From a virus (Duplodnaviria; Caudoviricetes), in IMG/VR virus record IMGVR_UViG_2645727757_000001, positions 1 through 64,000 of that record: DNA of 64,000 bases, one strand, 5' to 3'. Position numbers and translations under genes: made by a program. Shown here one piece after another: positions 1 through 64,000 of the stretch. Position 1 is the stretch's first letter. Each line of letters opens with the position of its first letter. Under the pieces are notes generated by a model, which was given only the letters and a program-made list of their open reading frames with translations, made no database searches and was not told the DNA's origin.

Positions 1-5
1 TATAG

Positions 6-3000
6 TTGGCAATAATAGGTTCATTTAATGGCTTTTTTAAGCACAATAAAACAACAGAAGAAAAACTAAATAGCAGATTTGGAGAAGGAGCCTTTAGTGT
101 ATATTCTGAATCAGTTGATGATTTAATTAATAATTATAAAAATGGTATAAGTGTTGATTTCTTTGAAACATCGAGGCTTAAAAATGCCTCTTCTGTAAAA
201 CAAAGATTAGAAGAGGCTAGAACATTAAAAAATGCAATGCTAAATGGTGAAAAAATAATATCATATGACGTTGAAACATTAGGATCATTAAATTCTAAAA
301 ACTTCGCTATAACAGAATATTCTGCTATGATGAAGGATTATGGAACACAAAAAGTTGAACCTTTAGTACAACTTAATATGGGAATAAATAATAAAATATT
401 TGAGAATTTAAAGAATGATGTTAAAGCTGGATTTAACGGTAATATGTCAGAATCAGCTAAAGTAACTATAGAGAGATTACCTTATATATTTAATAGCGAT
501 GGTTCTGTAGCTAATGTAGAACCTACAAGAAGTAATGTAAATAGAGCATTGAACAGATTAACTAAAGAAGAAGTAAGGTATGGGGACGTTGATGTTGTGG
601 CTAGTAAAATATTAGAAGCTTCACAAAGTATAAACAAAGTAAAAGATAATATAACTATAGGATATAATATTAAAAATTTCGATAACCAAGCTAGAGCCGA
701 AATGTTAAGAACTCATGGATTACAAGATGGGTTATTATCTACAAATAGAGAAATAGATATCCAAGAAATTTTTATGGCAGCTTTTGATACAGAAATTCAT
801 GGTATGTATGAAGAAAAGGGAATGGGCAATGTTAGCGGTAAATTTAAAGTTGAAAATCTAGCTAAATTATTTGGTGTAGATGCAGGTACTTCTCACGTAG
901 CAGCTGATGATACTATGACTATATTTAATATATTAGAATCGAGTTTCAATGGTGGAGAAGAAACTGTATTAGATAGAGCTATAGGAAATATTGAAAGAAA
1001 AATAAAAAACGGTGGATATACAAATAAAACAGTAAATGACAATATTGTTTTTAGAGCTATTAATTCTAATAGTACTGTAGAAAACTTTAATTTTAATAAG
1101 AGTGCTAATCCTAACGGTTCAATATCAGCAGATGGATTCCAAAAGCACCTTGATTTTATGGTAGATAATTATTCTGGTAAACCAATGAAATATAGAGATA
1201 GAAGTTCTTCAAGGGGTTTATTCTACAGAGCTGGAGAAATGAGAGTAATACCAAAAGAGTATTTATCAGAAGAAACATTAAAAGCAATAGGAGAAAGTGC
1301 ACAAGAGGCTTATGTTTTACCTTTGACTACAATGGGAGATAGTAATTTTGGTCATACTTCATATATAATTAGAGGTAGCAAAGAGGAAATAGAAGATACT
1401 TTATCTACTAGCTTTAAATCATATAATTTAGTAAATAAAATAGATAGTAATTCTTCTCCTTATGATATAAGCGAAAAAGTTGCTAAAGCACAAGAAGACA
1501 TATATTTTAATGATCTAGCTAGAAGAAATTTTGACGCTATGTTTGAAGCTGGTGGAGAGAAAGACTTTAATTATACGTCCAGTATGTACGCAACATACGA
1601 AGAATTAAACTCAAATTACCAAAAATTAGGAGGTAAAGGTAAACTAAATAACACTCAAATAAAGGAACTTACAAATAATGGTAGGATAAAAGTTGGTGAA
1701 AATGAATTAACTCTAATGGATCACGCAACTAATCTTAGAAGAACTATACCCGATCCTGCTAATAAAGGTCAGTACATTAAAGGAGATTTAATTACTGAAT
1801 GGGTTAGAGATTTTAATTATATGTATGGCTATCTTGATGATACTAACGATATAATATCTCCAATGATTGAAGAAATACAACAAAATATTACTTTATCTAA
1901 TGGTAATGTTTTAAATGCAATTAAAGGAGCATCTAAAGAAAATAGAGCTTCAATTATAAATAGAATTAAGAAAGAATCATTAAGTAATTCATACAATGAA
2001 CTTGTGGGAGCTATTAATGAATCTTTAGGAAAAGAAGCTGGAGCTTCAATTTTTAATGAAGTTATTAATCCATTTGATATTAACTTTTATAATTATGCTG
2101 ATGTATTAAAAGATGGAAAATATACTTCTATGAATATAACTACATTAGATTCAACAATAGAAGGGCTAGGAAAATTAGTATATAGGAATAATAGAGCTGG
2201 TACTAGTGCAGCTAGTACAAAAAATTACGCTTTATCTAATCTTATATCTATAAGTAAAGATTTAAATTCTAGAGGAATTGTATCTGATAAAATGTTAGAA
2301 GAAATAAGCTCAACTGGTGATGTTAATACATCTGTAAAGGCTATAGCTAAAGATTTATTTGATTATTCAGTTGAAGCAAAAAATGGATTACCAGATGAAG
2401 CACTTATAAAAAGTTATATAGAAGCAATGCTTACAAATAACTATGAAGATGAAACATTAAAGAAATTAACTAATCTTAGAGGTGGAACTGCGTCCATAAG
2501 AGATTTAAGTGGAATAAAAATAAATGATATGTCTTTCAGAAATTATGTTCTTACAAATTCAGAAGAGCTTTCTGGAATTTTAGGTGTTGATAATATTATT
2601 ACTGATGTAGTTGAAAGAAACTCTGGTATGGCATCTAGTGTATTTAATCTTAATGTTGGTGAAAAAACTTTAAAATATATAAATTCTCAAAATAATGTTG
2701 GCCATAAAGTAAAAGTTTTACCAGAAGCTTTTACTTCATATTTAAGAAATACCGTTGGATATAATGACAATGAAATAGCAGCTATAACTGATATGCTATA
2801 TGGAATTAGTGACAATGGAAGTTATGAAAAGAAATTCGGGTATATACCTAGAGGTTATGGTGCGACATTTATTACAGGAACAAATAAAGGTGATCCAACA
2901 CATGGATTCTTGATTTACAATCCAAGTGATACTAATGAAGTACTAAATGCCTACAGAAGAGGCGAGATAAGTCCTAAAGCTGCGTTCCAACCAATCCCAA

Positions 3001-6000
3001 CAGTTAATAATGATTACGGAAGAAGATATATTAAGCAAGGTAATAGTAATAAAATGATTACAGAAGATATTACAGCTTATTATGGAGGTAAGTCAATAGA
3101 CACTAGAATACCAGTATTAAAAGAGGGAAATACAATAACTAATGCAATAGATTCTAGTAGAATTGTAGCTGATAGTTTTGATAATTTAATGAAAGCTGGA
3201 AAGGGAGAAGAAGCTTCAAGATTAGTTAATAATCAATACAATAAAGTTATTGGTAATGAAATAGGTACTAGTGCATATAGAAGAATAGGCAATAAGAAAC
3301 AATTCGTTGCTAATATGAATGACTTAATGGAATATAAGAAAGCTGGAGGATTAATGTCTTTACTTCCAGAGCTTTACGGTGAACCTGATATACAAAAAGA
3401 ATTAGATGATCTTTTTGGCCATGATGTTGTAAAAAGAGAACTGAATAAAATAAGTGATAGCATTTATAACTATGATATAAATTCACATCAAATGAGTGGA
3501 GATATGCAAGAATGGTATTTAAAGAACTTATTTGATGGAAAAAATCTAGCTGAAAGAATGAAAAAATTACCTAATATAAGTAAAAATAATTTAAAAATAA
3601 TAGAATCAGCTATAGAAGAAGTTAAGAATGGAAGTATGCTTGTAAAGGAATCAATGACAGGAAAATATGCAACAATATATTCAAAACAAAATCCAGTAAA
3701 CTTCGATCCTTTTTCAGAATACGATAATCCAGTTAGACCTCTTCATAACCAACGTCTAGGTATTAAAGCTATTAGTTATGAAGAATTAATAAATAATGCT
3801 AAAGAAAGAGGCGTAGATAATATACAAGAACTACTAGAAGGTAATAGTGTATATATAGGTTCTATGACTAGAGCTAGTGATGCTAATTTAAAATTTAATT
3901 TAGTATCTAGTAACGAAGGTAAACCATTATATGAAGGTCTATCAATAAAAGCTTCTCAAATGCCATCTGCTGCATATTATGAAAAGTTTAATCAAATAGA
4001 TCCAGAAGAAATAAGAAAAAGATTTACTATTAAAACTAATAAAGCTATAACTATGGAAGATGTTGATTATATATTAAGAGCATATGGTACAAATGGTGGA
4101 ACTTATGAACAACATAGTGTATTAAGACCAAGTATAGCTAAATATGCAGGACCTAAACCAGAAACAGTAAGTGTTAAATTAAATGGAGTAAATGCTGATG
4201 AATTTAAACTAGGTGATTCTATAGATAACAATAGTATCGTAAGTAGATTCAATATAGATAGCGATATAGTGAATTTAAAATACGATAATGTTCCTGGAAC
4301 AATTGTTGATATAGATTATGAATCAAATACATTACAAATTGAGCCTAAGAATAAATCATTTAATGAAATAAAAGTTAATCTAGGCGGTGAAAAAACTGTA
4401 TCAACTCCTATACTTGGAAAAAACAATATTCAGTATGAGTTTTCAGAATTTTTATATAATGAAATGTTTGGAGAAGATGTTTCTCTTGTAGGTCATATGG
4501 AATTTGGTAAGCATAAAAATGCAGGAGCAATTATACAAAATCAATTCGATACAGCTATTGAAATGTTAAATAAATACGGTAATGAGGAAGAAATGGTTTT
4601 ATTTGCTACAGCAATAAACAGAAGCGGACTTGGATGGAATTTGAGTTATGAAAAAGATCCAAGAACAGGATTATATCATGCAGTAAAACATACATCTGAT
4701 GTTGATGGTAACGCTTTTGAAATGCTTAATAATGCATTTGATGAATTCTATAGAGTTTCAAGAAATCCAGAGCTAGTAAATTCTATAAAAAATGAACTTA
4801 ATTATAATAGGGAAAATAATTTATATAGAACAACATTAAGATTCGCAGAACTTAATGAATCTCTTCAAGCTGCTGAAAATGAGCTTGGAAGAGGTATAAA
4901 AGATACTCCTAGAAAAAGACAAGTATTTGGAGCGGAAGCACTTGATGGATATAGAACAATAGATAAATATGGAGAAGTGCAAAGAATAGTACAACCAATA
5001 ATAGATATGAACCTTGATACTATAAAAGACGGAACAGCTTTTAAAAAGGCATATGTTGATATGGGGAATATATACAATACTTCAAAAGCTATCTCTGGAA
5101 ATACTGATGGAATAAAGATACTAGAGAAAGATTTATTAGGTTTAGACGTAAATAGTAAAAATCTAACTATAGATTTATTAAAAAATAATATTTATGGAAT
5201 TGATGCAGATAAATATAGCGTATTGAAATTAAACCTAAAAAATCAAAGAGTTGTAAACCCTGTTACAAAAGTAAAAGAAGATTTTGTTTATCTTCCAATT
5301 TTGCATACAAATATAATAAACAATGACCAAATTTATCCTTCAAAATCACAAGGAGTTTCTGCTGAACTTATTAGAATGTTGTCTATAAAAGAAAATTTAG
5401 AATCATTAGAAGGTACTAAATTTGCTAACTATGAAGATTTAGCCGAAATGATAAATAGAGAATACGCAAATAGTTTTAATCTGTTACCATATGAATATTC
5501 TAATAAGAACGGTATAGTGAATAAAGCTTTGGCATCTGGAAGAGTGGATATGTCTGGTATGTCATTAACCGCTGGTATTATTCCACCAGAATTTGTTGAT
5601 GCAAATAAAACAAAACTAAGAAATCCAATGGGTAATCAAGCTATAAGACTTGTAGATGGTAAACCTGTATATGATGATATTGTTTGGACTTCTAAAGAGT
5701 ACTTAGAATCAATGGGTTATAACAGCAAGACTATAGGAAAACAACTATATAATAATAACTTTATGGATAACATGGAGTTTAGAAGGATTATAGAAGAAAA
5801 TGGTTTACTAAAAGGATTAAATAAATCAGATGTTACTGATGATATATTTGAACAGATTGGTGATTTATACGCTAGTAAAATAGGTATAAATGCTATTGCT
5901 ACAAGAGAACCTACATTCCATACAGGAGCAACTAAGGCAACTAAAGTAATGTTGAATGATACTATGGAAGGTTATTCAGTAATGCTTACATCTTGGATGG

Positions 6001-8825
6001 CTGGACCACAAAATGCCGACATTGATGGTGATAATGAATTCATTCAATTACTTGGCCTTAAAAAGACTAATGAAGGGGTAGTGCTTAGAAGTGGTGATGA
6101 TGAAATTAACGTTGCAGTAGAAAGACTTCTAAAACTCCAAAATAGATTAAATGAAGAGTATGTTGGTTCTACTAGTAATCAAGTTGTATTAGAATACAAT
6201 AAAGATGGAGTTTTTGAAGGTAAGTATAGATATGTCAACGATAAGGAAGCTAAAAAATACACAATGTCTGGTAAAGTAATGACAGAAATTATTGAAGATG
6301 AGTATGGAATGGACGGAAATATAAATTTCTTCTCAAAAGAACATGGAGAAAAAATAAGACAGCTAGGAATAAAAGCAAGACAAAATAAAGCTGGTATAGG
6401 TTATATATCTAATGAGAACTTTAAAATAAGAGAAATGGCTTTCCATTCTTTAGATAAAGACTATCTAAATAAAGAGCTATATAATGATGTAATAAAATTT
6501 ACTCAACTAGCAGAACAAAAAATCATTGACGTTAAGCATAGTAATATAGAGAAACTTACAGTTGCTCCTAAATATCAAGCTGGTATAAAACTAATGGGTA
6601 ATGCAACTGGAAATGAAAATCTAAATAAAGGATTTGAAAGTGTTGTTGAAGCCATTAGGGATTCTGGAGTATACGGTGATGACATAATAGTTAATGCATC
6701 AGATATAATAAAAGGACAATTCCCAAATAATGAGGGGAATAGACACCTAAGAGCTGTATATGATTTATTCCAAAATGATGATTTAAGAGAAATATATAAA
6801 TCAAGAGCTAATAATCCTATACAATTAAATAGATTAGATGATAAGAATAGTGTTGAAAAAGCAGTTAAAGAAACTATGGATTTCCTAAAGACAGTTGAAA
6901 ATAGTGATACTGATGAACAAATACTAAGTAAAATTGAAAAAAATAATATATCCTTAATAAAGAAAGCAGCAAAAGGAAATAACGTTATAATGGATCATAT
7001 TGTAGTAGGAGAAGATTCAATTTTAAGAGAAAAGGGAGGTTCATCATCATTTAAATTAACTAGTATAGATAATTTAAATGGAATGGCTACACTACAAAAT
7101 TTAGATACAGAAGAATATTTTAATGTATTCTCTAACTCTGAAAAATCATTAGACCAAATTTTAGGTAGTAAATATGACGTTATGATTGGTAAAGAGTTAG
7201 ATGAAGTAATGGAAAATATAAAACCTAAAAGAACACAAAAAGATATTTATTTAGATAGAGTATTTAGTAATCCAGATGAAGTGCCAGAAATTTTAAAAGC
7301 AGCTCAATTAGATGATGAAGTATTAAATGCTGGAAGAAAAAGAAGAAACAAATTATTAAAAGAACAATTTGAAGATACTGATATAAATATAAAGAGAATG
7401 TCAGATATAATTTCAGAAAATGTTGATTCTAATGGAGAATTTTTAAATACATTAAGAAAAAATTACTCTAAAATAGATTTTGAACTTATAGAAGATGGAT
7501 ATAATAGATTAAATACTCTTTATAAGAACAATAAGCTAAAGAGAAGTGAATTTTCAGAATACCTTACTGAAATAAATAATAATATTATCAGAAAAGGTAG
7601 AGATGCGAAATTAAAGAGAGAACAAATGAATGAGTATATCACTAATAGAACAATGGATGTTGCTAAGAGATATAGCCAAGGAAGAGATTTTAACCAAATA
7701 AATTCAGAAATTTCACAACATAAGATTTATGATATAGATTCTATGAAATCATCATATGCAGAAGCATTAATGAAGAATAAAAATAGAATAACGGAAACTT
7801 ATGATGATGAAAAGATAGCAAAAACTCTTATAAATAAAAGTGAAAATACAGCACAAGAACTAATAAATGAGGCTATTGAATATAATGAACAATCTGGGTT
7901 AAATAAAACTCTACTGTATGCTGAAAACTTTGATTATAAAGGTGGAAGAGAAGAACTTCTTAATTGGAATAGCTCAACTGAAAGAAGTGTAAGAGGTTTA
8001 TTAGATAACCCTAATATGAAGTTAACTAATAAAGAATTTAATACATTATCAAATGCGAAGATTGGTTTTGGAGAATTTGCTGATGCAAGGCTAAGAGATT
8101 TAGATATTGATACTTTAAAAGGATTAATTGGCTCACAAGCTAGTACATCTAACTCTGAAATAAGAGGTATAATGGAAGAAAGCCAAAGAAACATAAATGC
8201 TTATGTAAGTTATGTAGTTAATAATAAAAATAATTTATCTAATGAATATAGAAATGCTTCTAAAAATATAACTAAAATGCAAAAGCCTTTAGATAATGAT
8301 TTTGGAGTAGAAAAATTAAATAAAAGATTACTAGAACTTGCGGAGGAAAAAAGATTCAATACTGAAAATGCAGCTAAAGAAACAGTAGAAGGAATATCTA
8401 AAAACATGGATGAAGCTAGTAAATCACTAAAAAAACTATTCAAGAATAAAAAAGTTTTAGTTGGTGTTGCAGGAGCTGGTGCTGCCGCTGTAGCTTTATC
8501 TGTTTTAGGAGGAAGAAACGAAGTTAATCCAGGAAAGATTGATAATGAAGCTAATGAACAAATAAACACTAAAGCAAAACCAGTTGTTTATGAAGCTCCA
8601 CCTTCTGCTCCTAATAATAATAGAGGATTATTAGAAGGTATAAAGATGAAGATTACTGGAAAATCAAATAATGAAATAGATAATAAACAACTTCAAAGTA
8701 AAATAGCTAGTACATTTAAAAATAGTGTTGGAAATGAAGTTACTATAAATACATCCGAAGAAGATAATAGAGAAGATATTAATGACAGTTGGTTAAAAGA
8801 CAAAATATCAAAATTAATTAATTAA
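6..8825 (+). CDS. Giant single-chain two-barrel (DPBB) RNA polymerase, probable virion RNAP, with N-terminal DEDDh exonuclease domain and C-terminal hydrophobic segment
   Basis: Exonuclease motifs: YDVET (D88,E90), GYNIKNFD (D226), SHVAADD (H297,D302). Beta-like motifs: PFSEYDNPVR (aa1235-1244), TYEQ, PGTIVDID, KVNLGGEK (K1456,K1463), KNAGAII. Beta'-like motifs: GRVDMSGMS (R1846), REPTFH (aa1967-1972), NADIDGD (aa2003-2009, nt 6012-6032). Hydrophobic VLVGVAGAGAAAVALSVLGG near the C-terminus. TTG start; the RBS would lie outside the window. Confidence 0.85.
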   Translation: MAIIGSFNGFFKHNKTTEEKLNSRFGEGAFSVYSESVDDLINNYKNGISVDFFETSRLKNASSVKQRLEEARTLKNAMLNGEKIISYDVETLGSLNSKNFAITEYSAMMKDYGTQKVEPLVQLNMGINNKIFENLKNDVKAGFNGNMSESAKVTIERLPYIFNSDGSVANVEPTRSNVNRALNRLTKEEVRYGDVDVVASKILEASQSINKVKDNITIGYNIKNFDNQARAEMLRTHGLQDGLLSTNREIDIQEIFMAAFDTEIHGMYEEKGMGNVSGKFKVENLAKLFGVDAGTSHVAADDTMTIFNILESSFNGGEETVLDRAIGNIERKIKNGGYTNKTVNDNIVFRAINSNSTVENFNFNKSANPNGSISADGFQKHLDFMVDNYSGKPMKYRDRSSSRGLFYRAGEMRVIPKEYLSEETLKAIGESAQEAYVLPLTTMGDSNFGHTSYIIRGSKEEIEDTLSTSFKSYNLVNKIDSNSSPYDISEKVAKAQEDIYFNDLARRNFDAMFEAGGEKDFNYTSSMYATYEELNSNYQKLGGKGKLNNTQIKELTNNGRIKVGENELTLMDHATNLRRTIPDPANKGQYIKGDLITEWVRDFNYMYGYLDDTNDIISPMIEEIQQNITLSNGNVLNAIKGASKENRASIINRIKKESLSNSYNELVGAINESLGKEAGASIFNEVINPFDINFYNYADVLKDGKYTSMNITTLDSTIEGLGKLVYRNNRAGTSAASTKNYALSNLISISKDLNSRGIVSDKMLEEISSTGDVNTSVKAIAKDLFDYSVEAKNGLPDEALIKSYIEAMLTNNYEDETLKKLTNLRGGTASIRDLSGIKINDMSFRNYVLTNSEELSGILGVDNIITDVVERNSGMASSVFNLNVGEKTLKYINSQNNVGHKVKVLPEAFTSYLRNTVGYNDNEIAAITDMLYGISDNGSYEKKFGYIPRGYGATFITGTNKGDPTHGFLIYNPSDTNEVLNAYRRGEISPKAAFQPIPTVNNDYGRRYIKQGNSNKMITEDITAYYGGKSIDTRIPVLKEGNTITNAIDSSRIVADSFDNLMKAGKGEEASRLVNNQYNKVIGNEIGTSAYRRIGNKKQFVANMNDLMEYKKAGGLMSLLPELYGEPDIQKELDDLFGHDVVKRELNKISDSIYNYDINSHQMSGDMQEWYLKNLFDGKNLAERMKKLPNISKNNLKIIESAIEEVKNGSMLVKESMTGKYATIYSKQNPVNFDPFSEYDNPVRPLHNQRLGIKAISYEELINNAKERGVDNIQELLEGNSVYIGSMTRASDANLKFNLVSSNEGKPLYEGLSIKASQMPSAAYYEKFNQIDPEEIRKRFTIKTNKAITMEDVDYILRAYGTNGGTYEQHSVLRPSIAKYAGPKPETVSVKLNGVNADEFKLGDSIDNNSIVSRFNIDSDIVNLKYDNVPGTIVDIDYESNTLQIEPKNKSFNEIKVNLGGEKTVSTPILGKNNIQYEFSEFLYNEMFGEDVSLVGHMEFGKHKNAGAIIQNQFDTAIEMLNKYGNEEEMVLFATAINRSGLGWNLSYEKDPRTGLYHAVKHTSDVDGNAFEMLNNAFDEFYRVSRNPELVNSIKNELNYNRENNLYRTTLRFAELNESLQAAENELGRGIKDTPRKRQVFGAEALDGYRTIDKYGEVQRIVQPIIDMNLDTIKDGTAFKKAYVDMGNIYNTSKAISGNTDGIKILEKDLLGLDVNSKNLTIDLLKNNIYGIDADKYSVLKLNLKNQRVVNPVTKVKEDFVYLPILHTNIINNDQIYPSKSQGVSAELIRMLSIKENLESLEGTKFANYEDLAEMINREYANSFNLLPYEYSNKNGIVNKALASGRVDMSGMSLTAGIIPPEFVDANKTKLRNPMGNQAIRLVDGKPVYDDIVWTSKEYLESMGYNSKTIGKQLYNNNFMDNMEFRRIIEENGLLKGLNKSDVTDDIFEQIGDLYASKIGINAIATREPTFHTGATKATKVMLNDTMEGYSVMLTSWMAGPQNADIDGDNEFIQLLGLKKTNEGVVLRSGDDEINVAVERLLKLQNRLNEEYVGSTSNQVVLEYNKDGVFEGKYRYVNDKEAKKYTMSGKVMTEIIEDEYGMDGNINFFSKEHGEKIRQLGIKARQNKAGIGYISNENFKIREMAFHSLDKDYLNKELYNDVIKFTQLAEQKIIDVKHSNIEKLTVAPKYQAGIKLMGNATGNENLNKGFESVVEAIRDSGVYGDDIIVNASDIIKGQFPNNEGNRHLRAVYDLFQNDDLREIYKSRANNPIQLNRLDDKNSVEKAVKETMDFLKTVENSDTDEQILSKIEKNNISLIKKAAKGNNVIMDHIVVGEDSILREKGGSSSFKLTSIDNLNGMATLQNLDTEEYFNVFSNSEKSLDQILGSKYDVMIGKELDEVMENIKPKRTQKDIYLDRVFSNPDEVPEILKAAQLDDEVLNAGRKRRNKLLKEQFEDTDINIKRMSDIISENVDSNGEFLNTLRKNYSKIDFELIEDGYNRLNTLYKNNKLKRSEFSEYLTEINNNIIRKGRDAKLKREQMNEYITNRTMDVAKRYSQGRDFNQINSEISQHKIYDIDSMKSSYAEALMKNKNRITETYDDEKIAKTLINKSENTAQELINEAIEYNEQSGLNKTLLYAENFDYKGGREELLNWNSSTERSVRGLLDNPNMKLTNKEFNTLSNAKIGFGEFADARLRDLDIDTLKGLIGSQASTSNSEIRGIMEESQRNINAYVSYVVNNKNNLSNEYRNASKNITKMQKPLDNDFGVEKLNKRLLELAEEKRFNTENAAKETVEGISKNMDEASKSLKKLFKNKKVLVGVAGAGAAAVALSVLGGRNEVNPGKIDNEANEQINTKAKPVVYEAPPSAPNNNRGLLEGIKMKITGKSNNEIDNKQLQSKIASTFKNSVGNEVTINTSEEDNREDINDSWLKDKISKLIN

Positions 8826-8840
8826 AGGAAGGATTGTATT

Positions 8841-11800
8841 TTGGGTTACGATAGAATATTAAACAATGTATTAAAGACTGATGAATCAGACAACCTTCAA
8901 ATTGAAGTAGCTTTCAATAAGTATAAAAGAGAAAAGCAACCAAGAAGTCCAATGGATGCTCCATCTAATTCTTTTAGACCAGATAGTAATGTTAATAGTG
9001 GACCAAACGGTAATTCTAGTGGTTCTACTTCAAAGCCAGGTAGTGGGGATAACCCACTAGTTGGCGTTGTTCCACCTAAAGAAAGTGCATCTGGTTCTAC
9101 TGGTGGAATGGGACAATATGAATACGGACTTGAACAAGCTAAGTTACTTAATAGAAAGGTTAATGAAGCTACTTATTATAATGCTCCATTAATAAATGCT
9201 GATCCTAAAATAGTAAAAGAAATAATATCTGCTGAACAAAAAATATCAGATAGTAGAAAAAATATTCCTCCAGAATATAATGACTATATCGAATATCCTA
9301 ACAGAGTAAATAATAACTATACAGCATTTAGGTTAGGTGATGTTCAATTTAATGTTCCTCCAGAATTTATATCAGTTACTGAAACAACTCCTACAGAATC
9401 AGTAAATTCCCTAAGACAAAGGGGTAGTTTAAAAATAAAAAGAGGTTATACAAGAAGAAGTATAACAGTTCAATTATTTGTAAATGGAGCAGAGCAAATA
9501 AACGGATATGAAGTAAATTCACCATTTAATAGATACTATGTAGATGGAATAAGACCTCTATTTGCACAGTTTATTACTACACCTTTTGTACCTGTATATA
9601 ACGAATACCTTAATAATGAATATAATATTTTTACTGTTGCTGTATCTGGTATTTTAATAACAACTTTAGATGGATTTCCTGGGTGCTATGAAATTCATTT
9701 AAGTTTAGAGCAAATAACATTAACACCTTATACAGAAGTTCCAGATTGCTTATATGAAGATATTATAAACTGGGATTTATACAGGTTTAATTATCAAAGA
9801 CTTCTTTCAGAATACACGCCTAAAGTAAAAACGTTTTTACCTAAGATGAAAAATCACAAAGACAGTAAATTTAAATTGAAAATATTAAATCAAGAAATAT
9901 TAAATGGTGCTAAAGACTTTGAAAATAGAGAAGTTTCAGAAACCATATATGATGATAAAAACTTTGATGTGATGCTAGACACAGAGGAACAAGGATTTGA
10001 AGTTACTGGAATAAGCATTACTGCATCAAATAATATTCCATTAATACAATTAAATTCTCAAAACATACCTACAGCTCAATACTTAGGTTCAAGTGATATA
10101 GGATTTAATTTAGTTATACAAACTACAGATAGGGATGTTATTCATTCATTAGAAACAGCTAATGGTTTATCACAATTTATGGCAAGACAAAATAAAGAAT
10201 TTGGTACATTTGGATTCTTAAAAGTTGAAAATGAATTAATTAACATGGTTGGTGTTGAATATATAGTAATTGATTCATTAGAAATATCAACTGTACCTAA
10301 TTTCCCTGGTCTATATAATATTACAGTAGCTTGTACTGAATATGATTATAGGCAAAAAGAAAGAGAGCATTTAGTTGGAATGACACCATTCCAAGATAGA
10401 AAAGGATATAAAGATGATGCTATAAGTCAAGATGGAGTCGGGTTATTAAATAAGATTCAACAAGAAAATACTATAGAAGCAAAAATGACTAGAGTTGAAT
10501 TATACCCAGATTTACATTTACCTTTATATGATGAAGTAAACGAAGCTATTAAAAAGATAAATAAATTTAGAGCTAATCATAATTTAGCACCTATGAATAT
10601 GGATTCATTAGATAAATCATTCTCCATAACTCCAGGTAAAGGACCTATGGGAGCATACGGATTATATGTTGATCCAGATTATTATGTAAATTATCCATTG
10701 GATTATAGAAATTTAAATGATTCAATTTTTGATGAAATAAAAGGACCTAAAGAGGCAAAGCCAGTTACAACAGTAGGTAAAGCAATTCAATACGGAGAAG
10801 ATTTACCTGATGGAAGTTATATAGATGAAAATGGAGTAGTACATTACGTTACTGCTGGAAGTCCCTCTTCTTCAAGCGGTGGAGGTAATTATGATTATGA
10901 TACTGAAACAGGAAATGCATTAGCTGATATTTTAATATCTAAATGTAAAGAAGGTTGCGGTTATGTATTTGGTTCTGATGGTCAAATAGCTACATCTGGA
11001 AAGTGGAAAGGTAAGCAAGTATTTGACTGTAGTGGATTTATAAGTTGGGGATTAAGAGAACTTGGTCTTATGACTGGAAGAACTAATGACGCAGGACTTA
11101 TGAGTTCAACCTACTCAACTAGAATAAGCAAAAGTGAATTAAAGCCAGGAGATTTTGTAAGATTTGTAGGCCATATAGGAGTATATATCGGGAACAATAA
11201 AATAGTTGAAGCTGCAAATTCAGAAGCTGGTGTTAGAATAGGAAACTTATATTCTAAGTTTAATGAATTTGCAAGACCTAAAAATGTAGGAAATTCAAAG
11301 AATAGATCAATAGATTCAGATTCAAGAAAGACTTCAAGAAGACCTACAGTTGGTACTGGAGGAAATGAGAGCGGTGCTTATGATACTCCATATGATGTTA
11401 GCACAACTAAAATAAATCAATTAAATAGGTTCTTATCAAATAAATTAGCAAATACAGCAATTTATTTTGTAAAGTATGGCCATAAATATAATGTAAACCC
11501 TGTATTTGTAATGTCAATTTCAAAGCTTGAAACAGGACACGGAAAAGTAATAACTAATAATAATCCTGGTGGATTGATGGGCAAGAATGGTCTTATATCT
11601 TATCCAACAATAGAAGCTGGAATTGATGCTATGACAAAAAATCTTAGAAAATTATATTTAGATATGGGACTTGATACAATTCCTAAAGTCGGAGCTAAGT
11701 ATTGTCCTGTTGGAGCTAGTAATGATCCTACTGGTCTTAATGTTAATTGGATACCTAGTGTAACTGCAATATACAAAGAGATTGCAGGAGGACCACCAAC

Positions 11801-14459
11801 AAGTTTAGAATACAAAGGTTTTGGTGACGTAAATCCTAATTACTCTGGTGGTTCTGGAAGTGCTGGAGGCTCTTCTCAAACCGTAGAAACTATAAAAAAT
11901 CAATGGACTGGAAAAACAATAGGAGATACTGTTTTCAAATTAGATTCAAAGAACTTTGGAAGACCAATAGTACATGAAAGTCCAGCTATGTATGTTGTTA
12001 AGTATGACAATATAGGAAAAAAAGTAGAAGATAAACTTAATTTCATATCAAAATATATGAACGTTGATGGAGCTTCTAGCTTTAAGATTGCAAGTAAAAT
12101 ATATAAAGCATTAGGACATGAATTAGGAAATGGTGCTATAAAATCAATTTGGGAAGATATTGCATCAGATATTGGTGATGTAATTGGTTTTGGTGCTGAA
12201 ACTGTTAATTCATTTGTAACTAAAGAATACGACAAAATGATAAAGAAATTTTATAGCAATAGCTTAGAAATATATAAAACTATGTATACTGATATGATGA
12301 TGTATTCAAGAACAGGAACAATGTGTAGAGCTTTTCCGACTTATAGTTTTTTAATTGCAGATGATTCCGGTGATTGGCTAGATGCAAGAAGGTTATGGAG
12401 TAATTTCTATATATATAAATCAATTATATCTATAGATATTCACCAAGAAAAATCTCAACCAGTTCATACAGCAAAAATAACAGCTACTAATATTCATCAT
12501 AATCTTAATTCAAAGAAGACTAATCAAGAGCTTAGAAATAATATAAAGAATGATCCTGAATATGGTTGGTTAGTTAAGGAATTTTATAAGCTATCTGGTG
12601 TATTAGTTGGAACTCCTAAGCTTACAGAGAATATGGTTGAAGTTAAAAATCAACTATACGAGTTAATTAACTTAAAAGCTGGAGCTAGAATACACATAAG
12701 ACTTGGGTATGGTTCAAATCCTCTTATGTTGCCTATATGCTTTAATGGAGTAATATCTGAAATTAATAATGGTGATGTAGTTGAGATTCTAGCGGAAAGC
12801 TTTGGAGTTGAGCTAATAAATGGCATATTAAGTTCAGATGAAGAGGATGTAAATACAATATTCAATATTGGTTCAGAACCTACAAATGTAATATATAGTG
12901 CATTAGCTGAAAGAGATGGAACATTTGCTAATATGCTTAGTAAAAAGTGGGGAGAAAGTAGCAGGTATGGTATAGAAAACTTCGGGTTAGTAAGAGATTA
13001 TGCAAGAATAAAATTATTCGAGGATAGTGCAAAAAATTATGACCAAATGAAAAATGTTTATTTTGCTAGGTATGATTGTATTCCTTTCTGTAAGGGAGCA
13101 TTATTAAATATGGATGGAGAAGATAATGTTAATTTCTATCTTTATAATAAAACTCCTTGGGATGCTTTTCAAGTTATAACACAATCATTACCAGAGTTTG
13201 TATGTCAACCTATGTATCACCAGTTCGACTGTAGATTGTTCTTTGGATTACCATATGCTTTATCTTATTATAGGTATGATATTAATAAAGAAACAGTATA
13301 TGATTCAGCTAAATCCTTCGCACAATTCCATTATATAGATTCACTAAGTAACATTATTGATAATAGAGTATTGTCAACAACACAAGACCTTACAACTAAC
13401 TGTATAGCTATGTATACGTTAGGTGAAGGAGTTAAGAGTTCTCCTACAGTATATTCAGATAGAACAATATATCCAAGTTATCAAAAAACTAGAACTATAG
13501 ATACAACATTAGTTCAAGATTACTTTGGATGGGATTGGCTATATGAAAAAACGTTTGCTCCGATAGCAAAAAGTGCCGCTATAAATATGGCAACTTCAAC
13601 ATTAATTGATTCTTGGAACAAAAACTATACTGGAGAAGTTATTATAATAGGAAATAGTTCTATAAAACCTTGTGATTATTTATATATAAATGATATGTAT
13701 TCAAAGATGGAAGGTTTAACTACAGTAAGAGAAGTTGTTCATAGTATAAACATTAAAGGATTCACTACTTCTGTTTATCCAGATATGATTGCAATAAATA
13801 CAATGAAGTACAGCGGACAAGGGAATATAGTTAAATCTCTTACTTCATTTGGTGCTTCGTATGGAGCAGTAAAAACCGCAAGACAAGCTATAGTTGATTC
13901 TGTAGAACCATACTCAACTTCAATATCTGTATTTAGAGGTCTAGGAGCATTAAGATATGATTCTCCTGTGTTGTATACAGCTATGGTTGCTGGTATGGAT
14001 ATTAAGCTTGGAAAATATATATTAAATTCAATGAAAAGTGCTGAAATAGTAAAAGATTTTACAAAGTATAGTAAAGCTGTAGCTGGATTTGCTAAGAAAG
14101 GTATAAGTATTATAAATGGATTAGATGCTGTAAATAAAGCTAAAAACCTTAAATATGTTAAGCCAGTAGTTGCAGGACTTAAAGGTGCTGGATTAAAACT
14201 TGCAGGTTGGGGAAGTTTAATCGCTCCAGGCATAGGAACTATAGTTGGATGGGCAGTAGGTTCTATATTTATAGATGTTTTACTAGGAGCAATCATTGAT
14301 GAATTCTCCTACAATAATACGGTTAAAGTATTCCCTATGTACTATAAGGATGGACCTTTTATATCTGGTTGTAGTGGTCAAGCTAACCTAATTGCGGGAG
14401 TAGCAGAAACAAGTGATGTGGATGAAAATGGCAAAAAAATGCCAGAGGATGAAGATTAA
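8841..14459 (+). CDS. Baseplate hub / tail-associated peptidoglycan hydrolase (NlpC/P60 + glucosaminidase/lysozyme-like domains)
   Basis: NlpC/P60 motifs GYVFG...FDCSGFI...PGDFV...GHIGVYIG (~10940-11280). Lysozyme-fold motifs YNVNPVFVMSISKLETG, NNPGGL, KYCP (~11430-11790). Hub-like IRLGYG..F.GVISEI segment. Hydrophobic C-terminal helices. Lies upstream of the spike, gp25-like and J genes. Confidence 0.8.
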   Translation: MGYDRILNNVLKTDESDNLQIEVAFNKYKREKQPRSPMDAPSNSFRPDSNVNSGPNGNSSGSTSKPGSGDNPLVGVVPPKESASGSTGGMGQYEYGLEQAKLLNRKVNEATYYNAPLINADPKIVKEIISAEQKISDSRKNIPPEYNDYIEYPNRVNNNYTAFRLGDVQFNVPPEFISVTETTPTESVNSLRQRGSLKIKRGYTRRSITVQLFVNGAEQINGYEVNSPFNRYYVDGIRPLFAQFITTPFVPVYNEYLNNEYNIFTVAVSGILITTLDGFPGCYEIHLSLEQITLTPYTEVPDCLYEDIINWDLYRFNYQRLLSEYTPKVKTFLPKMKNHKDSKFKLKILNQEILNGAKDFENREVSETIYDDKNFDVMLDTEEQGFEVTGISITASNNIPLIQLNSQNIPTAQYLGSSDIGFNLVIQTTDRDVIHSLETANGLSQFMARQNKEFGTFGFLKVENELINMVGVEYIVIDSLEISTVPNFPGLYNITVACTEYDYRQKEREHLVGMTPFQDRKGYKDDAISQDGVGLLNKIQQENTIEAKMTRVELYPDLHLPLYDEVNEAIKKINKFRANHNLAPMNMDSLDKSFSITPGKGPMGAYGLYVDPDYYVNYPLDYRNLNDSIFDEIKGPKEAKPVTTVGKAIQYGEDLPDGSYIDENGVVHYVTAGSPSSSSGGGNYDYDTETGNALADILISKCKEGCGYVFGSDGQIATSGKWKGKQVFDCSGFISWGLRELGLMTGRTNDAGLMSSTYSTRISKSELKPGDFVRFVGHIGVYIGNNKIVEAANSEAGVRIGNLYSKFNEFARPKNVGNSKNRSIDSDSRKTSRRPTVGTGGNESGAYDTPYDVSTTKINQLNRFLSNKLANTAIYFVKYGHKYNVNPVFVMSISKLETGHGKVITNNNPGGLMGKNGLISYPTIEAGIDAMTKNLRKLYLDMGLDTIPKVGAKYCPVGASNDPTGLNVNWIPSVTAIYKEIAGGPPTSLEYKGFGDVNPNYSGGSGSAGGSSQTVETIKNQWTGKTIGDTVFKLDSKNFGRPIVHESPAMYVVKYDNIGKKVEDKLNFISKYMNVDGASSFKIASKIYKALGHELGNGAIKSIWEDIASDIGDVIGFGAETVNSFVTKEYDKMIKKFYSNSLEIYKTMYTDMMMYSRTGTMCRAFPTYSFLIADDSGDWLDARRLWSNFYIYKSIISIDIHQEKSQPVHTAKITATNIHHNLNSKKTNQELRNNIKNDPEYGWLVKEFYKLSGVLVGTPKLTENMVEVKNQLYELINLKAGARIHIRLGYGSNPLMLPICFNGVISEINNGDVVEILAESFGVELINGILSSDEEDVNTIFNIGSEPTNVIYSALAERDGTFANMLSKKWGESSRYGIENFGLVRDYARIKLFEDSAKNYDQMKNVYFARYDCIPFCKGALLNMDGEDNVNFYLYNKTPWDAFQVITQSLPEFVCQPMYHQFDCRLFFGLPYALSYYRYDINKETVYDSAKSFAQFHYIDSLSNIIDNRVLSTTQDLTTNCIAMYTLGEGVKSSPTVYSDRTIYPSYQKTRTIDTTLVQDYFGWDWLYEKTFAPIAKSAAINMATSTLIDSWNKNYTGEVIIIGNSSIKPCDYLYINDMYSKMEGLTTVREVVHSINIKGFTTSVYPDMIAINTMKYSGQGNIVKSLTSFGASYGAVKTARQAIVDSVEPYSTSISVFRGLGALRYDSPVLYTAMVAGMDIKLGKYILNSMKSAEIVKDFTKYSKAVAGFAKKGISIINGLDAVNKAKNLKYVKPVVAGLKGAGLKLAGWGSLIAPGIGTIVGWAVGSIFIDVLLGAIIDEFSYNNTVKVFPMYYKDGPFISGCSGQANLIAGVAETSDVDENGKKMPEDED

Positions 14460-14504
14460 AATGCTAAAATATGGTAATATATTATTAAAGTAGGTGAATG
14501 TCAT

Positions 14505-15245
14505 TTGGCTGATTTAAAAGATAAAATTCAAAATAATATAATCAAACCCTATTTGGATGGTATTTTTACAACTGTCAAGGCTAGTGTTACTAGCTTTGAT
14601 AGTTATAGAAACAGAGCAAACATCAAATATAGAAATCCTAAAGGTAGAGGGATTTTAGAAGCTAAAAAAGTTCCAATTCAAATATATTCCCAAGGAATAT
14701 ATGCCTCAACAATAGAAGAGGGTTCAATGGTTTGGGTATCTTTTGAAAATGGAAGTCCATTAAAACCTAAAATAGTTGGAATTATAGATGAATCATATGA
14801 ATTAAGTACAAGGGAAAAAATGAAACATATTCTTCAAGGCGGATTAATAACAAGAGAATATGAAAAAAAAGAACCCAAAATTAAAAATAGAATAAATAGC
14901 TGGATAAGTGATAAAAGTCCTGGATATGCTAATCAAGTTGAGTATGTAAATTTCGATATAGAAAAAAAGTATTTAGAAATTGCAGAAAAGCTAGGATATT
15001 ATGAAGAAAAAGAGATAGGATTAACACATACAGTAAATGGTACAACTATTAAAATAACAAATGAAGGTAATATAAATATATTTACCGCAATTAACCAAGG
15101 AATTTCTATAAACACATCTGATAATAAGATAACAATTACTTCTTTAAATGAAATCTTTTTAAATTCACCTAATGTAAAAATAAATACTGAAAATGTAAAT
15201 GTATCAGCAAGAACATTTAAAATAAATAACAAGGATTTGATTTGA
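14505..15245 (+). CDS. Probable baseplate spike (gpV/gp5 OB-fold-like)
   Basis: GSMVWVSFENGSPLKPKIVG resembles the G..V.V.F..G....P.I.G OB-fold motif; beta-strand-rich C-terminus; position after the hub. Confidence 0.6.
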   Translation: MADLKDKIQNNIIKPYLDGIFTTVKASVTSFDSYRNRANIKYRNPKGRGILEAKKVPIQIYSQGIYASTIEEGSMVWVSFENGSPLKPKIVGIIDESYELSTREKMKHILQGGLITREYEKKEPKIKNRINSWISDKSPGYANQVEYVNFDIEKKYLEIAEKLGYYEEKEIGLTHTVNGTTIKITNEGNINIFTAINQGISINTSDNKITITSLNEIFLNSPNVKINTENVNVSARTFKINNKDLI

Positions 15246-15643
15246 CAATGGATTTTCTAATTGATAACAAAGGGGAATTAATCATAGAAGAGAAAAATTT
15301 AAACATATGCGAAGGAGAAAAAGAAAAAGTACAAGCGGCATACTGCATATGTAAATCAATATCCAATGATTGGTTTATAGATAAATTAGGTGCTGATCTT
15401 GAAGAGATAATCGGGATGCCAAATAATAAATTTTCCAAAGAAATTGGAGAGAAAAAAATAATAAGTTCCTTATCTTCTATTTATGATTCAAATGACATTT
15501 ATGTTGAAGCTGTACAGGAAAATAACATAATGGAATATACTGTTTATCTAAAAACAGAAGATGGATTTAGTTCTAATAAATTTAAAATAACAATAGATTT
15601 ATTAGGCTATGGAATATCTATTGATAGGGGAGAAAAACAATGA
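15242..15643 (+). CDS. Probable gp25/gpW-like baseplate wedge protein
   Basis: 133 aa; W...KLGADLEEIIG motif; lies between spike and J-like genes. Confidence 0.55.
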   Translation: MTMDFLIDNKGELIIEEKNLNICEGEKEKVQAAYCICKSISNDWFIDKLGADLEEIIGMPNNKFSKEIGEKKIISSLSSIYDSNDIYVEAVQENNIMEYTVYLKTEDGFSSNKFKITIDLLGYGISIDRGEKQ

Positions 15644-16458
15644 GAATTATTTTAAATAAGGAATTTGAAGATATAGAAAAAACTATATTAGAGAATTTAA
15701 GAAAAGTAAATATAGATGCTACTCCTGGAACAATAGCTAAATTATTTGCAGATTCTATAACGTTTGAATTAAGTGATTTTTATAAGATGTTACAAGAATT
15801 TCATGCACAATCTTTCCTATCAAGTGCTACTGATATATGCTTAGATGCCATAGGAAAATTACTTGATTGTACAAGAAATGCTGATGAAACTGATGATGAA
15901 TTTAGAAAAAGAATTTCACTTAAAATAAGAGAATCGGCTACAAGTAATTATATGAGTATAAGACTTAAGGCTTTAACTGTAGATAATGTACAAGACTTAT
16001 CTTATAAAGAATATAGTCACGGTTCTGGTTCGTTTTCTATAGCTGTAGCTACTGAAAACTATTTTACAGATAACGATACTATAAAAAGTGTTATAGATGC
16101 TGTACAAGAAGTAGTAGCATATGGAACTAGGTTTACTATTATTGCGGTTAATAATAGTTTACTGTCATTTAAAATAAAACTTAACATAAGTAGTGAAGTA
16201 AGTTCAAATGATGCTAGAAACTTACACCTAGAAGTAAGAGAAAAAGTAATAGATTATATTAATTCATTGAAGATCGGTGAAAGTTTAATAGTTAATGAGC
16301 TTACAAAAATAATTATGTCAGTTAGTGATGATATAGTTAATTATACTTGTGAAGAGTTTAAAGTAAACGGTATTAAGCAAGACTTGTTAAATCTTACAAG
16401 CAATTGGACAAATAGATTTGTAATATCTACTGAACCAAATGCTATAAATATATATTAA
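15640..16458 (+). CDS. Baseplate J-like protein
   Basis: PGTIAKLF, FLSSAT..CLDAIG, ETDDEFRKRI and YINSLKIGESL motifs typical of baseplate J/gp6. Confidence 0.75.
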   Translation: MRIILNKEFEDIEKTILENLRKVNIDATPGTIAKLFADSITFELSDFYKMLQEFHAQSFLSSATDICLDAIGKLLDCTRNADETDDEFRKRISLKIRESATSNYMSIRLKALTVDNVQDLSYKEYSHGSGSFSIAVATENYFTDNDTIKSVIDAVQEVVAYGTRFTIIAVNNSLLSFKIKLNISSEVSSNDARNLHLEVREKVIDYINSLKIGESLIVNELTKIIMSVSDDIVNYTCEEFKVNGIKQDLLNLTSNWTNRFVISTEPNAINIY

Positions 16459-16471
16459 AGGTGATTTGTAG

Positions 16472-17116
16472 ATGAATGATTCAATAATCAAAGAAATAAT
16501 AACAACAATAGGTACTGTTTTAGTTGCATTTGTAACTGGAATGTTTTCATATAAAGCAACAAAAAATAAAAATAATAATAAAGTTTCAATTAAGCAACAC
16601 TCTTTTTTTGCAAGAACAGAGGCGTTAAAAGGAGAAGTTTTAAGAAATTTTGAAATTAGAAACAAAGGTAAAGAAATTGCATTTAAAGAGATAATAGTTG
16701 CACAGTTATCAATATTTAATAAAGTACTTAGGGAGTTTGCTAATGTTATAGAAACAGGTGAAATAAAGGACGAAACAGAACTTTATAATAGGTGCATATC
16801 GGATTTTGAAACCATTCATAGAGAATTATACCGTTTTTATTTATCAAATGATAGCTATACGCATGATGAAAAATTAGTATTGGAAAAGATAATGAATAAG
16901 TATCAAAACTGGAATGAGAATATAATAAATCATACCAAAGAATGTATTTTAATGATATGTAATAGCCCTTTTTATTCTGATATTAATACTAAGGCAGCAG
17001 TTATACTTGATTCTTATATGTCAATTACTATTGATACAATAAATTATGCTGAAAAAACATTTAATAATATTAATGGTGATTTAAAGGGGCTATGCTTTAG
17101 GGAGCACGTAATATGA
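16472..17116 (+). CDS. Hypothetical membrane-anchored protein
   Basis: N-terminal hydrophobic helix IITTIGTVLVAFVTGMFSY followed by basic residues and a helical domain; RBS aaggtg. Confidence 0.6.
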   Translation: MNDSIIKEIITTIGTVLVAFVTGMFSYKATKNKNNNKVSIKQHSFFARTEALKGEVLRNFEIRNKGKEIAFKEIIVAQLSIFNKVLREFANVIETGEIKDETELYNRCISDFETIHRELYRFYLSNDSYTHDEKLVLEKIMNKYQNWNENIINHTKECILMICNSPFYSDINTKAAVILDSYMSITIDTINYAEKTFNNINGDLKGLCFREHVI

Positions 17117-18174
17117 ATGAATCACAATTTAATTTATTTACGCAAAAAATAATAAATAGATTACCATACTGGATGGCTATAAGGAGAAAAAATCAAGATT
17201 CTATAGGTTCAATGTTCTTAGATGTTTTTGGAATAGAACTAAAAGAAATATATGATATTTTAACCTATGCCTATGAACAAGTTTATATAGAAAGTGTAGA
17301 CTTAGACCAGATAAATATTTTATATAAATCTTTACTGGAAGAATACACAGATATAGAGCTTATTGATGAGATATATACTGATGATGGTTCTTTAAAAAGA
17401 ACTAAAGATATTAATGAGCTTATAAAAAGTGATGAATTTTATTTTTTAGATGAAAAAAGAAAAATCATATATCTTAATAAAGCTTATTCTAAAAATGCAA
17501 AATATAAGTATGGATATGTATATGTTAGGTACAAAAATACTATAAATAAATTAATCTTAGAGCTTCATCAAGTTTGGAATTTCTTAGATGAATTTGGATT
17601 CCTGTTAGATTGTTCAAGACTTATTGGTGAAAGCAATTATGATTATAAAAATAGATTAATAGATGTATTCAAATCTCCACCATCTTCTTCTATGAATGGA
17701 TTATTAAATGCCATATCAAGAGAAACTGGACTAAGAGTTTTTAAAACATGGAAAGATGGTTCTAAGGATTTTATTATAGATGATCCTATGGTTGTAATAA
17801 ATAAAATAAAAGTAGACAACCAATATTTCGATATAAAAGATATTGATATACTAAATAACAAAATAATCCTTAAAGGAAATGAAAAGTTTAAAGATATATC
17901 AAGAAAAGTTGTCTATGATAGTGGAATTGAAATGCACCAATTGCACAATAAGAATGATAAAAAGCTACAATATGAATTATTTGAAGCTGATGGATTTGCT
18001 ACTGATTTATTAAAAGAATATGCAAAGAAATTAAAAATGATTGCTCCTATTGAATGGGGAAGTTTTATATGGGATGAATCCTTCTATGATTTAAGTGAAT
18101 CTGATATAAGCGGAGAGGGATTTATACCGAGCTTTTACGATTCAAGTATAGAGGGATTTAAAAAGTATAAGTAG
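17113..18174 (+). CDS. Probable baseplate wedge/structural protein
   Basis: FLDEFGFLLDCSRLIGESNYDYKNRL resembles the LD..G...R..GE....YR.R wedge motif; coupled start/stop overlap. Confidence 0.55.
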   Translation: MNESQFNLFTQKIINRLPYWMAIRRKNQDSIGSMFLDVFGIELKEIYDILTYAYEQVYIESVDLDQINILYKSLLEEYTDIELIDEIYTDDGSLKRTKDINELIKSDEFYFLDEKRKIIYLNKAYSKNAKYKYGYVYVRYKNTINKLILELHQVWNFLDEFGFLLDCSRLIGESNYDYKNRLIDVFKSPPSSSMNGLLNAISRETGLRVFKTWKDGSKDFIIDDPMVVINKIKVDNQYFDIKDIDILNNKIILKGNEKFKDISRKVVYDSGIEMHQLHNKNDKKLQYELFEADGFATDLLKEYAKKLKMIAPIEWGSFIWDESFYDLSESDISGEGFIPSFYDSSIEGFKKYK

Positions 18175-18185
18175 AGGGTTGTAAA

Positions 18186-20504
18186 GTGGAAGATTTATTA
18201 AATTTTAATTCAAATTATAATAAAGATTACATTCCTAAAAATTTAAAAGTAATAGATGAAAATTTAAATGCTTTCCAATCTGGAGTAGGATATGGATATG
18301 ATTGTGAAATAAGCAAAATGGTCACAGAGAATAAAAACATAACTGCTCCAATTACTTTTACTTTAGAAGGATATGGAAAAGAAAGTATAAAGTACCTAAG
18401 TAAAGTAGCTTTTGATTATAGATTCAAAATAGAAGCTGATTATAAAGAACGTATAAGAGATGGTAGTTTAAAAGTTAAAATAGAAGCTTATAGATACAAC
18501 CATTCAAGATTTAGACTATATAGATACGCAATAAAACCTATGCAGGTAAGATATAAAATAACTTGCAAAGTATCATATATAAGTCCATCTGGAAGTAATT
18601 ATAAGAAGACTGTAAATAGAGAGCTTACTTTTAATGGAGTATATGATTTATCTAACACTCCTAAATTAAATTATACTCCAAAAGGTTATGTTTCTATTGA
18701 GCCAATAAATCAAAAACTAGATGACAGAACAATAGGTGCAATAATGGAACAAACAGGTAGAAAATTGTACAAGGATTTGGATGAAGCTCACAAGAGCGTA
18801 AATAGTAATCTAATTCAATATTATGATTATAGAATCTATGATGATTATAAAACTGATGTAGATGAAACATACAACCCAAATCAAGGTTTTGATTTAGGAG
18901 CAGATGGAACTTTTAGAATTACTACTGGTGATGATAATAAAGTTGAACGTGGAGATTATTTATATGCTAAAGGAGTAGCAGATGCACAAATATATAGCTA
19001 TGAAGCATTTACAGAAGAAGAGGCAATAACATCCGCTGAACTAGATCCATTTGTAATATTCGGTGGGGAGCATATGACAGCTCCACTAGTATGTTTAAGG
19101 AATAGCAATCTAAGATTTGATGGTTCTTCTGATGAAATAGTAACTCATGTTGAAATAGTTGAAGATACTCCAATAAAACTGACAAATGATTATTATGTAT
19201 CCGATGAATTAACTTATACATTTAGTAATAAAGTTCCTAATGCAATAATAAAATTTGCAGATGTAATATCATCAAATGAACCAGATGGTAAATACAGAAT
19301 ATATATAAATATATTAGAGTGTACAGAGCATATATATTATCAAGGACATACTAAATGTGAACCTGGAGCTAGATATACTTTAGTAACCATGTTAAATGAT
19401 TCTATAGCATTTGAAGGAAGAAGTTATATGACTGATAAGATATATGAAGAATACTATCCTGCAAAGAGTAAAGAACCTTTAAGTGGTGTAGTAAATGGAG
19501 CAATAGATGGAAATATAAAAATCCATAAAGGAAAAAATGATTTTGTTGTTAAAGCTTATAGATTTGCACTTGATAATAAAATGTATAACCATAGAATAAC
19601 TGTAGAAACTAATGTATTAACTCCATCTGGAGCTACAATAAACGCTCAATTTGTTAGTTCTGGACGAAGCGATACAAACATTGATGGTGATGTATTGAAG
19701 GTAACATCAAGTTATTCAACAATGAAAGAGATAGACACCAAGGGTATTTTAACAACTAGAACTATTAATGTTAAAACTGGTGATATTAAAGATGAATACA
19801 TTACTATACTTACAGTAGATAAAGACTATGCTTATACATTTAATAAATATAAGTTAAATGTATATAGTGAAAGTGGAGATATAGCTATATTAGATCAAAC
19901 AAAAGATTCAGATTTAAAAATAATTGATGATAAATGCAAGGTCTATGCTAAGATAGAATCTCTTCAAAGAGCAACGTCAAGATGGAATCCTTTAATTCAT
20001 AATGGTTATTATTATATTAATCAACATGAATTCTTCTTATATTCAAATAGAAAACCTATAGCTAACTATATCCAACAAGAATTAATAAAATTAAAAGAAA
20101 TATCTTATGATATTAGGCTTACTTTATCAAATTCTAATGTAATTCATCAAACTTTCCAGAGTGAAATATTAGCAGATGAAAAAGAGCATTGTATTGTAGA
20201 AGATATTAATAGTTTATTATCAAGCTGGATGGAAGGAATAGGTTATATAATTAGTGATATTAAAAATATATCTATTACAAAAGTAGATGAAGACTTTGAA
20301 CTTATATATGATGAAGAAGCTTTGAAACTTATGGATTGTAAGATATATGCTAAAACAAATGTAACTTTAAAATACTCTGTAGATACGGATAAAATACCTG
20401 TAATAATAGGATCAGAAGGAACAATAATACCTTATGTCAATATAAATAGAGATAAGAAAGTTAGAACAGTTAAAAATTCTGTAATAGTAAAAATAAAGGA
20501 ATAA
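18186..20504 (+). CDS. Phage structural protein (baseplate-associated, beta-rich)
   Basis: 772-aa ORF in the tail operon; GTG start with RBS gaggg. Confidence 0.5.
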   Translation: MEDLLNFNSNYNKDYIPKNLKVIDENLNAFQSGVGYGYDCEISKMVTENKNITAPITFTLEGYGKESIKYLSKVAFDYRFKIEADYKERIRDGSLKVKIEAYRYNHSRFRLYRYAIKPMQVRYKITCKVSYISPSGSNYKKTVNRELTFNGVYDLSNTPKLNYTPKGYVSIEPINQKLDDRTIGAIMEQTGRKLYKDLDEAHKSVNSNLIQYYDYRIYDDYKTDVDETYNPNQGFDLGADGTFRITTGDDNKVERGDYLYAKGVADAQIYSYEAFTEEEAITSAELDPFVIFGGEHMTAPLVCLRNSNLRFDGSSDEIVTHVEIVEDTPIKLTNDYYVSDELTYTFSNKVPNAIIKFADVISSNEPDGKYRIYINILECTEHIYYQGHTKCEPGARYTLVTMLNDSIAFEGRSYMTDKIYEEYYPAKSKEPLSGVVNGAIDGNIKIHKGKNDFVVKAYRFALDNKMYNHRITVETNVLTPSGATINAQFVSSGRSDTNIDGDVLKVTSSYSTMKEIDTKGILTTRTINVKTGDIKDEYITILTVDKDYAYTFNKYKLNVYSESGDIAILDQTKDSDLKIIDDKCKVYAKIESLQRATSRWNPLIHNGYYYINQHEFFLYSNRKPIANYIQQELIKLKEISYDIRLTLSNSNVIHQTFQSEILADEKEHCIVEDINSLLSSWMEGIGYIISDIKNISITKVDEDFELIYDEEALKLMDCKIYAKTNVTLKYSVDTDKIPVIIGSEGTIIPYVNINRDKKVRTVKNSVIVKIKE

Positions 20505-20515
20505 GGATAGGTGAA

Positions 20516-21163
20516 ATGTCAGATAACAGATATTCTAAAGCTAGATATATTAGAGATACCAACTTAGGATTACTTGGTGATCCAACTTATAGATGCTGTG
20601 AAATTGAAGTATATAATCCAGATAATATAAATATAGCTATAAATGGAACTATTAAATTTATATGCGATTTATATGATATGAATGAGGCTAGTTGTGGGAA
20701 TCCAAATAATGCAAATAATGGAACTATAGAAACAAATACGTCAGCTATGTGCAAGATTTCAACTCCTACAAATCCAGGATCAAGAAAAGGAATAATACTT
20801 GATTTAGGAGATATTTATGAAATAAAAAACATAAACGTAAGGCACTCTTGGAAAAATGCAGAGGTGTATATTCAAAATGTAGTTGAAATCTCTACAGATG
20901 GTCTTAATTGGATAGTTGTTCAAGATTCATCTATCTTTGGAGATTATACAGAAACAGAAGATGGATTGAATATAGAGGTTCCATATGGAATAGGCTCTGT
21001 AAATGGGGATGGTGGAACTGCTAATATACCTGGAAAAACAATTATAACATCCTCTTCTAAACCTATTAATAAAAATATTATTTGGTTTGAGATAACAAAT
21101 ATGTCTGTAACGGGAAGAAATAAGAAAGATACTGTAAATAAAAAATATAAATTAAAAATGTAG
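20516..21163 (+). CDS. Discoidin/F5-8 type C-like carbohydrate-binding structural protein
   Basis: IILDLGDIYEIKNINVRHSW and VEISTDGLNW motifs; ARYIR N-terminal strand. Confidence 0.6.
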   Translation: MSDNRYSKARYIRDTNLGLLGDPTYRCCEIEVYNPDNINIAINGTIKFICDLYDMNEASCGNPNNANNGTIETNTSAMCKISTPTNPGSRKGIILDLGDIYEIKNINVRHSWKNAEVYIQNVVEISTDGLNWIVVQDSSIFGDYTETEDGLNIEVPYGIGSVNGDGGTANIPGKTIITSSSKPINKNIIWFEITNMSVTGRNKKDTVNKKYKLKM

Positions 21164-21222
21164 AACATAAGATAAAATATAAAAAATATTTAATTATCCA
21201 TTAAACAAGGAGCAATTAAAAC

Positions 21223-22332
21223 ATGGATATGTATAGTCCGATTAATTCTTATAAAATTTTAATGCACTCAATTACTGAAAGCGGAGAAGATATAACAATC
21301 TTTCCTATAACTAAAAGTGATTTAGTTTGGATGTCTTCTGGTATAAATCTAGATGAAGCATTAGGGTTGAAGGTAGATAATATAACTTATGAAGAAGATA
21401 AAGAAAATATTAATGGTTCAATATCTACTGTTGTTCAGTCAGTGACAGATGTTAAGACTGAAATTAAATTAATGAAAGAATCCATAGAATTATCAGTAAA
21501 TAAAGATACGTTTGGAGCTTTTAAAAATTATGTAGATGGTGAATTAAGTAGTCTTGGAAATTTTGTAACTCAAACAACATCAGAACTTAAACTAATGAAT
21601 GATTCTATAGCTGCAAAAGTAGGCAAGGTTGAATATGAAAATAGAAATAAGGTTGTTGATGGAGAAATTTCAGCTACAAAAGAAACTTTAAAAAAGCAAG
21701 AATCAACATTAGAATTAATGAATAATTCTATAAAGGCTAAAGTAGATAGTAGTACTTATATTACTGATAAGCAAGTTATAGATGGAAAATTCACCACAGT
21801 AAATGAAAGTGTATCAAAAAATACTTCATCTATAGAGATGCTTCAAAATGAAATAAACCTTACTGTTAAAAAAGAAGATTATAATAAACATAATGAAATG
21901 GTAGATGGAAAATTAAAAGGTTTAGAAGGTAGTGTATCTAATGCAAATTCTTCAATAAAACAGTTAACAGATGAAATTGATTTAAGAGTAACTACTGAAA
22001 GATTTGATGAAACGATAAAAAATATAAAAGGAGACATTTCTGGAGTATCAAGTGATCTTGTTTATAAAGTAGAAATATACTCAACAAATGGCTCATCATT
22101 TAAAAACGGAAAAATAAATACAACATTAATTGCTAGAGTATTTAAAGGCAGTAAAAATATTACTGATACTATTCCAGCAAGTAGACTTATATGGACTAGA
22201 ATATCTGATGATACTAGTTCAGATACTATTTGGAATGAAAAGTATAAAAATGGAGCTAAACAAATAAATGTAACTATAGATGATGTTAATAAAAGAGCTA
22301 CTTTTAATTGTAGTTTATTAAGAAATGATTAG
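21223..22332 (+). CDS. Tail fibre-associated protein with ~42-aa helical repeats
   Basis: Repeated (S/T)EL.LM..SI..KV units; C-terminal STNGSSFKNG..TTLIARVFKG...WTR.S.D..WN domain common in phage tail proteins. Confidence 0.65.
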   Translation: MDMYSPINSYKILMHSITESGEDITIFPITKSDLVWMSSGINLDEALGLKVDNITYEEDKENINGSISTVVQSVTDVKTEIKLMKESIELSVNKDTFGAFKNYVDGELSSLGNFVTQTTSELKLMNDSIAAKVGKVEYENRNKVVDGEISATKETLKKQESTLELMNNSIKAKVDSSTYITDKQVIDGKFTTVNESVSKNTSSIEMLQNEINLTVKKEDYNKHNEMVDGKLKGLEGSVSNANSSIKQLTDEIDLRVTTERFDETIKNIKGDISGVSSDLVYKVEIYSTNGSSFKNGKINTTLIARVFKGSKNITDTIPASRLIWTRISDDTSSDTIWNEKYKNGAKQINVTIDDVNKRATFNCSLLRND

Positions 22333-22347
22333 TTGGAGGTATTGTAT

Positions 22348-25300
22348 ATGACTATTGCTACTGGTCAATTCACGATAATAGACATGAACGATTTTGAATC
22401 TGGTGTAACTCCTCCTATTGAACCTAATGATAATTCAGTATGGCTTGATACATCAGTTAATCCGCCAGTATTTAAAATATGGAATGGTTCAGAGTGGGTT
22501 ATAGAAAATGATTGGAATGAAAAAGTAAATGGACTAGAAGATAGTATCAATGAAACTAAATCAAGTCTGGAAGGAACTCAAACTGATGTTAGATTATTAA
22601 AAAAATCTATTGATTTAAAAGCAGATACAACTTATGTAGATAGAGTTAAAACTGAATTAACTTTAGGCGGAAAAAATAAAATGCCATTTACATTGTTTGA
22701 TATGGAGAATTTTACATCATATTGGACTACTTCGCATAATGATATAGCTAGTATAAGTTTAGTTAATTATAATTTCGGAGTAGAAGGAAATGATGATTAC
22801 TTTATTGCAGGTAAAAAGGTTTTTAATTTCTCCGTAAATTCAATAAAGGCTACAGAACAACAGATTAATTATTCAACTTGTAATGTTATAGATGATAAGA
22901 AATTTATTAAATTAAAGCCAAATAAGGATTATACATTTAGTTCATGGATGTTAAAAAATAGTTTCTGCGAAAAATTTAAATTTGTAATATTCAATAAAGC
23001 TACAAATAAAATACACGCTACATCAAGTTTATTTTTAGCAGAAAGTGATAAGTTTAAAAGATATGGATTAACATTTACAACAGATTCTACAGAAGATTAT
23101 TGTGTGATAATTTACAATTATCCTAAATCTGGAGCATCTGGGAATTCAAATGTATATCTCTATAACATGATAGTTGAAGAAGGTGAAGCTAGTGATGTAT
23201 GGAGTCCATGCATTGATGACGTTGGATCATCTTCAATTGCTTATATCGAAGAAGCATTAAAACAATTAAAATCTAATTTAAAAGTAGAAGATGATAAGAT
23301 TACAGCAAGTGTTTCTAAGGTTCAATCAGAAACAGAAACACTTGATGGAGAAGTAAAGAAAAATAAAAAATGGATTGAAAATGCACAATTAGCTATAGAT
23401 AGTGGAAGTATAATTGGTAGTGTATCAAACTATTTACCTGGTGCTGATAATCTTATGCCATATACTTATTTAAATTTAAAAGATGTTGAAAAAAGCTGGT
23501 CTATAACTCCAAAAGGAACTATAACTAAAAGATTATATGATTTTGGTACAGTAAGCTCACAAGATAATTTCCTATATGGAAAAAATGTATTAATGATTTC
23601 TTGTACTCCACTTGATGCTTCATCAATAGAAGATTCAACATTGGTTTTAACTGTATCTCCAGAAAAAAGAGATATTGTTTTAGAAACAAATACTAAATAT
23701 ACAATAAGCTATTATGTTTATATTACAGATAGAATAAAGTCTGTTAAATGTCAAATATGGAATAAAGCAAAAAATAATTCATTAAATTCTACACTTGAAA
23801 GTGATTCAAATGTAACTGAATATACAGAGCATTTTGTAAAGGTAGAAGTATCATTCACAACAACTGAAACTGATACAGTATATTATCCTAGATTCATAAT
23901 AGAAATGAATAAAGATTTATTAAGAGATGCCAATATATATTTAGCTGATATGATGATTCAAAAAGGTAGTGTAAATATAACTTGGACACCTAATGCATAT
24001 GATAATGAAAAGTATATTGATGATACTATGACAGAAAAAATGGTAGAAGTTAATGAACAATTCTTAGAATATGGGAAAGAATTGAAAAATTTAGATACCT
24101 ATATGAAAGGTGCATTTAAGGATGGAATAATAGATAGCACAGAAGCAGAAAATATTAAAGAAAGCCTAAGATATATTGACATTGAAAAAAGAGCTATTGA
24201 CGCTCAATATAATGAAATAATGTCTAATGCATCTTTATTAAGTGATGAAAATACAAATGTATTACCAAGCGAAATTATTATAAAAGATGAAGTATCTACT
24301 TATGGAGCTGGACCAACTATTAGTGATGTAACGGTAATTGAAGCATTTAGAAACGGAAGATTCAAGTTAAGATACAAAGTAGGAAATGAATTACCTAATG
24401 AAAAAACAACACATTTCATAAGTAAAAATGGAGCGGATTATGAAAGTGTAGATGCTATAAAATATGGAGATTATTATGAGGCTATAAGTACAGGATTACC
24501 ACCTGGAGATAATAGAGTTTCAGTAAAGGTAATAAATTCAGCAGGTCAAAATGTTTATTCAAATGTTACAGTTACTATAAAAGAAAATTCAAAAGAACAT
24601 CTTACTTTCTCAAAAAAAGAATACAATAACAAATATGATGAATTAGTTACTGTAATTAATAGAATACTTGAAGCTGGAAAAGTAACAGAACAAGATAAAA
24701 ATGATATAGACACAGCATTTACTGCATATGGAGACAAGCTTTCTCAATTCCATGCAGCTTTTAATTCAGCAATAGATGCAATTGCAGAATCTAAAGTTAG
24801 TTCATTATCTCAACAATTAGATAATAAGATGGCTCAATTCAAAGTTACTGTTGATGGAATAAGTAGTACTGTAACAAAAACTGAAACAATTACAGGAGAA
24901 ATACTTGAAGATCTATCAAATGTTAATAGTAACATAGATGATTTAAAAACATCTGTAGGCGTAGCTAAAGAAAATGCAAAGAAAGCACAAGATGCAGCTG
25001 ATTCAGCAAAAAGTGCGGCTGATACAGCAAACAGACTTGTATCTGATATATCAAATGACAATAGATTAACTCCCGGTGAAAAGCAATCAGTAAAGCTTGA
25101 ATGGGATGTAATTGTCGGAGAAAAAGATGGAATCATAGAAAGTGCTAATAAATATAGTGTATCAACTACTGATTACTTATCTAAATACGATGCTCTTAAT
25201 ACTTATATAACACCATTACTTTCAAGTCTTACGAACACATCTGATGTAAATGGTGGAGTATTTAGAAGTAAATTTAAGGATTATTATAATTCTAAACAAG

Positions 25301-28300
25301 CAATATTAAATAATATAAGTAGTGAAGCTAAGTCTTTAGTTGAAGTAGCTGAAAATCTTGCCACACAAGCACAATCAGCAGCGGATGCAGCAAAACAAGC
25401 AGCTCAAACAGCACAATCCACAGCGGACGCTGCAAAATCATCAGCACAAACTGCAAATAACAAACTAGGAGAAATTGCTAGTGATAGCAAACTAACTCCT
25501 AGCGAGAAACAAAATACTAAATTAGAGTGGGACAAAATAGTAGGAGAAAAAGACAAAATAATATCAGAAGCAACTAAGTTTGGAGTAAGTACTACAACTT
25601 ATGTTGGTAACTATAATACTTTGGATTCTTATATAACACCTCTCCTATCAAGTTTAACTACTACTAGTGATATAGTTGGAACTACATTTAGAAGTAACTT
25701 CTCAAATTATTATAGTGCTAGACAGGATGTATTGAATGGAATAACTACTAAGGCTAAAGAATTAGCAGGTAACGCACAAAGCACAGCAAATAATGCACAA
25801 ACCGCAGCAACCAACGCTCAAAAAGCAGCAGATGCAGCTAAATCATCAGCTCAAACAGCACAATCCACAGCGGATGCTGCAAAATCATCAGCAACAACTG
25901 CAAATAACTTATTAAAAGATATTGCAGATGATAATAAAATAACACCTACAGAAAAACAAAGTACAAAGCTTGAATGGGATAAGATAGTAGGAGAAAAAAC
26001 TAAGATAGTAACAGAAGCAGGTAAATTTAGTGTTTCATTGACTACTTATAATTCAGCATATGATGCTTTAAATACTTATATAACGCCTATTCTATCTAGT
26101 TTAACTACTACTAGTTCAATAACAGGTACAGAGTTTAGAACTAAATTTTCTACTTATTATAATGCTAGACAGGATGTATTAAATGGAATAAGTTCTAAGG
26201 CTAAAGAGTTAGCAGATACCGCACAAAGCACAGCAAATACTGCAAAATCAGCAGCAGATGCAGCAAAACAAGCAGCTCAAACAGCTCAATCAACAGCGGA
26301 TGCTGCAAAATCATCAGCAACAACTGCAAATAATACATTAAAGGATATTGCTGATGATAATAAAATAACACCTACTGAAAAGCAAAGTACAAAGCTTGAA
26401 TGGGATAAGATAGTAGGGGAAAAGCCTAAGATTGTATCGGAAGCTGGTAAGTTTAGTGTTTCATTGACTACTTATAATTCAGCGTATAGTACTTTAGAAA
26501 ATTATATAACACCTATTCTTTCTAGTTTAACTACTACTACTAGCATAACTGGTACTACATTTAGGTCTAATTTTGCTAATTATTATAACGCAAGACAAGA
26601 TGTATTAAACGGTATAACCACTAAAGCTAAAGATTTGGCTGGTACTGCACAAAGTACTGCGAATAATGCACAAACTGCCGCAACTAATGCACAAAAAGCA
26701 GCAGATGCAGCTAATGCACTTGCTACTACTGCAAAAAGCACAGCGGATACTGCGAAAACTAATGCACAAACTGCAAATAACAAATTAGGTGAAATTGCAA
26801 GTGACAGTAAACTAACTCCTAGTGAGAAACAAAATACAAAATTAGAGTGGGACAAAATAGTAGGAGAAAAAGACAAGATAATATCAGAAGCAAATAAATT
26901 TGGAGTAAGCACAACAACTTATACTAATAATTACAATACTTTAAATTCTTATATAACACCTCTTTTATCAAGCTTGACTTCTACTAGTGATATTGTAGGA
27001 ACTACATTCAGAAGTAATTTTGCTAATTATTATAATGCTAGGCAAGATGTATTAAATAGTATAAGTTCAAAAGCTAAGACTTTAGCAGATAATGCACAAA
27101 CTGCGGCAGATAATGCGAATAAGCAAGTAGGCGCATTGGGAACTAGAGTATCTACGGTTGAACAAAAAGTTGAAGCAGATAATATAACAAATGTGGTTAG
27201 ACAACATACTTCATATAAGAATGATTTAAATGCTAAAGCTAATAAAACAGATGTATATACTAAAACTGAAATAGAAGGAAAAAAATATCAAACCGAATCA
27301 CAAGTACAACAAACTGTGAATGGACTTCAAGTTAAAGTAACTGATGAAGGTGGGTATAACTTAGTTAAAAATTCATGTGGTGGTGGAGTCACAAATTCTT
27401 GGATAGTACCAAGTGGAGTAGCGGCATATAGAAGTGTTGATGTGCAAACCTTATTACCAACAGGAGCATCAACTGCATTATGTTTTGATAATAATAGTGG
27501 CGCTACAGCTTATGTATGTTCAGAAAGATTTGTATTAAAACCTAATACAAAATATATATTTAGCGGATGGGTTCGTCATTATAATATGGGTGCACCTGTA
27601 TTTATGGTTGCGGGAAGTGATACAGTATACGAAAATAATGAAAGTGATAGTTACACATGGTATAAAAGAGCACCAGTAGATGGTGAACCAGACGTGTATA
27701 AGAAATTCTTCTTGACATTTCAGACTACAGCAAATACGAAAAGTGGATATGTAAGAATACAATTAGGCACTCAAGTTGCTTCAAATGCTTTAGCTATGTG
27801 TCAATTTACTAAAATATTAGTTACAGAAGGAGAACTTGATTTTGAATGGTGCCCACATCATGGAGAAGTTTATGAGGGCATAGTTGAAATAGGAAAAGAA
27901 GGGGTTAAAGTAACAAGAGATGGATTTAGATCATATACATTATTAGACGATAAATCGCTTTCAGTTATTGAAAAGGGTGCAACTATGGCATCATTTGGAG
28001 AAAACTCTTCAATTCCAGAACTAGTATCAGGTAGTATATACGCAGAAGAGATACAATCACAAAGTTTAATAAACACACAAACAGCAATAACACTTTATGT
28101 AAATATGACAAGTGGTTCCGATGAAAATGATGGTTTATCATCAAGCACTGCATTAAAAACAATACAAGAAGCATTAGATAGACTTAATAAATGTTTAATA
28201 GAAGATAGTGTAATTATTAATGTAACGGGTACTGGAAATCAATCTATAAAAGCTTGGGGATTTATCGGATCTGGAGAATTAAATATAATATTAGACCAGA

Positions 28301-29283
28301 CAGCTAGATTATATACAAATACATTTGATTTCTATTGTTGCAATTGTTTTATAAGGGTAAACGGAAGTAAAGATGGCATAGAAGGAAAAAATTCAGGGCA
28401 AATAATACAACAAGATAGTGGAGATTTATTTTATATTATGTGTTGTACTTATGTGCATATAAAAGCAACGTGTATTGTTGGCCAAAAAAGTGGTCAAGCA
28501 GTAACGTCAATATATGGAAGTCATGTATTTGTTGAACAATGTGAAGTAGATAGATTCTCAACTTGTTTCTTGGCAAAAGCAGCAGGAATAATATCAGTTA
28601 AAAACTGTATAGGTTCAGATGACACCTATGTTGCTGGTGGAAATAACGGAGGTATAATATTCCTATGTTCTGCTACCAACGCTGTAATTCCTAACTATAT
28701 AACTGCGGTATATGCATCAAGTGGATCATCAGAAGTTGAGAGAGCTGGTCTTGCAGAAGGAAAGGGTTCTAAGAGATCTGGAGTAATATATCCTCCTACT
28801 TATGTACCACCTTCTCCACCAGCGGCTACACAATACACTAAATCATGGACACCAACAAAAATATATTCAGATGAAACATTAAACGGATGGTCTGATAGAG
28901 CTGAACTTATCCAAGGATATTATTCTGGATGGGGTACTGGTAGATGGACTGGATATATAAAATTTAATGATGGAAGTATAAGGGACACAATTTCTAATGC
29001 TACAAATTTATCTGGAAAGCTATATCTAAAAAGAAGATCATCAGCTCATGGAGTTAATGTTGGTGCAATATTATCATTATATGGCTCAGATGGTACAGCT
29101 ATTGATACATCAACAAAATTTGATTTAGGTACTGGAAAGTGGATAACATTATCTGCTGCTGTAGTAGGAAAAATACAAAGTGGAGCAATCAAATACTTCT
29201 ACGTTAAGTATGATTCTTCAACTCAAAATAGATATATAAAATTTGAATCTAATATAACTTTACAGTTAAGTTATAAAAAGTAA
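22348..29283 (+). CDS. Giant tail fibre / receptor-binding protein with CBM-like domains, five 142/149-aa repeats and a beta-helix-like C-terminal region
   Basis: Start moved to ATG 22348 (GGAGG at 22336). LKPNKDYTFS, LETNTKYTIS and LKPNTKYIFS CBM-like modules; tandem repeats 25000-27120; LYVNMTSGSDENDG...KTIQEAL pectin-lyase-like entry motif. Confidence 0.75.
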   Translation: MTIATGQFTIIDMNDFESGVTPPIEPNDNSVWLDTSVNPPVFKIWNGSEWVIENDWNEKVNGLEDSINETKSSLEGTQTDVRLLKKSIDLKADTTYVDRVKTELTLGGKNKMPFTLFDMENFTSYWTTSHNDIASISLVNYNFGVEGNDDYFIAGKKVFNFSVNSIKATEQQINYSTCNVIDDKKFIKLKPNKDYTFSSWMLKNSFCEKFKFVIFNKATNKIHATSSLFLAESDKFKRYGLTFTTDSTEDYCVIIYNYPKSGASGNSNVYLYNMIVEEGEASDVWSPCIDDVGSSSIAYIEEALKQLKSNLKVEDDKITASVSKVQSETETLDGEVKKNKKWIENAQLAIDSGSIIGSVSNYLPGADNLMPYTYLNLKDVEKSWSITPKGTITKRLYDFGTVSSQDNFLYGKNVLMISCTPLDASSIEDSTLVLTVSPEKRDIVLETNTKYTISYYVYITDRIKSVKCQIWNKAKNNSLNSTLESDSNVTEYTEHFVKVEVSFTTTETDTVYYPRFIIEMNKDLLRDANIYLADMMIQKGSVNITWTPNAYDNEKYIDDTMTEKMVEVNEQFLEYGKELKNLDTYMKGAFKDGIIDSTEAENIKESLRYIDIEKRAIDAQYNEIMSNASLLSDENTNVLPSEIIIKDEVSTYGAGPTISDVTVIEAFRNGRFKLRYKVGNELPNEKTTHFISKNGADYESVDAIKYGDYYEAISTGLPPGDNRVSVKVINSAGQNVYSNVTVTIKENSKEHLTFSKKEYNNKYDELVTVINRILEAGKVTEQDKNDIDTAFTAYGDKLSQFHAAFNSAIDAIAESKVSSLSQQLDNKMAQFKVTVDGISSTVTKTETITGEILEDLSNVNSNIDDLKTSVGVAKENAKKAQDAADSAKSAADTANRLVSDISNDNRLTPGEKQSVKLEWDVIVGEKDGIIESANKYSVSTTDYLSKYDALNTYITPLLSSLTNTSDVNGGVFRSKFKDYYNSKQAILNNISSEAKSLVEVAENLATQAQSAADAAKQAAQTAQSTADAAKSSAQTANNKLGEIASDSKLTPSEKQNTKLEWDKIVGEKDKIISEATKFGVSTTTYVGNYNTLDSYITPLLSSLTTTSDIVGTTFRSNFSNYYSARQDVLNGITTKAKELAGNAQSTANNAQTAATNAQKAADAAKSSAQTAQSTADAAKSSATTANNLLKDIADDNKITPTEKQSTKLEWDKIVGEKTKIVTEAGKFSVSLTTYNSAYDALNTYITPILSSLTTTSSITGTEFRTKFSTYYNARQDVLNGISSKAKELADTAQSTANTAKSAADAAKQAAQTAQSTADAAKSSATTANNTLKDIADDNKITPTEKQSTKLEWDKIVGEKPKIVSEAGKFSVSLTTYNSAYSTLENYITPILSSLTTTTSITGTTFRSNFANYYNARQDVLNGITTKAKDLAGTAQSTANNAQTAATNAQKAADAANALATTAKSTADTAKTNAQTANNKLGEIASDSKLTPSEKQNTKLEWDKIVGEKDKIISEANKFGVSTTTYTNNYNTLNSYITPLLSSLTSTSDIVGTTFRSNFANYYNARQDVLNSISSKAKTLADNAQTAADNANKQVGALGTRVSTVEQKVEADNITNVVRQHTSYKNDLNAKANKTDVYTKTEIEGKKYQTESQVQQTVNGLQVKVTDEGGYNLVKNSCGGGVTNSWIVPSGVAAYRSVDVQTLLPTGASTALCFDNNSGATAYVCSERFVLKPNTKYIFSGWVRHYNMGAPVFMVAGSDTVYENNESDSYTWYKRAPVDGEPDVYKKFFLTFQTTANTKSGYVRIQLGTQVASNALAMCQFTKILVTEGELDFEWCPHHGEVYEGIVEIGKEGVKVTRDGFRSYTLLDDKSLSVIEKGATMASFGENSSIPELVSGSIYAEEIQSQSLINTQTAITLYVNMTSGSDENDGLSSSTALKTIQEALDRLNKCLIEDSVIINVTGTGNQSIKAWGFIGSGELNIILDQTARLYTNTFDFYCCNCFIRVNGSKDGIEGKNSGQIIQQDSGDLFYIMCCTYVHIKATCIVGQKSGQAVTSIYGSHVFVEQCEVDRFSTCFLAKAAGIISVKNCIGSDDTYVAGGNNGGIIFLCSATNAVIPNYITAVYASSGSSEVERAGLAEGKGSKRSGVIYPPTYVPPSPPAATQYTKSWTPTKIYSDETLNGWSDRAELIQGYYSGWGTGRWTGYIKFNDGSIRDTISNATNLSGKLYLKRRSSAHGVNVGAILSLYGSDGTAIDTSTKFDLGTGKWITLSAAVVGKIQSGAIKYFYVKYDSSTQNRYIKFESNITLQLSYKK
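24960..27120 (+). repeat. Five intragenic tandem repeats, period alternating 426/447 bp
   Basis: LTP/ITP.EKQ codons at 25069, 25495, 25942, 26368, 26815. Confidence 0.9.
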
Positions 29284-29302
29284 AAAGGAGAGAATTTATT
29301 TT

Positions 29303-29761
29303 ATGTTTGATACAGTAAATATTAATAAAGCATATACAATAACAGACAATGTAACTGGGAATAAAGTAGAAATAGTAAATTTTAATGCTTCTGTAAGAGT
29401 AGATAGTGGAATAACTACTGATGTTAATATAGGTTATCCAGATTTATACCAAAAAAATTTAGATGAAATAACAGAAGAATTTAAAAAGTTCCAAGCTAAT
29501 GTATTTAGTTTAGCTGTTGCGATGGGAACCGTAGGTACCGCAATAAATGGACCTGCTACTCTACCAGAAACTAGTGAAGTTCATACAAGTTATTCGTCAA
29601 GGGAATCTCAATATGATGCATTAACTCCTGTTATAGAGACACTACAAATAGAAGCTAAAAAGGCTATGGATCAAATAGTGGACGGATTACATGATATAAA
29701 AGTTAATGTTACACCAGTAATGGAACAACAATATAATATAAATCCTATGAGAAGATACTAA
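29303..29761 (+). CDS. Hypothetical protein, possible fibre chaperone
   Basis: Strong RBS aaggag; directly follows the fibre gene and precedes a terminator. Confidence 0.5.
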   Translation: MFDTVNINKAYTITDNVTGNKVEIVNFNASVRVDSGITTDVNIGYPDLYQKNLDEITEEFKKFQANVFSLAVAMGTVGTAINGPATLPETSEVHTSYSSRESQYDALTPVIETLQIEAKKAMDQIVDGLHDIKVNVTPVMEQQYNINPMRRY

Positions 29762-29768
29762 ATAAGCA

Positions 29769-29808
29769 AAAGCACTTAGTTTTATTAAAAATTTTAACTA
29801 AGTGCTTT
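29769..29808 (+). terminator. Inverted repeat, probable intrinsic terminator
   Basis: aaagcacttagtt-N14-aactaagtgcttt followed by a T-rich tract. Confidence 0.7.
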
Positions 29809-29866
29809 ATTGTTTATATTAATTTGGTTAAAATAGTAATATAAGTAAAATAAAGGAGATGTTTCA

Positions 29867-31114
29867 ATGTCTATTCGTACAGTTGGATTAGAAGATGTAT
29901 ATATACCATCAAATTCTAATTTTAATGAGCTTGAAGGTGTAAAATTTTTTAAAGATAACAAAGAAATAATCTCTCCTAAAGTAGAGTTTATTAATGAAAT
30001 TAAAGAGAAGAACTTAATTACATATACATTAGATGTAGATGGAAGTATATATAAATTCGGTAGAAACGTATATGTAGTAGATAAAGCTCCTTTAATAAAA
30101 GGTGTTGTAGATAAAAATATAAATTTAGGAGATACATTTAATTTATTAGATGGAATAACTGCTGTAGATGGTTATGGAAAAGACATAACTAAAAATATCA
30201 AAGTAAAAGGAAGAGTTAATAATAAAAAAACTGGTTCAAATATTTTGATATATAGCGTTGAAGATGAATATGGAACAATAACTGAATCTACTAGAGAAGT
30301 TATTGTAAATGAATATAAGGTAAACTTATCTTCCATACCTCAACAATTCGCTCCTATATGTGTTAGATGTGATGATAATGGAATACTACAACAAACTGGA
30401 GATATTAACGGAAATAATGAACCTAATCAATTAACTGAAACATTTGAAGTTACAGAAGAATGTAATTTAATATTTTTAAGATATAAGGATATTAATATAA
30501 TTAGTGTAATTAAAAATAATGAAGTATTAAATAAACAGTCTTATGATCTTAAAGATAATGCATTAATTTTTAATCCACCTATTAAAGATTCAACAATCAT
30601 TGTAACTTATAAACTTAAAAATAGTTTTTCAGTTAATTATGGTCCAGGTGGAGATTACATTGATTTGAAATTAAATTGCGAAATAGAACCTAATCTAGTA
30701 GAAGTTAATTTTGAATGTGATGAAGAAAATAACGTTAGACCTATAGACCATCTATCATTAAATTCTATTTATAATACAAATTATGATGGATTTATCTATA
30801 TAGATAAAAATAAATATGAAGAAAAATATATTAAAATACATTCATCTGTAAAATATTTATTCAGTAACATAGAAGATAAAACAAGAATGTATGTTGAGTT
30901 ATTAGATTTTAATAAGAATCCAGTATATAACAAGGAAGTTAATATAACTTGCGATTCTGGGAAAATAGTAAAAGACTTTGATAAAACAGATATTAATGGA
31001 GTTATCCCTTTTACTTATTATGCTCCAACATCAAATAAAACTATAACAATAGTTGCAAAGTGTGGAAAAATAAAAACTTCCATAAGTCTTATAATAAAAG
31101 AAAGGAATCTATAG
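29867..31114 (+). CDS. Structural protein with bacterial Ig-like (DUF5011-type) domain and C-terminal Big_1-like domain
   Basis: APLIKGV.DKNINLGDTFNLLDGITAVD..G.DIT...GRVN...G..LIYSV.D motif; C-terminal D...NPV..V.I...G...TD.NG motif. Confidence 0.7.
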   Translation: MSIRTVGLEDVYIPSNSNFNELEGVKFFKDNKEIISPKVEFINEIKEKNLITYTLDVDGSIYKFGRNVYVVDKAPLIKGVVDKNINLGDTFNLLDGITAVDGYGKDITKNIKVKGRVNNKKTGSNILIYSVEDEYGTITESTREVIVNEYKVNLSSIPQQFAPICVRCDDNGILQQTGDINGNNEPNQLTETFEVTEECNLIFLRYKDINIISVIKNNEVLNKQSYDLKDNALIFNPPIKDSTIIVTYKLKNSFSVNYGPGGDYIDLKLNCEIEPNLVEVNFECDEENNVRPIDHLSLNSIYNTNYDGFIYIDKNKYEEKYIKIHSSVKYLFSNIEDKTRMYVELLDFNKNPVYNKEVNITCDSGKIVKDFDKTDINGVIPFTYYAPTSNKTITIVAKCGKIKTSISLIIKERNL

Positions 31115-31118
31115 AATT

Positions 31119-34100
31119 ATGTTTTATAAAACACAAGCACATAAGGATTTTGAAGATGATGATTATTCTATAAAGATAGGTAGAACAATTCCAGATAATG
31201 CTGTAGGATTAGCATATTTTCATAATAAAATCCTTAATAATGAAGAGGGTGTTTTAATTAGTGAAGCACCTAAACTTACGATAGATCATATGACTGCTGA
31301 ATATATAATGCAAAAGTTTTGTGTACCAGAGCAAAATATGAACTATTTTCCTACTTACTATTATTATAGTGATAATAATGGTTATTCTGGTGAACTTCCA
31401 ATAGAAGAAACTGAATGGATAGAACACGTTCACTTCCAAGAGATAGACTATACAGAAAATAGAGAATATATAGTTACTGAAAAAATTATTCCTCAAAGTA
31501 TAATTGAGGTTACACAAGGACATCTTCATGGATTTATAGGAGCAATAGGTGTTAAATTTATTCCTTTAGAATATGCTCCTACGGAAAAAACAACAGAACT
31601 TACTAAAAAAGTATTTAAAACTTTGAGATATAATAATAAAACTTCTCCAGATTTGTCAGTATTACCAGCAACTCAACAGTACAATTCCGATGGATATACT
31701 GGAACAATGAATTTAATTCAAACATCTAAAAGAGCTATTCCTATTATGAATAATAGTTCAGCTTATGTAGATATAATTGATAGAAAAGAAGATAAAGCTT
31801 ACATTGATATAAGCGGAAGAAGATATTATAAATTAAAAACTTATAAGAAATTAGAAAAAAAGAATGCTTTTGGTACTATGAGATATTGGGGACCACAAAG
31901 AAATGGTGTATGTGGTACTGATGGTTCAAGATTTACAACCAAAACTCCAAAGCATCAATCTGATATGTATTGTCCTAATCAAATTAAATTCCTAAAAGGT
32001 AAAGCTAGTGGAAGTCCTCACGGAGATTTAGGCGGAGCTAGTAGTGAATGGTGGAATTTATCTTATGGAGATACTACATCACATTGGACTTATGATTACT
32101 CTCTTGCTGACAAAATAGTTGGTAGTGGAAAACATAATAGAGGTAATGCATGGATATTGGCTAGTAATACAGTTAGCAAAGCCTTTTCTCAAATAGGACA
32201 ACCACAAGCTGTAGCTAAATATTTAAGGTGTGAATCAATATACGATCCTCAAAAAGTAGGATATAAAACTATAACTGCTAAAAATTACGGGAAAATTATA
32301 ACTAGTACAGCACAAGCCTATAACAGTTTATGGTGGAGAGCGTCTAATGGTCCTGCATCACAAGTTACTAGAGCTGTTGCACAAGATATAATGCGTAGAA
32401 GACCTGGTGTTATAGCTAATGCTAGTAATGTATTCTTTAGAGATATAATATCATTCTACAGAGGAATCATAACGTCTTCTTATACAAAGTATGCTTGTAA
32501 TAAAATAACGGCAGGAAGTATAAAATATAATATCGAGGGTGATTATGAAGGTATAGTTAAGAAAACTATAACTGATACATCTAGCAAACCTGTCAAATGG
32601 AAAGCTATAGTAACATATGCAGGTACATTAAGTGGAACATTAAATGACTGGAATGGAACTGTAACATACAAAGGAACGGTAACTAAAAGAAATGTTATAG
32701 GTAATATAAATCCTGTAGGTTCAAATACTTTAGTTATGTACCCTAATGAAGACAGTTATTTAATGGAAGATTTAAATAATAAGCAATCTATGAATGTAGA
32801 AAGTGAATTATTTAGAATAACAAATATATTTAAAGATGGAGTTCCTTTATTTTATTCATATAGATTAAAAAATAAAGTTTATAGCAATATAACTCCTAAT
32901 GAATTTGGACTTCTTGAAAAAGATAATATAGTTTTACTAGATAATCTAAGAAATAAGTTACCTAGCAAATACAAATACAGAGCAAAATATACTCCTACAG
33001 AAAAGGAAAATGTTTATTATGTAGATGTATTAACTAGCTTTGAAAATAATTCTGGAAGAAAGATTTATTGTTCATATATAGCTTATGATGAATCTAAGGT
33101 TAGTAAAGTAAATCCAGAAGTTTTTGAAGAAATTTTTGTACAACCTCATTTCCAAAGAGATATAGAGTATTCAACAGAGGAAGTTCATAAAATTTCACGT
33201 AAAAATAATATTAAAATTACTAAACCTGCTGTAATAGAAGATAACAGAAGGAAAATTAATTTTGAATATAAAGTACAAAAAATAGTTGATGGAACTGTAG
33301 TAGGTGAATCAGCTCCTATAAATGCAAAAGGAATAAATTCAAGATATGCTTTGGATTTAGAAAAGAACTATTTTATAGATAGAGCTAATATTGTATCTCC
33401 GAGAACAAATACAGGATTCAAAACTGCTAAACAACTAGTAGAAGATAATAGAGGAAGTAGAAATATGCTGTATAGAACAGCTCAAATGTCACAGGAAGTT
33501 ATAAATTTAACTCAAAATCAAAAGGCAGCGTTAGGAATAGCTTTAGCTGCTGCTAGTAGAGTGACAATTGATGATGTTTTAGTTGGAGAAGATATTGGAT
33601 TAAAAATTTATGAGCATGTTGAAAGTTTAGTTGTATTCCATGATTGGGATAATAACGGAGTAACTTACTTAATTACAGAACAATTAAAAAATAAGGTATG
33701 GGATTATATAACTAAAGTTGGTATTCCTAATAGACCTATTATTAAAAGAATAGAAAGAGAATCACTAGACCATCCACTTAGAGTTAGGGATGATAGTTAT
33801 GATTTATTAAAAATAAAGTTTGATCCTATAACAGCTAGTGGAGTTAATTTAAATTTTAAATTAAATGGTGGTTCACATCCTAATGACCAAACTCATTTAG
33901 AATATACATCTAAGATAGGAAATTTAGCTTTTGAACAACTAAATGAAATAACTTATAGAATAGAAAAACAAGCTAATTCCAATAGATTTAATTTAAGAAG
34001 TTTTGGTAACGTACCTAATGAATCAACTGATTTTGGTAGATATACATTAACAAATCCAACATTACCTTATTATTTAAGAATAGATGAACCTAAGTTCTAT

Positions 34101-37100
34101 AGAAGTTCTCCAGATAATTATATAAGACTTAGTAATGTTAGATATGAGTATGATCTATTTATAAATTACAATGATAATAATGGAGCAACAGTATCTAAAA
34201 TACAATTACATGAAGAATTAACTAATGATTGTACATTATATATAAGCAATAGTTTAATTGAAAACTTAAAATATCATATAACTATAACTTCATTATCAAA
34301 TTTATTGCCAGATATAATTATTCATCACAAGAACTTACCACCTGTAATTAATAATGTTAAGGATAGAACAATACCATATGGTATGGAATTTAATCCATTA
34401 AGTGGAGTTACAGCTATAGATAATGAAGATGGGGATATAACATCAGAATTAGTTGTAAAAGGATATGTTAATGAATATATTCCTGGAGAATATGTTCTTG
34501 AATATTCGGTAGTAGATAGTGAAGGTGTTTCAAGTAGAAAAACTTGTACTATTACTGTAGATAAAGAACCTAATATTAAACCAGTAATATATGGAATAGA
34601 AGATATTAAAATATTAAAATCATCTGTATTCGACCCTATGTTTGGAGTAACTGCATACGATAGGGAAGATGGCAACTTAACAGATTCAATTATAGTTAAT
34701 GAAGATGTAAATACTGAAATAGCAAATGATTATCCTGTAACTTATAAAGTAACTGATAGTCAAGGAGCTACAACTACTAAAACTAGAATAGTTACTGTAT
34801 CTGAATATATTGATCCAGAATATAAAGTAGAAGATGTAGTATATAAAGCTGTATTAACAAGTACCTCTTCTAATGAAAATATAAAAGATGTAGTTAATCT
34901 ATATACTGATACAAGTGGTAATATGCCAGTATTAGCAGAAATACTAGCCGATACAGGATTCATGGTTGAAATAGGAGAAGAAACCAAATATACAGGGAAA
35001 ATAGTTACACCTGGTCCTTATTTAATTGATGGAGATTATATAAGATGTGCATATGCAGTAATGTGTATTGATGCTAGGGAAATTAGTTTAAAGAAACCTA
35101 GAACAAATAATTTATTAATGAATTGGTATCCTTGCGTACAGTTTGGTCATGCAACTAGAGTATTCTCTTATAGGGGTGTTAAGAAGAAAATAATATATGA
35201 TATCCCAGAATATAATGACCAATTATATGGAACTTATAAAAGACCTTATGTAGATATGGTTAATGATGAAGTAGAATTTATTAATGAACATTCAGTAAAA
35301 ACAAGATTATTCCCACTATATGTTAGATTAAATAAAGATAAAATACCGACCAATCTTTCATTATATATTTTATATAATGATGGAACTAAGAAAGAATTAA
35401 CTGTAGATAACTGGCTATATAACGAAGGAATAATAAAAGTAAAAGAAGTTATAAGTGAATATGATAGTATCTATGCTAATTATACTTATGAAGAGCAAAT
35501 GTATATATATAGAGGTTATTATGATGAAAGAGGATTTAAAGATTTAGATTTAAACATAAATCAATATCATAACTTCTATGATACAAGCATAGTTCCTAAT
35601 AAAGAAAATAAGGTATATAACCTATTAAATAAAACAATTTATTTCTTCTTAAAACCAGCTATGATAGTAGAGGATTTTGTTACTGATAGTGACCAAGTGG
35701 AAGTATCGAAGGTAATAAAAAGGATGTTAATTAATGAAACTAATATGTTCCCAGAAACAGTTTCTATTGATGCTGATATTTTTAAAGGAGAGATACCTAA
35801 AGATGGAGCATCATATGTTATAAAAGGTGATTATAAACCTATAGAAACTAGAAGTTTCGAAAGAGAAAAAACTGATTTATTAGTTAATCTTCCAGACTAC
35901 TATAAGATAGAAGAAGATGGTTTCTTTGGGTATATACCAAAAGCAGGAGATCCAGTATATGTATCTGGTATTGAAGCTCCAGAGAAAAGTATTGAATTTA
36001 CTAAAGAAGTAATTCAAGATACTGATAATTTTGCTGATGAATATGAGATAAATGAAGATGGCTATATCGGGTTCATACCTAAACTTGGAGAACATGAACA
36101 AATAGCTGGACCTAAAGATAGTGAATTATATAAAGAAATAAAAATAACAAATAAATATGATTCAGAGGAAGAAATACCAGAAACAATTGAATATAGCGAA
36201 AATGGCTATACTGGAACTTTAACTTTAATTGAAAAAGAACATGAAGTATTAGGGTATAGAACAAGTGAACAGGAAAGCGAAGCAGAAGTTGTAATAAGTA
36301 ATGAGATACATTACAAATGGTATCATAATGGAGCGTGGAACAGTTCTCCTTGCTCTGAATGTACAGATAATTTACCGACTAGTGGAGTAGAGTACAATAT
36401 AAATGAATCATATGATTTGGAATTAAAAGAGTTTAAAGATTCTGGATATAAAGTAATGGGTGAAAGAACTGTAGGTACAGAGCCATTATTTGATATGACT
36501 ACAGAAGTTGGTGAAGAACATGAAAAAATGGTATATATGGATGTTCAAAAGGTAACTTATGTATACAGAAAAGGAGTATTCCCAGACTATGACCAACCAA
36601 TATACGGAGATTGGATTGCAATATACGAAGGTGAAGTTGTTAATGATAGAATTGATGAAAGAAGATGGAAACAAGTTTATCAAGGATTATTAACAAAAAC
36701 TCTTCCTGATGCAAGAAAGTTTAAGCAAGTATATAGAGGTGATGTAACTTGTAATGGTTATGATACTAGAGTATTTGCACAAAACTATAAAGGAGTATTA
36801 ACAGGGTATCAAACTGCTGAAAGTGGTCTTGATGAAATAGAAGTAGTTTATGTTATAGATAATAATGTTAGTATAAATGCTATAAGAAAAACTATAGTAA
36901 AGAGTATAGATAAAATTCATACAAGTTTAGTTGATACTGGAGTTAGTAAAATAAGTTATGGTTTTGTATCTGTAAGTGGTAATGTAAATAAAGTAATAAA
37001 GTTTAATAATAAAAACTTTACTGAAAATATAGAATCATTAAAATCAGAAGTTAAAGAGTTCTTAAATAATTCCTATACTGGAACAGTATCTTCAATAGAA

Positions 37101-37871
37101 GGTGTACGCAAAGCTTGTACTGAATATGAATTTACAAGTAATTCAAGACAAGTAGTGTTAATTACAAATAGTGTTCCTAGTGATTTAAGTAATCTTTATG
37201 AAACTACTTCTTTAGCTAGTGCTGGAGCTATAAATATCCATGTTGTTACTGATACTAATGAGTTCCATTGTAAGACATTATCTGTACTTTCCAATGAAAG
37301 TGGAGGAAATGTATGTGAAATGGTAAATGCTCTTTGGGAAGATCAAATAATTCTTGCTATAGCAAGAATAAGTTTATATGGAATAGTAAGTATGGTTAAT
37401 AAAGATTCTATATACCATAAAATAGATGATGAAATTCCAAATCAAAAATACGATTTGTTAATAGGCTCTATATTCTTGGCACACCATACTTCTTTAGAAT
37501 CTACTGAAATTGTAGATGCTAGAAAGATTGGCGGAGGAATCAAAGAAGATATAGCTGATAATCTAAGAAGAGAATTAGAAATAGAAAGTGATAACTACTT
37601 AGATATCGGGTACTACGATGGAGAAGTTTACCCAGAAAATGCTGTAGTTATTATAAGATTAAATAAATCTATATTAGTTAAAAATGGTGGAAGATTTACT
37701 GAAAATGATGTTGAGAATATAGTTAAGAGATGGATAGCTGCGGGTACTATTCCTTTAATTGAATATATAGATGTACATGATAGCAGCTATATTAATGAAA
37801 ACTCTGAATTAACTGTAGAACCTAAAGATAAGATTGATATTAAACCAAAAATATCTATAGAAATGAAGTAA
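31119..37871 (+). CDS. Giant structural/adhesin protein with two DUF5011-type Ig domains, nested beta-repeats and a vWA-like domain
   Basis: PPVINNV.D.TI..G..FNPLSGVTA.D.EDGDIT present twice (~34330-34810); vWA-like IEVVYVIDNNVS...YGFVS...RQVVLITN...LSNESGG (~36840-37370). Confidence 0.7.
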   Translation: MFYKTQAHKDFEDDDYSIKIGRTIPDNAVGLAYFHNKILNNEEGVLISEAPKLTIDHMTAEYIMQKFCVPEQNMNYFPTYYYYSDNNGYSGELPIEETEWIEHVHFQEIDYTENREYIVTEKIIPQSIIEVTQGHLHGFIGAIGVKFIPLEYAPTEKTTELTKKVFKTLRYNNKTSPDLSVLPATQQYNSDGYTGTMNLIQTSKRAIPIMNNSSAYVDIIDRKEDKAYIDISGRRYYKLKTYKKLEKKNAFGTMRYWGPQRNGVCGTDGSRFTTKTPKHQSDMYCPNQIKFLKGKASGSPHGDLGGASSEWWNLSYGDTTSHWTYDYSLADKIVGSGKHNRGNAWILASNTVSKAFSQIGQPQAVAKYLRCESIYDPQKVGYKTITAKNYGKIITSTAQAYNSLWWRASNGPASQVTRAVAQDIMRRRPGVIANASNVFFRDIISFYRGIITSSYTKYACNKITAGSIKYNIEGDYEGIVKKTITDTSSKPVKWKAIVTYAGTLSGTLNDWNGTVTYKGTVTKRNVIGNINPVGSNTLVMYPNEDSYLMEDLNNKQSMNVESELFRITNIFKDGVPLFYSYRLKNKVYSNITPNEFGLLEKDNIVLLDNLRNKLPSKYKYRAKYTPTEKENVYYVDVLTSFENNSGRKIYCSYIAYDESKVSKVNPEVFEEIFVQPHFQRDIEYSTEEVHKISRKNNIKITKPAVIEDNRRKINFEYKVQKIVDGTVVGESAPINAKGINSRYALDLEKNYFIDRANIVSPRTNTGFKTAKQLVEDNRGSRNMLYRTAQMSQEVINLTQNQKAALGIALAAASRVTIDDVLVGEDIGLKIYEHVESLVVFHDWDNNGVTYLITEQLKNKVWDYITKVGIPNRPIIKRIERESLDHPLRVRDDSYDLLKIKFDPITASGVNLNFKLNGGSHPNDQTHLEYTSKIGNLAFEQLNEITYRIEKQANSNRFNLRSFGNVPNESTDFGRYTLTNPTLPYYLRIDEPKFYRSSPDNYIRLSNVRYEYDLFINYNDNNGATVSKIQLHEELTNDCTLYISNSLIENLKYHITITSLSNLLPDIIIHHKNLPPVINNVKDRTIPYGMEFNPLSGVTAIDNEDGDITSELVVKGYVNEYIPGEYVLEYSVVDSEGVSSRKTCTITVDKEPNIKPVIYGIEDIKILKSSVFDPMFGVTAYDREDGNLTDSIIVNEDVNTEIANDYPVTYKVTDSQGATTTKTRIVTVSEYIDPEYKVEDVVYKAVLTSTSSNENIKDVVNLYTDTSGNMPVLAEILADTGFMVEIGEETKYTGKIVTPGPYLIDGDYIRCAYAVMCIDAREISLKKPRTNNLLMNWYPCVQFGHATRVFSYRGVKKKIIYDIPEYNDQLYGTYKRPYVDMVNDEVEFINEHSVKTRLFPLYVRLNKDKIPTNLSLYILYNDGTKKELTVDNWLYNEGIIKVKEVISEYDSIYANYTYEEQMYIYRGYYDERGFKDLDLNINQYHNFYDTSIVPNKENKVYNLLNKTIYFFLKPAMIVEDFVTDSDQVEVSKVIKRMLINETNMFPETVSIDADIFKGEIPKDGASYVIKGDYKPIETRSFEREKTDLLVNLPDYYKIEEDGFFGYIPKAGDPVYVSGIEAPEKSIEFTKEVIQDTDNFADEYEINEDGYIGFIPKLGEHEQIAGPKDSELYKEIKITNKYDSEEEIPETIEYSENGYTGTLTLIEKEHEVLGYRTSEQESEAEVVISNEIHYKWYHNGAWNSSPCSECTDNLPTSGVEYNINESYDLELKEFKDSGYKVMGERTVGTEPLFDMTTEVGEEHEKMVYMDVQKVTYVYRKGVFPDYDQPIYGDWIAIYEGEVVNDRIDERRWKQVYQGLLTKTLPDARKFKQVYRGDVTCNGYDTRVFAQNYKGVLTGYQTAESGLDEIEVVYVIDNNVSINAIRKTIVKSIDKIHTSLVDTGVSKISYGFVSVSGNVNKVIKFNNKNFTENIESLKSEVKEFLNNSYTGTVSSIEGVRKACTEYEFTSNSRQVVLITNSVPSDLSNLYETTSLASAGAINIHVVTDTNEFHCKTLSVLSNESGGNVCEMVNALWEDQIILAIARISLYGIVSMVNKDSIYHKIDDEIPNQKYDLLIGSIFLAHHTSLESTEIVDARKIGGGIKEDIADNLRRELEIESDNYLDIGYYDGEVYPENAVVIIRLNKSILVKNGGRFTENDVENIVKRWIAAGTIPLIEYIDVHDSSYINENSELTVEPKDKIDIKPKISIEMK

Positions 37872-37881
37872 TTAATTATAG

Positions 37882-37902
37882 GTGGCGTAGCTTATACGCC
37901 AC
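37882..37902 (+). terminator. GC-rich hairpin (weak terminator or processing/stabilising stem)
   Basis: gtggcgta-gctta-tacgccac in the intergenic gap; no long T-tract. Confidence 0.5.
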
Positions 37903-37926
37903 TTGTAATAGAAATGAGGCAAATAT

Positions 37927-38943
37927 ATGATACCTAGATTAAAAATAACTAGAGATTCTAGGATAAAACAATTTTTAGTATATAGGGAATATACAGAGTA
38001 TCCTAAATATAATCTAGCTCATTATAAAACAGTTAATGCTGATATTATTGCTAATAATGTAGGTTCTAGTGATGTATTGATAATAAATGATTCTATGAAT
38101 ATAGAAGAGGAAAATATAATAAAAAAGACATCACCTAAGTTAACAAATCCTTATAAAGTTGAATATGAAGTAGTTTATAGTGATGGTCAAAATCCTAAAA
38201 TAAAATTTAGAACAATAAACGATAACTCTCTAATAAATATTTACTATTTACTAATAGGAATTGATAATACTAAAACTTCTTTAGCATCTGCAAGAACCAA
38301 GATACAGTTTAGAGTTAATAGTAAAGATATTAAAAATCAAGTATTTATAATAGACAACCTATTATTAGATGATTTATCTTTCACAGATTGGAATGAAATA
38401 GATGTTATTCTTAAAGATGTTATAAAAGAACCAGTAAAATCAATGAATAGTGATGATATAACAGCAAATTTAAAATATATAAATTCAAATATAATTAATC
38501 TTAATTTAAAAAATATATGGAATGATAATTCTTATAAAGAAAGAGCTACTAATCAAATAGAAATTAAAAGCAAATATGAATGTTCTTCTGTTTTAAATGA
38601 TGTAATAGAAACAAAAGTAAATATACCAATAGATAAGTTAATTATCCTTAGAAAAGAAGATGATGGAACTAGCGATCACATATTAATTAATGATGAAGCA
38701 GCTAAAAGTATAACTTTAGTTAGAGCAGAAGGTAAGTATGATAATTATGAAAATAATAAAGATTTTATCACAGATGGTATATGTGAAAAGACATTATATT
38801 TAGTTTCTGAAAATTTAGATATTGATGTATTTAGATTGTGTGATACAGGAGTTTTAAAAAATAAAACTTACAAATACACAGTAATATTATATGATAACTT
38901 AGGCTTTATATCGGAGCCATACACATTTAAAGTTGTAACGTAA
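37927..38943 (+). CDS. Hypothetical structural protein (FN3-like C-terminus)
   Basis: DTGVLKNKTYKYTV...G..SEP terminal motif; lies in the structural operon. Confidence 0.5.
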   Translation: MIPRLKITRDSRIKQFLVYREYTEYPKYNLAHYKTVNADIIANNVGSSDVLIINDSMNIEEENIIKKTSPKLTNPYKVEYEVVYSDGQNPKIKFRTINDNSLINIYYLLIGIDNTKTSLASARTKIQFRVNSKDIKNQVFIIDNLLLDDLSFTDWNEIDVILKDVIKEPVKSMNSDDITANLKYINSNIINLNLKNIWNDNSYKERATNQIEIKSKYECSSVLNDVIETKVNIPIDKLIILRKEDDGTSDHILINDEAAKSITLVRAEGKYDNYENNKDFITDGICEKTLYLVSENLDIDVFRLCDTGVLKNKTYKYTVILYDNLGFISEPYTFKVVT

Positions 38944-38959
38944 GGAGATAAGATAATAT

Positions 38960-39451
38960 ATGAATGAATTTTACTCAATACAGACTGAAAGTTTTAAAAA
39001 TACATTAATGTTTCCTAGACATAAAAGTACAAATGTAGATGGCTATGAAATAACAATAATGGAATATAGACCAGAAGGAACAGTATTATTGGATAAAGTA
39101 TTTATAAAGCAATTATATGAAGAAAATCCAATACAAAAGGTATTTGAATTCACTCCAACTGTAGAAAATGTTTATGAGCTACCTAAAAATATAATCCATA
39201 CAGAATATTATAATATTATAGTTGAATTAAATAGTAATTACCTTGATAAAAAGGATTACCAATATGATTCAAGTGCTAATACTATCAGTATTAAAAATTC
39301 AGTGCAAATTTTAGGTTCTGATACTATAAAGGTTTATTGCTATGTAGATTCTATGACATACGAATTTGAAAGTGAATATGAATGTTCATTAAATATAGAT
39401 ATTAAATATAATAAGAGCCATAAAATAGGCAACCATAATATATTAATATAG
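38960..39451 (+). CDS. Hypothetical structural protein
   Basis: RBS aaggag; beta-rich 163 aa. Confidence 0.5.
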   Translation: MNEFYSIQTESFKNTLMFPRHKSTNVDGYEITIMEYRPEGTVLLDKVFIKQLYEENPIQKVFEFTPTVENVYELPKNIIHTEYYNIIVELNSNYLDKKDYQYDSSANTISIKNSVQILGSDTIKVYCYVDSMTYEFESEYECSLNIDIKYNKSHKIGNHNILI

Positions 39452-39461
39452 GGGGTAAAGC

Positions 39462-41585
39462 ATGGCATATGATATTAATTCCTCCATAAAGGAAGTTCTT
39501 AAAGAAGAAGTAACAAAAGAATATGAAGATAAAATATCTATAGAAGAGCTTTATGAAAAAATAAATAAATTAGAAAAATTTCTAAAAACTCCAATGCAAA
39601 CTGAAATAAAAGAAGTTGGAGATATTATAAAATCAGAAGAAACTAAAAAGACAATTAATGAATTAATCTTTGATATTAAAGTTGCATTTAAGCATTTTTC
39701 TAATGTTGAAAATGAAGTAATGCTCAAGCTAAAGGAAAAAGAATCTGAATTTACAAGAATAATTAAAAACATAGAAAAACAAAATAGAGTTCTTGAAAAT
39801 TACGAATCCTATATAAAAATAAATACAGAACCAATAGTAATAAAAGAAGATTTTACATCAACAAATAATATAGAAACTGATCTTACTTTATATAAAGAAA
39901 GATATGGAACACCAGTTTCTAAAATGACAGCAACAACATTAGTTACTGATTGTTCTGCATTAATGTTACCTAAGACAAGAAGTCTTAATTTAGCTTTTAA
40001 CAACGGAGTTATATCAGCAGATGTTAATATAACAAAACAATATTGTAGTGAAAATGCTAATAAGACTACCTCTTCTAATATACCTAAAAACATTCTAATA
40101 CCTAATTCCGCAGAGATATGGATGGAAGATATATATACAGATGAACCTATAAAGATTTCAGAAATAAACAACAAATATGAAATAAATACTGGAGCTTTAT
40201 GTGAAATAGAAATAAATTTTGAAGCTGTAACTGTTCTTAATGAGATAATATTAAAACCTTGTAGCAAATATCCAGTAGATTTACTTGCAATCGAATATGT
40301 AAGAACTGATTCAGCAAAGGAATCAAGAAAAAATCTTTATATACAAAAGCAATTAAAAAGAGAATATGATTCTAATTTTATAGAAGCTCCAATATCGTAT
40401 AGATTCCCTAATGTATTAGTTAAAAAGATTTATATAACAATAAATCAACTACATTATGAGAGAGTAAATATAAAAGAAGATATTAATACTAAGCTCATAG
40501 AAAGAGCTAAATATAATTTAGAGAATCCTAAATATAATTATGATAATTGCTTATTTAAACCAACATATAAAGATATGATAAGAAAAGATCCAAAGACACC
40601 TATATTTTCTTTAAATGCTGGTGATGACAAGTTAGATGACCTTGAAGCCTTATTATTCAATACAGATAACACCTTAAAAAATAAAATTAAATATAATTAT
40701 AGCTATGGATTAAGGAACGTTACTTTAAATAATAATGAGTTTGATAATACAGGCATTTATGTAAGTAAACCAATAAAAATATTAGATGGTATAAAAGCTG
40801 TAAGTATTATAGTTGATGAAGAGCATAACAAAAATGAAAATGATGAATATGTAACAGATATAGAATATTATATGACAACATCACTTACTCCAGATTTTAA
40901 AAGCTGGAAGTCTATATTACCTACTAATAAGGCTTATATCTATAATGAACTACTACAAGACTATGATGGAAAATGTTATTTAAGATTCCCTGCTACAAAA
41001 GTAACTACAGTTAAAATGGATGGTGTTGACCTTGAAGCTGGGCTTGATTACTTTTTAAAGCATAATGATGAAGGATATATTGAAGCTATTGAGATACCAG
41101 ATATGGATTATATATCTCTATACACAGTAAGCTATCAACCTAATCCAACTGATAATATCATAGAACTTAAAGAGTTAAGTGACGTTTCATCTTATGAAGA
41201 ATTTAATTCAGAAGGAAGATCAAGTTTTATTTTAAAGAATAAAATATATGCAAACAATCTTAAAAATGTACAAGTTAAAATTATTGACGCTATAACTGGA
41301 AAAGTAATAGCTACTGAAGGAGAATCAGTCTTTAATGTAACTAATATGTATAACGTTGAAGAGAGTTATAAAGATTTTACTATAACTGATAAATACCAAT
41401 ATTATGTTAATGGTAAAAATATTTATTTTAATAAAGCAATAAAAGAAAATTATAAAGTAGTTGTCTATTATATTTATGAAATAAATACTATCAGATTTAA
41501 AGCTATTTTGAGAAGAAATACAAAATATGATAAGTATTTAACTCCTGTAGTTAAAAAGCTGGAGTATAAATTTATAACAAAATAA
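39462..41585 (+). CDS. Structural protein, coiled-coil + beta-sandwich paralog 1
   Basis: Helical N-terminus, then EDF, G.YVSKPI, DIEYY and terminal TPVVKKLEYK. Confidence 0.55.
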   Translation: MAYDINSSIKEVLKEEVTKEYEDKISIEELYEKINKLEKFLKTPMQTEIKEVGDIIKSEETKKTINELIFDIKVAFKHFSNVENEVMLKLKEKESEFTRIIKNIEKQNRVLENYESYIKINTEPIVIKEDFTSTNNIETDLTLYKERYGTPVSKMTATTLVTDCSALMLPKTRSLNLAFNNGVISADVNITKQYCSENANKTTSSNIPKNILIPNSAEIWMEDIYTDEPIKISEINNKYEINTGALCEIEINFEAVTVLNEIILKPCSKYPVDLLAIEYVRTDSAKESRKNLYIQKQLKREYDSNFIEAPISYRFPNVLVKKIYITINQLHYERVNIKEDINTKLIERAKYNLENPKYNYDNCLFKPTYKDMIRKDPKTPIFSLNAGDDKLDDLEALLFNTDNTLKNKIKYNYSYGLRNVTLNNNEFDNTGIYVSKPIKILDGIKAVSIIVDEEHNKNENDEYVTDIEYYMTTSLTPDFKSWKSILPTNKAYIYNELLQDYDGKCYLRFPATKVTTVKMDGVDLEAGLDYFLKHNDEGYIEAIEIPDMDYISLYTVSYQPNPTDNIIELKELSDVSSYEEFNSEGRSSFILKNKIYANNLKNVQVKIIDAITGKVIATEGESVFNVTNMYNVEESYKDFTITDKYQYYVNGKNIYFNKAIKENYKVVVYYIYEINTIRFKAILRRNTKYDKYLTPVVKKLEYKFITK

Positions 41586-41600
41586 GCGAGGAAAAATAAA

Positions 41601-43307
41601 ATGGATTTTTTTATAAATGGTAGCGATTCTATCGCTAATGAAGGTAAAAAAATACTAGATGATATTAATAATAAAGTTAAGTTAGGATTATTCAACAACA
41701 ATACTGAATTAACTTATAAATATAAAGAAAAAATCTTAGGTCTTTATGATGATATTCACCTAGCTAAATTTAAGCCTTGTTATGCTAAAGACACATTATT
41801 AAAAGATGAATATATGCAAATGATAACTACACTAGCGTTAGATATTGAAGATACATTAAATGAAGTTGAAAACATATCTAAAACAGTAGACACAAAAACT
41901 GATGACATAGATTTAATTAAGAAAAACTTATTAAACACTAGCAGATTAATAAATATGGATATAGATAATCTAAAAAAGAGTGTTGAGGACTATGCAGAGG
42001 TTGGTCTAAGTAGTTTTATAGATAGTTTTAATGAAGATGAATCAAATTCCTCAAACAATATTAAAAATCAAAAAGGTTTTTTAACTCTACCATATAAATC
42101 ATATCAAGACTTATCTTCATCATCTGTAATTGAGGTCTTAGAAACCAATGCATTACCAGGTAATACTCACGTAGCTACTGAAAGTTATTCAAATATTGTT
42201 TATGATGGAGAAATAGATCCGATGTTATCATTAGCTAATATTCTTGATAACAACAATGAAACTAGGTTTGAATGTGAAATGTTTGAAATATTAGATTCTA
42301 CTTATGAAGAATGTAACGGAGCAGGATTTAGGTATAAAGAAGGTGTAAGTTGGGTTACAGAAGATAATAAAATATATTTAAAGATAAGACTAAGCTTATC
42401 AACTAAACAGGTAGCTAATTGGTTTAGCATAACTCCTTATATTCCACCTACAAGCACTTATATTAATAGTGTTATTAAAACTATTATAATATCTGATGGA
42501 AACAATGATATTAAAAAAATGATAGAGGATATTGATTTTAATGATACTATAATTATTCCATTTAAAGAGATGGAAGTAAAATATGTAGATATTTTAATAG
42601 AACAATCAAATGCCTATGATGTAGAGGTTGCACACGATGTTGTAACCAAGCTAAATTCAAATAAAAATTATCTTGATACAAAAAGTATTAAGGTTTATGA
42701 GAGAGAAAATATAAGTATAAGAAATTTATCAAGTTTAGGTGTTAAATATGATACAAGAACCAAAAAGATAACTATTCCAAAATCAAATGAAAAGTCAAAT
42801 GTTAATGTAAATAACCTAAATAATATTTTTGGTGAAATAATGACTGATAATTCATATGATTATAGAACTGAAATAATAAAAGCTAAAAGATATAATATTT
42901 CAATATTAAACGCTAACTTAGGAAATTATTCTTTTGAGGATGAATATACTTATACTTCAAAAGCATTTAGCTGTTCTAATGATATAAATAGCATAATATT
43001 AAATGCTAATGATTCATTAGATGATGACAATATAAAATATTATGTTACTTTAGATAATGGTTCTACCTGGATTAGAATTTATCCTAAAGAAAGAGCTTAT
43101 AAAGGTGCTTGTTGTATAAAAATAAATTCTACAACTCCATTATATGAAAGAGATCCAAAGATTATATATGTAGATAAATTAACTAATGTTAGGTCTATAA
43201 TACTTAAAATAGAACTTACTAAGCCAACTGATAATAGCAGTATACCTATTGTATATAATTATAGGCTCAATGTATCAAGCGAGGTGGATGACAATGATAA
43301 TAGATAA
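41601..43307 (+). CDS. Structural protein, paralog 2
   Basis: Helical N-terminus, DSF, NILDNNNET, YTSKAF, IKYYV, terminal IPIVYNYRL. Confidence 0.55.
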   Translation: MDFFINGSDSIANEGKKILDDINNKVKLGLFNNNTELTYKYKEKILGLYDDIHLAKFKPCYAKDTLLKDEYMQMITTLALDIEDTLNEVENISKTVDTKTDDIDLIKKNLLNTSRLINMDIDNLKKSVEDYAEVGLSSFIDSFNEDESNSSNNIKNQKGFLTLPYKSYQDLSSSSVIEVLETNALPGNTHVATESYSNIVYDGEIDPMLSLANILDNNNETRFECEMFEILDSTYEECNGAGFRYKEGVSWVTEDNKIYLKIRLSLSTKQVANWFSITPYIPPTSTYINSVIKTIIISDGNNDIKKMIEDIDFNDTIIIPFKEMEVKYVDILIEQSNAYDVEVAHDVVTKLNSNKNYLDTKSIKVYERENISIRNLSSLGVKYDTRTKKITIPKSNEKSNVNVNNLNNIFGEIMTDNSYDYRTEIIKAKRYNISILNANLGNYSFEDEYTYTSKAFSCSNDINSIILNANDSLDDDNIKYYVTLDNGSTWIRIYPKERAYKGACCIKINSTTPLYERDPKIIYVDKLTNVRSIILKIELTKPTDNSSIPIVYNYRLNVSSEVDDNDNR

Positions 43308-45318
43308 AATTCACAGAGAAAAGATTAAAGAAAAGTCTATAAGTAGTTCTGTTAAAAACGGAATTGTACCAGCTTCTAAAAACGTAAAGAGCATAATTAA
43401 AGATTATCTTGCTAATATTAATCCTGGAAAATGCAATATAGATTTTATAGACATAGAGAGTTATTCAAAATCTAATCCAGAAAAATGGAATACTATAATT
43501 AAACAAATAGATTATGAAGTAGATACAATGATTAAAGCTCAAAAGACAATTAAAGATGAAATAAATTATTTGGGGAATAGGATAGCAGAACTACAGGATA
43601 AAGCTGTAGCAGAAACTCAAAAAATAAATCAAAGAATTTTAAATTTAAAAGAGATTCTTGCTAACTCCACTACTTATACAAATAAAAATTATATTTTTGA
43701 TGATTTTAAAAATATAGAATTTTATTCGGATAAGGAAAGAAATTTACCTTCTACAACAGCATTTATAGACTTACTTAATAAAAGAGTATCTAATATCAAG
43801 AAAGATTATGAGTTTTCTAACATAAATTTAGAAAGTGCATCTATAAAAATTAATATAGATACAAATGGAGAAGGTTCTGTAATTGGTGATATTAAAAATA
43901 TTATAAAGAATGATAACAAACCTGTTTTAATATCTTCTGAAAGTAATATAAACTTATATTTTAATGCAGAAATAGAGGTAGCACTACTTATACCAACCTT
44001 TATGAATAATATAAAGATTAATTTAAGTAGTGTATCTAAAATTAAATGTTCTCTTAGGATCGTAGACGAAGATGGAATTACACATACACTAAATGATATA
44101 GAAACTATAAACTTAGCAGAGTGGAGCTTTATCCAAAAGAAGGTATCTAAATTTTATATAACATTTGCAGCAGATAAACAAAGTGGGGTAACGGAACAAA
44201 AAATATACACTAGTAGCTTTATGTTAAATAAGATTGAAGCATTTAATGATTTCTTTGAAACAACTTCAACTTTTGTTACTAAAACAATGAATTTCCCACA
44301 AATATTGGATGCTGTAAAGCTAGAGGCTAATGATGTATTAATGCCTAAAACAAACATTGAATACTTTATTGCCATAGATAATGGAATAGCACCTTTAAAT
44401 TGGGTAAATGTTAAAAATAATTGTGAAACTAGTTTAAATATGCTAAATGAACAACAAGAAATACTCAACAATACTATTCCTTATTTTGGTCATGCTATAA
44501 ATAATGATTGCTATTTGATTGGAAGCTTAAATAAACATTATAATTCAAATTCTTTAATGCTTTTATCTGGCTATCAACAATGGAATGTAGAAGTATTAAA
44601 CTCTACTAAGTTTGATAGTAATTATACTTTAAATATGAATGATTATAGTAAAGATAAAATAATTGAAAGAACTAGCATAGATTATGAGAGCTATAAGATA
44701 AATATTAAGCAAAATAAAATGTATGCTATGAGTACTATAGTTTATTGTGATAAAGACTTTGAATCAAAAGAATTTTATATTAATAGTAATGTTCCTAAAG
44801 GAAGTACATTCCAAACTATAGTTATTTTTAATCATAATATAGTTAAAAAGACTAAAGGAACTTATAAATTTGCTTTTAGAAAAGGAAAAAATATAATTAA
44901 TATTTTATTATTCACAAATAAAGATTGTAGCTTTACTCACAATTTAAACTTTAAAACAATATCTCAAAATTGTGGCCACGGTGGAAAGCTAAAACAAGTA
45001 AGTGAAAGTTATCTAAAAAATAATCTTTATAAAAATAATGATGAATATTTTTGTGTAGATAGCAGCAATAATATTTTAGTTAAAATAAATCCTCTTCAAT
45101 TATCAGAATATTTTAAAAGTGATATAGAGAAAAGCGATTTTAACTTCCAAGACTATACAAGATACTATCTATCATATAAATATCTTCCAAAAGAAAATTA
45201 TCATTTATGCTTAAAAAATAATATTCCAAACACCAATATTAGGTTAATGGCTGTATTAAATAGTGAAAGCATATATATATCACCAGAGCTTACAAGCTAT
45301 GTTCTGAAAGGTAGGTAA
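43294..45318 (+). CDS. Structural protein, paralog 3
   Basis: Start moved to ATG 43294 (gaggtg at 43281); DDF, FVTKTM, NIEYFI, terminal SPELTSYVLK. Confidence 0.55.
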   Translation: MIIDKIHREKIKEKSISSSVKNGIVPASKNVKSIIKDYLANINPGKCNIDFIDIESYSKSNPEKWNTIIKQIDYEVDTMIKAQKTIKDEINYLGNRIAELQDKAVAETQKINQRILNLKEILANSTTYTNKNYIFDDFKNIEFYSDKERNLPSTTAFIDLLNKRVSNIKKDYEFSNINLESASIKINIDTNGEGSVIGDIKNIIKNDNKPVLISSESNINLYFNAEIEVALLIPTFMNNIKINLSSVSKIKCSLRIVDEDGITHTLNDIETINLAEWSFIQKKVSKFYITFAADKQSGVTEQKIYTSSFMLNKIEAFNDFFETTSTFVTKTMNFPQILDAVKLEANDVLMPKTNIEYFIAIDNGIAPLNWVNVKNNCETSLNMLNEQQEILNNTIPYFGHAINNDCYLIGSLNKHYNSNSLMLLSGYQQWNVEVLNSTKFDSNYTLNMNDYSKDKIIERTSIDYESYKINIKQNKMYAMSTIVYCDKDFESKEFYINSNVPKGSTFQTIVIFNHNIVKKTKGTYKFAFRKGKNIINILLFTNKDCSFTHNLNFKTISQNCGHGGKLKQVSESYLKNNLYKNNDEYFCVDSSNNILVKINPLQLSEYFKSDIEKSDFNFQDYTRYYLSYKYLPKENYHLCLKNNIPNTNIRLMAVLNSESIYISPELTSYVLKGR

Positions 45319-45323
45319 CTAAT

Positions 45324-45554
45324 ATGATATTTCCTAAAATGACTAATAGAAACAATAGATATAGAGGACCACTAGAAAGTGAAAAAGAAATAAAATCAGA
45401 TCTTGAAGCAAGAAATGCTGTAAAAGAGCTTTCTGCTGAACTAAATAAATTATTTGATATGTATGATTATTTAATCCAGGATAATCAAAAAAATAAATAT
45501 TTAGATTATAGTAATGTAGCAAATTTAAATATAAAAATTAATGGGGTGAAATAG
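45324..45554 (+). CDS. Small structural/hypothetical protein
   Basis: RBS aggtagg; RYRGPLESEK motif then a coiled coil. Confidence 0.5.
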   Translation: MIFPKMTNRNNRYRGPLESEKEIKSDLEARNAVKELSAELNKLFDMYDYLIQDNQKNKYLDYSNVANLNIKINGVK

Positions 45555-46732
45555 TGAACAATTTTTTTACGTCAGTACCGACATCGAAAAATAAAACTGC
45601 TTCTTATAGAAGAATTATTAAAAGTTCTGATATTAATGAAAGACAAGAGAATTTATTGCATGACATATTAGAGCTTTATAATAAATCAAATACCTTAAAT
45701 AATAAATTAAACCATACAATTACGCTTATGGATTATGAAAATAAATTTTTAAGAAGAAAAATTGAGGCATTGGAAAATAAATTTAATGATAAATTTGATG
45801 AAGGAAAAATTAATAATATAAAGATATTTCCATCTGATATGAACAGCAATGAAGACTATCCAGTAGAAATTAATTATATGTCATATGATTTATCACAAAA
45901 TATTATAAAAAGAATATCAAAAATAAATATTTATGATGAATTAACAGATAAAACAATTGTCCCTGCATCTCTTAATGCGACATATAATATATTATATAAA
46001 ACTAATTCTTATTTAAGATTTAGTTCCAATGATTTACTAAATGCTTTTGATGGTAAGCATGAAACAGGATGGTTATGTAATGTAACTACAAATAATTCTG
46101 TAAATAGTGTACAAGCAGAAATAATTGTTACATTACCAGTTACAGCAGTAACATCTTATCAAGTTAATGAAATAATAGTAGAATCATTCCCTGTAGCATC
46201 AGTAAATATAAAAGCTATTCAATATTCCTCTTCATACATTACGTGGACTGATATTCCTTCATTTGACGAGCATTACTTAAATACTGGTGATGGAATAAAA
46301 GAGAGTACTGTTGCTAGGTTTAATTTTAAACCTGTAGAAGCTAATAAAATAAGAATTGTATTAGAACAACCGTACTTTACTAATAAAAATAACCTAAGAG
46401 AATTTTGTTTTGGAGCAAAAGATATACAAATTAATTATACAAAGCCTAGTAACCAAGAAGGATTCTTTAATTTCACTTTAAATATTCCAGATACTATTAA
46501 TAAACCAACATTAGATAGTGTGAATATAATATACAATAACCCAAGCCAAATTGATGATAATGTTATAGAGCTTGAATATTTTTATAAAGATAATGAAGAT
46601 ATACTTCATAAGATTAATGGTTCATTACCATTAGCATTACCTTGTAATGAAATAGAAGTAAAAGGCAAGATTTATCAATGTGATAATACAGTTAATTTAA
46701 GTCATATTGACTTTAATATAGGCAACCAGTAA
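45554..46732 (+). CDS. Structural protein with discoidin-like domain (paralog 4)
   Basis: Coiled-coil N-terminus; NAFDGKHETGW; RFNFKPVEANKIRIVLEQ. Confidence 0.55.
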   Translation: MNNFFTSVPTSKNKTASYRRIIKSSDINERQENLLHDILELYNKSNTLNNKLNHTITLMDYENKFLRRKIEALENKFNDKFDEGKINNIKIFPSDMNSNEDYPVEINYMSYDLSQNIIKRISKINIYDELTDKTIVPASLNATYNILYKTNSYLRFSSNDLLNAFDGKHETGWLCNVTTNNSVNSVQAEIIVTLPVTAVTSYQVNEIIVESFPVASVNIKAIQYSSSYITWTDIPSFDEHYLNTGDGIKESTVARFNFKPVEANKIRIVLEQPYFTNKNNLREFCFGAKDIQINYTKPSNQEGFFNFTLNIPDTINKPTLDSVNIIYNNPSQIDDNVIELEYFYKDNEDILHKINGSLPLALPCNEIEVKGKIYQCDNTVNLSHIDFNIGNQ

Positions 46733-46733
46733 A

Positions 46734-46762
46734 TTGACATAAGACCTTGGAAGATTTATAAT
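46734..46762 (+). promoter_or_regulatory. Consensus sigmaA/sigma70 promoter for the replication block
   Basis: TTGACA (46734-46739), 17-bp spacer, TATAAT (46757-46762). Confidence 0.85.
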
Positions 46763-46797
46763 TTTTATAAGAAAATATTTACAGAAGAGGTAATATT

Positions 46798-47433
46798 ATG
46801 GAAATATCTGTGCATGATTTATTATATGATTTAAAGAAAAAACAATGTAAAGATTATAGGCTTTTTGCAACTAAAATATTATTCTTATTGGAAATAGGAT
46901 ATACAGGAGAGGATATTTTAGAAATGCTTAACAGCGATAATTACATTGATGAAATTAATAAACATTTAGAGATAGAAAAACAATCGGAAGTAGAGTACAA
47001 CTTATTACAGGAAGTTGGTACTATCTATTATCACAATGAACTTAAAATTAGTACGCCTCCAGTATTAATTAATTATGATATTAATACTGGAGAGCTTATA
47101 AAAGTAGAAGAAGAATATTTCCTTGAAATGAAAGCTAGTTACTGTATTAAAGATTTATTTAATTATATAAAGACAAAGAACTGTTTTTATGATTTAGATA
47201 ATGAAAATACAGTAATAGGATCATTAAAGTGGCTTCTTAAAAATTATAATTTAGAAATCATTCTGTATATGATAGATACAGCAAATGATATTATACAAGT
47301 TCAAAATAAAAAAAGAATAAAAATAATTGATATAAAAAATTATTATGAAGAAGCTATTGAGGCTAGAAATAGAAAGAAAAGTGAATTAATTATAAACGGA
47401 GCTGATAAAATTGTGCCAAGAAAAAGAAAATAA
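46798..47433 (+). CDS. Hypothetical protein, possibly replication-associated
   Basis: First gene after the consensus promoter; overlaps the primase start; RBS gagg. Confidence 0.5.
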   Translation: MEISVHDLLYDLKKKQCKDYRLFATKILFLLEIGYTGEDILEMLNSDNYIDEINKHLEIEKQSEVEYNLLQEVGTIYYHNELKISTPPVLINYDINTGELIKVEEEYFLEMKASYCIKDLFNYIKTKNCFYDLDNENTVIGSLKWLLKNYNLEIILYMIDTANDIIQVQNKKRIKIIDIKNYYEEAIEARNRKKSELIINGADKIVPRKRK

Positions 47434-48427
47434 TTTAATAGAGATAGGTTATTGGAAAGATATAAAAAATAAATTCTTTAAAAGAAGTATTTATATATCT
47501 CCAAAAGACTTTAGAAAATCTATACCTAGTGAAATTACTAAAGGTATTTTTAAATCAGTATATGTTTATAATTCAAGTAATATTGATGAATCTTTAGCTA
47601 TTGGAGATTTTTATTTAGACTTTGATAGCCCAGATGATTTTGAACTTGCTAGAACTGATGCAATAAAGGTCTTAGCATATTTAAAGATAGTATTTAAAAT
47701 ACAGTATGAAGAATGTAATATATTCTTTTCTGGAAGAAAGGGAGTTCATATTACAATTCCTTACTCGATATTAGGTATTAAACCTAGTAAAGACATAAAT
47801 ATAGTATTTAAATACATTGCAGAAAATGCTTTTAATTATACTAAAAATAAAACAGTTGATTTACAAATCTATGATAAGAAAAGACTATTTAGAGTTCCAA
47901 ATACACTTCACGAAAAGTCAAACCTGTATAAAATTCAGATAACCTATGAAGAATTAAGAGATATGTCGTATGAAGATATAAAATCTCTTGCAAAATCACC
48001 AAGAAAATTAATAAGAATAGTTAATGATACTAATAGTTTTGCTAGTAAAATGTATAAGCAATTTGAAGAAAAAGCTATTGAATCATTAAATACAAAAAGC
48101 AATATAAAATCTAATCAAACTTTATCTTACACTCCACCTTGCATTATAAGTTTAATGGAAAATGGCGCTAAAGAAGGTTTTAGAAATAATAGCATAGCTG
48201 TTTTGGCAAGTTTTTATAAGGCTTGTGGTAGCGATTCTGATAGAACTAAAGAAATAATATCAGAATGGAATTCAAAATATAACAGTCCACCTACTGATAG
48301 TATTGAGATTGAAAAAACAGTTATGAGTATATATTCGACTAATAAGCCTTTTGGATGCAATAAAATAAAAACTTTATCTGATTGCAAGGAAAATGAATGT
48401 AAGCTTGTAAAAAATAGAAGAAAATAA
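47411..48427 (+). CDS. Archaeo-eukaryotic primase (AEP) with PriCT/PriL-C-like Cys-containing C-terminal domain
   Basis: Motif I DFYLDFD, motif II FSGRKGVH, motif III DLQIYDKKRLFRVPNT.H.KS; C-terminal PPCI...GFRNN...W N...GC..IK...C....C. Confidence 0.85.
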   Translation: MCQEKENNLIEIGYWKDIKNKFFKRSIYISPKDFRKSIPSEITKGIFKSVYVYNSSNIDESLAIGDFYLDFDSPDDFELARTDAIKVLAYLKIVFKIQYEECNIFFSGRKGVHITIPYSILGIKPSKDINIVFKYIAENAFNYTKNKTVDLQIYDKKRLFRVPNTLHEKSNLYKIQITYEELRDMSYEDIKSLAKSPRKLIRIVNDTNSFASKMYKQFEEKAIESLNTKSNIKSNQTLSYTPPCIISLMENGAKEGFRNNSIAVLASFYKACGSDSDRTKEIISEWNSKYNSPPTDSIEIEKTVMSIYSTNKPFGCNKIKTLSDCKENECKLVKNRRK

Positions 48428-48473
48428 TACAAAAATCTAAAAAATAGATTAATCAAATTTTTAGGGTGTTTTT

Positions 48474-51400
48474 ATGGCATTAAAATTTCAAAAAATAATA
48501 ATGAAAAACGGTAATAAAATAAAATTACCAAAACTAAATGTTGCAGAATTTGGATTTTGCAAAGATACTGATGAAATATTTATAGGAAGTATTAATAACA
48601 ATATAGAGATAGCTAAAAAATCTCATGTAGATGAAGTAGAAAAAACCTTAATTGACAAAATAAATAAATTACCAAAAGTGCCTAGAATAGTTAATAATTT
48701 AACTACTGGTGGTGAAGATAGTGCATTATCAGCAGAACAAGGAAAAGTTTTAAATTCACAACTTACTGAAATTGCGAATGATTTTGATGAGGCAGTCGCA
48801 AATGTGACCAATGGAAATGAAAATGCTACAAATAGTGAAATTGTACAGGCAAGAGGTGGAAAAGTTAATCTAAATAAAAGATTAGATGATTTTGATTCAC
48901 AATTGTCTGATATTGAAACTAAAAAAGCAAACTTAGATACCGTTTTTACCATGGCTAATATGGGTCAAGATATTAAAGAATCTATGACTGGTGGAAGTGT
49001 TGCAGTAGTTGGTATAGATTCGGTTTTAACAGAGAATATTGTGGATAAACAAGTTACAGCTGAAAAAACAAATTTTATAAACGTAACAAAGTCTATAAAT
49101 GTATTTAATCAAGAAGAAGCAGTTTTAGGAAAATATCAACAAAATGCAACTCAAGTAATAGTGAATAATGAAAGATATATGGTAGCAATCTATGTTAAAG
49201 AAGGAGATGTTATTAGAGCAACATATAATTCAACTTTGGCAGATAATCCATGTCAGATATTTGATAAAGATGGTAATAGAGTTGGATATAAAAATACGCT
49301 TGAAGATTATACTGTGGTTAGTAATTCAAATTGGCAAAAATCATATTGGCAAGCAACGATGCCGAGTGGAAGTTATAAAATAATAATAAATGGAAAAATA
49401 TCACAAATGCCTTATAATATGGTTACTATAAATAATAATTTCCCAGGGGAATATATTGAATATTTTAAAAAATTAGGGCTTGATGAAGATATTGAAATAA
49501 ATGCTATTAAACCACTTAAAGAAGATTTAATCTCGATGAAAGAAAATATTTTTAATATAGAAGATAGGTTATCGGAAAAACAACAATTACCAATGATTGA
49601 AATCGATAATTCTTATATGTCTATCTTAGATATGCTTAGCGATGTAAAAATACAAAATGGGGAAGAAATCACTATAACTATACCTCCTAGAGATGAAGTT
49701 TTGAAAAATGCTACTATAAGATTAGGACTTCATAAATCTGAATTAGTTAATAATAATGATTGGAATGAAATTTATAGCGATGCTTTTGATAAAAATTTTA
49801 ATGGAATAAGATTTTTTGATGGAGAAGAAGAGCTTGAATACAATATATTAAGCTATGGCAACTATGATTTTATAAAAGAGTATAATTTTTTTACTCAAAG
49901 TAGAGCTGGAATTAAATGTTTCTCTGATAATTCTTTAGTTATAAATAGAGGCACAAGTGGTATTTGTAAGTCTAATGATAACGGAGCAAGTTGGATACCT
50001 TTATGCGGTGGTATTAGTGGTGCTGGAAGATTACTTATTTTTATAGATAGTAAAGATAATATGTACGTAATGGATACAAATGATTTTAAAGTATACAGGT
50101 ATAGTCCAGATGATAATCACACTAACGGGATTGTTTGTTTGGATTTGAGTGAAAAAAAACAAGTATGTGGTGATATACAAGAAGCACCTAATGGTTATTT
50201 ATTTTTCGGAACATATCAAGATGCGTACGGATTAGGAGGAACTGTATATCGTAGTATAAACAATGGATTAACTTTCCAAAAGGTATTTCATAATGCAGAA
50301 GTTCAACATGTTCATAATATTAGTATTAATAAATATACAAATCCTGTTGAAATTTTCGTGGGATTTGACCATCAAGATGTTAGGGGGGCTAGATGTTTTG
50401 TATCTAAAGACCTTGGAGAAACTTGGACGGATGTAGATATACCTTACAGAAATAGAGATTACGCCTTTGACTATTGTGAAGAAAATCTTTATTTAGGTTG
50501 TGGTGAAGCGAATATACTTGGTGGCGTTACAATATACAAAACAACAGACTATAACGATAAAAGATTGTATAAAACTGTTGCGAACAACAAACAAGGTATG
50601 AGGACTATTATTAATATAGGGGATGGTAGATTATTAGCAGGTGGTTGCTCTGGAGGCACTAACCAAATACCACAACTATACTTATCACAAGACAAAGGGG
50701 ATACTTGGAAAACAATTTGGTGCGAAGATTTACAAAGCAGTGGTTCGGCTGGTAATTACGTGCGATTCTTTACACCTCATATAGTGCCTAAAGGAGCAGA
50801 TAAAAAACAAATTTTAATTAGCGGCTTTGGGCAACCATACACTTTAAGATGTTTCTTTGGTGAAGATAATTACTATGCTATTGCTTACGTTAATGTAGGA
50901 GATATACCTACGAGCGGAAAAACAATTAAGTTGAAAACAGGATATGTTATTAATAAAGATTGCTCCAAGGACATGAAAGTAGAACCAGAAGGATTGGCTT
51001 TTAATGTTAAGTTTGATAAACCTAATTCGTTACAAGACAGTGTGAGTGGTAAGGAAGTTTTTGTTGAAAATGCTTTAATTGATAGTGCTGATTTATTCGA
51101 AGATAATTTTTTACCTCGAAAAATATATCAAAATAAAGTGTTATGTCTTAAAAATAATTCTATTAATTTAGGTAAGTTTAAAAACCTAAGCTTCAACAAA
51201 GGATTCACATTTAGTTTTTGGATGAAAGCAAAAGAATATGCAGATATGAGAGAAGATAATACTAGACATCCTATTATAAGATTTGGTAATTTCAAAATAG
51301 TTATAAAAAGTAACAAATTAGTTATTTATAATAATAACAATCTTTTAGCTTCAGTGGATTTATATATAGCTTCCTTGTGTTCAGAAGGTTATAACTTATA

Positions 51401-51647
51401 TACTTTCACAATTTCAAATGATGATTTACCTGTTATTTCACATAGAAGTTTTGATAAACTTATTACGAGTACAGTCACATCAAGTAATTGGATTAACTTC
51501 AATTTAAGTGATTATGATTGTGTTTTTGGAAATAATGATCCCACTTTCTACAGTGATATGTATAATATTGCAGATTTTAAGATCTATAATAAAGTATTAA
51601 CAGACAGTGAAATAATGGCTATTTTTCACAAAAGAAACTATATATAA
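48474..51647 (+). CDS. Tail fibre/spike with Asp-box (BNR) beta-propeller and C-terminal LamG/ConA-like domain
   Basis: N-terminal L..AEFGFCKDTDEIFIG, IVNNLTTGG..SALSAEQGKVL and EIVQARGG..L.KRL virion-anchor motifs; Asp-boxes KSNDNGASW, RSINNGLTF, VSKDLGETW, LSQDKGDTW; FTFSFWMK...IADFKIYNKVLTDSEI. Confidence 0.8.
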   Translation: MALKFQKIIMKNGNKIKLPKLNVAEFGFCKDTDEIFIGSINNNIEIAKKSHVDEVEKTLIDKINKLPKVPRIVNNLTTGGEDSALSAEQGKVLNSQLTEIANDFDEAVANVTNGNENATNSEIVQARGGKVNLNKRLDDFDSQLSDIETKKANLDTVFTMANMGQDIKESMTGGSVAVVGIDSVLTENIVDKQVTAEKTNFINVTKSINVFNQEEAVLGKYQQNATQVIVNNERYMVAIYVKEGDVIRATYNSTLADNPCQIFDKDGNRVGYKNTLEDYTVVSNSNWQKSYWQATMPSGSYKIIINGKISQMPYNMVTINNNFPGEYIEYFKKLGLDEDIEINAIKPLKEDLISMKENIFNIEDRLSEKQQLPMIEIDNSYMSILDMLSDVKIQNGEEITITIPPRDEVLKNATIRLGLHKSELVNNNDWNEIYSDAFDKNFNGIRFFDGEEELEYNILSYGNYDFIKEYNFFTQSRAGIKCFSDNSLVINRGTSGICKSNDNGASWIPLCGGISGAGRLLIFIDSKDNMYVMDTNDFKVYRYSPDDNHTNGIVCLDLSEKKQVCGDIQEAPNGYLFFGTYQDAYGLGGTVYRSINNGLTFQKVFHNAEVQHVHNISINKYTNPVEIFVGFDHQDVRGARCFVSKDLGETWTDVDIPYRNRDYAFDYCEENLYLGCGEANILGGVTIYKTTDYNDKRLYKTVANNKQGMRTIINIGDGRLLAGGCSGGTNQIPQLYLSQDKGDTWKTIWCEDLQSSGSAGNYVRFFTPHIVPKGADKKQILISGFGQPYTLRCFFGEDNYYAIAYVNVGDIPTSGKTIKLKTGYVINKDCSKDMKVEPEGLAFNVKFDKPNSLQDSVSGKEVFVENALIDSADLFEDNFLPRKIYQNKVLCLKNNSINLGKFKNLSFNKGFTFSFWMKAKEYADMREDNTRHPIIRFGNFKIVIKSNKLVIYNNNNLLASVDLYIASLCSEGYNLYTFTISNDDLPVISHRSFDKLITSTVTSSNWINFNLSDYDCVFGNNDPTFYSDMYNIADFKIYNKVLTDSEIMAIFHKRNYI

Positions 51648-51726
51648 TATTATATATAGTTTAAATTTAATGATTAATTGAAATAAATTGCGAATCAATA
51701 TCTAATTTAAATAAAGTAGGTTGAAA

Positions 51727-52836
51727 ATGAATAATAAGAATTTAAATAAAAATCTTAATAATGGTATAACAGGACCTTCTATTTTGAATAATGAAGAAGA
51801 ATATATTGAAAATATAGTAATTGATATACCAGACAAAAAACCAATAATAGCTAAGTTCAAAATACCTGCAAAGCCTAAACATGAACACGAAGTAAAAATG
51901 TGGGATAAGATAAACAAGTTTGAAGAAAGAACTTGGGATAAAAACAAAGTAGGATATAAGACAGGCTTTGAATCATTAGATAAAGCATTTGACGGAGGAT
52001 TAAAACCTGGATTTATAATTATAGCTGCCGATAGTAATATTGGAAAAACTGCCGTTATTTCCCAGATGGCTGAACAGGTAGCCCGTTTAAATAATAATGT
52101 TTATGTACTTGATTTTAGTTTAGATGATCCTATGGTAGATAAGCTATCAAGAGTAGTAAGTTGTGCCAATAAAGTAATAATTAATGCTGTAAAAAGCCCA
52201 TTAAATTATACCCAATTTCCTGATATGTTAGCTAGAAGAAAGAACGGTATAAATAAGCTAAGAGCTATGACATCATCGTATGCTGCTTATGATGCAAATG
52301 ATACTACTTTTATTGAAGATATAGAAGAAATAATAACAAGTACATTAATAGATTTTGAGGCTAATGGAATCAAAAAGAATCTAGTTATTTTTATTGATAA
52401 CTTCCATGATCTTAATATAAAAAATAGACCAGACCTACAAGATAAAAATAAATATGACTATATAGCTCAATGGGCTGCTGATATATCTATAAAATATGAT
52501 ATTCCTTTTGTATGTTCAGCGGAGTTAAAGAAATTAAATTCTACTCGTAGACCTGTTTTGGATGATATAAGAGAGAATGTAAAGATAAAATATGAAGCAA
52601 AAGCAGTAATGCTAGTTTATAACGAAGTTCACTATAAGGGTGAAGGAGCGGAAGTTTATTATGAACGAAGTGATGTTAATGGTAAACAACCAGTATTAGA
52701 ATTACATTTTGCCAAAAATAAAATAAGTTCATTTAAGGGAAGATTATTTTTTGAATTCTTTCCAGAAATGTCTTATATAAGTCCATCGAGTGAAAAAGCC
52801 TCTAAAGCTTATTTGAATAATATTTATAGTTCTTAG
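51727..52836 (+). CDS. DnaB-like replicative helicase (SF4, motor domain only)
   Basis: GYKTGFESLD..FDGG, Walker A AADSNIGKT, FSLDD, IFIDNF, RRPVLDDIRE, AKNK; start ATG 51727 or TTG 51721. Confidence 0.85.
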   Translation: MNNKNLNKNLNNGITGPSILNNEEEYIENIVIDIPDKKPIIAKFKIPAKPKHEHEVKMWDKINKFEERTWDKNKVGYKTGFESLDKAFDGGLKPGFIIIAADSNIGKTAVISQMAEQVARLNNNVYVLDFSLDDPMVDKLSRVVSCANKVIINAVKSPLNYTQFPDMLARRKNGINKLRAMTSSYAAYDANDTTFIEDIEEIITSTLIDFEANGIKKNLVIFIDNFHDLNIKNRPDLQDKNKYDYIAQWAADISIKYDIPFVCSAELKKLNSTRRPVLDDIRENVKIKYEAKAVMLVYNEVHYKGEGAEVYYERSDVNGKQPVLELHFAKNKISSFKGRLFFEFFPEMSYISPSSEKASKAYLNNIYSS

Positions 52837-52847
52837 GGAGGGATGTT

Positions 52848-53228
52848 ATGAATAGAATTAAGCCTAAAATAAGTAAAGAAATAGAATGTGATAAACATAT
52901 AAAAGAACTAAAAGAATATTTAGAAAACATGGATAAATGTATTCAAAATATAATTAAAGAAATTATAGAAGATGTCATAAATGATAAAGGAAAGTTGAAT
53001 ACATTGTACCTTAAAACTGACTTTGGAAAAATGACTTATAATATTAGACTTTATTCATCTGAAACTAAAAATACTGTATGTAAATCTTATTCATTAGATA
53101 TGCTACTTAAAAGTTGCATTAATGAAGATCATTTTAAATATGAGTTTAATAAAGTAGTTAGGCAATTAATATTAGAAGTAGAATCAAATAATCCATCAAA
53201 TAATAAAAATAATATATGGATAGGGTGA
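52848..53228 (+). CDS. Hypothetical protein
   Basis: Strong RBS gggagg; 126 aa. Confidence 0.55.
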   Translation: MNRIKPKISKEIECDKHIKELKEYLENMDKCIQNIIKEIIEDVINDKGKLNTLYLKTDFGKMTYNIRLYSSETKNTVCKSYSLDMLLKSCINEDHFKYEFNKVVRQLILEVESNNPSNNKNNIWIG

Positions 53229-53233
53229 TAAAA

Positions 53234-53623
53234 ATGAGTAATATAGAAATGCAAAAAATAGGTGATTTAAAAGAAATTCACGAAAAACCACTTTTTTCAT
53301 CTTATGAAAAAAGAAGAATTACAGAAGATATGCTTTTAGACAAAAGCGTTGGTAGGACAAATTTAGATATTTTTTCAGAGGAAGAAAAATTTTATACTTG
53401 CTTACAATATGATCCGTGTCCTATATGTAGGAAATGTTTAAATAAAGCTAGTAATTTATATGTAAGATGCCAAAACTGTGCAATACCAATATGTGCACAC
53501 TCACATGATGTGAAAGAAAAAATGATTAAAAGAAAGAATTTTGAAATTAAACTTCCAGATAGGGATTTAGAAAATATCGAAAAATTTATAGAAGGGAGTA
53601 AAATTAAAAATGGATTATTATAA
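53234..53623 (+). CDS. Zinc-finger protein
   Basis: C...DPCPICRKC and CQNCAIPICAH; RBS gggtg suggests the ATG at 53234. Confidence 0.55.
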   Translation: MSNIEMQKIGDLKEIHEKPLFSSYEKRRITEDMLLDKSVGRTNLDIFSEEEKFYTCLQYDPCPICRKCLNKASNLYVRCQNCAIPICAHSHDVKEKMIKRKNFEIKLPDRDLENIEKFIEGSKIKNGLL

Positions 53624-53885
53624 GGGAAATGATACTAGTGTATCTCAATTTTTAAATGGTAAAGATGGTGTAATTCCAAAACCACCAAGAAAAGGCGAAA
53701 TAATTAAATGTCTTGTATGTGGTGAACCAATGCCTCCAAGTGCATTTTCTAAAATTCCATCAGTAAGAAAAAGAGAGTTTAAATGGCAATGCCATGAAAA
53801 ATGTATTAATTATATGTTAGATGTATGCGATAGAGAAACTACAGGATTACTAGCGGAAAGAAAAAATGATCCTACATATAAATAA
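53610..53885 (+). CDS. Small zinc-finger protein
   Basis: CLVC...CHEKC. Confidence 0.55.
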   Translation: MDYYKGNDTSVSQFLNGKDGVIPKPPRKGEIIKCLVCGEPMPPSAFSKIPSVRKREFKWQCHEKCINYMLDVCDRETTGLLAERKNDPTYK

Positions 53886-54600
53886 TATTATTGATTATTC
53901 TATATGTCCTATGAAATATTTTCTTTCTCAAAAAATAAATATAAATGAAATAAATATAGATGAAAAATATAATAATGCAGTTAAAAGCACTATATTTTCA
54001 TATTTTTATAAAATACAAAACAAAGAAAGTGCTAATTATTCAAGTCTTAAAAGAATATTCGGTAATCTTTGGATAGGAGAAAAGAGCATTGATGAAATTA
54101 TTTTTAAAGAGCCTACATCCTGGAGAGATAAAGAAGATTTCTATAGGAAAAGAGGTATAAAAGCTTTCTATAAATTCCATGAAAGTTTTAAAAATGATAT
54201 TAAATATCCAATACTAATTAACCATGATTACGAGGTTAAAGTAAATAAAAATTTAACTATAAAAGGCACAATAGACTTGATAAGAGAAGATAATGGAGAT
54301 TTAGAGCTTTTAGATATTAGGACTGGAGATACTGTAAGTGAAAATTCTTATATAAATAAAAATTTAAGAATAATATCTTCATGTTATGCCTTTGAAAAAC
54401 TATTTGATATTAAACTAAAAAAAGTTTATTCATATGGATTTGATAAAAATTCATTAACTATAATATCTAAAAATAATGATTATACTGAATTTGAAAAAGC
54501 AATAATCAATATAGCTAAGTGCATATACAATAATTTAGTTTATATTTCTCCAGGATCACATTGTATTAAATGTGCTTATAAAAATAAATGCAGAATATAG
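53866..54600 (+). CDS. Cas4/RecB-like PD-(D/E)XK nuclease with Fe-S staple
   Basis: N-terminal YSICPMKY, GTIDLI..ELLDIRTG, C-terminal HCIKCAYKNKC. Confidence 0.75.
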   Translation: MILHINNIIDYSICPMKYFLSQKININEINIDEKYNNAVKSTIFSYFYKIQNKESANYSSLKRIFGNLWIGEKSIDEIIFKEPTSWRDKEDFYRKRGIKAFYKFHESFKNDIKYPILINHDYEVKVNKNLTIKGTIDLIREDNGDLELLDIRTGDTVSENSYINKNLRIISSCYAFEKLFDIKLKKVYSYGFDKNSLTIISKNNDYTEFEKAIINIAKCIYNNLVYISPGSHCIKCAYKNKCRI

Positions 54601-54617
54601 GAGTAAAAAATATATTA

Positions 54618-54763
54618 TGATAGAACTAAAAATGAATGATGGTAAGAAATTAGTCATTAGTGATGACAACACTATTTATTCAAATACAAAAACAATTTCA
54701 ACACTTGAAGATGAAAATAATAAAATTATTGATATAAAAGATATATCTGAAATTCAAAAATAG
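54618..54763 (+). CDS. Small hypothetical protein
   Basis: aggag RBS at ~54599 followed by ATG; fills the gap in the operon. Confidence 0.4.
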
Positions 54764-54788
54764 ATATATAATTTTGCGAGGGTTTTTA

Positions 54789-55313
54789 ATGAAGAAACAA
54801 ACAAAAACGGTTCTTGCATTAGATGCTTCTTTATCATCGACTGGTTATGCAATAATTGATTATAACTTAAAACCAATATTAATAAATAGAATTTGTACTG
54901 ACACAAGGGTTAGTGAAGAAGAGAGAATAAGAACTATAGTTAACGATATTGTTGGCTTATGTGTTGTTTATAATATTAAGGAAGCTGTAATTGAGGATCA
55001 GCATTTTAGTATTAATAAAAAAACTGCGATGCAATTATCAAGGCTAAGAGGTGCGATAACTTATGCCTTGATGGAAAAGAATATAACAGTTAGCACCATA
55101 GCACCTACTACCACTAAAAAGGTTTTTTGCGGACGTGGAAATGCAAGTAAAGAAGATGTTGCTGCGGAAGTTTTAAACAAATATCCTAATAACACTTTAA
55201 TAAGAAAAATAGGTCCATTTTCAGACAAATCAGGCAAAAATAAAACTAGTGATATGTATGATGCCTTATGTATAGGGTATTCATATATAGTAGGGAATAG
55301 AAATGAAAAATGA
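54789..55313 (+). CDS. ruvC: RuvC-like Holliday junction resolvase
   Basis: VLALDASLSSTGYA, AVIEDQ, P...KK...G.GNASKEDV, DMYDALCIG. Confidence 0.85.
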   Translation: MKKQTKTVLALDASLSSTGYAIIDYNLKPILINRICTDTRVSEEERIRTIVNDIVGLCVVYNIKEAVIEDQHFSINKKTAMQLSRLRGAITYALMEKNITVSTIAPTTTKKVFCGRGNASKEDVAAEVLNKYPNNTLIRKIGPFSDKSGKNKTSDMYDALCIGYSYIVGNRNEK

Positions 55314-56142
55314 TTTAGAAGTTTATAATAAAATACACAATTTAGTTATTGAATTTCAAAATGGGAACAAGGATAGCGGATTAGAGCTTTTAGAGTGTTT
55401 TAAAAATTATACTAATAAATATGTAGATTTAATTAAATTTGGGATATTTGAAACAAAAAATAAAAGTTTAAAAAAGTTTATATCAATATTTTTTAGAAAT
55501 ATTAACTGGAAACTATACAAAGATTTTAATAATCCAGATAACTTAAACTTCTGGAATAATAGAGCACAAAGAATCTCTTCGATATTTGGGGATATATCAA
55601 AGGAAGAGGTTACTTCAATAGTTCAGTATTCAATATTAAAAATGGCCAAGATTTATAATTCAAAGAATCCTACATTCCATACTTATATAAGCAGATGCTT
55701 ACATTATTTTATTTACAATGAAGTAAAGAAATTAATTAAAGATCCTGTAGCAAATTCAATAGATTTGTATTGTGATAATTTAGATAAATGTACATTAGCT
55801 GAAATGATTATGCTTAATAAGACTAATTTTTATGAGGATTCATACCAAAGAGATCAGATAGATGAAAGAATTAATATTGAATTTGAAATAAACAAATCCG
55901 ATATATCAATAAAATCTAATAACTTAGAATCTATGGAAGACAGCTTTCTTGATATAAATTGGATTAATGGTATTACTTGTAGTGAACAGTTTAAAGAACT
56001 TACTCCTTTTGAAAGAAAAATAATATTAGATCACACTATTTACAAGAAAACAGATACTCAAATAGCTAATGAGTATGGATGTGTTAGAGCAACAATAAAT
56101 AGAAAAAGATTAAAAGCAATCAGTAAAATAAAATTGCTTTAA
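55303..56142 (+). CDS. Phage-encoded sigma70-family sigma factor
   Basis: LVIEFQNGNKDSGLELL (region 1.2/2.1-like), FHTYI (region 2.3), LTPFERKII...TDTQIANEYGCVRATINRKRLKAISKIK (region 4 HTH). Confidence 0.75.
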   Translation: MKNDLEVYNKIHNLVIEFQNGNKDSGLELLECFKNYTNKYVDLIKFGIFETKNKSLKKFISIFFRNINWKLYKDFNNPDNLNFWNNRAQRISSIFGDISKEEVTSIVQYSILKMAKIYNSKNPTFHTYISRCLHYFIYNEVKKLIKDPVANSIDLYCDNLDKCTLAEMIMLNKTNFYEDSYQRDQIDERINIEFEINKSDISIKSNNLESMEDSFLDINWINGITCSEQFKELTPFERKIILDHTIYKKTDTQIANEYGCVRATINRKRLKAISKIKLL

Positions 56143-56170
56143 GTATTATTTAGAAAGGAGAAAGTAGATT

Positions 56171-56674
56171 ATGCCTAATGTAGAAAGCAATAAAGAAGTA
56201 GGAAGTCAAGATATTTACAAAAATGCTTTACAAGTTGCATTAGTTGGGGGAGCATTATTTGCTGGAGTTAAAGGAAGTAAAGCAATAAAAAAAGCTTTTA
56301 GAAATACAAAGACTAATTTTCAGAAGACTAAAGCAGGAAAAATTGTAAATGGTATTAAAAATAGCGGAAAAGATTTTACTCCAGGTAAAGCAGACTTTGT
56401 TGGCCCACTTAGTAAATCACAAGCTAATGAAATTAATATGGATGCTATGTTTAAACAAAGAGGTGGATTTACCCCACATGATCCAAAAGCCAAAGCTGTT
56501 GATACCGATAAATTCTTAAAAAGATGGGCTTCAGAAGAAGAACTTAGTAGAAATGCTGTATTTGAAAAAAGAGGTGGATTTAGCCCACACGATGCAAGTA
56601 TTAATCCTAAAACTTACAACAATTATGTTGATAGGTGGGGTGGAGCTGATAATTTGAGTTTTAGACAAAAATAA
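56171..56674 (+). CDS. Small membrane-anchored protein with an internal duplication
   Basis: VALVGGALFAGVKG hydrophobic segment; AMFKQRGGFTPHD / AVFEKRGGFSPHD repeats; RBS aaggag. Confidence 0.6.
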   Translation: MPNVESNKEVGSQDIYKNALQVALVGGALFAGVKGSKAIKKAFRNTKTNFQKTKAGKIVNGIKNSGKDFTPGKADFVGPLSKSQANEINMDAMFKQRGGFTPHDPKAKAVDTDKFLKRWASEEELSRNAVFEKRGGFSPHDASINPKTYNNYVDRWGGADNLSFRQK

Positions 56675-56678
56675 AAGT

Positions 56679-56702
56679 AGGTAGGTTCATATGAACCTAC
56701 CT
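56679..56702. terminator. Bidirectional terminator at the strand-convergence point
   Basis: Perfect palindrome aggtaggttcatatgaacctacct flanked by A and T tracts, between convergent genes. Confidence 0.75.
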
Positions 56703-57644
56703 TTTTAAATAGAATTTTCTTGCATTAGAAAGAGAATTATTTCCCAAAAATTCTTTTAATTCTATAGAGGACATACCTTCTTCTATAGATTTCATTGCCT
56801 TAGTGTTTCTTAGCATACTTGGATTACATTTTTTATTGAAAGGTAGTTTACTTTTACCCATATTAGATAATAAACGTTGAACACCTCTAGGTCCAAGCCT
56901 ATCTCCACGTTCACCTAAAAATAGATATTCAACTTTAACATCTCTACCTTTTTTTAATCCCCTTGCTACAGCTCTTCCTCTTTCTCTGTAGTAAGGTTCT
57001 AATAAATTAGTGCAATATGAACTTAATTTAAATTTCCTATTTATTTTATCATTTTTTACTATGTACAAGGTATTTTCTTGCAAATCATCTAATTTTAAAT
57101 TACATAATTCACTTAATTTTATTCCTGTATTTATTAAAATAGCTGCTACAAGTCTATCCCTATATGGATATCTACTTTTTATGTAATTAGATAATAATAA
57201 TTCTATTTGCCAATCTTCCATTAGCTTAAAATTAAATCTTGTATCTACAATTTTATTATATAATTTAACAGGATCATTATTTATTTCTTTATATTCTTCT
57301 CTTAAAAAAGAATAAAATAAATCCAAACTACATATCTTTCTTGAATTAGTTGTATCTGAATTTCTTCTTTTATCAAATGAAAAATCAATATAATTTAGTA
57401 TATATTCATCCGAAATATTTCCCAACTTTTCTAATGAAACATTGTAATAATCTACATCATTAAACAATTTATCTTCATCTTCTTTGTATCTAATATACTT
57501 TAAAAATAATACTAAATCAGAAACATAATTCTTAATTGTCAAATCCTTATAGTCTTTTTCTTCCATATAATTTATGAATTTATTAAAATAAGTAGGATAG
57601 ATTAATTTAGTATGTGTACTATGTACATTATCCACAATACTCAC
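56697..57644 (-). CDS. XerC/D-family tyrosine recombinase-like protein with a degenerate active site
   Basis: SAM-like N-domain (TIKNYVSDL..F; T.SRKICSL..FYSFL), RDRL...TGIKLSELCNL, YLFL..RG.RL, PSMLRNT, FLGNNS; true start may be the GTG at 57635. Confidence 0.8.
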   Translation of the reverse strand: MSIVDNVHSTHTKLIYPTYFNKFINYMEEKDYKDLTIKNYVSDLVLFLKYIRYKEDEDKLFNDVDYYNVSLEKLGNISDEYILNYIDFSFDKRRNSDTTNSRKICSLDLFYSFLREEYKEINNDPVKLYNKIVDTRFNFKLMEDWQIELLLSNYIKSRYPYRDRLVAAILINTGIKLSELCNLKLDDLQENTLYIVKNDKINRKFKLSSYCTNLLEPYYRERGRAVARGLKKGRDVKVEYLFLGERGDRLGPRGVQRLLSNMGKSKLPFNKKCNPSMLRNTKAMKSIEEGMSSIELKEFLGNNSLSNARKFYLKR

Positions 57645-57677
57645 CTCTTATTTATTAGTCTATATTTTATACAAAAT

Positions 57678-57686
57678 ATTATACCA
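57678..57686 (-). promoter_or_regulatory. Extended -10 promoter for the Xer-like gene
   Basis: Minus strand reads TGGTATAAT, with TTGATT 16 bp upstream, overlapping the terminator hairpin. Confidence 0.5.
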
Positions 57687-57720
57687 AAAAAATTAGACTA
57701 ATCAAATGATTAGTCTAATT
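57686..57720 (-). terminator. Intrinsic terminator
   Basis: aattagactaatca-aa-tgattagtctaatt inverted repeat; run of 7 T on the minus strand. Confidence 0.8.
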
Positions 57721-57805
57721 TCCACCACTCACAAAAAGGTAAGAATTGAAATAAAGAATTTGTTTTAACTCCGCAAGAATTTATAACACACTCTATGCAC
57801 ACGTC
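57686..57805 (-). ncRNA. Candidate ~120-nt small RNA
   Basis: Minus-strand TTGACA(57835-57840)-17bp-TAAACT(57812-57817) promoter, no ORF beyond 4 codons, ends in a hairpin plus U7. Confidence 0.55.
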
Positions 57806-58237
57806 ATAATAAGTTTAACATTTTAATACTTAATTGTCAATAATTTCAAAATAAAATTTAATCAAATTAATTTTATAATTTACCATTTTCTAGAATTGCA
57901 CTAAATCTACATTTAGCGAAATTTATCGAAAAAAATACATAAGACAAGAATGGCTCAACCAAGCCATTTGTAAGCTTTTTTACATATAGTGGAAAATGAT
58001 TTACCGTAATTGAATTTCATTGTGCAGTATGTACAGTATGTAAATAGGAAATTTTTTTAAGAAACTTAGACCTGATTCATTAAGAATTTTTACTGGAATT
58101 ATATGTATTTTATATTAAAAATTGCAATTTAGATTTCTATAAAAAAATAATTTCAAGAATTTTTTAAAAGCTATAATTACACAATTAAAATTAACTTAAA
58201 ATATTATTTTCGACAAAAAAGATATTAAAAAACCAAA

Positions 58238-58277
58238 AATACCTAGTAAAATATAAAATTATATTTCACTAGGTATT
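58238..58277 (-). terminator. Inverted repeat downstream of the leftward gene cluster
   Basis: aatacctagt...actaggtatt with a T-tract on the minus strand. Confidence 0.65.
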
Positions 58278-58296
58278 AAGGAAATTAATATTGTTA

Positions 58297-58560
58297 TTAG
58301 CATTTTAACTTTTCTACATTAGCATTTTGTAATCCCATAGCTATAATGAAACTATATCTAGTGACAATAACATCATCTAAATCAGTTGGTATTTTAATAT
58401 TATTTGCAAAAGATATTCTAAGAAGCATATCTAATATTTGATCTTTATATGCTACTTTATTTTCAGTCATCAAATAAATAAGCCTTTGAATTACATTGTA
58501 GGATTCTTTGCTGCCTACTGCTAAACCATAATTATAATACTTTTTTTCTTCATTCTTCAT
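58297..58560 (-). CDS. Hypothetical protein
   Basis: RBS aggagag; 87 aa. Confidence 0.55.
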   Translation of the reverse strand: MKNEEKKYYNYGLAVGSKESYNVIQRLIYLMTENKVAYKDQILDMLLRISFANNIKIPTDLDDVIVTRYSFIIAMGLQNANVEKLKC

Positions 58561-58715
58561 GTTTTATCTCTCCTAATTTTTATTAATATAATTACATTCC
58601 ACATAGTTAAACTAAAAATTATTTTAATAAACTCCGCATAGTTAAGATAAAACTATATTTCAAACAAATTATACTAGATAAGTTTGAATACATAACTATT
58701 ATACACTAAAATACA

Positions 58716-59207
58716 TTATTCTACAATATCAGTTATGTTTTTAAGAATAAAATCTCTAAATTCTTTTTGAGGTAAAGAAAGACTATATCTTATATCTAGC
58801 TTATCTATTTTGTTGCAAATTAAATAAGCATCTTCACGTTTTTCAAGTATTCTTTGCAACATAATTTTCACATCTAATAGAAATTTAAAATTATTTTTTA
58901 TATTACTAATAGTTTCTTTGCTAGGATGATCTTCTCTTTCTTTTAATATACTATATACAGCAACAGGTCTGTTTAACCCCCTAGCTTCTACTAATATAGT
59001 ATCTCCAGTATTTAAATTTTTATAATAAACTGAATCATTTTCTACTATAGCATCAAAGACAAAACTAGTAGAAATATTTTCATTAACTCTATTTGCTACA
59101 TCTTCTTTGACACTTATCCATATTCCTTCTCCATTACCGTTTTGATAAGATTCATAATCGTAAGGTAAATTTGCTTTTATTAGTTTTTCATTAGATTTAT
59201 TCATCAT
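58716..59207 (-). CDS. Hypothetical phage protein
   Basis: IKANLP....Y..GNGEGIW and NDSVYY motifs; RBS aaggg. Confidence 0.55.
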   Translation of the reverse strand: MMNKSNEKLIKANLPYDYESYQNGNGEGIWISVKEDVANRVNENISTSFVFDAIVENDSVYYKNLNTGDTILVEARGLNRPVAVYSILKEREDHPSKETISNIKNNFKFLLDVKIMLQRILEKREDAYLICNKIDKLDIRYSLSLPQKEFRDFILKNITDIVE

Positions 59208-59239
59208 CTTTTATTTCCCTTCTTCTCTGTGCAATTTAC

Positions 59240-59578
59240 TTATACCATAAAATCTGGTGGCATTTTGATTTTATCTTTTACTGGTCGCCACATATGTAAA
59301 CAATGTTCATGTATATTTATATAATCCTCTTTTGGTGGGTGTAATTGCATTACTGTTTCATTGTCTTCAAAAAACATATCTTTAATCTTGCACATCGTGT
59401 CCCAAGATGGTGTTACATTTTTATGGCTTACGCTTACGTGTTCCCATTCATCTGTTTTAGCTGCAATTACGAATGTTTCTATATCATCTATTAACAGAAA
59501 AAAAGCACCATTATATTCATCACCAATTTCACCAAAAAGTTTAACTCTATAGTTGTTTAAATAATTTAAATTCTTCAT
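59240..59578 (-). CDS. Conserved phage hypothetical protein (WEHVSVS family)
   Basis: WEHVSVS..PSWDTMCKIKDMFF..E.VMQLHPP..YINIH..CLHMWRP, recognised as a widespread phage family. Confidence 0.7.
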   Translation of the reverse strand: MKNLNYLNNYRVKLFGEIGDEYNGAFFLLIDDIETFVIAAKTDEWEHVSVSHKNVTPSWDTMCKIKDMFFEDNETVMQLHPPKEDYINIHEHCLHMWRPVKDKIKMPPDFMV

Positions 59579-59970
59579 TTTGTTTCTCCCATCTCAATTA
59601 AATTCTCTTTTATACTAAAAAATGCAAATTCATATTTACATAATTTTAAGTTCTCATTTATATGATTATGTAAATCTAATTCAAAATCTTTAATACTTTC
59701 GTATTTTTTCCACCCTCTAGGTAAATAAATATAAAATAATTTATCAAGAGGATTTTCAAAAATAATGCCTGTTCCAGTTGATGATATGTTACAATTCAAC
59801 ATTTCTTTAGGCATAATTATAGATTTTTCTCTCCAATTACATATAGATAACAATTCATTTAAATCAAAATTATCCTTTAAAATATATCCTCTAGGAGATA
59901 TTTTATAACTAATATTTTCATCATCAAATCTAAAGGTATATACATTTATCTTCATTTTATTATTCTCCAT
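59575..59970 (-). CDS. Hypothetical protein (paralog of 59960..60364)
   Basis: ICNW...MLNCNISSTGTGIIFEN...YIYLPRGWKKY. Confidence 0.6.
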   Translation of the reverse strand: MENNKMKINVYTFRFDDENISYKISPRGYILKDNFDLNELLSICNWREKSIIMPKEMLNCNISSTGTGIIFENPLDKLFYIYLPRGWKKYESIKDFELDLHNHINENLKLCKYEFAFFSIKENLIEMGETK

Positions 59971-60364
59971 ATCCAGTTTTTATGGTTGGTTCTAGCATAA
60001 GCAAAGAAGCCATTAATGCTGTACGATCCATTTTTCCTATAATATTTTCTTTTATATCTTTTATTATTTCTTCAAATGTATTATATTCTTTCCATCCAAA
60101 AGGTAGTGATAAATATATTTTATTAGTAACTGTATTTTCAATTACTAAACCACTTCCTACCTGCGATAATGAACAATTTTTCATTATGTTTGGTCTTTCA
60201 CTACACCAAGCATCCCAATTACATAAATTAAATATTTTCATTAAATCAAATTTTGAATCTTCAACAAATCCATAATTTTTTATACTTATTTCTTTATCAG
60301 TAAACTCAACTTTAGATATATTTATTAGCATTATAATACCTCTTTCCCTTTTGTAAAAGTCCAT
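59960..60364 (-). CDS. Hypothetical protein (paralog of 59575..59970)
   Basis: LCNW...MKNCSLSQVGSGLVIEN...YLSLPFGWKEY; likely start at the ATG at 60331 after gaggt. Confidence 0.6.
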   Translation of the reverse strand: MDFYKRERGIIMLINISKVEFTDKEISIKNYGFVEDSKFDLMKIFNLCNWDAWCSERPNIMKNCSLSQVGSGLVIENTVTNKIYLSLPFGWKEYNTFEEIIKDIKENIIGKMDRTALMASLLMLEPTIKTGYGE

Positions 60365-60582
60365 AATTTTTTATCAGTTTCTATGATGATTTTATTATCA
60401 TTTTCATTAATATTTTTAATTACTTCATAATGAGTAAAGCCACCACCGTTCTTATATTTAACACGTAACTCTTCTCCTACGGAACTTAGTATATCACACT
60501 TTTTACCATTTACATATGATTTACATACTTCCTGCCTAGTCATAATACTTATAACAGATTCTAATATCATATTAATCTCCAA
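60331..60582 (-). CDS. Hypothetical protein
   Basis: ggag RBS before the ATG at 60570; stop overlaps the next start. Confidence 0.5.
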   Translation of the reverse strand: MEINMILESVISIMTRQEVCKSYVNGKKCDILSSVGEELRVKYKNGGGFTHYEVIKNINENDNKIIIETDKKLWTFTKGKEVL

Positions 60583-60707
60583 TCAGTGTATTAAAATTAT
60601 ATCTACAGTATATATAATTCTTTAAAAAACTTGAAAATCCTTCTAAATGGAAAAAAATGTTGATATAATTATATTGTAATTATGTTGTATAAACGGGGTA
60701 AAGTACT

Positions 60708-61040
60708 ATGGATTTTGATAAAAGCTTTGGAGAATTATTAAATGAATATAATCATATAATAGATAAAGATAAAGAAAAAAAAGAATATTATAAGCATAAA
60801 TGGGATTCATATGATATAGGTAATCTTACTATTATGAAATGTAAAGGAAACAATGGTGACGATTATTATACGATACTAAACCATGAAAACAATGTTCATG
60901 TGCATTCAGTAAGCTATAGCCTAACTAAAAGAATATGTAGAGTATATTTTGATATAAAAAATAATAGACCTGTAAAAGAAAAGATTAATATAGTTAGAAA
61001 GAAAGCTCTTAAATTATTTGGTACTAAAGTATTATATTAA
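60708..61040 (+). CDS. Hypothetical protein, lone (+) gene with its own promoter
   Basis: TGATATAAT extended -10 at 60661-60669, RBS gggg, followed by a hairpin. Confidence 0.6.
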   Translation: MDFDKSFGELLNEYNHIIDKDKEKKEYYKHKWDSYDIGNLTIMKCKGNNGDDYYTILNHENNVHVHSVSYSLTKRICRVYFDIKNNRPVKEKINIVRKKALKLFGTKVLY

Positions 61041-61043
61041 AAA

Positions 61044-61071
61044 ATGAACCCTAAAAATTTTTAGGGTTCAT
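61044..61071. terminator. Bidirectional terminator
   Basis: atgaaccctaaaaa-tttttagggttcat palindrome between convergent genes. Confidence 0.7.
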
Positions 61072-61397
61072 AATTTTTCATCACCTATAATATCAAAAAT
61101 TATTTTATCACGAATTTCATCAAGCATTTTATCAATTACATATTTCTTAGTAGATTTACTTAATTTATATTCTAATATATAGTTAATATTACAATCTTCT
61201 GCTAGTTCTTTTGATTTTATTCCTATAGGACATTCCGAACAGACATTTAAAAATTCATTGCCAGATACATATTTTGATACTACTTCTAAATCTCCATAAT
61301 CAGTTTTATTATAATCAGCTACATACTGATTTAATTTCTTTTTAGATATATTAAGTTCTTCAGCTGCTCTGTCAATATCAAATAATTTATATGCCAT
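61068..61397 (-). CDS. Hypothetical protein with possible N-terminal HTH
   Basis: IDRAAEELNISKKKL; CSECP. Confidence 0.5.
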   Translation of the reverse strand: MAYKLFDIDRAAEELNISKKKLNQYVADYNKTDYGDLEVVSKYVSGNEFLNVCSECPIGIKSKELAEDCNINYILEYKLSKSTKKYVIDKMLDEIRDKIIFDIIGDEKL

Positions 61398-61584
61398 TTA
61401 ATCCACCCTCTGGTACTATACAAGTTTTTCTTTCTATATCATTTACAGCTAATCTATTAGCAATCTCAAAAAGAAATGTACCTGCTTCTTCTTTTGCAGT
61501 AGTATATCCATGTAAGTTTTGTTTCCAATAATGAACTGTTCCTGTTGCAATAGTTCTATCTAGATCAACAATTAAATATTTCAT
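61387..61584 (-). CDS. Small hypothetical protein
   Basis: YWK.N..GYT...EEAG.F motif; overlaps the next gene. Confidence 0.5.
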   Translation of the reverse strand: MKYLIVDLDRTIATGTVHYWKQNLHGYTTAKEEAGTFLFEIANRLAVNDIERKTCIVPEGGLNGI

Positions 61585-61598
61585 AATATCACTCTCTT

Positions 61599-62162
61599 CT
61601 ATTGTATAGTTTTTACTAAATAATTATCACTAAGTCTTGTGATTCTAAGCATTTCATCATGCGTAAATTCTTTTGCTTCATCAATATTATCAGTAAAATT
61701 ATCTTTATCTTTCATATAATATATAATATTATTTTCTAATTTTATAATATTATATTTAACTCTTAATCTCATTTCTAATTTGTCTAATTCTCTAACTAAA
61801 ATTAATTTTTCTTCTGCATTATGTTTAGAATAATCAATACATTCATCTACTATTTTAAATACTTTACTAAGTTCTTGTGAATAGTTGAAAAGATTTGTTT
61901 TTGACATTTTAATAGTATACATTATCATAAAAGAATAAATTATTATTATTATTATAGATAATATATAGCTTCTTCTGCTTATTTCATAATCATTAATTAA
62001 AGTTAGAATTAAAGATATAACAAACATACCAATACTAAAACTATATCCTAAAAACATAGTTTTTAAACTTTTGTCTTTTTTATAATTGTAATTTTCGTTA
62101 TTACTTACAATACCATGTATTTTATCAATAAATACTAAATCATTTGATTTTTCCACTTTCAA
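61599..62162 (-). CDS. Two-TM membrane protein
   Basis: Two hydrophobic helices; TTG start with aaggag RBS. Confidence 0.6.
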   Translation of the reverse strand: MKVEKSNDLVFIDKIHGIVSNNENYNYKKDKSLKTMFLGYSFSIGMFVISLILTLINDYEISRRSYILSIIIIIIYSFMIMYTIKMSKTNLFNYSQELSKVFKIVDECIDYSKHNAEEKLILVRELDKLEMRLRVKYNIIKLENNIIYYMKDKDNFTDNIDEAKEFTHDEMLRITRLSDNYLVKTIQ

Positions 62163-62245
62163 AATATGTTATCTCCTTTTTGTAAATTTATTCTACAAAA
62201 TAAATTTTAACATAAATACTTACAAAATAACAATAAATATGTAAA

Positions 62246-62280
62246 ATGAGAAGGTATTATAAATTCAAATACCTTCTCAT
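62246..62280 (-). terminator. Intrinsic terminator
   Basis: atgagaaggtatt-N9-aataccttctcat with a T-tract on the minus strand. Confidence 0.7.
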
Positions 62281-62285
62281 AAAAA

Positions 62286-62498
62286 TTAATCATCAATTTC
62301 AACATGATCTTCATCTATATCAAAACTTGCAGTATTAAAAATTTTAGACATAGAATAATAAGCTTCATCTATAGCCTCATTTTTAGATTTAGCTTTTATT
62401 CTTTTATAGCATTTTACTGGAACTATAAAAGAGTGAACTATATCCTCATTATGTGCTTTAAGTTCTTCATAATCTATCTTTTCAATCATTGTCATCAT
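62286..62498 (-). CDS. Small hypothetical protein
   Basis: RIKAKSKNEAI motif; RBS aagga; likely start at the last ATG (62489). Confidence 0.5.
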   Translation of the reverse strand: MMTMIEKIDYEELKAHNEDIVHSFIVPVKCYKRIKAKSKNEAIDEAYYSMSKIFNTASFDIDEDHVEIDD

Positions 62499-62967
62499 CC
62501 TTTTCTATAAGTTTGTTTATTTCCACGAAGTTTTTAATAATATCAAATTTTGATTTTTCTAATGAACATTCTTTTATGAGAATATCAATAGGCTTATCAA
62601 AATGTTTCATAGAACCACTATAAACAAGTGAACGATTAGATATATTTTTATAAAGATATATTAATTCATCTTTAGGTATAATAAATATACTTGATACTGT
62701 ACTTTCATTTGCAAATCCTAAATTTTGCGAAATTATTATTTCATCTACGTTATAACATTCTGTTTGGTTGTAATTGCAATTAAAATTATATTCGTATTTA
62801 TTAAATATAGATGATAAATTATCTCTTCTATATAAGTTAGCACTATCATAAGTTGTAAATAATTTTACTTCATCTATAAATAAATTTTGTATAGGATTTG
62901 AAATTACGCTTTCGTATACTGGGAATTTTCTTGATTTTACATATAAATATGCTACGTCATTAGACAT
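62482..62967 (-). CDS. Hypothetical protein
   Basis: RBS gagg; 161 aa. Confidence 0.55.
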   Translation of the reverse strand: MSNDVAYLYVKSRKFPVYESVISNPIQNLFIDEVKLFTTYDSANLYRRDNLSSIFNKYEYNFNCNYNQTECYNVDEIIISQNLGFANESTVSSIFIIPKDELIYLYKNISNRSLVYSGSMKHFDKPIDILIKECSLEKSKFDIIKNFVEINKLIEKDDDND

Positions 62968-62994
62968 GATTTAATCATTCCTCTCATTTGTTAA

Positions 62995-63597
62995 TTAACA
63001 ACTAGCCCATCCATAGAATAGGTATTTGTGTATAGGTACTATTTTTCTATTAGGTAAGTCTTTTAATTTAGGTTTAGTTTTATATCTTTTTGTTTGTACG
63101 CTTGTATAAGAAATATCTGTATTAGAAGAATTTTTACTGCAATATTCTTTTTTTACTGTACACGTTATTCCATGTTTTAATGAGTAATTTAATGCTTCTT
63201 TGTTAGCTAATTCTTTTTTATCAAAAGAATTTACAAAAGAATCTGTACCACTAGTTCTTACAACGTACTTTAATTTAGCTGCTTTTTGATTCTTATTATT
63301 AACAACCTTTACAGTTCTAACATCGAAGCCTATAACTCCTAAATCAACATATTGAGCTTTCCACTTAATTCCATAGTCTTCATCTTCTTCTATGAATTTC
63401 ATAGCTTTCTTTTCATTTGTTTTACTCCATTTATCAAATTTCATAGTGCAACCTGATAAAGAACAAGTGTTTATGCTACCATTGTAATCTTGAAGTCCAT
63501 AATCATAATTAGCTTCCTCTACAAGTACTCTAAATGCTTTTTTAGCACTTTCACTTTCTATTTCGTGTAAAAAATTTGTTGCTCCCATTGTCATCAT
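62995..63597 (-). CDS. Conserved phage hypothetical protein
   Basis: MGATNF...AF..LVEEA..DYG...YNGSINT...YLFYGWASC; likely start 63588. Confidence 0.6.
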   Translation of the reverse strand: MMTMGATNFLHEIESESAKKAFRVLVEEANYDYGLQDYNGSINTCSLSGCTMKFDKWSKTNEKKAMKFIEEDEDYGIKWKAQYVDLGVIGFDVRTVKVVNNKNQKAAKLKYVVRTSGTDSFVNSFDKKELANKEALNYSLKHGITCTVKKEYCSKNSSNTDISYTSVQTKRYKTKPKLKDLPNRKIVPIHKYLFYGWASC

Positions 63598-63642
63598 CCT
63601 TTCTCATTTTATAATCTTATGTTAATTATTTTCTATATAAAA

Positions 63643-63666
63643 AAAGACAGAAACAAATCTGTCTTT
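63643..63666 (-). terminator. Intrinsic terminator
   Basis: aaagacaga-N6-tctgtcttt with a long T-tract on the minus strand. Confidence 0.65.
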
Positions 63667-63696
63667 AGTGTCAAAAAATATACTATATATCGGTAA

Positions 63697-63999
63697 TTAT
63701 TTTTGCAACTTGTTTAGTTGCTTATTTAATCTTTTAATTTCTTTGTCTTTTAATTCATTATCAAGAACATAGCTTTTATACAATGTTACAAGGCTTGATA
63801 AATCATCAAAATCTATGACAGTATAAATATTACTATCACCTTTAAATCTGAATGGTAAACACATAAATTTTGATGTATTAATGCATTCAGATTTAGCTTT
63901 TTCAATCCAGCTCTTGTGGATAGTTAAAGATTTTTCACCACTTTTTAGTAAAGTACCTATTCTTTCTTTACATTCGGGGTGTAGGACTGTATCTTTAAT
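63697..63999 (-). CDS. Partial Hjc-like PD-(D/E)XK nuclease/resolvase (5' end outside the window)
   Basis: Manual translation: IKDTVLHPECKERIG...KSLTIHKSWIEKAKSEC...KFMCLPFRF...LQK-stop; ECK and S.TI.K.W..K...E patterns; not in the ORF track. Confidence 0.55.
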   Translation of the reverse strand: MKDTVLHPECKERIGTLLKSGEKSLTIHKSWIEKAKSECINTSKFMCLPFRFKGDSNIYTVIDFDDLSSLVTLYKSYVLDNELKDKEIKRLNKQLNKLQK

Positions 64000-64000
64000 A

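What the first reader, a model, noticed from the sequence alone, without database searches (positions are those of the whole stretch)
240..960. Intact DEDDh 3'-5' exonuclease fused to the N-terminus of the RNA polymerase
Seen: complete Exo I/II/III motifs D88-x-E90, D226 and H297-x4-D302. Known: DEDDh domains (DnaQ, RNase T, oligoribonuclease) proofread DNA or trim RNA, whereas two-barrel RNAPs normally proofread by intrinsic or Gre-assisted cleavage. I do not know of a characterised two-barrel RNAP with such a fusion. Inference: it may proofread or trim transcripts, resect genome ends to make an ssDNA entry site, or counter host defence after injection.
Basis: partly seen in the sequence, partly recalled or inferred. 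Interest (0 to 1): 0.85.

Follow-up and report, generated by a model that had tools for sequence, protein, structure and literature searches.

The report
Exonuclease domain on tail-borne polymerase
A giant tail protein of an uncultured jumbo phage begins with an intact nucleic-acid-end-trimming enzyme and further on carries the catalytic signature of an RNA polymerase; a few cultured Bacillus phages keep the same pairing, and what the nuclease does is untested.

Summary
ORF 6..8825 (2,939 aa) has D88-x-E90, D226 and H297-x4-D302 exactly where stated. These five residues are invariant across six sequences that share only 13-17% identity. Fold searches, a language-model search and profile alignments all point to DnaQ/RNase T-type DEDDh exonucleases.

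The same polypeptide carries a beta-prime-type RNA polymerase module (GRVDMSGMS, TREPTFH, NADIDGD; residues 1845-2009).

The phage is a 185-kb relative of Bacillus phage 0305phi8-36, and this ORF sits in its tape-measure slot, between the tail chaperones plus a gp145-like giant and the baseplate hub. A separate YonO-like polymerase lies at about 120 kb.

The closest precedent is the tape-measure-fused virion polymerase of Thermus phage P23-45, which has no reported exonuclease. Cultured phages WH1, Edson and KLEB27-3 share the exonuclease-plus-polymerase layout, unannotated. Relatives of the MTATph1 type keep the exonuclease but lack the polymerase motif, which argues against a purely transcript-proofreading role.

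I favour action on the entering DNA end; this is inference. Earlier notes of this scan report similar exonuclease-in-tape-measure proteins in at least 12 other genomes. My literature searches found no description.

The parts
6..8825 (+). Whole ORF, 2,939 aa (P0001). It is the tape-measure-slot giant virion protein.
   Evidence: Synteny with 0305phi8-36 gp143-gp147. Full-length relatives P0002-P0004.
6..236 (+). N-terminal leader, residues 1-77, predicted helical. It includes the conserved GSFNGFF at residues 5-11.
   Evidence: AF2 secondary structure gives H15-25, H29-45 and H61-79 at low pLDDT. Conservation in A1. The segment before Exo I aligns with MTATph1 CDS0027.
237..1010 (+). DEDDh (DnaQ/RNase T-like) 3'-5' exonuclease domain, residues about 78-335.
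267..275 (+). Exo I: D88-V-E90, within IISYDVETLG.
   Evidence: Aligns to D12/E14 of E. coli epsilon.
660..683 (+). Exo II: G219-Y-N221-IKNF-D226.
   Evidence: Aligns to the FD of epsilon (D103), RNase T and RB69 polymerase Exo II.
894..911 (+). Exo III: H297-VAAD-D302.
   Evidence: Aligns to H162/D167 of epsilon. NCBIfam 3'-5' exonuclease, E 0.0016 at residues 277-315.
4365..4400 (+). Candidate beta-like basic motif EIKVNLGGEKTV (K1456, K1463). This is weak and not established.
   Evidence: K1456 is invariant in the 5-sequence alignment. A regex for the motif hits 336 of 3,000 shuffles and only P0001 and P0002. hhalign to E. coli beta is not significant.
5538..5564 (+). Switch-2-like segment GRVDMSGMS, residues 1845-1853.
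   Evidence: Aligned to KRVDYSGRS of E. coli beta-prime within one collinear hhalign match. S1850 and G1851 are invariant.
5901..6032 (+). Beta-prime-type double-psi barrel signature: TREPTFH (1966-1972) to NADIDGD (2003-2009).
   Evidence: 0 of 3,000 shuffles. hhalign to E. coli beta-prime, E 4.7e-5. 32 of 32 PDB profile hits are RNAP largest subunits.
8451..8513 (+). Single transmembrane-like hydrophobic segment, residues 2816-2836.
   Evidence: Kyte-Doolittle window scan. It aligns with a similar segment of 0305phi8-36 gp146.
8643..8822 (+). C-terminal about 60 residues shared with tape-measure-slot proteins of related phages.
   Evidence: BLASTP to gp146 C-terminus, E 0.005. hmmsearch to the C-termini of KLEB27-3 gp034 and MTATph1 CDS0031.
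8841..14459 (+). Neighbouring gene for context: baseplate hub with cell-wall hydrolase domains, the 0305phi8-36 gp147 homologue.
   Evidence: phrog_20474, E 5.9e-267. NlpC/P60. tblastn to ORF147.

Best explanation
The first ORF of the window encodes the 2,939-residue tape-measure-slot virion protein of an uncultured 185-kb relative of Bacillus phage 0305phi8-36.

Its parts are as follows. Residues about 78-335 are a catalytically complete DnaQ/RNase T-type DEDDh 3'-5' exonuclease. Residues about 1845-2009 carry the catalytic module of a beta-prime-type RNA polymerase. The C-terminus has one membrane-like segment and the short tail shared by tape-measure-slot proteins of this phage group.

My working model is that the protein is packed in the tail and leaves it ahead of the DNA, like the tape-measure-fused virion polymerase gp96 of Thermus phage P23-45. 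I expect its C-terminus to sit at the hub and its N-terminal exonuclease nearest the genome end. That orientation is recalled from other phages and was not tested. Once inside the cell, the exonuclease trims a 3' end, most likely that of the entering phage DNA. The single strand it exposes could serve as the polymerase module's template for the first transcripts, or could anneal with the other genome end.

Shown here: the motifs, their conservation, the fold assignment, the fusion and the synteny. Inferred: presence in the virion, ejection, catalytic activity and substrate.
For: Exonuclease:
- Five catalytic residues are invariant across 6 sequences at 13-59% identity.
- They align one-for-one with D12/E14/D103/H162/D167 of E. 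coli epsilon and with the matching residues of RNase T (E 0.043 and 0.054; 213 and 207 columns).
- In the Foldseek PDB search, every listed row is RNase T, oligoribonuclease, REXO2 or a DnaQ domain (best E 2.9e-4).
- ESM Atlas scored 0.94 with 170 of 256 features to viral PF00929 clusters.
- The A3 profile against PDB sequences gave 32 of 32 weak hits in DEDD exonuclease domains.
- The MTATph1 homologue passes Pfam RNase_T (28.2 bits against a cut-off of 24) and aligns to this domain (hhalign E 0.0023).

Polymerase:
- R1967, P1969, A2004, D2005, D2007, G2008 and D2009 are invariant in 5 sequences.
- The motif pair occurs in 0 of 3,000 shuffles.
- hhalign to E. coli beta-prime gives E 4.7e-5 over 298 collinear columns.
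- 32 of 32 PDB profile hits are RNAP largest subunits, the best being phiKZ gp55 at E 0.014.
- PF00623 is the top Pfam hit in 3 of 5 relatives scanned.

Slot:
- The gene order is chaperone-like ORFs, a 2,320-aa giant, this ORF, then the hub, matching 0305phi8-36 gp143-147.
- gp146 is recorded as a virion protein by mass spectrometry (record note).
- The C-terminus resembles that of gp146.

Other support:
- A second, YonO-like polymerase lies elsewhere in the genome (PF05183, E 3.5e-24), which parallels the virion and non-virion pair in P23-45 (PMC10770324; abstract and discussion read).
- The exonuclease is kept in relatives without a DxDxD motif.
- The virion polymerase gp66 of phi14:2 transcribes single-stranded but not double-stranded DNA (bioRxiv 10.1101/2020.03.07.982082; passages read).
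Against: - The AF2 model of the N-terminus has low confidence (mean pLDDT 49.4, pTM 0.46, 4-row alignment), and the tool warns that such models can give meaningless matches.
- This protein itself passes no curated threshold. PF00929 finds nothing in the whole genome at E<=10. The only Pfam hit is DNA_pol_B_exo1 at 16.9 bits against a cut-off of 23. PF00623 is absent for P0001 and P0003 and sub-threshold elsewhere.
- No beta-like second barrel was detected, and no fold of the polymerase region was obtained.
- No sequence similarity to P23-45 gp96 beyond E 0.15.
- Virion presence, ejection, nuclease activity and substrate are untested.
- A 3'-5' exonuclease at a genome end leaves the strand whose 5' end is terminal. 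A polymerase on that template would run toward the end, so the template-making idea needs outward-facing first genes, which I did not examine.
Confidence: 0.55

Rival explanations
1. The exonuclease proofreads or trims transcripts. It removes misincorporated or backtracked RNA 3' ends made by the polymerase module on the same chain, replacing Gre-type factors.
For: Both modules share one polypeptide in all 7 proteins of this architecture that I examined: P0001-P0004, WH1 gp095, KLEB27-3 gp034 and, by tblastn, Edson. DEDDh enzymes include RNA 3' trimmers such as RNase T and oligoribonuclease among the best fold matches.
Against: Relatives in the same gene slot keep the exonuclease with no DxDxD motif (P0006 and MTATph1 CDS0027, 0305phi8-36 gp146). 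About 1,500 residues separate the two active sites, and no contact between them was shown.
Confidence: 0.18
2. The exonuclease is an injected counter-defence or host-takeover enzyme. On arrival it degrades host nucleic acids or nucleotide-based defence molecules, independently of the polymerase.
For: It is a likely ejected protein, by slot and by precedent. The exonuclease persists without the polymerase motif. Fold matches include oligoribonuclease, diDNase and the CBASS-associated Cap18 exonuclease, which shows that the fold can handle short nucleotides.
Against: There is no specific similarity to any known anti-defence protein. A tail holds only a few copies. Nothing here bears on the substrate.
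Confidence: 0.12
3. The large protein is only a tape measure or structural protein. The NADIDGD region is a relic or coincidence, and transcription relies on the separate YonO-like polymerase and the host enzyme.
For: No curated RNAP model passes its threshold. No second barrel was found. The genome has its own YonO-like polymerase. 0305phi8-36 gp146 is annotated as a tape measure by length (PMC2147016; passages read). P0003 has a weak TMP_3 hit (E 0.014).
Against: R-x-P and AD-x-DGD are invariant across groups that share about 25% identity. The motif pair occurs in 0 of 3,000 shuffles. The match to beta-prime is collinear and includes switch 2. 32 of 32 PDB hits are RNAP largest subunits.
Confidence: 0.1
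4. The domain is a catalytically dead DEDD fold used only to hold a DNA or RNA end, or as an assembly module.
For: Inactive DEDD folds exist; polymerase alpha, Maelstrom and Exuperantia appear among the fold matches.
Against: All five catalytic residues are invariant at 13-17% identity. That is not expected without selection for catalysis.
Confidence: 0.05

Closest known systems
Thermus phage P23-45 gp96, a tape-measure-fused virion two-barrel RNA polymerase (Chaban et al., Nat Commun 2024, PMC10770324; abstract, results passages, discussion and Supplementary Data 4 searched)
   Same: It is a giant protein in the tape-measure gene slot carrying a DxDGD polymerase motif. It has membrane segments. 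A second, non-virion two-barrel polymerase lies elsewhere in the genome.
   Different: It belongs to a siphovirus. Its polymerase lies near the N-terminus (residues 327-1124). The word exonuclease occurs 0 times in its main text. There is no significant sequence similarity to the window protein (E 0.15). Here the host phage is a contractile-tailed jumbo phage, the polymerase motif lies at about residue 2005 and a DEDDh domain sits at the N-terminus.
Bacillus phages vB_BceM_WH1 gp095, Edson and vB_BauM_KLEB27-3 gp034 (GenBank LC597490.1, PV796108.1, OM634661.1)
   Same: They occupy the same gene slot and share the layout: N-terminal DEDDh motifs, then NRYPT followed by AD[YH]DGD at about residues 1930-2000, then the shared C-terminus.
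   Different: They share only 16-17% identity in the exonuclease part and 24.7% in the polymerase part (E 0.007). They have larger insertions between Exo I and Exo II. The records annotate them only as structural or hypothetical proteins, and I found no paper on them.
Bacillus phage 0305phi8-36 gp146, 'hypothetical tape measure protein' (Hardies et al. 2007, PMC2147016; passages read)
   Same: It has the same position between gp145 and the hub gp147. The record lists it as a virion protein by mass spectrometry. Its C-terminus is similar (E 0.005). It has an Exo I-like YLDIETTGL at residue 1223.
   Different: It has no DxDxD motif and no Pfam hit. Its exonuclease-like region lies mid-protein and its later motifs are uncertain. 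That phage's polymerase is the separate orf99.
Cellulophaga phage phi14:2 gp66, virion RNA polymerase of crAss-like phages (bioRxiv 10.1101/2020.03.07.982082; passages read)
   Same: It is a virion-packed single-chain two-barrel polymerase inside a giant protein. It prefers single-stranded DNA templates in vitro.
   Different: It belongs to a podovirus-like crassvirus. No exonuclease is mentioned (0 occurrences). No sequence match was seen to any PDB chain, 6VR4 included.
Stand-alone DEDDh exonucleases: E. coli epsilon (DnaQ), RNase T, oligoribonuclease, ExoI, TREX1
   Same: They share the five catalytic residues and the strand-helix order of the fold.
   Different: Those are small free-standing or polymerase-bound enzymes. 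Here the domain has a 77-residue leader and about 50 extra helical residues between Exo I and Exo II, is followed by 2,600 more residues, and falls below Pfam PF00929 detection.

Membership tests
DEDDh 3'-5' exonuclease (DnaQ-like, Pfam PF00929 RNase_T) | Exo I motif D-x-E | tested here: met
   D88 and E90 are invariant in 6 sequences. They align to D12/E14 of epsilon.
DEDDh 3'-5' exonuclease (DnaQ-like, Pfam PF00929 RNase_T) | Exo II aspartate at the start of a helix after a strand | tested here: met
   D226 lies in GYNIKNFD and is invariant. Model strand 216-221 is followed by helix 227-236. It aligns to the FD of epsilon, RNase T and RB69 polymerase.
DEDDh 3'-5' exonuclease (DnaQ-like, Pfam PF00929 RNase_T) | Exo III motif H-x4-D (the 'h' subtype) | tested here: met
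   H297 and D302 are invariant. They align to H162/D167 of epsilon.
DEDDh 3'-5' exonuclease (DnaQ-like, Pfam PF00929 RNase_T) | RNase H-like alpha/beta fold | tested here: met
DEDDh 3'-5' exonuclease (DnaQ-like, Pfam PF00929 RNase_T) | Score over the curated Pfam or NCBIfam threshold | tested here: not met
   PF00929 gives no match in the genome at E<=10. NCBIfam exonuclease models score 12-18 bits against cut-offs of 247-389. The MTATph1 homologue does pass PF00929 (28.2 bits against 24).
DEDDh 3'-5' exonuclease (DnaQ-like, Pfam PF00929 RNase_T) | Metal-dependent 3'-5' exonuclease activity | not testable with these tools
   Needs a nuclease assay.
Two-barrel (multisubunit-type) RNA polymerase | Beta-prime barrel with the metal-binding (N)AD-x-D-G-D motif | tested here: met
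   NADIDGD at 2003-2009 has its A, D, D, G and D invariant. 32 of 32 PDB hits fall at this site.
Two-barrel (multisubunit-type) RNA polymerase | Invariant R-x-P about 35 residues before the aspartates | tested here: met
   R1967 and P1969 are invariant. R lies 38 residues before the first D, against 35 in E. coli.
Two-barrel (multisubunit-type) RNA polymerase | Switch 2 segment upstream of the barrel | tested here: inconclusive
   GRVDMSGMS aligns with KRVDYSGRS inside one collinear hhalign match. As a separate hit it scores only E 0.2.
Two-barrel (multisubunit-type) RNA polymerase | Second (beta-like) barrel with two basic residues | tested here: inconclusive
   hhalign to E. coli beta gives E 0.4-0.6. 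The candidate K1456/K1463 motif is not specific (336 of 3,000 shuffles). No beta or Rpb2 chain is among the PDB hits.
Two-barrel (multisubunit-type) RNA polymerase | Score over the Pfam PF00623 threshold | tested here: not met
   No hit for the window protein. Relatives score 17.3-19.3 bits against a cut-off of 25.3.
Two-barrel (multisubunit-type) RNA polymerase | Fold of the catalytic region | not tested
   Structure prediction was not accepting jobs.
Tail tape measure protein | Gene position after the tail chaperones and before the baseplate hub | tested here: met
   One further giant ORF, gp145-like, lies between the chaperones and this ORF, as in 0305phi8-36.
Tail tape measure protein | Sequence relation to an annotated tape measure, and a membrane segment | tested here: inconclusive
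   Only the last about 120 residues resemble gp146 (E 0.005), and gp146 is itself 'hypothetical'. There is one TM-like segment. P0003 has a TMP_3 hit at E 0.014, under the cut-off.
Tail tape measure protein | Protein length sets tail length; presence in the virion | not testable with these tools
   Needs a cultured phage, electron microscopy and proteomics.

The most novel reading that the evidence does not exclude
This could be the first cell-type (two-barrel) RNA polymerase with its own in-cis DEDDh proofreading or backtrack-resolving exonuclease. That would be a transcription counterpart of polymerase-plus-exonuclease replicases, delivered ready-made from a phage tail.
Probability: 0.12. 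Interest if true: 0.9.

Novelty: new variant of a known kind. Interest (0 to 1): 0.62.

Why it matters
Tape-measure-fused virion polymerases are known from one group of Thermus siphoviruses. This finding would extend the idea to 0305phi8-36-like jumbo myoviruses, including cultured Bacillus phages whose records call the protein merely structural.

It also adds a conserved nuclease to the injected machine. That makes a concrete question testable: what happens to the first nucleic-acid 3' end when a long-tailed phage genome enters the cell. It also suggests that the 'hypothetical tape measure' of this phage lineage is a multi-enzyme cargo.

Tried and rejected
Searches that found nothing:
- Sequence searches with the N-terminus: tblastn against 50,697 phage records and PDB phmmer.
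- The search of 1.84 billion representatives gave 3 hits. Two were the close relatives and one was a spurious repeat protein, P0005.
- The A1 profile against proteins of 198-665 aa: none at E<=10 among 8,000 candidates.
- The polymerase region: tblastn against phages, PDB phmmer, the A2 profile against PDB and PHROGs.
- The search for related loci in viral, genome and metagenome contigs.
- The genome search of four related phage records with the polymerase segment.

Tests that were not significant or were not specific:
- hhalign of the polymerase core to E. coli beta, to the genome's own YonO-like polymerase and to P23-45 gp96.
- A regex for a beta-like lysine motif was not specific.

- The structure of residues 1331-2230 was not obtained because the tool was not accepting jobs.
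- Thomas et al. 2007 (PMC2171028) is not held.
- Supplementary file 3 (PDF) and a .7z file of PMC10770324 could not be read, and they may hold more of that paper's polymerase survey.

Readings considered and dropped:
- A crAss-like phage (giant ORF, low GC) and a phiKZ-like phage. The baseplate and virion genes match 0305phi8-36 instead.
- Read-through of the TAG at window 3-5. That TAG ends the upstream gp145-like ORF, and a Shine-Dalgarno precedes the TTG.
- The domain as proofreader for the phage's PolIII alpha. This is unlikely for a protein in the tail gene block.
Full report
**The observation.** The window is the first 64 kb of a single 185,364-bp virus contig with 24-33% G+C. Its first ORF runs from 6 to 8825 on the + strand and encodes 2,939 residues. 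D88-V-E90, D226 and H297-x4-D302 are present at the stated places. The TTG start follows a TAG at 3-5. Its Shine-Dalgarno AAGGGAG lies at the other end of the contig. Contigs of about 90%-identical relatives in two other studies carry exactly those bases upstream of window position 2, and they run on through position 3000. The contig ends are therefore neighbours in the genome, and the N-terminal domain is continuous with the rest of the gene.

The three loose motifs in order occur in 44 of 3,000 shuffles. On their own they prove little.

**Relatives.** A word-indexed search and an exhaustive HMMER search of 1.84 billion representatives found only three true relatives. They are 2,939, 2,937 and 2,970 residues long and share 89, 58-59 and 49-50% identity in the first 360 residues. 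A fourth hit, P0005, is a spurious repeat protein. Pfam, PHROGs, PDB sequences and 50,697 phage records gave nothing significant for the N-terminus. The one exception was a sub-threshold DNA_pol_B_exo1 match over the Exo II region.

**What phage this is.** Baseplate and virion genes downstream match Bacillus phage 0305phi8-36 and its kin: WH1, Edson, KLEB27-3 and Moorella phage MTATph1. The next gene, 8841..14459, is the homologue of its hub and cell-wall hydrolase gp147.

The end of the contig holds two small chaperone-like ORFs (191 and 239 aa) and a 2,320-aa giant. This mirrors gp143, gp144 and gp145 of 0305phi8-36. The ORF therefore fills the slot of gp146. That record calls gp146 a 'hypothetical tape measure protein' found in virions by mass spectrometry. 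Hardies et al. assigned it by its length (PMC2147016; passages read).

Only the last 120 residues or so resemble gp146 (E 0.005). The same C-terminal tail is shared with KLEB27-3 gp034 and MTATph1 CDS0031. One transmembrane-like segment lies at residues 2816-2836.

**The exonuclease.** An AF2 model from the 4-row alignment has low confidence (pLDDT 49.4, pTM 0.46). Its order of strands and helices is nonetheless that of a DEDD exonuclease, with Exo I on strand 83-90 and Exo II at the start of helix 227-236. The searches on that model agree:
- In the Foldseek search of the PDB, every listed row is RNase T, oligoribonuclease, REXO2 or a DnaQ domain (best E 2.9e-4; 22 matches at E<=0.001).
- BFVD gave viral Orn, DnaQ and DEDDh proteins, plus two long proteins.
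- The ESM Atlas placed residues 71-345 next to viral PF00929 clusters, at 0.94 with 170 of 256 features.

Homology can also be chained through relatives. The slot proteins of KLEB27-3 and WH1 and the MTATph1 protein align with the window protein so that G81, D88, E90, E104, G219, N221, D226, H297 and D302 are the only invariant columns. The MTATph1 domain passes Pfam RNase_T (28.2 bits against a cut-off of 24). It aligns to the window family at E 0.0023.

A profile of the six sequences hits only DEDD exonuclease domains in the PDB (32 of 32, best E 0.0099). It also aligns end to end with E. coli epsilon and RNase T, with the catalytic residues in register (E 0.043 and 0.054).

Against membership, PF00929 itself finds nothing in this genome at E<=10, and NCBIfam scores are far under their cut-offs.

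**The polymerase.** TREPTFH (1966-1972) and NADIDGD (2003-2009) are conserved in all four close relatives. WH1 gp095 has NRYPT...KADHDGD and KLEB27-3 gp034 has NRYPT...KADYDGD at the matching place. R1967, P1969, A2004, D2005, D2007, G2008 and D2009 are invariant. The paired motif occurs in 0 of 3,000 shuffles.

Further lines of evidence:
- A 5-sequence profile of residues 1780-2160 aligns collinearly with E. coli beta-prime 291-619 (E 4.7e-5, probability 68%, 298 columns). GRVDMSGMS is placed on the switch-2 segment KRVDYSGRS.
- A profile search of PDB sequences returned 32 sequences, all of them RNAP largest subunits matched at this site. The best is phiKZ gp55 at E 0.014.
- PF00623 is the top Pfam hit in 3 of 5 family members scanned, always under its cut-off, and is absent for the window protein itself.
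- The ESM Atlas gave only leads (0.81-0.82), to PF00623 and LEF-9 clusters.

I could not show a second, beta-like barrel. The structure job for this region was never accepted. 'Two-barrel' therefore remains an inference.

**Context that shapes the mechanism.** The genome has a separate 1,409-aa YonO/RdRP-like polymerase at about 120 kb (PF05183, E 3.5e-24), like orf99 of 0305phi8-36. A tail-borne polymerase plus a second polymerase is the arrangement described for Thermus phage P23-45. There, gp96 is a tape measure with an N-terminal virion polymerase, and gp64 is the non-virion enzyme (PMC10770324; abstract, results passages and discussion read). That paper does not mention an exonuclease (0 occurrences). 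The readable part of its 'Two RNAPs' table lists no 0305phi8-36-like phage.

The exonuclease is more widespread in this gene slot than the polymerase motif:
- P0006 is a 1,513-aa intact form of the MTATph1 protein. It has LDLETT, GQNIVGFD and HEAMVD at residues 756-945 and no DxDxD.
- 0305phi8-36 gp146 has YLDIETTGL at residue 1223 and no DxDxD. Its later motifs are uncertain.

This is why I rank transcript proofreading below an entry-linked role. The virion polymerase of phi14:2 transcribes single-stranded but not double-stranded DNA (bioRxiv 10.1101/2020.03.07.982082; passages read). That makes resection of the entering end a sensible partner activity. The geometry requires the first genes to face the genome end, and I did not test that.

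**Comparison and novelty.** Tape-measure-fused and giant virion polymerases are known kinds. The new points, as far as searches show (search listings only, apart from the papers named above), are two. First, a conserved DEDDh domain sits in these proteins. Second, the polymerase module is present in 0305phi8-36-like myoviruses.

Among 50,697 phage records, only WH1, Edson and KLEB27-3 carry this protein by tblastn. All three are annotated as structural or hypothetical proteins, and I found no paper on WH1 or KLEB27-3.

Earlier AI notes of this scan report DEDDh domains in tape-measure proteins, some together with polymerase motifs, in at least 12 other genomes. I reached my reading before seeing them. 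I treat them as leads that agree with it, not as support.

**Verdict.** The finding is a new variant of a known kind. The function of the nuclease is open and directly testable.

Noticed in passing
G000:C1:118781-123010 (outside the window; L004 2781..7010, - strand): A separate 1,409-aa YonO/RdRP-like single-chain RNA polymerase (PF05183, E 3.5e-24). It is the likely counterpart of 0305phi8-36 orf99. The phage therefore probably has two polymerases.
   Followed up: partly
window 1-5 and the contig end (L003 13027..19989): The contig is cut in the 16-base gap between a 2,320-aa gp145-like ORF and this ORF. Contigs in runs X2 and X3 join the two ends. The record is therefore circularly closed or permuted, although it is classed as linear and 86% complete.
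   Followed up: yes
window 561-639 and 704-709: In about 90%-identical relatives, a 77-base patch of the same length is strongly diverged. A one-base insertion and a one-base deletion five bases apart compensate each other. Both lie in or just after the helical insertion between Exo I and Exo II (residues about 186-235).
   Followed up: no
L005 9724..17080 (Moorella phage MTATph1): Its tape-measure-slot gene is split by a transposase gene. P0006 (1,513 aa) is the intact form: 52% identity to CDS0027 and 67% to CDS0031.
   Followed up: partly
L001 7687..15300 (0305phi8-36 gp146): The published 'hypothetical tape measure' carries a DnaQ-like Exo I motif (YLDIETTGL, residue 1223). It also has two Exo II-like stretches, which suggests a partly duplicated or decayed exonuclease region. 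It has no Pfam hit.
   Followed up: partly
G000:C1:87487-89317 (- strand, outside the window): DNA polymerase III alpha (PF07733) is matched in two open frames with a TAA between them. No PF00929 proofreading subunit was found anywhere in the genome.
   Followed up: no
window 22333..29283 and 31119..37871: Two more giant ORFs of 2,316 and 2,250 aa. The first has repeated tail-fibre and glycerophosphodiester-phosphodiesterase-like PHROG matches.
   Followed up: no
window 55303..57644: A sigma-factor-like ORF (phrog_351) is followed by a tyrosine-integrase-like ORF on the - strand. They sit at the point where gene orientation and GC skew flip, at about 56 kb.
   Followed up: no
P0003 residues 2490-2548: A weak Pfam TMP_3 (tape measure) match (E 0.014, under the cut-off) in the poorly conserved C-terminal third of a close relative.
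   Followed up: no
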